Part shown: in pieces, positions 1 to 64,000 of the stretch | How the letters are laid out: the number at the start of each line of letters is the position of its first letter | How positions within the stretch are numbered: the stretch's first letter is position 1 | NCBI GenBank assembly: GCA_040954595.2 | Contig: CM082588.2 | Span: 248,001-312,000, forward strand | From: Balanoglossus misakiensis | Taxonomy: Eukaryota > Animalia > Hemichordata | Reading direction: 5' to 3' | DNA: 64,000 nucleotides | The notes under the pieces: model-generated | What the model was told of the DNA's origin: nothing | The model's database searches: none | Seen by the model: the letters and a program-made list of their open reading frames with translations, nothing else | Program-made: the position numbers and the translations under genes

Positions 1-791
1 TTACTGTGATTTTATTGTCAGTATTTCTTGTCAACGTTTGCATAAAAAAAGAAATTAGTTTTCCCTGAATACCATTTAGGCTTAATTTTAATTCCACTCA
101 AACATGAAAACTGTGTTTCATAGGTACAACTGTACATGTATTAATTTTCTCTTCAAACGATGTACAAGAAGTGAAGACTAGGAAGTCTTTCCCCTGAATA
201 TGAATAAAACCTTATGCTTTCTTTAAAATCAACTTGGTTTCAGTTTGATTAACTCCAATAACACAATGTATTAGATTTTTGTGTCACTACCTGTATAGTA
301 ATAAGTTCACTGTTTTAATGATAGATTTTCAGAAAAATGAGAGCCCTTATGGGATCAGTGGCAAATGAATTGGGTCACTGAAATTTATAACGCGTGCAGT
401 GCAATAAAAACAATTGTAAAATTTTAATATTTACATGGATCTTTTCGGTTATCGGGTAACCGTATTAAAAACCCAGTGTGCAACATTTCCATCACTATGG
501 CAATGAACCGAACCTGATGATATAATTATATTTCCAACCAAAATTTTTCTACAGTACATAGTACATAATATTCCAGGTTGCTTATGCATTGTATACATAG
601 ATATTAATAACAGTTTTACATGAAATATTTATAGACACACAATTCTTTGTGAGGGTCTGTGTGCCACGTGCATGACGTATGAAAGTGTCATTGCGGAAAT
701 ATATGCGCGACTGCCTCATTTGCATATTGATCAGTTTCACTCTCGCTGTGCCCTGCATATTGTTATTCAAAAGCGCAATTTATTTTCGAAA

Positions 792-1985
792 ATGGGAGAC
801 GGAAGCGTTGAAAACACCGCGGAAGTAAGTCGTGATGGGCCTGAAATTAACGATGGATCAGCTGCTGCAACAGACGACAACGATTTGGCCTCAAGTGCTC
901 CGAAATCGAGTGGTTTGAAAGAGACATGGCTAACTGTGATGTTGTCGTTATGTGCGGGTGTGTCGTTTGCAGCCGCATCATCATTTCTGACGCTGGCTTG
1001 CAGCAACGATGCACCGTACGATCGTCTCGCTTTTGTCGGACATATGACCCTCCCATTGATCGTTCTCCCACCCTTTATGTCGTCAGCCCAAGTAGATGAG
1101 CTTGGATTGATGGTTAGCGTCGGAATGAAGCGAGAATTTTTCATCGCCAGCGTGTTCTTCTGCTTGCCGCATATGTCGCCGACAGAGACCACCGTGCTCT
1201 TCCATGGTTGGTCGGTTGTTTTCATCATCCTCGTTCGCTGGCTCTACCTGAGAGACATCAAAACATTTCCCTTGTACAGAATCGCTGTCCTTCTAACTGC
1301 GCTCGCAGGAATACACTCACTGTCGTCGTCCTTTGAAGAGGAACTTGACCTTCGCCAACCAAATTCCGGTAGTAAGACCCCTTCGAACGGTAGTCTCCTT
1401 GACAACGCATCACATCAAGATGAAACATTTACGGGAGTTGCATATTCATACCTAATTTGCATATTATTCGCCTTCATCTGTAGTGTCTATCGCGCAGTGG
1501 GACAGAAATACAGTTTCTTCATCATTTACTTCCACGAACTATTCATCATAATCTATTTTGGACTGATAGCAAAGTACATTTTCGAGCCACCGTTTTCAAA
1601 ATGGCGTTTAGAACCCATGCTGGAAACCACCTGTTTTTTCTCTGGTATTGTTTTCTCGGAAACCATCGGACTGTGGTCGTATTTCAGGTGTCTCCACATG
1701 AAACCGGCAGCGAAATACATCGGACTGGTAAATGTCGAGATAGTTGCGATATACTACATCGAAAAGTTCTATATTCCTGGACAAAATAGCACGTCGTACA
1801 GTTTCATCGGGGTGCTCCTTGTATTGCTGGCCTCCCTTCTTGTTGCAGGCGAACGCATTTTAACTTTGCGCCAGAGCCGTAAAGAAGAAGATGAAATCGA
1901 TAGCGACTACCTCGTAGAAAACTCAGAAAATAATACAAACAACGTTATTTCAGGACAAAATTGGCATGTTAACTCAAATTTGTAA
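792..1985 (+). CDS. Intronless multi-pass membrane protein, EamA/DMT (SLC35G-like) transporter
   Basis: The ORF runs 672-1985 and the likely start is ATG 792 (MGDGSV...). It has an acidic N-tail, about 9-10 hydrophobic segments in two halves split by a polar loop, and a charged C-tail. This layout fits the DMT fold. The family call is by architecture only. Confidence 0.6.
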   Translation: MGDGSVENTAEVSRDGPEINDGSAAATDDNDLASSAPKSSGLKETWLTVMLSLCAGVSFAAASSFLTLACSNDAPYDRLAFVGHMTLPLIVLPPFMSSAQVDELGLMVSVGMKREFFIASVFFCLPHMSPTETTVLFHGWSVVFIILVRWLYLRDIKTFPLYRIAVLLTALAGIHSLSSSFEEELDLRQPNSGSKTPSNGSLLDNASHQDETFTGVAYSYLICILFAFICSVYRAVGQKYSFFIIYFHELFIIIYFGLIAKYIFEPPFSKWRLEPMLETTCFFSGIVFSETIGLWSYFRCLHMKPAAKYIGLVNVEIVAIYYIEKFYIPGQNSTSYSFIGVLLVLLASLLVAGERILTLRQSRKEEDEIDSDYLVENSENNTNNVISGQNWHVNSNL

Positions 1986-3780
1986 TAAATCTAATTTGTA
2001 TAATCATCTGTGTAATTTTTTTTCATTGGTGACATTTTATATCGAGACCACATGCAACTGGTCTCTCACCAATATCAGTAACGTTGACGAACATGTTCAG
2101 TCTTCTCATAATCATGTGAACCAGATGTTACATTGCGGCTGGTGCTTCTTCATCATTAACTTCATTGACATATAACCTTGTATTTGGGTCGTTGTGTTCA
2201 CTCATTTGTCATATTTGAAATATGAAGGGAGTGGAGACTATTGTAAGGGGTAAAAAAAAACAACAGGTGTTCGTATCCTGTCCAACTGTCTCATCAATAT
2301 GTCCTTCTGGTCACCACTAGATCCAGATGTTCTTCATTATTAACATCATTAACATCTGATGAGGTATTTCGTTAGACCATGTATTTGCATTTTCTTCGAT
2401 GTTGAGTAAAGTAGCATTCTTGTTTTCAAAAACCACTAACCACCTGTTGATTGTGTGAGTGAATCTACGTTTATCAAATACCTTACACAAGTGTGACAAC
2501 GCCCAGAAGACAACCCATGATATTGCAGACAACATTTTGGAAGACACAACCTGAGTAGAGTCATTCGTTGGATAAAAAGTCCCTAAAAAGTCCCAAAATA
2601 ATTACCCCAAACTTGCGTTGTTGTTATTTCTGCTGCTTTTTGTCATGTCATATCGACATGACAAAGGTGAGATGACGCACACTGTTTTTTTTTATAGATT
2701 GTATGCGCATTGATACTGTTTTAGAGACACGTTGTGCATTACGGATCTGACTATTTGAACACCAGTGATGAATTTATGTGAGCGTCTCCTGCGTTTCTGT
2801 CTGTGCGCAGGATGAATGGTCGGGATCTGACCCGATAGACATACAGTCCATCAATCATAGATGCGAAAACACGTAGTTAACGCTATAAATGCTGATGGAC
2901 GTGTCAGTTATAAACCTGGTATCTGTATTCAAACAACGTGAAAATAAGGCTATGCAAATTAAAAGAAACAGTCATAAAGTTTGGGAACTTTGGAAAGTTA
3001 ATTTCTGGTGTTTGCAGTGGATAAGATATTAAAATATTTTCCTCGTTTATTTGCATATCTATTCACGTCAAGAGTTAATGACACACTGACGACATAACTC
3101 TTTGGTGTGCATTCATTGTCACTCGATTGGAAGTCTTAATTTAAATATAGACACCAACCACTAGTCATCACACTTGGTGCGACAGTTCACAGTTGCGCAG
3201 CTGAAGAGTATTACAGTCACACACCTATACCAGCAGTGAGCAGCCTTGTTCCAGCGAACTACATACAGGTGAGATGATTGATACATACGGGCAGATATTG
3301 CCTCTCCTAACATGAAATCATTTGGAACATAACGCTTCCTAACCAATCATACACAATTGACATCTTGAAATAATATTTTTGCAACTTTCTGCGTCTACCG
3401 GATTGTTGCATGAGGCACGTTCATCTATTCCCAACCACCAGGCTCAAAAATCATGATGGAGTATCCAATATTTTATTCCTCTAAACAAAGCCAGTCAGTG
3501 TATTAAACACACACCAGTAATTGCTCAGAGGCAAACAGTAATAGCTAACAGACTTGCTCATACCCCTTGCCACATACAATACAAGTTATAAATGGAAACC
3601 GATGTTTCATCATTCACCCAGCCTGGACAAAAGATCCAACCATAGACACTACTAGGATCCGCGGATAATAAATCAAATTTCTAAAGTTGTATTTTAGAAA
3701 AGACTTGAAGTCAAACACTATGAGCATTAATTTCATATGGTTGCAATTGCGTTTCTTTTTTTTCCCTTCCCAGCACAAAA

Positions 3781-4999
3781 ATGAAAGTCATCGTAGCATT
3801 GTTTGTTCTGTTCATCGGGGTGTGTGCAGGTAGGACATGACATATTTCATCTTCTATGCAAATATGGTCATTACCCCTTCTGCTTCAGATGTCGAATCAT
3901 GATGCCCATATAAGGTATTACATAGCACACGCGATGTTTCCAAAATGGAAAACAGATAACATGTCGACACATCAACATTTTAAAAAGTTTAATAATCAAC
4001 ATATGTGGTAACCGTCGGGTGTATGGGGGTTATTCGCATATTTGATTACATGGGTGCATACTGCTCTCATCCTGTCCATATGGTTGTCTATGTGCCACTT
4101 AAATGGGAGAAGTAATAAATAATGAATTACAAAGTAGTCATTCCGAATATTCCCCAGGATGGCAGCAGATTACATGATTTCATAAAGTCAAACAGGAGAC
4201 TGGAAAGAACACATCTGTCAAAAGCTACGAGCGGATTCTCTTTCTGTTATACGGGGATGGGTGGGGCGTGGCATGAGGACGTTTTATACTCTTAATATCA
4301 TGGTATATCATTCGCATCAATTAGACATCATCAACAAACGTTTAAAGCTGGAAACTACATAGCCTACCGCTAAAATTAATTAACGATTTTATTTGTTATT
4401 TTTAGGAGCACGGTGTTACTCCGATGGTAAGTTACCAATTTGAAAGTATTCCCAAATTCATGCATGCATCATTGGAAGGAAAATATGTGGGTCCGTGGGT
4501 TTTTACATTTCGATTTTTTTTTTCATTATTTGCTAATAGACCTGCAAGTGAAACTGTAAGAGTTAATAAGTATATATAATATTTTTCTCATTGCAGAAGA
4601 GACATCTCTGTCATGTCAGAACGATCTCTTGACCATTACATGCACGCGTGGCAGGATTGAAGTGGTATCGGCCAATTATGGACGCACAGATGGCTGGAAA
4701 TGTTTCCCTAGTTTGTTCACAAATTGCAGGGCTTCCAACAGCCTCAGTATCGTGTCTGAGGCGTGCAATGGCAAAGATACATGTAATGTTTGGGCCAAGG
4801 ATAATGTTTTCGGAGATCCATGCTTTCTGGTTCCCAAATATTTGGAGGTTGTTTACAAATGTAAGTTGTTTTTGCAAATTAAGAAAGGGCATTTCAGTGT
4901 GCTATTTCAGAATTATTTGTGCTTTACTGAGTGATCAGTTTTAGTAATATTAATAAAATAATATTATAATATCATGTTGCAGGTTATACTCGATGCTAA
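3781..4999 (+). CDS. Secreted SUEL-type (rhamnose/galactose-binding) lectin, about 116 aa
   Basis: Exons 3781-3829, 4406-4426, 4597-4860 and 4983-4999 splice in frame with GT-AG introns. Signal peptide MKVIVALFVLFIGVCA. SUEL motifs ANYGR, CNGK..C, FGDPC and KYLEV.YKC are present. Confidence 0.9.
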
Positions 5000-6272
5000 T
5001 GATCTGAAGAGCCATGTTAGAAAAACGGCGGAGAAGAAAATAAACGCTCCCAAATGTTTTGCTCTTTTATGGGTTTATTGGTGACGGTGTGGTTTAGCAT
5101 GTGAAAACCTGATTAATCGATCGAACGATTAATTAAAGACGAACTTGAATTCTACACATGATTGCTTGTATGACGTAGCTATACATAATTAATAAAAGTG
5201 TTGAATGCAGTGAAAGCGAATCACTTTGTGTCATTGTTTCATTTATTTGTGTTGTGGCGTGATCAAGCAGATTTAGTAGGCCTATGTTGAAATATTTTTA
5301 CATGTTTTTGAAACTGATGCTTGACCACTGATGCTGTTGAGTTTATTATGACGGGGGGAGAGGGGTGTGGGGGAGAGAGAGAGAGGGGTACGCAATTTAT
5401 GGAAATGGGATACAGAATTTAGGGTAGTTGTCTGCTTGTTGGCCATATATCTGCAACAAATATTCGCAGTGCACTCAAACAACAGTCAAAGAACAGAAAG
5501 CAATAGCCTTTAGAATGGTAACAACAAAATTATCATCTGAATGTCGTTGGGGGCACCGGGCATGCAATTTCAGCAAAGACCAGACGTTACAAATGAAAGT
5601 ACGAATTGAATGAAACTCTTGTAAGTTAAAACATGTTTTAGTTACAAATGAAAGGCTGTGGCAATTTTAGAACTATCCAATGACGCATACATAAAACAGG
5701 AATGTGACCAACGAATCCCAATACATATATCGCTCAAAAGATGACATGCTCTTTTCAGCAGTAACGTATAAACACTTTTTAATCAAATTATCAATCTATC
5801 AAGCATATAGTGACATAGATTAAATGGGGCCTCATACAGAACTAATGTGCAATTTTTCATTATTTTTTTCCCATTTCAGTGTTAATTATCTTTGACTAAT
5901 ATCCTAGCGCAAAAAAGTACCTCGCCATGTCACGTGTACCATTATGACAAAAACTCCAATGATTGATTTTTCCACCACAAGACAACTTATTAAAGAATAA
6001 TAGTAATAATTACAATCATACCTTTATCTATTCAACACACTCGAAAAGACAAAGCATGGTACATACAAAGGTTTTCGAAGTGAGAGACATATCCGGCAAA
6101 TGATTAATTGTTTCTCGTCTATTGTAGTGCCTATCATTCTTAATTCGGGACACCTCTATATCACACACGAACAGACCACTCCGTTCTCCACAAATCTCCG
6201 GATCTCCAACAGTACAAGGTGGATTAGTACATCATTTGCTTCAAATTTTCAGGGCTGTACCTCCAAACAAGT

Positions 6273-7134
6273 ATGTGGCGAGTATTAGTATCGACGCTTT
6301 TGCTTCAGCTGGTAATTCACTCGGCATATGGTATTGGTAAGTACATTTACGTGTATTTAATAGTTCATACTATACTTCTTCTTGGCTCACTAGATTTTTA
6401 CAGCCCGCAAAATGTGTTTGTGGTGGAGTTTCGAAACTGAAGACATAAAAAACATGCCCGATAAGATATCATATTGTTTTCATTTATTTTGCTTTGTTTT
6501 GTTTTTCCCCACAGCACCTATGATCGGTGTAGATTGCAACAAGAAATTGGTTCAGCGTGCATCAATGCTTGGTAAATGGGAAAAGGTGGGAGGCAGTTGC
6601 TGTGTCAATAGTATTGGTATCTTGAAGGACCACTCTTTGTTAGGGATCAAAGATGACCACCAGGTTTACAGGAAAGAATCACCACATGTTGGCGACTGGG
6701 TGGGGCCCCTTCCCGATAGCTGCTGCGTCAAAGATATCACCGTCATGTCAGATGGAACTTTGCTGGGAGTGTCCACGGAAGGACTGCTGGTGACACGTCC
6801 GGACCCCCGAACGACCACGAACAGCGCTTGGATCGACGTTCTTCACAGCAAGGGAGTAGTGGCCGCAGATGTCCATCCTGACGGAAGAATCTTCGGTGTC
6901 ACCAAGGAAGGTCTTCTGAAGGTCCGTGACGGTCTGGGAGGGACTTGGGCCACTTTCAAGACCGAAGGGCTTGGTGTCAGGGACATCGCCATTCAGAAAA
7001 ATGGTCTCATCTTTGGGATTGGTAAGAAATCCAAGGCTCTTCATGTTCTGGATAGAGAAGGCAAATGGGGCCTAGCTATTCCTGACACCGAGTGCATTGA
7101 GTCTATCGCGTCCGCTTCAAACCTTTCACAATAA
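6273..7134 (+). CDS. Secreted tectonin/tachylectin-like beta-propeller repeat protein, about 227 aa
   Basis: Exon 6273-6336 (signal peptide MWRVLVSTLLLQLVIHSAYG) joins exon 6515-7134 in phase 1. There are about five ~42-aa repeats of the form W...(SCC)V..I.V..DG.LLGV...G.L..R. Confidence 0.7.
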
Positions 7135-7608
7135 GATAATACCCCAAAGTTGGAAATGTACGAGGTTTGCGGTGTCCCGCGTCTCTTCATTTATGGCAAA
7201 TGACGGAATAAAAAAATATATTTTAGCGCCACATTATTATAGTCGATAACACTCTTACGCAGAACTGGTGGTGGAAATATTATATAGTTGAAATGCCTTC
7301 ACCAAATTGCTTGTATTTCGGTGAAGATACTATTGGGGCAAATAAAACCACTTTCAGCATTGGATGGATCGTCAGTTTGCATTTATTACCCCCACCTTGA
7401 AAATATACATGAACAAGTACTCTACCATGGTCACTCCACACAAAGTGACCGTGCCCTAGTTTGTTGTTGTTCAATACACTTGACCAAGGTAACAATGACA
7501 TGACATCGATGTTGGAAAAATATAAAGTGTCGTGTGAACAAAACAGAAAGAACTTAAAAGCAGTTCGTGGTTGAGAATTGGCGTCCAAAGCAAGCTTCCA
7601 AAACAGCT

Positions 7609-8412
7609 ATGGCCAAACAATCGCCTATCGCCAGAGAAGCCATTGATGCGATGTACGAAGAGTTTTACAGGGCGTATAACAAGCGAGATTTTGATACGAT
7701 GAGTACGTGTTTAGAAGAAGATAGTATGGTGATGTCACCGGGTACACGCAGCTACTATGGCAAAGACGGTAAGTACATGTTGGTCATGCTACAGAACTCT
7801 TTGTGGTTGCACTCCGACGTACCTTGTCACCTGGAATACCAACATTTCATGGTCCACCAGATTATTTTTTTGTGTACTATGCCATCTCTTGTCTGGCGTT
7901 ACATTCAAAATGGCCTTGCTGTTCTAAATTTAAACCAGAGACTCGCATATTTTCTCTCCGTTTCGTGTTTGTGTTTCCACAAGCTTCAACAAAAGCGTGT
8001 GTAAAAGCGTGTGTTCCATTGAAATGGATAGAGACAGACAGAACACTGCTTTCTCCCTGGCCAAAAATCCCTTCGTTCCCTGGACTTTAAGTCCTTCCTT
8101 TTAGGTGAGAGCCCTCGGACGACAGATTTTTCAGTCTATATACTGGGCCTAACAACATCATTTGTAATTTTTATACATACAGCGATAGTGAAGTATGTAG
8201 AAAAGTCTCGTGAAGAGTGGGGTTCTTGCGTACATATGACGGACGAAATTGGAGAGCTGGACGGTAGTGATGTTCTTTATACCAAGGGGCATTTCATCCT
8301 CTACAACGAAGACGGGATTCAGAAAGGAACCGGCAAAGATTCACACACCTTGAAGAAACGCCAGGACGGAAGCTATTACCTTTACGTCGATTGTTTCATC
8401 GTGGACGAATAA
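7609..8412 (+). CDS. SnoaL/NTF2-like (DUF4440/YybH-like) protein, about 129 aa
   Basis: Exons 7609-7768 and 8183-8412 join in frame. Pattern AI..MYEEF..AYN..D......EEDS.VMSPG....YGKDAI, then G.F.L......GTGK.....KK..DGSY..YVD is typical of the fold. Confidence 0.8.
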
Positions 8413-8840
8413 GCGTTGAGATGGCGCGGCACTGTGGACAACTTTACGTATGATTGTATTGCACTTGCCCTATCATAGTAGAGAAAACACCTATTTTCAT
8501 GTGGACAAAATCAAGGTTTTCTTTGTGTTCCTTCATTGCAGTTTGGAGAGGGAATGGCTCTCCCGTAGACTTGGTTAAAGTTAGTGAGTTAAAGTAAATA
8601 AAAACATAATTTGCAACGGATTCTCGAATGTATTTTTATTCAAGTGTCGTACAGACCTATGTGAAGTTTAGCACTGGCTCACTTCTGGTATTCACTTTTG
8701 GTTAGTGCGGGTAATTCATACTACTAGTATACTAGTATATAAACGCAGCTCGATACATATTAAGTAATGAGACCTGTCTCACCAGGATTTCTAAACGTCT
8801 TGATTAACTCAAATCGTATGCATCGTTTTTGTCTTTGGAC

Positions 8841-10078
8841 CTATGACTCGATGTAGTCGGGGTAAAGAAGATGGCCGTTGAAGGTGACGTAATTGTTGCT
8901 GTTTCCATAGAGAGCGAAGTATTCTGAGGGTCCCAGTAGCAGCCACACCTGGTCTTCCAAGTTTAGATGAAGGATGGCGCTCTGCGTCTGCATCACTTTG
9001 CGGTCGCTGGCGTCCGTCGTCATGGCTACAACGGGATCGTCGTTCAGCATCAGTGAGACGCCGATGTACTTGTTGTCGTACGATCGCATGGTGAACGAGA
9101 AAAAGTAGGTGCCCGGGATAGCAGTAACGAAAACGCCCAAGTTTTCATCGAAGGCACCGTCCAGATTGGTCTGGGTGGCGTGAAAGGTCACAACCTGTGG
9201 GTCACTGTGTCCGAGTAACGGTTGAGTACGTATGGCCGAAAATGCACATTTGTGTGCTATTAAAGAAGAAAGAAGAGAATGGGAACATTTGAAATTAGAG
9301 ATAATTATGCGCAGGATTTTGAGTTGAGTTCGGTTTTGAGAGTCATCAAGTCAAAAATGTTCTTTCCGTTAATACTCTGTCAGCTAGTGACAAATTTTTC
9401 TGAAATTCTACAAGCATTGGTATTTTGGTTCCTGGTAGACGCATTCCTCGGTCGTCTTTTCTGCCACCCACCCCTTCAACTTGTGGGCGCACAACAAACG
9501 GGCGAATCATCTGTCCGGGTGACTTTTACTTGAATATATACATGGAAACGTGAATACTCACATAGAAGTGTCAACTCTGTATATTTTTCCTTGATAAGTA
9601 ACTCTTCAGTCTCTGTGAGCGCTCTCTTTTGACGCAACAACTCCGAAAAGCGGCGTCTCCGTTTTAAGTCAGCGTTCGGGCGTGGTACCGGTACTGGTCT
9701 AACACGACGTATCTTATCCCTACTCAGCGACGTAACCCATTCATCAATATTGTCGGTCATATTTGGACGAGAACCTTCATTAGGGCTGCCTAGAGACGGT
9801 CCGCAGTTGTCTATCTTCTGCTCCAGTGTCGCTATAGCTTGGTTCTGTGTGTCGTCGTTTCGAGACATTTGCTCGATAGTCACAAGCGCCCTATCAAGGC
9901 GAGCCTCCAACTCCGCAAACCGTACCACAATCTCATCGACTCGATCGAACGTGGCTTGATCAGGAGACGCTTCTCGGATCTCGTGTGGATGGTTTTGATC
10001 GAAGGTCTCCTCGGCAAATGTGCAAGCTTGATTAGCAAACACCAGAAAAACAAACCATGCTAGTAACTCGCGAGACAT
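8841..10078 (-). CDS. Secreted coiled-coil + C1q domain protein (cerebellin/C1qDC-like), about 310 aa
   Basis: Exons 10078-9562 and 9256-8841 join across a phase-1 GT-AG intron. Signal peptide MSRELLAWFVFLVFANQACTFA, heptad segment, basic RQKR site, then gC1q motifs AFSA, VVTF, G.F....PGTYFFSF, L.L...DQVWL and TFNGHLLY. Confidence 0.9.
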
Positions 10079-10149
10079 TTTGCCTGTTGCTTGCACAAAT
10101 TATTCGACCACGTACAGGCAGTCTCAGAACACTGCCGTCTTCTTTCACA

Positions 10150-10157
10150 CTTTTATA
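10150..10157 (-). promoter_or_regulatory. TATA box of the C1q gene
   Basis: TATAAAAG on the minus strand about 75 bp upstream of the ATG. Confidence 0.5.
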
Positions 10158-12315
10158 GTGGACGGATATTTCGATGGCATTGGAATAAGTACATTCCAAA
10201 GAGAAAAAACAAGCTAATAAATTTTTGTCTCAGGGGCAAGTGTTACCAGAACACCAACCCAGATGGTGAACCATTTGTTTCTCGATATCGTTTAAACACA
10301 TGTGTGTGTGTGGAGCGACTGTGGTTTAATTCACGGTCGCTATAAAGTTTGTCAATGTCACCACGGTCATTGACCGTGATGTCACCTGGGTCCGGTGTAT
10401 ATGTTTTCTCCAATACCCGCAATGTCGTTCAACATCGTGCTCGTTGAAAGTTATTGGGAAAAGTCGATCTGGAAAGCAGTGCGAGATTGTTGCGCCTTAG
10501 GAATGCGACTCGCTTGATTGATCGCACCCACTTCGGGCAAAAGTCGTGATTGGAAAACGTCTGTTTGAACCCTTCGACCATAACACATGGGGAACGCAAA
10601 TTTTTGCTTCAGCAGACTGGGGTACAGTGTCTGACATAATATCAAGTAAAATTCTATGCAATTTGCAACGCTCGCCTTGAAAAAATGTGTCCTTTTAAGT
10701 TTTAAGAAGAGAGGTGTCAATAGGGAAGAGTTTGAAATTTCACTTGGAACTTTCAGTTTAGGGAGACGGGCGGGTTGTGACGTTCGCAAAACAATTCACG
10801 TCATTTCATATTCAAAAGACGCCAACGAGGGTAAAGCTGGTCGTTTCTAACTTTGACGATGCCTACAGTGTACATGTAAAATCTAGCTGTTTATGTTTCA
10901 TTGTGACACCGCCTTTCTTTGTGAGGAGCTAGAGGATCCTCATAGCACAATGGTAGTAGTTTCCTTTGTGTTGTGACAACTCTCAGTTGTATAAGACCTA
11001 TAGGGTTGTCAATGGTTTGTCCAAACCGTTTAGCGCTTTGTTCATGCTTGTCTTTGTCAAGTGCACACCTGTTTTTTTTATATACAAATTGCCCCTCCAC
11101 TGTCTATGGTTTCACCGAAGATCGAGACAGTGGTATACACATGCAGATAACACGGTACTTGCAAATGCCTCTTCTGGGATTCTTTCGAACATCGCGCCTC
11201 AGACAATCAAAATAAACCCATAGAATTAGAACTTTTTAAATTCCTACCTGCGTGTCTCAACCAAGGGAGTGGTACCTCTTAATAATGCGGTGGTTTGGTG
11301 GTGACCAGAGTGACCTGAATCCCAAACACTGGCAAACGATTGGTAATCATGATGTTGGCCTACCGCAGATTGTACATCCATGTTGAAATTTCAGGTCCTT
11401 CAAGCAGGCTCAAGTGTGGTATTAAACTGAAAACAAGCAGAAAATTTCATTCAACAACAGACCGATACAAACAGCAAAGAATACTAGTATTTGCGCACAT
11501 CTCTCTGGAGGAGAGGAAGAGATTTGTCAATGTCAGAGATATATTGTTCACCAACTCATTGACAATAGAAACAACATACTGTGTAAAGGTTTGCTTTGAG
11601 TCCAAATAATGCCTTAGATAGATCCATTCGTTGTCACGATTCTTCTTGTTAAAATTTAGTCACTTCACACGGGAGAACAATCGTTAAGAAAGGTGTGAAA
11701 CGAGCGGATGGCTTGTTTCCTGTGTCCCACACCTGAGCTTGTCATCCATTGTGCAGCGTGTCCATAACACAAGCGGGTAGAGCGCCACCTGCGTCTGAAG
11801 ATCCCAACCAGGCATTAGTCAGTAATTTCAACACGCATCGTTCGTTAAAAATGTATAAAAAAAATACTGGGAGCTAATTGCAGGTTTATATTTTCAGAAA
11901 TTTACATGGTTTGAAAAATATCATTACCTGAAACACGTATTTGATTTTTCCGATGGAAATTCTGTTTCTTTTTGACACAATGTAGTTTGGAAGATAATGA
12001 CGTATGCATTGTTTACGAATCTACGGATGTTGTCAGTAACATTCTTCCCGAAAAAAGTTTTGACTTTGACTCAGTTCGGTGTTTTGCTAGCAGACAGCCT
12101 CTAGTGATCCTGTCGTTGTTATCATTGTCAAATACCTTCCGTGTTCTGTCCACACATTGTTCAGGTAAGTTTTTTTCTCCACTCCCCACCCCCACTCTGA
12201 ATACCGTACGGTAGTTTACTTTCACGTCACCAGTTGAGTTGCCGATTAAAACTTTTAAAAAGTATTTTGTCCTCAACTATGTCCTCAACTTTTACTGTCT
12301 TTCACGTTTCAGAGA

Positions 12316-14118
12316 ATGGCAACCACAACGCACACATTCCATTCAATGAAAGTAACTGAGCTGAAGGATTTGTTGCGAAGACGAAGTCTTCCCATCAGTG
12401 GCAAAAAGGCAGACTTGATTGAACGACTTGAACTTTCTGATCTTAGTCAGATTGAACTGAAGAACCAACTGAAAAAGTTGGATTTATCTCAGTCTGGTTC
12501 TGTAACCGATCTTGTGAAGAGACTGCAGTCTCACAGGATCAAGGAAAGAGGTGAGCATGTTTTTATACACCTGTATTATCAAACACCTAGCAATTCCAAC
12601 TTAGCTTATCTCAGCCCTGGAGTATTTCAGATAGGACTTCTGTTCATATGCATTTCCCTGTTAGTAACTTGGACATAGCATTCTAGTATCACATTACCAG
12701 GGGGATTTGGTACAGTACCTTCAGCTAAAAAAATCTTGTCTCTATTTTTCTTTCTTTCAATCAAACAGGATGTACCAATGCTCTGATGTTACCACTTGAA
12801 ATGCCGAAGAAACAGAGAGTCAATCCCTTTGAGGATCCATGGCCAATGAAGTGTAGAGGTTGCGGTCTGGTTGTACCAAACAACCAGCAGATGGCACATG
12901 TTAACAAATGTTGGTTTCAAAATGGTGAACCCAATGTCTATCTGATGCATGCACAGAGTCAGTACTGGGGAGGTAAGTGCATCTAATATTGCCTCATCTC
13001 ATCTTTTCATGGTTTTCTTGATGTGCAAAATGTGTTGTTTTGTCAAATTGCTTTTGTAGATGCCTGATGTTTTTTCCTTTATTTTCCAGGGCGATTTGAG
13101 TTGTTGATGGCATTTCCATTGAATGGCTCCTTTAAAGATGTTGATCTCGCTCTAAGGTATACTTGGATGCAGTGTTGTTACGGCCATTCCAGTGAAATGG
13201 ACATCTACCCACCAGCTGAGTTTCAGAATGCTCTTGTAAGTCCTGAAAATTTCATTATTTCACACACATTTCACACACACAGTGTCATCACATTACTGTA
13301 ACATTGACTTGACAGGCTGTTATGTTACGGCTGATTACCAAAGTTGATAAAGAACCGAGGTGAGATATTGGCAGTTACAGGTTAACAGCACTCATACATG
13401 TACTAAAGGACTTGTGTCTATATCCATACTCTTTCCTTCGTGTAGATATCCTGCCAACAACCTAAGCAAGTGGTAATGTTGAATTCCTCATACATACAAG
13501 GCATGGGTCAAGGGTCATCATCTCAGAAGCCAATGGACTCATTGCTACAGATGTACACAGTAGTTGGAAGCAGAATGTTCTATGCGTTTGACATTTGTGA
13601 TGAGACTACCATTTATATAAGAACACTTGGTAAGTAGTCCATATGAAATACGCATCCAATATTCTTTACTGGATAGCCAACACTGGGTTTAGATATGTAG
13701 TCAGTCTTGTTTGTGTATTTGTATGCTGTTGGGATATGTGATGATTTAAAGGAAAGGAGGTCTGATTGTGTTACACATAAGCTGATAATTTGTTCTTCTT
13801 ATTTCAGGCCTGAAATGTCTCCGACGACCCCTGTTCAGTGACTTGAAAGACTTCACCAAAGGCAAGCACATTCTGATGAGAAATGAACTGGTTAGCATCC
13901 CTTGTTTCAAGTGCAACAAACCTTCCAAAGTCTTCACTCAGGATGTCCATTGGAACAGTGATGATGTTAACAACAACAACTTTGGTGGTGATGCCAAGTT
14001 CTTCTGTTCAAAGCCGTGTGGTAAATCGTTTGGTTTTCATCCAAGTGAGTTGAAGCCATTCCTCAACTCTCCAAGGTCTGGCTGTTGCAACTATAAGGGT
14101 TTGAATTACTTTGAATAA
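12316..14118 (+). CDS. Tandem SAP domains fused to a Cys/His-rich domain resembling prokaryotic pRiA4b ORF-3/MM3350-like proteins, about 359 aa
   Basis: Exons 12316-12550, 12769-12972, 13090-13235, 13446-13629 and 13808-14118 give 1080 nt in frame with all introns GT-AG. Two SAP motifs (MKVTELKDLLRRRSLPISGKKADLIERL; LSQIELKNQLKKLDLSQSGSVTDLVKRL) are followed by CRGC..MAHVNKC, DVDLALRYTWMQCCYGHSS, YAFD, LMRN..CFKCNKP and PFLNSPRSGCCNY. Confidence 0.8.
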
Positions 14119-15534
14119 GTTGAAACTATAAGGTTAGGGCTTTAATCTTTAAGAAACATCTGTCATTTCTGTTTGGGCTTTGAGGACGCGCGGGTATCGA
14201 CGAATGCAGAGATGCATTTTCAGTCAGATTGGTCTGAGATTTTCAGAAAATTTTCTGTGTGCCAAAAGTGACTGTAACCCTGATAATCATTTCTTAATAT
14301 GACAGCCACAGCAAAATCTGACGCTGAATTTTAACCACTAGAAAAGCCTAAGGTGATAACACATTTCAAAAGTATGTATTTTTTAAATTTGGCGTTAGAA
14401 CATACTTGAGTTGACAGGAGCAACATTTTAATGTTTTGATTTCTCAAGATGTGTAAATTTTAATTTTTTCTAAATATGTACAGCATTGTTATGTGGGCAA
14501 ATTGTTTGCCATGTTGGACCAAAATGACTTTTTGTTTTTGTTTTGTGACATCTCCAATGCAAGTGCATGCATGTTGATGCTGACTATAGTGGTTTGTCAT
14601 ATCTTTAATTTTTTTAGGATGAGTTGTTGATGGGAGCAGTCTTTGTCACCGTGATTTTATGATTAACTGTCATGTAATATTTTACTAGTGCTGTTGCCAT
14701 CTGAATGTGTCAACCAGTAAAAGGGAGCCAAGTTTGAGATTTGCTGCAGGGATATGTTAATATGACTTGACATGATGATGGCAAAATGTCAAGTTCAGTT
14801 TGGTGCAATTGAGTGTCAGATTGTGACATTACATTCTTTTACTTCCACAGTCTTGCCTTTTTATTTATTTATTTCTGAAACAGTTTTGTATTTAGAATTC
14901 TTTGTATTTTTGTAATAAAAGTGTGATAAATTTACTGCATGTCTGTTTTGTCTTTTGATTAATTGTGTCTATATTGTGTTCAACTTCTAGCGAATGTTAG
15001 GACAGCCCACTCTAGTGGCCAAATCAGGTATCTGTACTTTAATTGTCATGGTCACAATGAGAATAAGAAAAGTACGTACATGTACGGTATGTTTACTATT
15101 AAAGTCGACCTCCCTCCTGAGCTGAAAGGCAAAGAAAGTTTAAAACAAATCAAGCATTTTCTCCCTCTGATTGAACGTGTTAACCACTGTCCCTCTTTGT
15201 TATAGAGTTAGAAGAAACAGGTGCTTGTGCCAAATTCTTTGAAATATCGCACTTTGCAATCCAGCAACTTGTTATACATTGCCCATAGTGCTAAACGTAT
15301 GTGGGCTGGCCCATCCTTTACTGTCGAAAGATACCTGGTTGCCATTGGTGGCGCTGTGCCAACTACAGAAAGAGAAGGAGACATAACTGCCGCATCACAG
15401 CAGGTGATGGATGCAGCTCGCAATAAAATTAGCATTTTACTAGCTATTTGATATCCGCCTAAATCCACCAATAAACACTTCAGATCTGCATGTGCACATC
15501 ACACGAGCTGTTAACTTGATACAAGTCATACAAT

Positions 15535-20926
<5,392 letters not shown>

Positions 20927-22792
20927 AAGATAGGCATTTTATCTCGCCAAGAAATGGATGCAATAACCTCTCATAAATGTATTCACACATGTCATTTTTT
21001 CAAATTATGCATGTCAAAACAAAACTTATGATGCTATAAACAAATTTGTATTTGGTACTCTTTTAAACGAATTTAAGCCATTACAACAGACTAAATTTTC
21101 CACTTAGAATTGTTCTAAGTCACTACACATCATTGTATTTTCTTACTTTACATTAAAGTAATCACACATTTCTATTATTGGGCAAAAATGAAAGGCAGAG
21201 TTCTTGTGACTGCCACCATTTGCAAAATTATTCACTGTTCCTGGGTCAGCCTGTATTAAAATAAGTACTTTTATTTACCAGAGATGTAACATTTTATGTA
21301 GAATTCCTAGCCTTCCGAAAGTAGAAATGATCATGTTAAAAACAAATGAAACGATATGTTGATCTCTTCTTTGTTTGAGGGCGCTGACACAAACACATTT
21401 GCGGGCGTTTCTGAGACCGCTTTATTTTCTGACCCTTTTTTCGATGTTTTCTTTCTCGCTAAAAATTACCAAAAGCTGTGTATGTTAACTCCAATATATA
21501 AGGTGTTAGGCAACTATATCGAAAATGAATTTTCTATTATATTTGTTGTGCAGAAATCGGTCATTTGCATCGGTTTGATTTTACACTGAAACATAACAAT
21601 AGCACCCCCCCCCACCCCCGACCGTCTTTCTTGAGGGACTGTGGCCAAGTGTAAACATCTTTAGCAATGCTGCAGTGCATTAGATCACATATCAACTTCC
21701 TCACTTTCTTAGGTACTTACCAGTAATGTTTTCTTGCCAAATACTTTAACCTTCACACATCTGTTAAAACATGAAATGATAATCATTTTGTTTTATTCGT
21801 ATTACTAGTAAATAAGTAAAAACAACTCACATCAGTACGGTATAAAGAGTTTTTTTTATTGTCCTGAAACAGGTTAAATATAAAAATGTGTACACACAAA
21901 ATGCACAATGAAACTTCTTTTCTACATCAAAGTATGAATGATGCAAATATGAGAACATCTGATATTTAGATGGCATTTTTATCTCTGTACTTCATCTTTA
22001 GGGAATAGTAAAGTAAAAAGTAAAACGCAGACTAGAAAGTACTGAATAAACATCAACAGATACATATATACAACTGCCGTATTGTTCTTAGTATGAGGAC
22101 CAATGTTCAGTGGTGAAAAGCCAAGTTCTTTAATAAAATGGTATCTGTAAAAGGGTCTTTCTAATAAGATTGTCTTATATAGTTACTATTTTCAATGATG
22201 AAATGTGACTACTAAAATAATCTAAACACAGATATACAAATCAGCATAGGTGTAACAAAGACAGGGCCTTTTAAAGATATCTTCTGTCTCTGGAATTACA
22301 CTGTACATAATACAGCATGTCTGATCACATGTACACCAGGGACCCTAGGGGTTAAGAACTGTCTCGGTTTGCTGGGGTGTTCAGCACGAGATTATGATGT
22401 TGTAGACAAGCGTGTGGTTTACACAGGATTTTGGTTAAAACTGGTTTTGAACATGGGAGGTATGTGTTCAAGATTGCAGCTGCAGTCCTATTGGTCAAGT
22501 GAGTCCTCAAGAATAAATACCAGTGAAATCCTAGCTCCTAGTGGAAGGAAGGCCTGGTAAATCTTGAAATTCCATGTTGACATCTATTCATCCACTGGAA
22601 ACGCTTTGGAACATACTAAATTCAGCCAACACAAACAGAACATCTAAAAAGAAAAAATATGTTTCAATAAGGTATCAAGGCATGACACTATTCACCATAA
22701 GTGATCAGAAGAAAACAGTTAATTTTCAAGGTAAATACATATAATAACTTCATACTCACTGATATTTACAGAATTCCACCAAACAGCCTCTG

Positions 22793-23483
22793 TCATACTT
22801 TAAAACCAAGTTTCCTCATGCATTCTTTGTGAGCTTCGATGTAATCACCACAGTCATCAGCTCCTCTCTCGATAATGCTGTGAAGGGAAAATCCATTACA
22901 TGAAATGTTTTAAGTCATAGACAGTTGCGTATGGTATAAATGCACACATACTACTGGTGTTACGCTCAATCAACATGACTTGGCACATTTCAGAACTGAC
23001 ATCATTGCAGTCAGAGGAAAGTGCCTTTTCTCAATATTTATGTTCTGCATATCTGAATTTTAGACAAATGCAACCAGTCTTAATTCAGAAAATATTGCGT
23101 TGTCACCGTTCTAGTTGGCAAAACAAGTTCCATTATAGTGATTTTATCATGAAATGACGTCATCCTGAGAATGGCGTTTGAAAACTTCAGTGTTTGTGAG
23201 TATGACAGTCATAATATACGACCTTTGGACGAATTAAACTCATGTAGTATATCCACAGGCAAAAAATATGTAATCGTTACATCATTCTTTAGCCAAGCAT
23301 CCATAAACAACGATGGAAGCAAACACAAATGCATGTTACACAATCTGGCATGGCATGGAAGTTGGTCGTAAAAATGCCTTACCAAGCGTCCCTTACTTTC
23401 TTCGTCTCTGGACAAGCACAGCAAGGTTTTAGTTTGGGCTTTCCCTCCCCATTATCACCGTTCTCTATCTTCGTTTCTGGCAT
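22793..23483 (-). CDS. COX17: Cytochrome c oxidase copper chaperone COX17, 61 aa
   Basis: Exons 23483-23383 and 22877-22793 encode [42 protein letters not shown], with the CC copper site and twin CX9C motif. Confidence 0.97.
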
Positions 23484-23786
23484 GGTTACTGAATTATTAC
23501 CTATCGTGGAAAAACGACGAGAAAGACACACACTCAGCCAGTCACGTAACACAGAGCTCACCAGGAGTATTGGGCTGACCTGACATGACCTAACCTGTTG
23601 TCAATTTCAAAGTAATTAAAGGTGTCACTAATCTATTACTGTCATGCTATATGAAGATATATTTTTAAAATAGAATAACTCATAGAAAGTTAGTCTTCGA
23701 TGTTTCACTGTTCAATCACAAAAAATAAAGCAAATTGGTTTCCCAGTTGCAATTACCCAAAATGCAATTCGATGTCAACAACAAAC
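23484..23786. promoter_or_regulatory. Probable bidirectional promoter between COX17 and TAF13
   Basis: The two divergent start codons are about 300 bp apart. Confidence 0.7.
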
Positions 23787-24672
23787 ATGGCGGAAGCAAC
23801 AGCAGAGGTAAGGGGATTTCTACACTGTTTGATTTATTTCAGTGGTATTACCTGGTGTTTTGCCGTTTAAGACAGCAGCACTGATCAGAACTTCTGGCAC
23901 TGCTGTGGTCTTCTTTCTGTCGAGGTGGGTTTGCCTAAAAGTGTGTGTGCATGTAGCCGATCTTACAAAATCATGGTGACCACATTGTTATTGTGTACGT
24001 TTCTGTATTTTTAAACCATTTCCAGCAGTTTGAAGAAGAATTTACTGATGTTGTTGACACGACAGAAACTGGAGAAAGCAGCCAAGGAAAAAAGAAAAGA
24101 TTGTTTTCTAAAGAGTGTAAGTAGATCTTGATTGGCAGGCCAGCAACAGCCTAATATGTGCATGAGGAGTCTGCAACATACATTCTTATGTAGTACATGT
24201 AATATATTTCTTTAAGTTTAATGATGTCAACAAAATAACACCAGCTCCTATGTCTTTAAACTAAATGTCTGTTACGTTCTCCGTCTTTCTCAGTAAGATG
24301 TATGATGTATGGCTTTGGAGATGACCAGAACCCCTACACAGAAACTGTAGATCTGCTAGAAGACCTTGTTACTGAGTTTGTGACTGAAACTGTAAGTAAT
24401 GCTTCAAATATTGGTCCTAATCCCATTTTGATCAGATATTTGAATACAGTTCAGGTGGTTTGATTAATATGATTAATTTATGTTTCTGACAGACTCACAA
24501 AGCTATGGAAGTTGGCAGACCAGGCAGAGTACAAGTGGAAGACATTGTGTTCCTTATACGCAAAGATCCAAGGAAATATTCCAGAGTTAAAGAATTACTC
24601 ACAATGAATGAAGAACTTAAAAAAGCCAGGAAAGCTTTCGATGAAGCAATCTATGACCTCAAGGCTGAATAA
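23787..24672 (+). CDS. TAF13: TFIID subunit TAF13, 129 aa
   Basis: Exons 23787-23807, 24026-24116, 24294-24391 and 24493-24672 encode KRLFSKELRCMMYGFGDDQNPYTETVDLLEDLV...GRVQVEDIVFLIRKDPRKYSRVKELLTMNEELKKARKAFDE. Confidence 0.97.
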
Positions 24673-26831
24673 AGAGGAAAGCAGGAAAATGTTATGGATC
24701 TGGAGTGGCAGTAACAAGAGAACAGAAACACTGTTGAAGAATACGTCAAGACTGTGGACATGTACTATATTTTGACTGGCGCCATCTAGAGAACAATCTT
24801 GAAATACTGAAAAACTGCATATCTGGCAGTGGATATACGGACACTGTCATGAGAACTGATGTTTTATGTTTATTTTAGGAAGTATGGAATTTTGAAGAAA
24901 ACACTGGCCTTGTCAGGCCACAGCCTAACTTTTCAAGTCTTCTTTACATTGAATAATGCTTTGGTGTCTGGTTTAGACAGACCTGATTGTTCTTGTATCA
25001 CACATCAAGAATGATGTTTATAGAGAGACAAATAATAATTTCACACAATAAAGAACCTGAAGAACAAATATTTTGAGTGACCTTGATTTTTTCCCTGTCC
25101 TTCATCTCCTCACATCGCATTTCATTTCATGGAAACATACTCAGCAATGCGAAAGTGTCAAGCATGTTATGAAGAAAGAATAAGTTGAAAATAGACGTTG
25201 GTGGCACCCTCCAACATTCAATTTCCACAGGACAACCGTTCCAGATCTTTGAGAGAAATCAAATCATATAGAGAGAGAGAGAGAGCGAAAGAAAAAAACC
25301 ACACACGTATTTGGATTTTCAGTGATTCAGATGCAAAGTTTATTGCACCAATTTATATATTTCTGACATTTATATTGTCATAAACTATTTTTGAAGCATA
25401 AAAGCCAACAGCAATATTTACACCTCTGTGCAATAATAAATACACTTCAAAAATTAAATATTTCCATAAAAGAAGTAGAACCCACAGCATGACAATCAAT
25501 TCATTTGGTCTCCAAAAGGTTAAATTCTCCTTTGGAAAATCTCTGCCAGTGGTCATGAGAAATAAAGTAATGACAGTTCCACAGGAAAATTGACAGTAGG
25601 GTCTTCGGGAACAAACTTCAATCAAATCAAGCTTCATTCAAAAGGAGCCTCACTAGTTTAAAACTTACTCCAAAAATATCGTTTCACCGACGACTGTCAT
25701 CTTGCACATTCACTCTCCTTGGCTATTAATGTGAAAAATATCACTCTACCAATATGAGCTTATTAATGCCCGCTAGTGTTCATATGAAATAATAACCCTT
25801 GCCACTTTCCATTATCGGATCAATAAAACCTTTATTACACGCACTGAACCCAATCAGCCAAGTTAGCCTGTATGTTCGATGATACTGTGTATATGTAATA
25901 GAAGAGTCACGACTATACGCCTGACATGTTTGACAGCCCACATGCTGCCGATGTAATAGCTTTGAAGAATAAAAAATAGGACACAATGAGCTCATATTGA
26001 AGACAATTAAAATACAAAATATTTTACTGTAAGAGGAAAAAAGATATTACCGGTACATATGATTTTTTCAAAAAGAACACATCTGTTATGTGATATGTCT
26101 CCTGGAGCTATATGCTGGAAATTCAGGGTTCAATGCTTGAGTTATACTTATTTTTACTTGAAAAATACTTTCAATTTGAAAATATTCAGATATATATGGT
26201 ATAAGTGTGATGTGTTTCACACAGTACAATGTATATTACTATATTTTAATTTAATTTCTTACTCTAACATCACAAAGTACTTTTTGTCCAGACGAATGAA
26301 GCTATATGCATATAGACAGCAAAATTCAAAATGACAGTGTGACAGAAGAATACTGATAGGAGTTGCTCATGTAGACAGATCAGACACGCAGCGCAAAGTA
26401 CTTATACACCAGCTGCCTGATCAGTTCTCATCATACCTGCAACTGTGCAGTGCGGCAAAAGTTTATTACCACAAGGGAAAAATACTGTCATCTTCTTAGG
26501 ATTCCGTCAACGTCTTCAAGCTGTCAGAAGGCTGAATCACTCAAGTGAGATTACCATAACTACCATGCAGACAGCCAATCTTCTATATTCACATTTCCAG
26601 AGTTATTGGTTGCTTTCAAGGACGTGCCGAAGAAATCCTCTCTTCATGTCTGTGTACACAGGCTTGTATAAACATCCCTGGTTCAGTGTAAAGACCGACC
26701 TCTGTACAAGTCTGACATTGGTGGCATTCTCAAGTTCACGTTTTGTAATACAAGTTATTTGTGATGTTCTCAGTTTCAGGGCGAGCCAGGTTTCCGGTCC
26801 TGTACCAGGTCTGAGTAATCCTGCTAAAGAA

Positions 26832-29800
26832 CTATTCACCATCTTGTTCCTCTGTTGTTGGTTCCAAACCACTTTGTGATTCCGATTCTGATACATCTGT
26901 CGTACTCTCTGTCAGCAAATTTAATTTCTTCAGTAATAACCTGTATGATGCAAAGAAGAAACAAAGTGAGGTTATCAAACTAATGGCCACCACACAGTAA
27001 CCACATGACAACAGTCAATTTAAGGTGAACGGACAAGTGGCCAACACGTTTAACCATCAATATCAATAAACTAGTGACAACCCAATTATTTTGTTTTGCA
27101 GGCCTCTACATCTCTATGCCTCTCTCCACCTTGTGTTAAATCTTACTGGAACATGTACTTGGCAGTGAACATGTATCCATTGTAAATCTACCAAGAATGT
27201 GTACAGCACACAACCATCGATGTCGTGTTTCAGAGCTTAATTTCAGATTTGAGCCAAAACTTCTTCAGTTTTCAGTAATCTCATAGCTTACACACATGAC
27301 ATCACCAGCATATTGATTTTATAATCACGAAACCATAGCAAGCAATAGTGAAACATGGCGTGGATACCTTGGACATGCAGACAACCGTTCCCATTTCATT
27401 TTACTCACAAGTGAAACACATTACCCTCTCATCCCCATTTCCATCTGTTTGAACCAAACCAAACAAAACCATACCTGTAGTAACTGTGGTGAAAGGGTCT
27501 AAATAAAGAGTGATGTTCAGTACAAACCTTTTGTCACATTCTTCAGCACCTGACTTATCAAGCAACCTCTCCAATTCATTTTCAAGTTGCTGAAAAAAAA
27601 GACAAACATGAATGAGAAATAAAAAAAAATTCAGAACTTTGAATGAAATACCCATGGGAACCTCATTAGCCGATTCACTGTTAAGAATCTGCTGATTGGT
27701 TTGACAATTTTGCCCAAAATAAATCATGCTGCTATTTCCAAAGTGAGTGGGAATATCATACACAAACTTGCATGAACCATTTTAATTTAACTCACACCTT
27801 GGCAAATCATAGTTTGTCCTTAATAGGCCCATACTCTAGATCTGCACGAATACACTATACACTATTAAATTACAATTAAAGAAAGGACGGAGCAGGTACA
27901 ATGCAGACTTTTAATGAGGCCTACAGGGGCCCATCAGGTTACGGGTACATCTACTCTATGTCTGTAAGAAGGTATCAGTACACTGATTTGCGCCAGACAC
28001 AACTTACCTCAATTGTTCTCTCAAGGTAATCATTTGTACTCAGCACCCTTTGAACTTCCACCTCAGTTTCCTTGACACACTGCTCCAGATGTTGACACAC
28101 AGAATTGGGCACGTAATTCTCCTTCAATTCTTCACGAAGCTCTTGAAGCAAATCCACTTGGTCGAGAATAGCACAGTGTAGCTCTTCAATCTGCTCTGTG
28201 ATGTCCTTCGGTTTGTCATCGCGATACCTCGCTATCATCTTCTTAGGTTTGTCCTGTGGTGGTGGGTCGTTGGCCAGGGCAAGTTTTTCTTTTGTGATTT
28301 CATCTCTCAAACTGAAAGCCAAGCCACCAAAATAAACTTTAATAAAACTTATAAGCTAAGCACATGCAGTGCTAGCATGAGACGCTGTGAGTGCCCCTGA
28401 AAGTTGTACGAACAACTGGGTTTCTGCAAAGGCTAGAACTTGCACTAAGAAAATGCCGACAGACCATAAGATAAATCCTTACCTTTCGTTTTTATCAAGC
28501 AATTTTTTGGCATCCATCTCCAGATCTTTGACTCGCTGTCTCTCTTGCACGACGTCCCTGGCCGCTGACGTCCCACTGGTGGTTAGATTCTGTACTTGCT
28601 GATACAGCACTTGACTAGACTGGGCTGACTGGCTGTCCAATAGTGAACCCATGTACAAATCATACTCATTCTGCAAGCAACAACACAGATGGCCAAATAG
28701 GTCAGTTGAGTGAGGAAATATGACACATCTATAGTCATGGGACTAACACAAATGAAGGAAATGGAAAAAGCCTCAGGAGCAGTATACCTGTAATGATGCA
28801 TTACTTTATTTCACCACAGATGGGGGAACAACTGGAAGAAAGCTAGAAATTTGCAGCTAACAGCGTTAAAGCAATGACGTCACAAACTTTTAAAAAGGCA
28901 GAATTGATCGATGACCTGTCTCTATAATCTAAATGACAGCTTCATCATTGCTGATTCATAAAACAAACATCCATTGCCTTAAATTAGCAATGTCAGGTTA
29001 TTATACATGTATATCAAAATTTATTTAGTGAAAGAGTTGTCTGAATTCTGTTAATACACACATCTGAATTCGGACAGCATCATTGCCAGTTAAGCTTTAA
29101 TATCACAACCATCAATAATGTATTCAATAAACTACATTACAGTTCCTACACCGCAGGGGTTCAACTGACCATTCATGAAATTTTATTGCATTTTAATCAA
29201 GACAAACACGCAATAAAAAGATTTTATTTTCAGCAAGGATGTAATAATGTTTGATGGAAATTGTCTTCAAGGCCAAGTATTCAGATGGGAGATGCCCATT
29301 CATTCCAGATTCTCTCCCACTGCTGCCAATTTTGTTTCCGTTTTTGACTTTTTTGATCTTTTCCATGGGCCACTGGAAAAAGGAAGTTAAGTATTTGGAA
29401 GCCAAGGAATGAGATGGAAATAAATTCTGATCACTCCAATAGAGTTTGCCAAATCCACCAATACATGAGTAAATTCACATATGATGAATTTAGTTGCCAA
29501 ACATTGAACGGATTGATTAATATTGGCAGATACTCATAGGGTCCATATTGACTACAGGACAATTAAAAACCTGTGGCTTCCGATTCATCTCAGCCAACTC
29601 ACATGCAGTTGTATGCAAACTGCATCTAGGGTCTGACAGCTTTCATCAAACCCATCGTCTGAAACTTGTCACGCTCAAATTAGATCTCTTCAAAGAGATT
29701 ATATAAAGACCTGACTTCCTTTTTAATCAATGAAGCTCTTGGTTATATTAGGACATCATTGTAGGACTTGACCTGTGACATCAGGTGTCACTCACTGCCA

Positions 29801-32800
29801 ATTTTCATTTCACGCATAAATTCAGTAACATATGATAGAGGGTGATGACAGCTCAAACTGTATGGCTGGCTTCCAGCTGATGCAAACTTTGTGAAACCTT
29901 AACATCCGAGTTTCTTTCAATTTGTTGTAAGGTTGCTGTAAGCTGTAGTTGCAGTTTAGTAGCTCGAGGTTTTGCCTTGCTTTTGTTAGAGTTAGACGGG
30001 TTTGATGTCCAACATATAGTTACTGAACAGCAGCTATGTAAGCTGTTGACAGGTTATTAGAATTCATAAAAAGTATTTTCTCATTTTCATGTAGCCCCTG
30101 TTTGCCGTATTCATGAGCAATAACTAACCTTTGCACTCAATTAGCACGCAAAATAAAACTATATTCCACTGCAATATTTAGGTACAAAGGTCAAACTAAA
30201 GTCCGATGCAGAGGTCACATTTCTGACTGCCTTCCATCGTATCAACTCAATTATCTTGCATTCATTCTTCAGAAAGAAACCTGATCACTACATTATCAAC
30301 AATATGATTTGGAACAGCACTTTGTTGTCACTATGGTTACCAGATTTTCTTAACAGTTGCACTTAATGTAATTTATGAGCAATGAATTTTCGTGAAATAC
30401 GCGAGAGCCAAGTTGCGTAAAATGTTTTTCGGAGATAACGATGCAGTAAATGAAATAAGAGAACGTGAAAATTAATCCTCGTGTAACAGTTGCCTCTTTT
30501 GATATCGCAAAAATAAACCCATTTGACAATATATCAACTCACAGCCTGCAATGATCTGGCTGCGCACAGCATTCACATCACATACACAGGCGCAGTTATG
30601 AAAAGATGTAGTCTCCATGCAGAGTAAAAGCAAACTGCTTTTGACAAAAGATCCTCAGGAGTATTTTCCAGCTGCAATCAGTACCCTTCCTTCTCTCTCT
30701 CGTTTCCTCCCTGACAATTGAAATACTATACCTCCCATGGCTACTCAACAGATCTCTTGAAATTCTCTTTATAACTTGTACAGGAACCTCCTTTGATCTA
30801 TTATAATTATGTGATACTACCCTCTATTCAGCTTAGACTTCCAAGAGGAAATTCATGTCGAACGTTTGGCAAGGACAGACGTTTCATGGTCAAACCCACA
30901 AGGTTGACTTTTGATATAAAAGAAAATGATCACATTCCTTCTTCTTCCGTTATCACTTTTTTGAAGATTTTCAACAGACTACATGGTACTGATATTCCTC
31001 AAAAGCAAAAACTGCCCTTTGGTAATAACAAATCACTGCCCCTTGGAGCTTCGATCTCAATGAAACTTTCCAAAGGTCTAGACATGGCTTTTGTTGCACG
31101 GAGCTATACCAGGAATTTTCCATTGAAAGAGCCATGATGGACTCTCTGTTCATTAAAAAGCACGCTGATGTGGTACAAAGCTTCTGAAAAGATTACAAAG
31201 ATCAGCACTGACATAGTGAAAGTTAATCCACATTTATTAATTTTCATTTAAAAAAAATTAAATGTGATATGACTGAAAGAAGCCCCTCGTGAGACTGATC
31301 AGTAATAAAGTTGTCTTTCCTTCCCAGACTAACAAAATTACTTTTCTGGTACATTCATTTTTCATGAATTTACATCAATGCAACGTAATTAATAAGTTTA
31401 CCAGTATAAGATTATCTTTTCTAAAAATCTAATAAACCTATGCATATTTAAAGTCTAAAGTCATAATTAATGATTATGTGCATGTTAATTAAACTATTCT
31501 GTACTCATGATACTCATGCGATGTAGAAAAAAGTGATGTAACAAAGTTTGAGAGATCATAGCCATGTCATATGCTGTGATACTGCTTGCTGGGTATTTGA
31601 AATAGGCACTCGAACCAAACTCCATGTGTCTTTGTTGGCTATTGAATCATTCTTTGGCATAATTCCATGACAACAGCACATAGAACATTCATCGTCTGGT
31701 ATAATGAAATCAATAATACACAGGATTGCCAGGGCAATACCATGATTTCTAGCCAGCATGTATACCTTCTGGCCATAATATTGATGATGACAGAGAGTCG
31801 AACTATGGTCACTTGACAATTTCAATTGGAACATGACAAAATATGGCCGAATTTTAATTCTATAAAACAATATCACTTAATTATCAGCCCTGTGTGGTGT
31901 ACGAAACTGAAGGATGATGAATTACTGGGTATCCTGGCCAGACAAGTTGAAAGAAATGTCTCTGGTTAATCCATAAAACTTTAAGTAAGCCTTGAAAACA
32001 AGACTCATAAACTGAATTATAAGAGTTGTTAAATGGCACATGATACCTCTAAGCTATGCAGAAAGAGTAATATTTAATGCCCATTTAAAAGGGAATAAAG
32101 TTTAATATGCAATTCCACCAGCGGTGACCTTCATCAAGTACACAGACTGAGATGCATGGATGGGTGGCGGCTAATGGTTTCAAGTGTATAGTGGTGATCA
32201 TGATGAATATCACAAAGGAAACATGGCACTAACTGACACCATAAATCAAGCATTAGTATGTCAAGAGATTTCCATTGCACAGTTTCTGCGGCAAAGTGCT
32301 AAGAAGTCCATCAGGAAAGAGTCGAAGGAATGAGAGGTATTATATAGCTAGCTATGCTTTCTACTAGATGAATTGCAGAATTTAGATATAAACTATTCCT
32401 ACAGATGCATTTACCAACATGTTTTTGTTTGTACTGTTATTCTGTACCATATGACAACTTCAGGAGAACACAGACCAGGCAGTAGTCAGCACATGTTATT
32501 CTACTGTACTCCAGAGTAAACCTATAGTTGCGACTAGGTAAATCATTCGTTCTCCTTACGATTTATGTGATGAGTATGTATGGAAAGAAACACAGTGTCA
32601 TATTACCCATCAAGCCTATCATCTGAACCTGGGTTGCCATGGTTTTTATATTAATGAGGAAATGGCTCTGAGTATACTCTTGGTGTTGAATCTTCTAAAA
32701 TGGCTCATTTGTGAATTCAGCTAGCAACAGTTAGGGTTATATCTCCCCAAGCTAGCAATTATTTCTATGCATATTGGTAGCACAGTAACAATGCAGGTTA

Positions 32801-35800
32801 ATGATACTGTGCCTAAAGCACGCCATTAACATCTTTGGTATATCAAATGATAATTCCATGCGTTGGAAATTAGCAGCATGACATGTCACTCGTCAGAACA
32901 GGGTATTGATGCCAAATGTTGTTGAGCAATGAAAATATTTTTCTGAATGTATTTATCTGTGTGTTTGTGTTAGCTAATCTGGAATCATGACAAATAGTCT
33001 GTCTGAAGATTGGACTAACAGTAAGACTTGTGATCCCATACCTTTATACGTCGGAGAATGTCACCAAATATTGGTGTATCTTCTATGAGATCCTCAAAGA
33101 TACCACTGTAGAGTTGAATGCGATGAAAATTCGGAGCACCACTGCGATGAAACTCATCCAATGTCATCAATAACTGAAAGAAAACAAAGCAAAACTTCAA
33201 GTGTAGAAGATTATAAAAAAAATCATATCAAAAAGGTATTGTGGATAGTATTGCAGACTATTGACATGCATATGTACATCTTATAGTGTTTTGTTCTGTG
33301 TTTGAATATTAAAAAGAGGATGAGGCAATATGTTTGAGAAATATACAAAAACTGGCAACAACGTACAAATGTACATCAAGTAATTGTTGTCTTTCACAAA
33401 ATCTATATGTGGGCAACTACAGGCTTACTCAGAATTAGACCCACAAAGGTTTATCCTATAAAATGTTTGTTTAACAATCTTGAGGCATTAACTGGTTGTC
33501 TATCAATCTTTGTTCATGTCTATCAATCTTTTTTCACGTGAATACTTATATTCTATGATTTATGATAGCCAGTGTGTTGTACAGATGGTGCACCATCTAG
33601 ATAGCACTTCATCCTGTCCAGATGGTGCCTGCTAAAACACAGTATCATATGAATGTACAAAACTGGCCAGATTATAAGAGATTTTGGTATCACCATGGCA
33701 ATGAAGCTGGAATTAACACTGAAGAGAAAGACGTCAGGCAACCTTGACAAATGCAAATACTCTGTAATCCCAATATTAAGCACAGCTTTCAAAATACCTA
33801 CCAAGACCTGTGCACATGCATACAGATTAAACAGATCAGTCTAATCACTCAATGCACTTCAAGAAAACTCAGTGTCCTACAAAAAAGCTGGCACAAAGCC
33901 CATGGCCAATGATCACAGATAATCAGTATTTATAGAACTCTGACGTATGAGGGTCTTTGCATGTTCGCTGTTTTAGGCAAATGAAGAATTGTAAGCAGCA
34001 CATACTTTAGAGCTTTCTTAAAGGCAAACCCTTCAGATGAGTCAAGTATTTGCTGTGAAACAATTATGGAGTCTGTCACTTCCATTCTGGAGATTCACAA
34101 ATGATCTCCTCTAAAAGAGGCAATCTGTATGTTAATACAATCTCTATGCCAGTTACTCATGCATATTACATGTATCATAGGAAAAAAAGGCAGCTTACAC
34201 AAAACAGAGCAGTTGTCACTGTTAATCCATCAAATGCAACAATCCTTTACAATATCAATCACAGAAAGTGACATCTTGGAATGACTTAGGCTCTGCTATG
34301 ATTGAACGGGATGAAAATCTGCCATAAGTTTAATTATCTGACCCCAACACTTACTTTAATATAGGCTTTTGAGCCACACTGTTGAGGATTAACTTTTTTG
34401 TACCAAACATGTGTGTAAATAGATTAATGTCAAGACATTACTCAAACTTTAATGGTATTGCCTTCACTTTTCCTTTGCAAATGTGTCGATCTTCAAGACA
34501 TATGACAACTATACTGTACTGAAACTATTGATCGCACTGTGACACTTCGTGTATAATTCAAGAAGTGTGTTACTGTTATGTACAACTGTAACTGTCAGTG
34601 ATAATTCCCCTGGGTTGGCATAAGCAAATGTAGTAATCCTTTGATGTGGTACAGGTACATGAATTGATTCTCTGACTGAACGATTTTTGATCATGAATCA
34701 GATGTTAAAGCAATATTCTAAGCAGTATATATTTTCACAAAGACCCTGGGAAAGACAAGGACTTTAAAATAAAACGTTGAAGTAAAGGACACTATTAAAC
34801 ACCATGAGATTATCGAAGTTGTCTCTTTACCAGTATAGCATCTAGCTTGGCTGATATGCAAGCGGTTAAAGATTAAACAGAATCTGTTCTGAACCTCTAT
34901 CAAGTGCCCTGTCTTTGCATATGAAAAGCAGTGCATCATGAATTCAAACCAACAAAATAAAGATATGATCACATTGACGTGATTTATTCTTGTGATACAT
35001 GGACATTCCCTAGCCTATCTGGATAGATAATGGCTTATTTCGTGACCAGTATTGTGTTTGTCAAAAATGAATGAACACATATATACATCTACTGCACGCA
35101 CTGACCCTGAAAAAATATCATACATGTTTGTGATTTACACCCTCAGGGTTTTCAGACAAACATGTTCCATTTGCCTGAAACTTCCTTTTAAGAAGATTAA
35201 TGTACGGTTCTTCTTTCACATTTTCATGTATGTTTTTTTCAGTGTATTCCAATTACCTAGAAACAGGTTGGACCGAGTACATTTGATCTGTTTTGCTCCA
35301 GGTGGTACATATCCCACTGATAGATAATATTTTTCTGAAAGTAGACAACTGCAGAACAGACACCGTCACGTACTACCAGTAGCACATGAAATGTTTGAAC
35401 ATGAGTGCATCATTTCGTGTATACAGTATGTGTGCATGTGAGTGTGTGCTGTGCGTGCATGTCTGTATATACGTGAGGAATATTGCGAGATCTTTCTAAC
35501 ACACCTGTACAATTACATAACGCTAAACAACACAAGTCCATAAACTTGCGAGAGAACAAGTGAAACAACTAACCTGTTGGCTGAAACCTACATCTTGCGC
35601 ATACAGTAAACACAAAACAACAAAACGACACAGAAATTTCCCTGAAGAGTATGGCTCAGGACTTTCACTGCACTGAGTTGCTAGACAGAACATACATCAC
35701 AGTGTTCAGTGATGATAATGCAAAGTGCTTACAATGCAGTAATACTTTGTACGAGCTTACTCGTATTAGACCCCTCAGCTCTATCATCATTTCTCAGCAT

Positions 35801-38534
35801 TACACGAAGGTACTGAATTGATGTCAAGTGCCCTGTGCAATATACACACATTTCCGTCTGACGGTACGGTACTTTAGCGCATACAGTACAGTTCCTCCAG
35901 TAAGAATTTTCCCAAATCCTGCCTGTTTTTAAAGACTAGACTAATGCGAATTTAGTGTCTGTTCTAACCGCGTCATTTTCAAGTAAGCATCCTGCTTCGA
36001 ACCAGAGCCAAATTTTAGACATAATATCGGCAGCGTTAGAGGGCCAGTCATAAACTCACATCATAACGTAAATTATTCTGGGTACTCAGTGTTCCGAGCA
36101 GAAATGTCAATCATCAGCACGTTAATTTCTAACCTACCTGGGAGGCTATTAAATAGTCCTGTAATGAGACAAGGAAATTTATACGTAATAAATAATGACA
36201 TCATCCACCATCATCTAGCAAAGAAAATGTCAGTGCGCGGAATTATATTCAGAATGATTAAACAAGATCAAGAAGACTGTTATTTAAATTAAAAAGACAC
36301 CAAACATGGAAAGATTGGAAAATTGTTAAAATCGATAAAAAGTCCTGGTACCATTTTGAATGTAAACATAATTATGATTTTGACACGTCAGCACAGCATG
36401 TTGCCATGGAAACAGTTTCTTCAAACTTCACTAATATAGAGACTGCATACGTCGCACTGGGAGGCAAGCCCTTAGGTCTGAGTGCCACAGTAAACACGGC
36501 ATATATCCATGCATTTTGTACGTGACAAGAGTTCAAAATGTACAATGGAGAAGTCGTTATTGTCTTGCTGAACTCAAGAAATGTGTCACTTCAGAATTTA
36601 TTATCATGTAATATTCAACACTCCCTTACCCCCACTGCTGGAATTATCCATGTTCAAGATGAAGTTCAGCTAGCTTTCACTTCTTTTTTAAAAACTAAAT
36701 TCACACTTTTTCTGATAACCAAGGGAAAGCAGCGCACTCAATTTCATCAGCATATACATTTACCTAGTACGCCCACACTTCCCACGACTCCCCCAGATTT
36801 CCTGTGCTTTTCATCTGCAGTCATAATATCAATATTCAATGTGAAATGATGACATCATACGCACTTTAAGTGATTGATAACATCAGGATATTGCATGTTT
36901 GATGGCAGGGTAATGGAATATACTCAGTCTATCATCATATCACGTGTCAAATTTAATTAAGCATGACTTACGAAATTTCTATCAGGATGATATTTATCAT
37001 ACAGCAATTAATTGACATGTAGTTTTTAAAGCTTGGGACATCCATTAGATCTGATTGTAATACTGAATATTATCATTAACAGAAAAGATATTTGGCAATG
37101 ATTTGAGCACGTTATATTAAAGGAAATGCCCGTATTCCTTGAAATCGAGGACATTTCTTCAGCACAATATTTTCTATTTGAAAGTAAACAGATCAGTATC
37201 CTTCTGTTCTTGAAAACTGTGAGGGTAGTAGTCACATGAGTGACAAGTACTCCGCTTGTACGGGTCCTCAGACGGACTTGCAAAGTAAACTCACTTACAG
37301 TCTACAGAGGGCAGTGTTATGATGCGGCCCTGCGAACAAGCATGCATTTGTCACATTGCAAATATTCTAATATTATGACTCACTAAAAGTCGACCATATA
37401 GAGATGGATCCCAAATAAAATAATTGAAAGAAACACACAGTATATGTAGTAGTCTGGTCCCCTGCCCCATTTCCACCGCTGGCTGCGCTACGCTAAAGGG
37501 AAAGGGGTCAGGTACGGGCCGATATCTTGGCCTAAAACCTGGCTGGAGCATATTATAGTGAAACAAAGACCACGTGATCATAAACAAGATGGATGCCTCC
37601 AATGTCTGTACGCCAATGAGAGCCATGTTTACAATAGCCCGTGCCTGACCCTTTCTCTTTAGTGTAGCACAGTCAGCGGTGGGAATGGGGCAGGGGACCA
37701 GACTATATATGTACATGAAGTTAAATAAAAATGTTTAGAAATATGTACCTGTTGAAGTTTTTGTTCTAAATGCTCGACAGCTTTCTTGCCAGTCAGGACA
37801 TGCTGTTCATTTGCATCAGGTTTCCTAAGCACGTGGTTTTCAAAGTCTTGAAATTTGTTGTACTGATCTCGCTTGGTTACCTCCCCTAAGTGCGTCTGGA
37901 AAAACCTCTGTTTCTGATATGCGTGCGACTTACTCTCCTGGGACAATGGACCTGGCTCGGCCGTTTTGACCGATTTTGGTTGGGTTCGCATCCCGAGCGC
38001 TGGCAGCATGACTTCTGGGAGGTTCAGCTCTTCAATGTAGACATGGTCGCTCTTGTAGGATGGGCTTGGACTTGCTCGTAGGTCCTTCATGTCCTGGGCT
38101 CGTTTTGTTAATCGTGGGGAGGGAGGTGGGGGAGGAGCTGTGTGTGGGGAGAGCGATGCAGTGGATCGTGGACTGAGACTCGGACTTTGAGCGCCATGCT
38201 TCCTGGCTCGCGGATCTACAGGTGGGAGAGGAATACTGCCACTGGTGCCAAGACTGAAGTTGTACATTGCACTTGTCATGTGATTCACGGTCTGCATGTC
38301 TTTGGATGGTTTGGGGATCTTAGACGGCGAGTTCATCACAGGCACTGATTTCTTGGCACTCTCCCATGTCACGTGTGAAGCCTTGGTCGGGTGCTTGTAC
38401 AGCTTGTTGTGGTTTAAGTGGCCAGAGCTGTAAGCTTTAATGTCCTTGCTATGCTCATGCAGCACGGCATCTAACAGCTGGCCCAGACGCCGCTCCTGAA
38501 CCGGTACTCTCTCCGTCATCTTGCACTCTGTCAT
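26832..38534 (-). CDS. C6orf118: C6orf118-like coiled-coil protein (TSNAXIP1_N-type region), about 526 aa, 6 coding exons
   Basis: Exons 38534-37749, 33173-33042, 28670-28483, 28311-28008, 27589-27528 and 26940-26832 splice in frame (1581 nt). Motifs SGHLN.NKLY, TKRDQY..F..FE..VL, LTG.KA..HLEQKLQ and FEDLI.D..IFGDIL..IK.EYDLYM match C6orf118 as I recall it. Confidence 0.8.
37450..37705. mobile_element. About 255-bp MITE with ~70-bp imperfect terminal inverted repeats, in an intron of the C6orf118-like gene
   Basis: The left end TAGTCTGGTCCCCTGCCCCATTTCCACCGCTG...GGTCAGGTACGGGC mirrors the right end GCCCGTGCCTGACC...CAGCGGTGGGAATGGGGCAGGGGACCAGACTA. TA occurs at both ends. Confidence 0.85.
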
Positions 38535-41500
38535 CAACTTCTGCAGAAAATCTGTTAATCTGTAAAAAAAAAAGGAATATAATCATATTAGCAATGCTTG
38601 TGCAGAGTCAGTGGAAGTAACATTGTGTATAGCGCATTGTCACCATTGACAACTCAACTGTATTGCAGTTTAGACTTACAAAATCCATTACTCAAACTGA
38701 AACGAAGAGTACCGGTAATACTGTAACGACATGGAACAAATTTTGCGATACAAATTGATGAAAAATAATGATAATGGAAGAAGTTGCAACTGCTTGTGTT
38801 CTGCTTTCCATGACCTGGTCAAAAAAGAAGAAACAAGACCAATATAATCACTTACAGAACACTCAGCTATCAGTTAATTCTCCAACTGATGAATCATGTT
38901 GCATGTTCATGAGTACAACTTCACACATCTGTCAATTACCCTCAAGCTGTTTAGTCCAATGAGATTTCAACGGATGTTATGAAAGCATGACTCTTGATTA
39001 TACAATTCCCAACACAGAGGAATAGAGCAATGCTTACAAAACATCCCTCAAGTCAAAACAAATCTTTTGCTAATATAGCGAGAACAAACACAAACACAAC
39101 TGGGTAAATTTTCTGTAGCAATACCAGTACAAGAATTGAATGAAACTTCACTCGATGCAATACCTGAAGTATACGCTGTTCTATTTACATCAACATAGAA
39201 AAAGACCTAAACATCTTGTAAATTGTAATTTGCAAGACTGAGCTTCTCGTATTACATGTAAGAGGATGCACGCGGTCGGTCTTCCTTTAATATCACTTCC
39301 ATATGCATGTACTTAAATGAGGTTAGGTTTCTCGTTTTCTTGGCTTACACATAATAGTCTATGTTAATCACTTAATCCAGTCTAATACAGGTACATGTAT
39401 ATACCCTATAATTACCTCGCCCAGGATTCTAATCTTTCAATCAAGGTCGCAGGGGTTAGACTTGATTTCCCCATCATACAAATTACGACTTTCATGAAGC
39501 CATTTCAAAGAGCTAATTTCCGGACTGGATTAAAGAGAAGTTGCATCGTGAACAGATCCCCAAGAATGACTGCGTGTCCTTACCTTTCCTGAGCCAATGA
39601 ACTTTCTTTTATTATTATCATTCTAGCACATATTTTGAGAAGTACACAGCTCCACTGAAGGCTCAATAATGGAAATGTCTGACACAAAAAAGACACACAA
39701 ATGTCTCATCCCCACCATCACCATCTTCTAGTATTACATTTCCTGCGATGAAAGCAGTCAGCAGCAAAACATCTAAGATATCTATCCTGATATCTATCTT
39801 GTCGGCTTTCACGCCACTTGACTGCCGTTGCAGAGAGTCAAAAATCAAAAACCCTTACGTAATATTCAAAATACCCAGGTGTACGGCTACTACAGCTAAC
39901 GCTATGTTAATGACGTACACCCTTATTCATCCACCACTGATATTTAAATTATATGCATTCGTAGTACACTCGTAACAGTGACAAGAGGGAAGATCGCATT
40001 AACATTTATATCCAAGGAAGTTGAAAAATGCCTTGTTCCGACAGCTCAGAAATGATTCTCCTTACGGGTAAGTTGGCATACTGGCAAGAGAAAGGCTGTG
40101 AGTCCACCGCACAACTACACACTCTGTCAAACAATTGCCGAAACATATACCGGTACATTAACTCAGCCATGCAAAGCTATTCACCCTTGCAAAGCTGTAT
40201 CTTCAGGGTGCAATTACTGATTCCTATCTTGTTTCAAGTATCCACGTACATGAACATTGCGACAGGGAAATACAAAGTCAGGAAGAGAGACCGGTAGCAA
40301 AATGTCTTCTGGGAATCAATCAAGGGAAAACGGTGACGCATGTTTCAATTTCATTATCTACAATCAAGATGGCCTGCTTACAGTGACAAAAAGAATCAAA
40401 TACCTATATATGTGACTTTAGACAAAATAAAAATCCCTATTTTGTGGACAGACAGAATTTTTATAATCCCTTTTTCTTGTAAATTGAAAGGGTAGGTCCC
40501 CTTAGATAATATACATGTATATTGTATTGTGAGCCATTTGCGTGGCATCATCGAGTGGCTATTTATGAAATGGGTGTTATCTCAATCTCCATCACCAACT
40601 TCAATAAAATTAGCAGTTTCCATGGCAATGCTAACGTCAATACACAACTTGCCATATTGTCTTGACAGGTTTTTTTCCCACTTGAAGAGCCTCCAGCTTT
40701 CCCATGAGGAGATCTCATCCTCGGGGTATTTTCAGTCATCCTGTTTTGTTGATAGAGGAAATTTTCCTGAAAGTGTCGTTGGCACATCTGACATTATGGA
40801 GATGGGTGTGTAAAAAGTCTGACAAAGGATAAAGCTGTTACAAGTGTTAGTAACAATTTTTCTCCAAAAATGTTCTCATGTATAAATAATGGGTTTGTAA
40901 TAACCTGCATAGCTCAACATTTCCAGGACAAACATCATAATGGTTTGACAGAAAAATAATTTCAGAGCCCTATTAATGTTGTTGAAGGGTACAAACTAAA
41001 AGCAAAGAAAGTGGTTTCACCCTCTTGAATTTCAAAAGCTAAAAAACATCATTTTTTATGAGATTTAAATTTCAGCAGAGCATTTATGCACTCGCTACTG
41101 GTGTAAACTATTGGTATCTTTAATATATTGAGAACGTTCCAGATTAATTTTCAACCGGACCAAATATGAACGAGAATCACATCCGTATGGTATGTTTGAC
41201 ATATAATTGTAACGATGCCTTACAACCAATCTGGATGAGGTAACCAATCAGTACAATGCTGGCCTATATTAATTCAATAAATGCTACACTGACGAAATAA
41301 GAGCCATAATGACTGGAGTATTAACATGGGCTCACCACCATCTGTTAACTACAGAAAAGTAAAATTTGATTTGGTTTTTGACGTCACCGTTGCCATGGTT
41401 TGTGTGGCGGTTTGAACACTTGATAGTTGTTGTTTTTTTTCAACAGAAGTACTGAATGACAACATTATCTGATTTGGGAAATAGCCTTAATCCAATAGCT

Positions 41501-42521
41501 GTCACCGACTGTGGAAGAGATCGGCAGAGAAATAATGTGATTATACTGGCAACATGGCAAAGCTGAATTAAACGTTTTTTTTTCAATTCAAATGAATTGG
41601 CAGTTCACAATGTTAAATACTGTATAAGCATACAAGCACTTTTATACCCAAGTGTAAACTGAAAAGGATTCGAGTCAAACACTTAACAACAAACTGAAAC
41701 CTTTTAGTGATCTTCTAGAAATGGCTTTTTTGCAACAAAAAAAGAACAACTAAACCGCACAGCAATAGTATTCAGCTTCTCAACAAATCCTGTTAATACA
41801 TGAACATTGCTATGGTATATATCCAGCACCAATATAGCTGACAATTGAATTTCAGTTCAATAAAATTTCATTCATTCAATTACGATAGGAATGAAACTGA
41901 TAACATGTTGGACTCCTTTTCAGTTCTAACTTCTAGTTCTAGGCAGTAGTGTAATTTTTAGACACTTGTTGCACCAACAACGACAAAAAGTTTTAAAATA
42001 AGGGAAGAAGAAATAATAATAATAATATACTATAAAATTAAAAATGTCAACAGCTGTCTTTCTTCCATACAGTACAAACCACAGCCGAATAGAATATCGC
42101 CTTTTCGAAAAAAAATCTTCTACGCTGACGGTTCATCAGATCAATGATGGGTGAAAGTACGAATGAAATATTCTCCAAATAATGTTTTATTAATATAGTG
42201 TACACCGGTACATGTATTAATTTTGAAATATACATACTTACATCATAATTCATTTCGAGTATTCCACTAACTATTATGCATTCACAGTGTGGGCTGTACA
42301 CAATCTGCCCGTGATACAAACGGCAGTGACAAACCTATACACGGAACTGAACGACTCCGTATGAGCAAAGTCACAGATCGCAGGTGCGGAAAACCAAAAT
42401 ATAAACACCGGTTGATGAGTGTTGAAAACGATCATGGAATCGACATGCCAATGTGTACACAAGGGGGCTATCTGTACACTTCAGCGGTGCACGAACCCCT
42501 CGATCGTTCGATCAAACATAC

Positions 42522-42735
42522 CTCACCAGTTTGAAATCCACCGTAAACTTGTGTGATAGCTGCACCGGCACACCGTGAGTCGACTTTTCACTGCTGTCAC
42601 TCGTGACGAGCTTTAGATCTCAACTTTTCCGCCATCTTCGGTGCAAATCGCTTGAGCGTCACGTACGCACGCGTCAATGCTATGGCAACAACCGAGTTTT
42701 GTTGTGGCTTATCACCGTATGGTGGCGCTGTTGAA
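42522..42735 (-). promoter_or_regulatory. Putative promoter and non-coding first exon of the C6orf118-like gene
   Basis: CpG-richer patch with a YY1-like AAGATGGCGG (42638-42629), an RFX X-box-like GTTGCCATAGCATT (42689-42676) and a minus-strand donor GTATG at 42521. A matching acceptor lies at 38560. Confidence 0.55.
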
Positions 42736-44269
42736 CGTCAAACTCAAAACTGGTTGTCGAACATCCAGCAGTATTTTGATAAACGCGTCCTACTTATAAT
42801 TTTTATTTTAGTGTAACTTAATTTCGCCTACTACTGCTAAAAATTAAATCTCAAAAACTGATTTTGCCAAGCACTGACTGCAGCATAACATATCACGCAC
42901 AGGGGGCATGATGTAAGTGATTGCCAATCATGCATTGGGCGTACCTAACCTCAAAAGCACAGTCGTGATTGGCCAATCCTAGCGTGAGTGGGGTATATGA
43001 ACGTGCCAATTAAGGATACGTCTTCATGAATTATTAATTTGTTTATGATAGGCCAACAAAAAGTTTGCGCAATCATATTTTTGACAGTTGTGGCCAGAAG
43101 ACTGAAACCTACGTAAGTACATGTATTTCACTTTAATGTTTTTTTAGTTTTTTTTCTTCGAAATTTACCTGATGTTTCTAAAAATCTCGCCTGAAATTGT
43201 AACCAATAAGTTCCACACACTCGTTCAAGCATTTCCATTCAATAATAAACACCTGTGCGGCTCTTTTCATAAAATGAATGAATTTAAAAAGAATAATTAG
43301 ATGTCGTCTGCATCGGACGTCCTCAAAAGGGAAGCCGCCGCTGGGCCAGGGAAAGTTATTTTTTTTATTAAATTTTCAAACTTATGTTTTAAAATGTTGA
43401 ATAATTATTATCGTGCCTAAATGTCATTGCAGTATTTACGCAAATTTTGTCTGTGCACGTTGTCGTCTGCGTCCAAATTTGTGAACCTGCTCTTTGCTGC
43501 AATCGCAGTGTGTCCATGCAAAATGTTAAGCGGGGTAGAGGGCAGTGACTATGTCGATTTTTAAATACAATTTTCGTGCGGGACCTTCTAACTTTTCATG
43601 GAAATATCAATTAAGCGTTCATTTTTCATTATTTTTCGGTCCACCGGAAAACCAACGCCATATTGGGGAAAATGCTGCCAACTGGAGAGAAGAATCTCAG
43701 TAACGACAACTCGGCGCCTGGTGACGACGTGTCTTTTGTTCTTGTGGTTGAACCAATCATAGGTAAGCAGACTCCATTCTGATACAATTGACTTTGTGAT
43801 TGGTCAGTAGTTTCAGACCCAGTATAATGAAGCCGTATTCGGACCACAATAATCAATTATAGTGTGCTTTAGTTTATTTGATCTAACTTGAACGTACAGG
43901 TTTCCTTTGTTTGCTTCAGTCTACTTTTGTTAGAATCTGGTCCTGGTATTCTTTAGGTTATTGTGATTTTGGGTATAGTTTTCATAATTGGATTGAGCCA
44001 GTTGTATGTTGGAGGAGAGATTAGTGCTTTGTATTGCAAATGTTTGTGGTCTTTGATCAGGATTAATTATTGTTGATAGTTGAATCTGGATGATGTGACT
44101 TCTGTTCCTTTGTTTTTGCTTATTATGGAGAATTTGATCGTTTAAATGTAGCAAGTGTGTTAATTAGATGAGGTTGTGGATGTTTAAATCTATCAATATA
44201 ATCTCAATCAAGTCTGTGTAGGCCTAAAATTAAGAGCTGTGGGACAATTTTTATATTAAATATAAATGT

Positions 44270-45990
44270 ATATATTGTGCAAAAAAACAACCTTTCATTC
44301 TCCCAAAGGAGAGAAGGGAGATGTGTTGGGTTTACAAAGGGTAAAATTGGGTGCTTAAGATAAAGGGGGGTTGTACACACAGTGTGGTGTCTATAGCAAC
44401 AGCAAAATATATTGCTATAAATGTGTAATATTGTGTAAATTAATTTTCATTCTCCCAAAGGAGAATAGGGAGATGTGTTGGGTTAATCAAGGGTAAAATT
44501 AGGTGCTTAAGATAAAGGGGGGTTGTAAACAAAGTGTGGTGTCTATAGCAACAGCAAATATATTGCTATAAATGTGTAATATTGTGCAAAAAAACATTTT
44601 CATTCTCCAGAGGAGAATAGGGAGATGTGTTGGGTTAATCAAGGGTAAAATTGGGTGCTTAAGATAAAGGGAGGTTGTAAACAAAGTGTGGTGTCTATAG
44701 CAACAGCAAATATATTGCTATAAATGTGTAATATTGTGCAAAAAAACTTTTCATTCTCCAGAGGAGAATAGGAGATGTGTTGGGTTTATCAAGGGTAAAA
44801 TTGGGTTGCTTAAGTTAAAGGGGGGTTGTAAACAAAGTGTGGTGTCTATAGCAACAGCAAATATATTGCTATAAATGTGTAATATTGTGCAAAAAAACTT
44901 TTCATTCTCCAGAGGAGAATAGGGAGATGTGTTGAGTTAATCAAGGGTAAAATTGGGTGCTTACAACAAAGTGTGGTGTCTATAGCAACAGCAAATATAT
45001 TGCTATAAATGTGTAATATTGTGCAAAAAAACTTTTCATTCTCCAGAGGAGAATAGGGAGATGTGTTGGGTTAATCAAGGGTAAAATTGGGTGCTTAAGT
45101 TAAAGGGGGGTTGTAAACAAAGTGTGGTGTCTATAGCAACAGCAAATATATTGCTATAAATGTGTAATATTGTGCAAAAAAACTTTTCATTCTCCAGAGG
45201 AGAATAGGGAGATGTGTTGAGTTAATCAAGGGTAAAATTGGGTGCTTACAACAAAGTGTGGTGTCTATAGCAACAGCAAATATATTGCTATAAATGTGTA
45301 ATATTGTGCAAAAAAACTTTTCATTCTCCAGAGGAGAATAGGGAGATGTGTTGGGTTAATCAAGGGTAAAAGTGGGTGCTTAAGATAAAGGGGGGTTGTA
45401 AGTAAAGTGTGGTGTCTATAGCAACAGCAAATATATTGCTATAAATGTGTAATATTGTGTAAAAAACTTTTCATTCTCCAGAGGAGAATAGGGAGATGTG
45501 TTGGGTTAATCAAGGGTAAAATTGGGTGCTTAAGATAAAGGGAGGTTGTAAACAAAGTGTGGTGTCTATAGCAACAGCAAATATATTGCTATAAATGTGT
45601 AATATTGTGTAAAAAACTTTTCATTCTCCCAAAGGAGAATAGAGAGATGTGTTGGGGTTATCAAGGGTAAAATTGGGTTGCTTAAGTTAAAGGGGGGTTG
45701 TAAACATAGTGTGGTGTCTATAGCAACAGCAAATATATTGCTATAAATGTGTAATATTGTGTAAAAAACTTTTCAATCTCCCAAAGGAGAATAGGGAGAT
45801 GTGTTGGATTTATCAAGGGTAAAATTGGGTGCTTAAGATAAAGGGGGTTGTATACATAGTGTGGTGTCTATAGCAACAGCAAATATATTGCTATAAATGT
45901 GTAATATTGTGTAAAAAACTTTTCATTCTCCCAATGGAGAATAGGGAGATGTGTTGGGTTAATCAAGGGTAAAATTGGGTGCTCAAGATA
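44270..45990. repeat. Tandem array of a ~152-bp unit, about 11 copies, two shortened to ~134 bp
   Basis: GTGTGGTGTCTATAGCAACAGCAAATATATTGCTATAAATG recurs at about 44382, 44534, 44686, 44837, 44971, 45122, 45256, 45407, 45557, 45709 and 45859. Confidence 0.95.
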
Positions 45991-46337
45991 GAGGTTCTTA
46001 TGATATGCGTCTTAGCTGAAGCATTTGTGAAATGACAACTTTGGGAAATTTTGTCTCCAGTGGTCTTGGTGGTGCACGGTTATCTTGATTGATGTGTGTA
46101 GTTTGGATGTTGATGATTTTTGCAGACAGAGGTATTTGTTGGTGATGGTACAATTGGGCAGTGATCATTGTGTTTTTCAGGATTTCAGGATTTAAATTGT
46201 AGGATATTTTAGATTTGTGGATACATTTGCTGTTTGAATTGATGGTTGTTAATACAGTGGTGATATTGTCAAGGCAATCGAGAGATGACTGTGTAGGTTA
46301 TGGTGATCAGAATGTTCCATGAAATTCTCTTCAAATT

Positions 46338-48355
46338 ATCCCAACATGATGTAACATATTATTTCTTCTTCATTTCAGGTACTAATTAAAGTTTGGTTGA
46401 GAAAGCAGAGGGAGGTTGTAAAACACAATGCATGCTTAACAGTTCCTTGTAAGTTATTACAGATTGCAGATTTCTTTGGCTTGGATGATGTACATGTACG
46501 GGTTTCCAGGTAAAGATGTGAAAAGTGGTACTCACCATGTAAAGTGTCAGATAGTTAAAGCAAATTTCAACAACGCATGCAGAGCTGATGGATTCAAAGA
46601 TTCAGTATCCGGAAAATACTGACCAAGAGTGGTAATGGGAAACAACTAGACTGGATATGGACCCCACTGCACTGGAAAACAGCAAGACTGGACATGGACC
46701 CCACTCCAAGTTATTACAGATTGAAGTTCAAGTGAATGCTGCCAACGCCAGAGAAGATTCACAGTGACGACAACTCGACGCCTGGTGATGATGGTACTTA
46801 CGGTTCAACTAATCATTGGTAAGCAGACTTCATTCTGATACGAATCAACTTTGTGATTATGTGCTTTAGTTTATTTGACCTAACTTAAACATTTCCTTTG
46901 TTAGCTTCAGTCAGCTTTTGTTAAAATCCCAACATGATGTAACATATTATTTCTTCTTCATTTCAGGTACTAATTAAAGTTTGGTTGAGCAAGCAGAGAG
47001 GGGTTGTAAAACACAATGCATGCTTAACAGTTTCTTGTAAGTTATTACAGATTGCAGATTTCTATGGACCCCACTGCACTGGAAAACAGCAAGACTGGAC
47101 ATGGACCCCACTCCAAGTTATTACAGATTGAAGTTCAAGTGAATGCTGCCAACGCCAGAGAAGATTCACAGTGACGACAACTCGACGCCTGGTGATGATG
47201 GTACTTACGGTTCAACTAATCATTGGTAAGCAGACTTCATTCTGATACGAATCAACTTTGTGATTATGTGCTTTAGTTTATTTGACCTAACTTAAACATT
47301 TCCTTTGTTAGCTTCAGTCAGCTTTTGTTAAAATCCCAACATGATGTAACATATTATTTCTTCTTCATTTCAGGTACTAATTAAAGTTTGGTTGAGCAAG
47401 CAGAGGGGGGTTGTAAAACACAATGCATGCTTAACAGTTTCTTGTAAGTTATTACAGATTGCAGATTTCTTTGGCTTGGATGATGTACATGTACGGGTTT
47501 CCAGGTAAAGATGTGAAAAGTGGTACTCACCAGGTAAAGTGTCAGATAGTTAAAGCAAATTTCAACAACGCATGCAGAGCTGATGGATTCAAAGATTCAG
47601 TATCCGGAAAATACTGACCAAGAGTGGTAATGGGAAACAACTAGACTGGATATGGACCCCACTGCACTGGAAAAGAGCAAGACAGGATATGGACCCCACT
47701 GCACTGGAAAACAGCAAGACTGGACATGGACCCCACTCCAAGTTATTACAGATTGAAGTTCAAGTGAATGCTGCCAACGCCAGAGAAGATTCACAGTGAC
47801 GACAACTCGACGCCTGGTGATGATGGTACTTACGGTTCAACTAATCATTGGTAAGCAGACTTCATTCTGATACGAATCAACTTTGTGATTATGTGCTTTA
47901 GTTTATTTGACCTAACTTAAACATTTCCTTTGTTAGCTTCAGTCAGCTTTTGTTAAAATCCCAACATGATGTAACATATTATTTCTTCTTCATTTCAGGT
48001 ACTCATTAAAGTTTGGTTGAGCAAGCAGAGGGGGGTTGTAAAACACAATGCATGCTTAACAGTTTCTTGTAAGTTATTACAGATTGCAGATTTCTATGGA
48101 CCCCACTGCACTGGAAAACAGCAAGACTAGACATGGACCCCACTCCAAGTTATTACAGATTGAAGTTCAAGTGAATGCTGCCAACGCCAGAGAAGATTCA
48201 CAGTGACGACAACTCTACGCCTGGTGATGATGGTACTTTAACGGTTCAACTAATCATTGAGACTTCATTCTGATACGAATCAACTTTGTGATTATGTGCT
48301 TTAGTTTATTTGACCTAACTTAAACATTTCCTTTGTTAGCTTCAGTCAGCTTTTG
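46338..48355. repeat. Tandem array of four units alternating long (~590-625 bp) and short (~400 bp)
   Basis: ATCCCAACATGATGTAACATATTATTTC recurs at about 46338, 46926, 47333 and 47959. The short units lack an internal ~180-bp segment. Confidence 0.9.
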
Positions 48356-48569
48356 TTAGAATCTGGTCCTGGTATTCTTTAGGTTATTGTGATTTTGGGT
48401 ATAGTTTTGATAATTGAATTGAACCAGTTGTAAGTTGGAGGAGTGATTAGAGATATGTATTGTAAATGTTTGTGGTCTTTGATCAGGACTAATTATTGTA
48501 AATAGTTGTATCTGGGTGATGTCACTTCTGTTCATTTGTATTTGCTTAATATGGAGAAATTGTTTAAAT

Positions 48570-48895
48570 GTGGCAAGTGTGTTAATTAGATTAGGTTGAG
48601 GATGATTTAATGCAGTTAAGAGTATATTAATTGTGAAAACTTTGTAAATGTGCCGTTGTCCCAAAATGTCAGTCCCCACTGGCAAGTGTGTTAATTAGAT
48701 TAGGTTGAGGATGATTTAATGCAGTTAAGAGTATATTAATTGTGTAAACTTTGTAAATGTGCCGTTGTCCCAAAATGTCAGTCCCCACTGACATTGTCGT
48801 CTCATGTCAGCTGCCTCTGACATTGCCGTCCCCAATGTCAGCTGCCTCTGACATTGTCGTGCCGTTGTCCCAATATGTCAGTCCCCACTGACATT
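48570..48895. repeat. Tandem duplication of ~110 bp followed by short GTCAG...CTGACATTG repeats
   Basis: 48570-48679 is nearly identical to 48680-48789. Several ~29-bp repeats follow. Confidence 0.8.
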
Positions 48896-51800
48896 GATGT
48901 GCAGTGATGAAATGCTATATTGCTAAACTCTGAGCACATCAACACACCACGTGTGTGCTTCGGACAGGGTTGTGTCCTAGTGACGCCTCTGCTTCGGACA
49001 GGGTTGTGTCCTAGTGACGCCCCTGCTTCGGACTGGGTTGTGTCCTAGTGACGCCTCTGCTTCGGACTGGGTTGTGTCCTATAGTGACGCCCCTGCTTCG
49101 GACTGGGTTGTGTCCTAGTGACGCCTCTGCTTCGGACTGGGTTGTGTCCTAGTGACGCCTCTGCTGCGGACTGGGTTGTGTCCTATAGTGACGCCCCTGC
49201 TTCGGACAGGGTTGTGTCCTAGTGACGCCTCTGCTTCGGACTGGGTTGTGTCCTATAGTGACGCCCCTGCTTCGGACTGGGTTGTGTCCTAGTGACGCCC
49301 CTGCTTCGGACAGGGTTGTGTCCTAGTGACGCCTCTGCTTCGGACTGGGTTGTGTCCTAGTGACGCCTCTGCTTCGGACTGGGTTGTGTCCTATAGTGAC
49401 GCCCCTGCTTCGGACAGGGTTGTGTCCTAGTGACGCCTCTGCTTCGGACTGGGTTGTGTCCTATAGTGACGCCTCTGCTTCGGACAGGGTTGTGTCCTAG
49501 TGACGCCTCTGCTTCGGACTGGGTTGTGTCCTATAGTGACGCCCCTGCTTCGGACAGGGTTGTGTCCTAGTGACGCCTCTGCTTCGGACTGGGTTGTGTC
49601 CTATAGTGACGCCCCTTCTTCGGACTGGGTTGTGTCCTAGTGTACGCCTCTGCTTCGGACAGGGTTGTGTCCTAGTGACGCCCCTGCTTCGGACTGGGTT
49701 GTGTCCTAGTGACGCCCCTGCTTCGGACAGGGTTGTGTCCTAGTGACGCCTCTGCTTCGGACTGGGTTGTGTCCTAGTGACGCCTCTGCTTCGAACTGGG
49801 TTGTGTCCTAGTGACGCCTCTGCTTCGGACAGGGTTGTGTCCTAGTGTATAATAATAAATTTTACTAGATTGTAATCACATAATTAATACTACATTAGTA
49901 AGAATTATAATACTGCCAAATGAATACCAGATGTGATAAACTAAAATTTAAATTGTAATTGCATAATTACTGCTATATGATTAATAGGATTTATAATACA
50001 TAATAACTGACAGAATTAAAGTGACGCCTCTGCTTCGGACTGGGTTGTGTCCTAGTGACGCCTCTGCTTCGGACTGGGTTGTGTCCTAGTGACGCCTCTG
50101 CTTCGGACTGGGTTGTGTCCTAGTGACGCCCCTGCTTCGGACTGGGTTGTGTCCTAGTGACGCCCCTGCTTCGGACTGGGTTGTGTCCTAGTGACGCCCC
50201 TGCTTCGGACTGGGTTGTGTCCTAGTGACGCCTCTGCTTCGGACAGGGTTGTGTCCTAGTGACGCCTCTGCTTCGGACTGGGTTGTGTCCTAGTGACGTC
50301 CCTGCTTCGGACTTGGTTGTGTCCTAGTGACGCCTCTGCTTCGGACTGGGTTGTGTCCTAGTGACGCCTCTGCATCGGACAGGGTTGTGTCCTAGTGTAT
50401 AATAATAAATTTTACTAGATTGTAATCACATAATTAATACTACATTAGTAAGAATTATAATACTGCCAAATGAATACCAGATGTGATAAACTAAAATTTA
50501 AATTGTAATTGCATAATTACTGCTATATGATTAATAGGATTTATAATACATAATAACTGACAGAATTAAAGTGACGCCTCTGCTTCGGACTGGGTTGTGT
50601 CCTAGTGACGCCTCTGCTTCGGACTGGGTTGTGTCCTAGTGACGCCTCTGCTTCGGACAGGGTTGTGTCCTAGTGACGCCTCTGCTTCGGACAGGGTTGT
50701 GTCCTAGTGACGCCTCTGCATCGGACAGGGTTGTGTCCTAGTGACGCCTCTGCATCGGACAGGGTTGTGTCCTAGTGTATAATAATAAATTTTACTAGAT
50801 TGTAATCACATAATTAATACTACATTAGTAAGAATTATAATACTGCCAAGTGAATACCAGATGTGATAAACTAAAATTTAAATTGTAATTGCATAATTAC
50901 TGATATATGATTAATAGGATTTATAATACATAATAACTGACAGAATTAAAGTGACGCCTCTGCTTCGGACTGGGTTGTGTCCTAGTGACGCCTCTGCTTC
51001 GGACTGGGTTGTGTCCTAGTGACGCCTCTGCTTCGGACTGGGTTGTGTCCTAGTGACGCCTCTGCTTCGGACTGGGTTGTGTCCTAGTGTACGCCCCTGC
51101 TTCGGACTGGGTTGTGTCCTAGTGACGCCCCTGCTTCGGACTGGGTTGTGTCCTAGTGACGCCTCTGCTTCGGACTGGGTTGTGTCCTAGTGACGCCCCT
51201 GCTTCGGACTGGGTTGTGTCCTAGTGACGTCCCTGCTTCGGACTTGGTTGTGTCCTAGTGACGCCTCTGCTTCGGACTGGGTTGTGTCCTAGTGACGCCT
51301 CTGCTTCGGACTGGGTTGTGTCCTAGTGACGCCTCTGCTTCGGACAGGGTTGTGTCCTAGTGTATAATAATAAATTTTACTAGATTGTAATCACATAATT
51401 AATACTACATTAGTAAGAATTATAATACTGCCAAATGAATACCAGATGTGATAAACTAAAATTTAAAATGTAATTGCATAATTACTGCTATATGATTAAT
51501 AGGATTTATAATACATAATAACTGACAGAATTAAAGTGACGCCTCTGCTTCGGACTGGGTTGTGTCCTAGTGACGCCCCTGCTTCGGACAGGGTTGTGTC
51601 CTAGTGACGCCTCTGCTTCGGACTGGGTTGTGTCCTAGTGACGCCCCTGCTTCGGACAGGGTTGTGTCCTAGTGACGCCCCTGCATCGGACAGGGTTGTG
51701 TCCTAGTGACGCCTCTGCTTCGGACTGGGTTGTGTCCTAGTGACGCCTCTGCTTCGGACTGGGTTGTGTCCTAGTGACGCCTCTGCTTCGGACAGGGTTA

Positions 51801-52748
51801 AAGTGTCCTAGTGACGCCCCTGCTTCGGACAGGGTTGTGTCCTAGTGACGCCTCTGCATCCGACAGGGTTGTGTCCTAGTGTATAATAATAAATTTTACT
51901 AGATTGTAATCACATAATTAATACTACATTAGTAAGAATTATAATACTGCCAAATGAATACCAGATGTGATAAACTAAAATTTAAATTGTAATTGCATAA
52001 TTACTGCTATATGATTAATAGGATTTATAATACATAATAACTGACAGAATTAAAGTGACGCCTCTGCTTCGGACTGGGTTGTGTCCTAGTGACGCCTCTG
52101 TTTCGGACTGGGTTGTGTCCTAGTGACGCCTCTGCTTCGGACAGGGTTGTGTCCTAGTGACGCCCCTGCTTCGGACAGGGTTGTGTCCTAGTGACGCCTC
52201 TGCATCGGACAGGGTTGTGTCCTAGTGTATAATAATAAATTTTACTAGATTGTAATCACATAATTAATACTACATTAGTAAGAATTATAATACTGCCAAA
52301 TGAATACCAGATGTGATAAACTAAAATTTAAATTGTAATTGCATAATTACTGCTATATGATTAATAGGATGTATAATACATAATAACTGACAGAATTAAA
52401 GTGACGCCTCTGCTTCGGACTGGGTTGTGTCCTAGTGACGCCTCTGCTTCGGACAGGGTTGTGTCCTAGTGACCCCTCTGCATCGGACTGGGTTGTGTCC
52501 TAGTGTACGCCCCTGCTTCGGACTGGGTTGTGTCCTAGTGTACGCCCCTGCTTCGGACAGGGTTGTGTCCTAGTGACGCCTCTGCATCGGACAGGGTTGT
52601 GTCCTAGTGACGCCTCTGCTTCGGACAGGGTTGTGTCCTAGTGACGCCCCTGCTTCGGACTGGGTTGTGTCCTAGTGACGCCTCTGCTTCGGACAGGGTT
52701 GTGTCCTAGTGACCCCTCTGCATCGGACAGGGTTGTGTCCTAGTGACG

Positions 52749-54823
52749 CCCTTACCAAATTTCCGAGTGCTCGGGTGCACCTCGGGTGCACCTAAAATAC
52801 ACCCAAAACACACCAATAGCACTTAGACCCACCCGTAACCTACCTAAAACACACCACTGTAAGATGAGGTGGGTTTTGGGTGGGTGGTGTAACCCACCCG
52901 AAATCCACCCCTACAACATAAACTGAATAGGTGTCTTACGGGTGCACCCGAAATACACCTTCTGATATCAGCACTGGCCGTTAAGGCACCCAAAACACAC
53001 CCGCTTTCGTCTTTGCAACTTTTTCACATCGGGAAGGCACCCAAAACACACCCACTTTCGACTTTGCAACTTTTTCACATCGGGAAGGCACCTAAAACAC
53101 ACCAGCTTTAGACTTTGCAACTTTTTCACATAGGGAAGGCACTCAAAACACACCCGCTTTCGACTTTGCAACTTTTTCACATCGGGAAGGCACCCAAAAC
53201 ACACCAGCTTTAGACTTTGCAACTTTTTCACATCGGGAAGGCACCCAAAACACACCCGCTTTCGACTTTGCAACTTTTTCACATCGGGAAGGCACCCAAA
53301 ACACACCCGCTTTCGACTTTGCAACTTTTTCACATCGAGAAGGCACCCAAAACACACCCGCTTTAGACTTAGCAACTTTTTCACATCAGTTAGTTGATGA
53401 AAAATTATATCATCTGTTGAAGTTGGAAAATTTCTGAATATATTTTATTAAATAATTAACAGCTCCAAGGAATAAAAAACATTTTTTTTGTCCATTTATA
53501 TGTACTGGAATATCGCACAAAATCAAGTTCTGTCTCTTTATTTTGGAGATCACGATTTTAATAAAAGTTTTCCACGATTTATTCACCACAAACTACAACC
53601 CTTGCAAGTTGTACTGGCCGAAGTACAATACTTGACTTTTGACCCGGGACGTCATTAACATACGTAACCGGATTGGTCCATTCATAATAACGTCATTGAA
53701 CAGTCATACTGGCAAGTCCACATCGTAGACACGGAAGTCAATGTCGGAAAGCCATTTCGACGCAGTTTTAGCAAAATTTGTGAAATCGTTTCGTTGTTCC
53801 GACTACTTTAGGCGTCAGAGATGACGTGCGGATATCAAAACACGTAAGATCATGACAAGGGAGGTCAGTCACGTACGTTCATCACGCGCATCGGTCGACA
53901 TGGTCATAACAATGTGGCCGCCATTCTCGATGTCAGTAAACAGTCGCATTCAAACACATCGCGTTTTGATACGACTCGGACGATTGTAAGTACCAAACGC
54001 GTTTTGAACGAACACCTACTCCTGTGGTGTGTCCATTGATAGCTGTTGATTTGACCGTACTCATTACAAGAAATCTCGATCGCCATTTAAGGACGATGAT
54101 GCATGGACGAGCATCCGCGAGAATGGTTCATTCAAAATGGCGTGGACATTGCATGTACGTTGCATAATATCGTTCCCGGACAGAAATGTGAAGCAGCATG
54201 CCTCCGATAACTTAATTATTGCTGTGAAACCACTGACTATATTCTGATCACGGTGACCACATTTCCATCGAACTTAGTGTAGATTACAAGTGTTTGTACA
54301 TAGCTAGTCGAACTGTACTATGTAGCTCTATCATTTTATCCATCATTTTATTTTTACTGTACTGTACAAAAGAACTTTATTAAGTTTACAATTAGCAATA
54401 TATTGACTTTTAGTTTTATTGAACAATAATTGTATTGGCTGTTTTTTTCACATTGTGTGTGTGTGTGTATGAGCCACTGCAGCAACTGCATGATACATCT
54501 ATAATATCATTCAGGTGTGTTTTAGGTGCCACCTAAAGTGCACCCGGAGTATGTTGTTCCGGGTGCGTTTCAGGTGCATCCATACCATATCATACGGGTG
54601 TGTTTTAGGTGCCACCTAAGGTGCACCTCGGATGTGCTCTATTTCGGGTGCCTTTCGGGTGCACCTATAATGCACCTGTTTTGTACACCCGAAACACACC
54701 TAAAGTGACCAATTTAAGGTGGTTTCGGGTGTGTTCTGAGGGGTGTGTTTCGGGTGCCACCTAAGGTGCACCCGGGGTGTGTTCTTTCGGGTGCCTTTCG
54801 GGTGCACCCGATTTTGGTAAGGG
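52749..54823. mobile_element. Non-autonomous CACTA/EnSpm (CMC)-type DNA transposon, about 2.07 kb
   Basis: Termini CCCTTACCAAA and TTTGGTAAGGG form an 11-bp TIR. A CG dinucleotide is duplicated, and removing the element restores the monomer GTGA-CG-CCTCT. Subterminal CGGGTGCAC and AAAACACACC repeats are inverted between the two ends. No transposase ORF. Confidence 0.85.
52983..53388. repeat. 51-bp minisatellite, about 8 copies, inside the transposon
   Basis: AAGGCACCCAAAACACACCCGCTTTCGACTTTGCAACTTTTTCACATCGGG is repeated in tandem. Confidence 0.95.
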
Positions 54824-57800
54824 CGCCTCTGCTTCGGACTGGGTTGTGTCCTAGTGACGCCTCTGCTTCGGACAGGGTTGTGTCCTAGTGACCCCTCTGC
54901 ATCGGACAGGGTTGTGTCCTAGTGACGCCTCTGCTTCGGACTGGGTTGTGTCCTAGTGACGCCTCTGCTTCGGACAGGGTTGTGTCCTAGTGACGCCTCT
55001 GCTTCGGACAGGGTTGTGTCCTAGTGACGCCTCTGCTTCGGACAGGGTTGTGTCCTAGTGACCCCTCTGCATCGGACAGGGTTGTGTCCTAGTGTATAAT
55101 AATAAATTTTACTAGATTGTAATCACATAATTAATACTACATTAGTAAGAATTATAATACTGCCAAATGAATACCAGATGTGATAAACTAAAATTTAAAT
55201 TGTAATTGCATAATTACTGCTATATGATTAATAGGATTTATAATACATAATAACTGACAGAATTAAAATGACGCCTCTGCTTCGGACAGGGTTGTGTCCT
55301 AGTGACGCCTCTGCTTCGGACTGGGTTGTGTCCTAGTGACGCCTCTGCTTCGGACAGGGTTGTGTCCTAGTGACGCCTCTGCTTCGGACAGGGTTGTGTC
55401 CTAGTGACGCCTCTGCTTCGGACTGGGTTGTGTCCTAGTGACGCCTCTGCTTCGGACTGGGTTGTGTCCTAGTGTATAATAATAAATTTTACAAGATTGT
55501 AATCACATAATTAATACTACATTAGTAAGAATTATAATACTGCCAAGTGAATACCAGATGTGATAAACTAAAATTTAAATTGTAATTGCATAATTACTGC
55601 TATATGATTAATAGGATTTATAATACATAATAACTGACAGAATTAAAATGACGCCTCTGCTTCGGACTGGGTTGTGTCCTAGTGACGCCCCTGCTTCGGA
55701 CAGGGTTGTGTCCTAGTGACGCCCCTGCTTCGGACTGGGTTGTGTCCTAGTGACGCCCCTGCTTCGGACTGGGTTGTGTCCTAGTGACGCCTCTGCTTCG
55801 GACTGGGTTGTGTCCTAGTGTATAATAATAAATTTTACTAGATTGTAATCACATAATTAATACTACATTAGTAAGAATTATAATACTGCCAAGTGAATAC
55901 CAGATGTGATAAACTAAAATTTAAATTGTAATTGCATAATTACTGCTATATGATTAATAGGATTTATAATACATAATAACTGACAGAATTAAAATGACGC
56001 CTCTGCTTCGGACTGGGTTGTGTCCTAGTGACGCCCCTGCTTCGGACTGGGTTGTGTCCTAGTGACGCCTCTGCTTCGGACTGGGTTGTGTCCTAGTGAC
56101 GCCCCTGCTTCGGACTGGGTTGTGTCCTAGTGACGCCTCTGCTTCGGACAGGGTTGTGTCCTAGTGACGCCTCTGCTTCGGACTGGGTTGTGTCCTAGTG
56201 ACGCCCCTGCTTCGGACTGGGTTGTGTCCTAGTGACGCCTCTGCTTCGGACTGGGTTGTGTCCTAGTGACGCCCCTGCTTCGGACTGGGTTGTGTCCTAG
56301 TGTACGCCCCTGCTTCGGACAGGGTTGTGTCCTAGTGACGCCTCTGCTTCGGACCGGGTTGTGTCCTAGTGACGCCTCTGCTTCGGACAGGGTTGTGTCC
56401 TAGTGACGCCTCTGCTTCGGACTGGGTTGTGTCCTAGTGTACGCCCCTGCTTCGGACAGGGTTGTGTCCTAGTGTACGCCCCTGCTTCGGACTGGGTTGT
56501 GTCCTAGTGTACGCCCCTGCTTCGGACAGGGTTGTGTCCTAGTGACGCCTCTGCATCGGACAGGGTTGTGTCCTAGTGTATAATAATAAATTTTACTAGA
56601 TTGTAATCACATAATTAATACTACATTAGTAAGAATTATAATACTGCCAAATGAATACCAGATGTGATAAACTAAAATTTAAATTGTAATTGCATAATTA
56701 CTGCTATATGATTAATAGGATTTATAATACATAATAACTGACAGAATTAAAATGACGCCTCTGCTTCGGACTGGGTTGTGTCCTAGTGACGCCCCTGCTT
56801 CGGACTGGGTTGTGTCCTAGTGTACGCCCCTGCTTCGGACAGGGTTGTGTCCTAGTGTACGCCTCTGCTTCGGACTGGGTTGTGTCCTAGTGACGCCTCT
56901 GCTTCGGACTGGGTTGTGTCCTAGTGACGCCCCTGCTTCGGACTGGGTTGTGTCCTAGTGACGCCTCTGCTTCGGACTTGGTTGTGTCCTAGTGACGCCT
57001 CTGCTTCGGACTGGGTTGTGTCCTAGTGACGCCTCTGCTTCGGACTGGGTTGTGTCCTAGTGACGCCCCTGCTTCGGACTGGGTTGTGTCCTAGTGTACG
57101 CCCCTGCTTCGGACAGGGTTGTGTCCTAGTGTACGCCCCTGCTTCGGACAGGGTTGTGTCCTAGTGTATAATAATAAATTTTACTAGATTGTAATCACAT
57201 AATTAATACTACATTAGTAAGAATTATAATACTGCCAAATGAATACCAGATGTGATAAACTAAAATTTAAATTGTAATTGCATAATTACTGCTATATGAT
57301 TAATAGGATTTATAATACATAATAACTGACAGAATTAAAATGACGCCTCTGCTTCGGACTGGGTTGTGTCCTAGTGACGCCCCTGCTTCGGACTGGGTTG
57401 TGTCCTAGTGACGCCCCTGCTTCGGACAGGGTTGTGTCCTAGTGACGCCTCTGCATCGGACAGGGTTGTGTCCTAGTGTATAATAATAAATTTTACTAGA
57501 TTGTAATCACATAATTAATACTACATTAGTAAGAATTATAATACTGCCAAATGAATACCAGATGTGATAAACTAAAATTTAAATTGTAATTGCATAATTA
57601 CTGCTATATGATTAATAGGATTTATAATACATAATAACTGACAGAATTAAAATGACGCCTCTGCTTCGGACAGGGTTGTGTCCTAGTGACGCCCCTGCTT
57701 CGGACAGGGTTGTGTCCTAGTGTACGCCCCTGCTTCGGACTGGGTTGTGTCCTAGTGACGCCTCTGCTTCGGACTGGGTTGTGTCCTAGTGACGCCTCTG

Positions 57801-60800
57801 CTTCGGACAGGGTTGTGTCCTAGTGACGCCTCTGCTTCGGACTGGGTTGTGTCCTAGTGACGCCCCTGCTTCGGACTGGGTTGTGTCCTAGTGTACGCCC
57901 CTGCTTCGGACAGGGTTTTGTCCTAGTGACGCCTCTGCATCGGACAGGGTTGTGTCCTAGTGTATAATAATAAATTTTACTAGATTGTAATCACATAATT
58001 AATACTACATTAGTAAGAATTATAATACTGCCAAATAAATACCAGATGTGATAAACTAAAATTTAAATTGTAATTGCATAATTACTGCTATATGATTAAT
58101 AGGATTTATAATACATAATAACTGACAGAATTAAAGTGACGCCTCTGCTTCGGACTGGGTTGTGTCCTAGTGACGCCTCTGCTTCGGACTGGGTTGTGTC
58201 CTAGTGACGCCTCTGCTTCGGACTGGGTTGTGTCCTAGTGACGCCTCTGCTTCGGACAGGGTTGTGTCCTAGTGACGCCTCTGCTTCGGACAGGGTTGTG
58301 TCCTAGTGACGCCTCTGCTTCGGACTTGGTTGTGTCCTAGTGACGCCTCTGCTTCGGACAGGGTTGTGTCCTAGTGACGCCTCTGCTTCGGACTGGGTTG
58401 TGTCCTAGTGACGCCTCTGCTTCGGACTTGGTTGTGTCCTAGTGACGCCTCTGCTTCGGACTGGGTTGTGTCCTAGTGTACGCCCCTGCTTAATAATAAA
58501 TTTTACTAGATTGTAATCACATAATTAATACTACATTAGTAAGAATTATAATACTGCCAAATAAATACCAGATGTGATAAACTAAAATTTAAATTGTAAT
58601 TGCATAATTACTGCTATATGATTAATAGGATTTATAATACATAATAACTGACAGAATTAAAGTGACGCCTCTGCTTCGGACTGGGTTGTGTCCTAGTGAC
58701 GCCTCTGCTTCGGACTGGGTTGTGTCCTAGTGACGCCTCTGCTTCGGACTGGGTTGTGTCCTAGTGACGCCTCTGCTTTGGACAGGGTTGTGTCCTAGTG
58801 ACGCCTCTGCTTCGGACAGGGTTGTGTCCTAGTGACGCCTCTGCTTCGGACTTGGTTGTGTCCTAGTGACGCCTCTGCTTCGGACAGGGTTGTGTCCTAG
58901 TGACGCCTCTGCTTCGGACTGGGTTGTGTCCTAGTGACGCCTCTGCTTCGGACTTGGTTGTGTCCTAGTGACGCCTCTGCTTCGGACTGGGTTGTGTCCT
59001 AGTGTACGCCCCTGCTTAATAATAAATTTTACTAGATTGTAATCACATAATTAATACTACATTAGTAAAGAATTATAATACTGCCAAGTGAATACCAGAT
59101 GTGATAAACTAAAATTTAAATTGTAATTGCATAATTACTGCTATATGATTAATAGGATTTATAATACATAATAACTGACAGAATTAAAGTGACGCCTCTG
59201 CTTCGGACTGGGTTGTGTCCTAGTGACGCCCCTGCTTCGGACTGGGTTGTGTCCTAGTGACGCCTTTGCTTCGGACTGGGTTGTGTCCTAGTGACGCCTC
59301 TGCTTCGGACTGGGTTGTGTCCTAGTGACGCCTCTGCTTCGGACTGGGTTGTGTCCTAGTGACGCCCCTGCTTCGGACTGGGTTGTGTCCTAGTGACGCC
59401 CCTGCTTCGGACAGGGTTGTGTCCTAGTGTATAATAATAAATTTTACTAGATTGTAATCACATAATTAATACTACATTAGTAAGAATTATAATACTGCCA
59501 AATGAATACCAGATGTGATAAACTAAAATTTAAATTGTAATTGCATAATTACTGCTATATGATTAATAGGATTTATAATACATAATAACTGACAGAATTA
59601 AAGTGACGCCTCTGCTTCGGACTGGGTTGTGTCCTAGTGACGCCCCTGCTTCGGACTGGGTTGTGTCCTAGTGACGCCTCTGCTTCGGACTGGGTTGTGT
59701 CCTAGTGACGCCTCTGCTTCGGACTGGGTTGTGTCCTAGTGACGCCTCTGCTTCGGACTGGGTTGTGTCCTAGTGACGCCTCTGCTTCGGACTGGGTTGT
59801 GTCCTAGTGACGCCTCTGCTTCGGACTGGGTTGTGTCCTAGTGACGCCTCTGCTTCGGACTTGGTTGTGTCCTAGTGACGCCTCTGCTTCGGACTTGGTT
59901 GTGTCCTAGTGACGCCTCTGCTTCGGACTGGGTTGTGTCCTAGTGACGCCTCTGCTTCGGACTGGGTTGTGTCCTAGTGTACGCCCCTGCTTCGGACAGG
60001 GTTGTGTCCTAGTGTATAATAATAAATTTTACTAGATTGTAATCACATAATTAATACTACATTAGTAAGAATTATAATACTGCCAAATGAATACCAGATG
60101 TGATAAACTAAAATTTAAATTGTAATTGCATAATTACTGCTATATGATTAATAGGATTTATAATACATAATAACTGACAGAATTAAAATGACGCCTCTGC
60201 TTCGGACTGGGTTGTGTCCTAGTGACGCCTCTGCTTCGGACTGGGTTGTGTCCTAGTGACGCCTCTGCTTCGGACAGGGTTGTGTCCTAGTGTATAATAA
60301 TAAATTTTACTAGATTGTAATCACATAATTAATACTACATTAGTAAAGAATTATAATACTGCCAAGTGAATACCAGATGTGATAAACTAAAATTTAAATT
60401 GTAATTGCATAATTACTGCTATATGATTAATAGGATTTATAATACATAATAACTGACAGAATTAAAATGACGCCTCTGCTTCGGACTGGGTTGTGTCCTA
60501 GTGACGCCCCTGCTTCGGACTGGGTTGTGTCCTAGTGTACGCCCCTGCTTCGGACAGGGTTGTGTCCTAGTGTACGCCCCTGCTTCGGACTGGGTTGTGT
60601 CCTAGTGTACGCCCCTGCTTCGGACAGGGTTGTGTCCTAGTGTACGCCCCTGCTTCGGACAGGGTTGTGTCCTAGTGACGCCTCTGCATCGGACAGGGTT
60701 GTGTCCTAGTGTATAATAATAAATTTTACTAGATTGTAATCACATAATTAATACTACATTAGTAAGAATTATAATACTGCCAAATGGAATACCAGATGTG

Positions 60801-63800
60801 ATAAACTAAAATTTAAATTGTAATTGCATAATTACTGCTATATGATTAATAGGATTTATAATACATAATAACTGACAGAATTAAAATGACGCCTCTGCTT
60901 CGGACTGGGTTGTGTCCTAGTGACGCCCCTGCTTCGGACAGGGTTGTGTCCTAGTGACGCCTCTGCTTCGGACAGGGTTGTGTCCTAGTGACGCCCCTGC
61001 TTCGGACTGGGTTGTGTCCTAGTGTACGCCCCTGCTTCGGACAGGGTTGTGTCCTAGTGACGCCTCTGCTTCGGACTGGGTTGTGTCCTAGTGACGCCTC
61101 TGCTTCGGACAGGGTTGTGTCCTAGTGACGCCCCTGCTTCGGACTGGGTTGTGTCCTAGTGTACGCCCCTGCTTCGGACTGGGTTGTGTCCTAGTGACGC
61201 CTCTGCTTCGGACTGGGTTGTGTCCTAGTGACGCCTCTGCTTCGGACTGGGTTGTGTCCTAGTGACGCCTCTGCTTCGGACTGGGTTGTGTCCTAGTGAC
61301 GCCCCTGCTTCGGACTGGGTTGTGTCCTAGTGACGCCCCTGCTTCGGACAGGGTTGTGTCCTAGTGTATAATAATAAATTTTACTAGATTGTAATCACAT
61401 AATTAATACTACATTAGTAAGAATTATAATACTGCCAAATGAATACCAGATGTGATAAACTAAAATTTAAATTGTAATTGCATAATTACTGCTATATGAT
61501 TAATAGGATTTATAATACATAATAACTGACAGAATTAAAGTGACGCCTCTGCTTCGGACTGGGTTGTGTCCTAGTGACGCCCCTGCTTCGGACTGGGTTG
61601 TGTCCTAGTGACGCCTCTGCTTCGGACTGGGTTGTGTCCTAGTGACGCCTCTGCTTCGGACTGGGTTGTGTCCTAGTGACGCCTCTGCTTCGGACTGGGT
61701 TGTGTCCTAGTGACGCCTCTGCTTCGGACTGGGTTGTGTCCTAGTGACGCCTCTGCTTCGGACTGGGTTGTGTCCTAGTGACGCCTCTGCTTCGGACTTG
61801 GTTGTGTCCTAGTGACGCCTCTGCTTCGGACTTGGTTGTGTCCTAGTGACGCCTCTGCTTCGGACTGGGTTGTGTCCTAGTGACGCCTCTGCTTCGGACT
61901 GGGTTGTGTCCTAGTGACGCCTCTGCTTCGGACAGGGTTGTGTCCTAGTGACGCCTCTGCTTCGGACAGGGTTGTGTCCTAGTGTATAATAATAAATTTT
62001 ACTAGATTGTAATCACATAATTAATACTACATTAGTAAGAATTATAATACTGCCAAATGAATACCAGATGTGATAAACTAAAATTTAAATTGTAATTGCA
62101 TAATTACTGCTATATGATTAATAGGATTTATAATACATAATAACTGACAGAATTAAAATGACGCCTCTGCTTCGGACTGGGTTGTGTCCTAGTGACGCCT
62201 CTGCTTCGGACTGGGTTGTGTCCTAGTGACGCCTCTGCTTCGGACAGGGTTGTGTCCTAGTGTATAATAATAAATTTTACTAGATTGTAATCACATAATT
62301 AATACTACATTAGTAAAGAATTATAATACTGCCAAGTGAATACCAGATGTGATAAACTAAAATTTAAATTGTAATTGCATAATTACTGCTATATGATTAA
62401 TAGGATTTATAATACATAATAACTGACAGAATTAAAATGACGCCTCTGCTTCGGACTGGGTTGTGTCCTAGTGACGCCCCTGCTTCGGACTGGGTTGTGT
62501 CCTAGTGTACGCCCCTGCTTCGGACAGGGTTGTGTCCTAGTGTACGCCCCTGCTTCGGACTGGGTTGTGTCCTAGTGTACGCCCCTGCTTCGGACAGGGT
62601 TGTGTCCTAGTGTACGCCCCTGCTTCGGACAGGGTTGTGTCCTAGTGACGCCTCTGCATCGGACAGGGTTGTGTCCTAGTGTATAATAATAAATTTTACT
62701 AGATTGTAATCACATAATTAATACTACATTAGTAAGAATTATAATACTGCCAAATGAATACCAGATGTGATAAACTAAAATTTAAATTGTAATTGCATAA
62801 TTACTGCTATATGATTAATAGGATTTATAATACATAATAACTGACAGAATTAAAATGACGCCTCTGCTTCGGACTGGGTTGTGTCCTAGTGACGCCCCTG
62901 CTTCGGACAGGGTTGTGTCCTAGTGACGCCTCTGCTTCGGACAGGGTTGTGTCCTAGTGACGCCCCTGCTTCGGACTGGGTTGTGTCCTAGTGTACGCCC
63001 CTGCTTCGGACAGGGTTGTGTCCTAGTGACGCCTCTGCTTCGGACTGGGTTGTGTCCTAGTGACGCCTCTGCTTCGGACAGGGTTGTGTCCTAGTGACGC
63101 CCCTGCTTCGGACTGGGTTGTGTCCTAGTGTACGCCCCTGCTTCGGACTGGGTTGTGTCCTAGTGTACGCCCCTGCTTCGGACTGGGTTGTGTCCTAGTG
63201 TACGCCCCTGCTTCGGACAGGGTTGTGTCCTAGTGACGCCTCTGCATCGGACAGGGTTGTGTCCTAGTGACGCCTCTGCTTCGGACAGGGTTGTGTCCTA
63301 GTGACGCCCCTGCTTCGGACTGGGTTGTGTCCTAGTGTACGCCCCTGCTTCGGACAGGGTTGTGTCCTAGTGACGCCTCTGCTTCGGACAGGGTTGTGTC
63401 CTAGTGACGCCTCTGCTTCGGACAGGGTTGTGTCCTAGTGACGCCCCTGCTTCGGACTGGGTTGTGTCCTAGTGTACGCCCCTGCTTCGGACTGGGTTGT
63501 GTCCTAGTGTACGCCCCTGCTTCGGACAGGGTTGTGTCCTAGTGACGCCTCTGCATCGGACAGGGTTGTGTCCTAGTGTATAATAATAAATTTTACTAGA
63601 TTGTAATCACATAATTAATACTACATTAGTAAGAATTATAATACTGCCAAATGAATACCAGATGTGATAAACTAAAATTTAAATTGTAATTGCATAATTA
63701 CTGCTATATGATTAATAGGATTTATAATACATAATAACTGACAGAATTAAAGTGACGCCTCTGCTTCGGACTGGGTTGTGTCCTAGTGACGCCTCTGCTT

Positions 63801-64000
63801 CGGACTGGGTTGTGTCCTAGTGACGCCTCTGCTTCGGACTGGGTTGTGTCCTAGTGACGCCTCTGCTTCGGACAGGGTTGTGTCCTAGTGACGCCTCTGC
63901 TTCGGACAGGGTTGTGTCCTAGTGACGCCTCTGCTTCGGACTTGGTTGTGTCCTAGTGACGCCTCTGCTTCGGACAGGGTTGTGTCCTAGTGACGCCTCT

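Follow-up and report, generated by a model that had tools for sequence, protein, structure and literature searches.

The 64,000-nucleotide stretch of Balanoglossus misakiensis DNA analysed here (the window) contains a spliced gene whose predicted product joins two tandem SAP domains to a pRiA4b ORF-3-like domain of prokaryotic type. This is a new domain architecture inside a known, functionally blank superfamily. The pairing of the two modules had been proposed in a first-pass annotation and is borne out by profile matches of 74.1 bits for SAP and 95.4 bits for a prokaryote-only profile of the second domain. The features of the gene are as follows.

12165-12312, forward strand: probable 5'-UTR intron (donor CAG/GTAAGT, 9/9 positions; acceptor with 14/18 pyrimidines)
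12316-12550, forward strand: coding exon 1, residues 1-78, two tandem SAP domains (residues ~8-39 and 41-73)
12769-12972, forward strand: coding exon 2, residues 79-146, linker and N-terminal C2HC finger (12852-12911)
13090-13235, forward strand: coding exon 3, residues 147-195, first half of the predicted ubiquitin-like (beta-grasp) MM3350-type core, with D165, R169 and W172 and with C175, C176 and H179 (13173-13187)
13446-13629, forward strand: coding exon 4, residues 196-256, variable insert plus the core hairpin YxFD..TT
13808-14118, forward strand: coding exon 5, residues 257-359, R281-N282, C4 finger (C289, C292, C323 and C327 at 13903-14019), C-terminal NSPRSGxC tail with C350 (14065-14088), and stop
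14914-14919, forward strand: first AATAAA after the stop, a possible polyadenylation signal by position only

The joined exons give a coding sequence of 359 residues, from the ATG at 12316 to a stop codon ending at 14118. All four introns (218, 117, 210 and 178 nt, in phases 1, 1, 0 and 1) are of the GT-AG type, with a GC content of 33-38% compared with 40-45% in the exons. The donors fit MAG/GTRAGT at 7-8 of 9 positions, a score of at least 7 being reached by only 13 of the 258 GT sites between 11.5 and 15 kb, and the acceptors contain 13-17 pyrimidines per 18 nt. Six combinations of GT and AG sites near the exon boundaries leave a frame open (352-375 residues), so that an open frame by itself proves little, and homology to Ptychodera flava is the deciding test. 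The 359-residue model is colinear over its whole length with P. flava XP_070568842.1 (235/361 identities, 65%, 7 gap positions), none of the four predicted junctions coincides with a gap, and exon 5 alone retrieves the same protein with E 3e-35. Use of another acceptor, at 13466, would remove 7 residues that align with P. flava, and this alternative was rejected on that ground. At the level of homology, the five-coding-exon model is confirmed as real. That the gene is an artefact of chance splicing, a pseudogene or a bacterial contaminant, a view for which the six open combinations might be cited, is very improbable indeed given an independently annotated protein that is 65% identical and colinear, four canonical introns, an intact frame in which every ligand is kept, and neighbours of animal type (SUEL lectin, C1q).

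The earlier description of the gene as five exons encoding 359 residues stands for the coding part, on the strength of the colinearity with P. flava, but a further, non-coding 5' exon is probable. The donor at 12165 is the best of the 258 GT sites, the acceptor at 12312 sits 3 nt before the ATG, and in-frame stops lie upstream of that ATG. This arrangement suggests an extra non-coding exon upstream of 12165, its start undefined.

No transposon-like repeats were seen flanking the gene. Between 4560 and 10099 lies a cluster of secreted or immune type, comprising a SUEL lectin exon, a tectonin-like propeller, a SnoaL-like gene and a C1q-domain gene. An intronless 453-residue frame at 624-1985 on the forward strand has many hydrophobic segments and resembles small-molecule transporters by eye; nothing in Pfam matched it at E ≤ 0.01. 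Units of 134-152 bp are arrayed in tandem, with a pronounced GC skew, at 44261-45994 and 46656-47474, where a near-perfect duplication of 407 bp also occurs. The region 48956-64000 holds long, strongly AT-skewed arrays of a 34-bp satellite, organised in higher-order units of ~380 bp. The 158-residue frame at 52968-53444 on the reverse strand, which consists of a 51-bp (17-residue) repeat in 7.9 copies with a CxxC-like pattern, is probably a by-product of the repeat.

The SAP profile (PF02037) recognises two stretches within residues 8-73 of the window protein (74.1 bits against a cut-off of 23.9), and residues 1-95 carry a net charge of +8. The SAP domain is an established DNA-binding module in other proteins. 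In the remainder of the chain, the six motifs quoted in the first-pass annotation are all present in the order stated there, and the prokaryotic motifs that it listed are real, being seen in prokaryotic relatives. All 12 putative Cys/His zinc ligands occur, in order, in the window protein, and they are kept in 9/9 eukaryotic and 42-48 of 48 prokaryote-type rows of the alignment. From their pattern we infer three putative zinc sites, C107/C110/H122/C126, C175/C176/H179/C350 and C289/C292/C323/C327, and just ahead of the last of these, the C4 finger, R281-N282 is invariant. Among PDB sequences, the family profile matches the UBZ finger of RAD18 best (E 0.0018 and 0.0021). The window protein has the C2HC spacing CxxC-x11-H-x3-C, with Asn124 two residues after the His of the finger, where RAD18 has Asp. 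Residue 174 is Gln in the window protein and in 5 of the 9 eukaryotic rows, as against Glu in 47/48 prokaryotic rows.

The prokaryotic kinship of the domain, proposed earlier from motifs, is significant by profile search. Residues ~105-354 match positions 10-218 of a profile built from 10 prokaryote-type proteins at 95.4 bits, compared with 6.4 for the best of 1000 shuffles, the ten members of this profile being themselves matches to the P. flava orthologue; a 104-sequence profile gives 75.7 bits. The PF07929 model itself (cut-off 26.6 bits) matches neither the single window exons nor the 65%-identical P. flava orthologue, and other animal members score 19.7-20.7 bits, under the cut-off. Of the prokaryote-type relatives, 5/10 pass that cut-off and 102/104 give a match at E ≤ 0.1. 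These profile comparisons place the prokaryotic relatives at the fringe of pRiA4b ORF-3 (PF07929), and their labels in the Atlas (pRiA4b ORF-3 or 'IS1096 element passenger TnpR family') are those given in the earlier annotation. The motifs WxECCxHxS, YDxGxTT, RN and NSPRxGxC mark this unnamed prokaryotic branch with its three putative zinc sites. Proteins like pRiA4 Orf3, of unknown function, have been described as transposon passengers (PMC3942029).

A scan of GTDB gave at least 600 stretches (598 confirmed, ~1900 estimated), the best 80 of which come from many bacterial and archaeal phyla. Presence is sporadic, with 20/301 genomes in a Chlamydiota sample and 4/301 in an Asgard sample. The family occurs in 4 of 72,556 plasmid records, one copy adjoining an IS110 transposase, and was not found in the 50,697 phages searched; one metagenome scan added 5 loci of prokaryote type. 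No conserved neighbour or transposase family was found among 83 prokaryotic loci or among 117 scanned neighbour proteins (117 of 129, the 12 overlapping the gene having been dropped). The commonest real neighbours in the 83 loci are a short-chain dehydrogenase (6 loci) and a HemD-methylase (5 loci, four of them related planctomycetes); a seven-locus neighbour cluster proved to lie over the gene itself, on the opposite strand. NCBIfam offered nothing useful and PHROGs weak, unrelated matches only. In Deinococcus plasmid proteins of ~730 residues (L127:3989-6193 and L130:3989-6190) the family domain is N-terminal; the first of them also contains DUF6930 and DUF7309, and the next gene encodes a family-B polymerase/exonuclease. 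On a viral contig (L083:2929-6873), a prokaryote-type gene has a reverse transcriptase on one side and a Y-family (IMS) polymerase on the other.

Among eukaryotes, an unindexed search with the P. flava orthologue returned 255 matches at E ≤ 0.001, the best 150 of them matching mostly through SAP alone; a profile search covered the best 120 of 597 matches, from 7998 scored candidates. Named members among the matches listed come from acorn worms (three genera), the annelid Owenia and the green alga Micractinium, and no chordate or echinoderm copies were found among those matches. Saccoglossus has at least seven family loci, P. flava has a second gene, and Glandiceps also has a member. The SAP-SAP fusion is common to three other acorn worms and Owenia, whose SAP pair matches hemichordate SAP pairs best, and gaplessly, in a database that is biased; the Micractinium copy has the family domain without SAP. 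Two sequence features distinguish the eukaryotic copies, a C[ST]xxC in the last knuckle (12/12, against 0/180 prokaryote-type proteins) and NSP[RQ]SG (12/12 against 10/180). A distinct cluster combining PF07929 with zf-MYND is present in ascomycetes in the Atlas. Two giant-virus proteins, Barrevirus A0A3G4ZQD0 (331 residues) and Hyperionvirus A0A3G5ACM7 (251 residues), match the family model with E 1.6e-15 and 3.6e-14 and with TM 0.73-0.75 (BFVD). The Barrevirus protein is longer by ~100 residues, about what a SAP pair would occupy. In IMG/VR, prokaryote-type copies or flanks only were recovered, with no giant-virus or eukaryote-type copies.

Two trees were built, a quick one of 98 rows and a careful one of 57 rows, without the near-identical Saccoglossus copies and most GTDB rows; the latter is unrooted, and its bootstrap was short of settling (0.927). 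The eukaryotic rows (9 in the careful tree, the alga included) form one side of a branch, with support of 99 in the quick tree and 100/98 in the careful one. This single eukaryotic group, together with the common C[ST]xxC insertion, makes a single entry into eukaryotes well supported as far as these sequences go. The window protein is sister to the P. flava protein (100/99), and the acorn-worm copies fall into a conservative subtype (P. flava P0012 and Glandiceps) and a faster one comprising the window gene and the Saccoglossus expansion (100/100). Owenia pairs with the long-branched alga in the free tree (99/93), but an animals-only clade with the alga outside gives p-AU 0.555 (likelihood 1.45 higher), so the pairing is not required. 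The eukaryotes attach beside a Chlamydiota-rich group (94/93; unrooted tree). In a quick LG+G4 tree, groupings of eukaryotes with Asgard copies survive testing (p 0.18 and 0.77); the four Asgard-sample copies do not cluster in the tree. A chlamydial donor was not accepted, because chlamydial rows are oversampled and the Asgard alternatives survive.

We lean, tentatively, towards one old transfer from prokaryotes to eukaryotes, SAP fusion in the bilaterian ancestor and wide loss thereafter. The fusion would date at the latest from the source that the hemichordate and annelid copies have in common; most animals would then have lost the gene, and acorn worms would have duplicated it. As the tree has no root, only the distribution indicates which way the transfer went. 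The first-pass annotation had envisaged a horizontally acquired prokaryotic gene, a claim that is partly supported and holds only in a looser, older form. Homology and the patchy eukaryotic distribution agree with it, but a transfer straight into the acorn-worm lineage is not supported, given the single eukaryotic group that includes an alga and the presence of the SAP fusion in an annelid.

Somewhat less probable than this old transfer is a history in which early eukaryotes already had the domain and nearly all lineages lost it, with no later transfer. The inclusion of a green alga in the single eukaryotic group would suit it, and neither the animals-only clade nor the Asgard grouping that it could accommodate is rejected; it demands very many losses, however, members being few among the 150 matches listed, and the Asgard sample offers copies in just 4/301 genomes, scattered in the tree. 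The general problem of telling transfer from loss is set out in PMC6006793. We regard as doubtful a third history, in which giant viruses moved the gene between the alga, the annelid and the acorn worms in several transfers. The Barrevirus and Hyperionvirus proteins are structural relatives and the Owenia-alga pairing of the free tree is in keeping with such traffic, but that pairing involves a long algal branch and can be dispensed with, the surroundings of the window gene showed no remnants of transposons or viruses, and the gapless match between Owenia and hemichordate SAP pairs, albeit from a biased database, fits one inherited fusion.

Predicted models of the P. flava orthologue (pLDDT 83.6) and of a prokaryote-type protein (pLDDT 90.7) bear out the resemblance to MM3350 that the earlier annotation had pointed to. 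MM3350 (2i1s) is the top match to the orthologue model (Z 11.5, rmsd 4.5, 154 residues aligned; Foldseek E 4.6e-5), and it superimposes on the prokaryote-type model with Z 12.4 and rmsd 3.2 over 132 residues. The models also resemble human SNAPC3 (7xur_B), a subunit of SNAPc, the complex that binds snRNA promoters. For the orthologue, VIA-align gives Z 7.8 and rmsd 4.8 over 178 residues, a Z within the range reached by unrelated models, and Foldseek lists five SNAPc entries at E 2e-4 to 2e-3; for the prokaryote-type model the values are Z 9.1 and rmsd 4.7 over 184 residues, with the next row at Z 6.0 and a Foldseek E of 1e-5. MM3350 and SNAPC3 are the sole two proteins found by Foldseek at E ≤ 0.002, and ubiquitin-like domains reach Z ~5.

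Sequence profiles touch on the same link. One bacterial protein, L129, narrowly passes the Pfam SNAPC3 model (25 bits, cut-off 23.8) and matches the three-zinc family profile at 43.9 bits over positions 38-206, and is a possible prokaryotic relative of SNAPC3. This protein (G622:C27:1784-3593) has at least 581 residues, with a C-terminal pRiA4b ORF-3 domain and a C4 finger. The PF12251 cut-off was passed in 1 of the 301 genomes scanned, and PF12251 matches 4/104 prokaryote-type proteins weakly (best E 0.0095) and the P. flava orthologue not at all at E ≤ 10; a match in L126 was discarded, as it spans just a CxxC finger. In a bacterial cluster of the Atlas, 98% of members carry PF07929 and 47% carry SNAPC3, which shows that the SNAPC3 label is already given by Pfam to some bacterial proteins of PF07929.

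The core of SNAPC3 has been described as ubiquitin-like, with two zinc fingers (PMC9758055). According to the 2022 structure paper (PMC9652321), these fingers are structural and short motifs touch the DNA, among them the minor-groove motif C, a loop (346-353) directly before the C4 finger; DNA is bound only together with SNAPC1 and SNAPC4, and SNAP50 is stated there to be without a known homologous structure. The R281-N282 loop of the window protein is placed like motif C and is a candidate DNA contact, the match being one of order along the chain, before C289, and not of residue superposition. It is conceivable, although we consider it unlikely, that a prokaryotic zinc/ubiquitin-fold scaffold was recruited to eukaryotic nuclei twice, anciently as SNAPC3, which is central to the recognition of snRNA promoters, and again, via giant viruses or algae, as a SAP-tethered DNA-binding factor that the protostome-deuterostome ancestor already had and that only acorn worms and Owenia have kept. 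If this were true, the uncharacterised pRiA4b ORF-3 proteins found on plasmids and insertion sequences would be relatives, themselves DNA-binding, of the ancestor of SNAPC3.

As to function, our preferred reading, held with some reserve, is that the window protein is a nuclear, zinc-stabilised, non-enzymatic DNA-binding scaffold. The SAP pair would tether the protein to DNA or chromatin. Further contacts, with DNA or with partners, would be made as in SNAPC3 by the core, a predicted three-zinc ubiquitin fold whose ancestry is probably prokaryotic; the nuclear location is likewise a prediction. This is the simplest reading of a SNAPC3-like fold to which two SAP domains have been added. A shared fold by itself shows no function, however, and the many invariant polar residues would suit an active site equally well.

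Those residues lend some weight to a metal-dependent enzyme with nucleic acid or a nucleotide as its substrate, aimed at DNA by the SAP pair, which we nevertheless judge rather unlikely. Its active site, on the same low expectation, would comprise CC-x-H...C with D165, R169, D244, T249, R281-N282 and NSPR, all near-invariant in bacteria, archaea and eukaryotes. SAP-bearing nucleases appear among the fold matches (3'hExo 1zbh, FAN1 9gy0 and endonuclease VII 1e7d), the prokaryotic gene stands alone, and ~12 of 117 neighbours are of toxin-antitoxin, restriction or mobile-element type, a figure that comes with no background rate. Against an enzyme, the core matched no enzyme fold, four Cys/His ligands would saturate the metal site, the Glu of prokaryotes (47/48) is Gln174 in the window protein, and PADLOC gave no match for any of six proteins.

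It is improbable that the protein is instead a ubiquitin-reading adaptor in chromatin or DNA repair resembling RAD18, with its UBZ finger and SAP domain. The RAD18 finger is the best PDB profile match, as given above, the core is ubiquitin-like, and the RAD18-type Asp (HLDSC) is present in 8/12 eukaryotic compared with 6/180 prokaryote-type copies. This Asp, two residues after the His, binds ubiquitin in the RAD18 finger, and its replacement by Asn124 in the window protein weakens the reading. The finger is found, moreover, in prokaryotes, which are without ubiquitin, and the eight copies with Asp are close hemichordate relatives and not independent.

The earlier annotation had called the protein undescribed. 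Orthologues do stand in RefSeq (as uncharacterised) and in GenBank (as 'SAP domain protein-like protein 224'), but no paper on them was found. In the literature searched, which was mostly open-access, there was no paper on animal members of the family, no experiment on any member, and nothing joining SNAP50 or SNAPC3 with MM3350 or pRiA4b. The family was unmatched in the main text and two of the four supplements of Simakov et al. 2015 (PMC4729200), whose list of transfer candidates may name it. The gene offers a testable case of a microbial-type domain joined to a eukaryotic DNA-binding module and then kept and expanded in slow-evolving marine worms. The most valuable by-product is that SNAPC3 gains candidate prokaryotic relatives. 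Whether the small single-domain bacterial members bind DNA matters both for how snRNA promoter recognition arose and for what this large, functionally uncharacterised family does.

Comparison with known systems places the window protein as follows. The deuterostome genes of 'microbial type' reported by Simakov et al. 2015 (PMC4729200) include intron-bearing acorn-worm genes that can be aligned to microbial proteins, and they pose a transfer-versus-loss ambiguity like that of the window family; unlike them, the window family has an annelid copy and no chordate or echinoderm copy among the matches listed. P. flava XP_070568842.1, Saccoglossus APU50780.1 and its paralogues share the SAP-SAP-domain architecture of the window protein; they are annotated as uncharacterised or SAP-like, and their precomputed Pfam assignment is SAP alone.

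PF07929, as represented by MM3350 (PDB 2I1S), has the ubiquitin-like core fold predicted for the window family (Z 11.5-12.4 with the models), to which the window branch adds the C2HC and C4 fingers, the CCxH motif and the NSPRxGxC tail. The hairpin also differs, being FDICDETT in the window protein and YD.GTT in the branch, compared with YDFGDWIEH in a bacterial PF07929 member of canonical type; the pattern YDFGDxWxH is taken here as the hallmark of PF07929. The UBZ4 finger of RAD18 is a C2HC finger similar to that of the window protein, and RAD18 also carries a SAP domain (a weak match in the profile search); the window protein differs in having no RING, another order of domains, and Asn in place of Asp. 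In SNAPC3 (SNAP50, PF12251), as in the window family as modelled, a C4 zinc finger comes after a ubiquitin-like core, the superposition covering 178-184 residues over the chain range 151-411 at 10-14% identity. The window family is without the HxxxCxH set of ZF-1 of SNAPC3, given as C221, H313, C317 and H319 in PMC9758055. SNAPC3, moreover, has no SAP domain and functions only as part of a complex, whereas the window protein carries a SAP pair.
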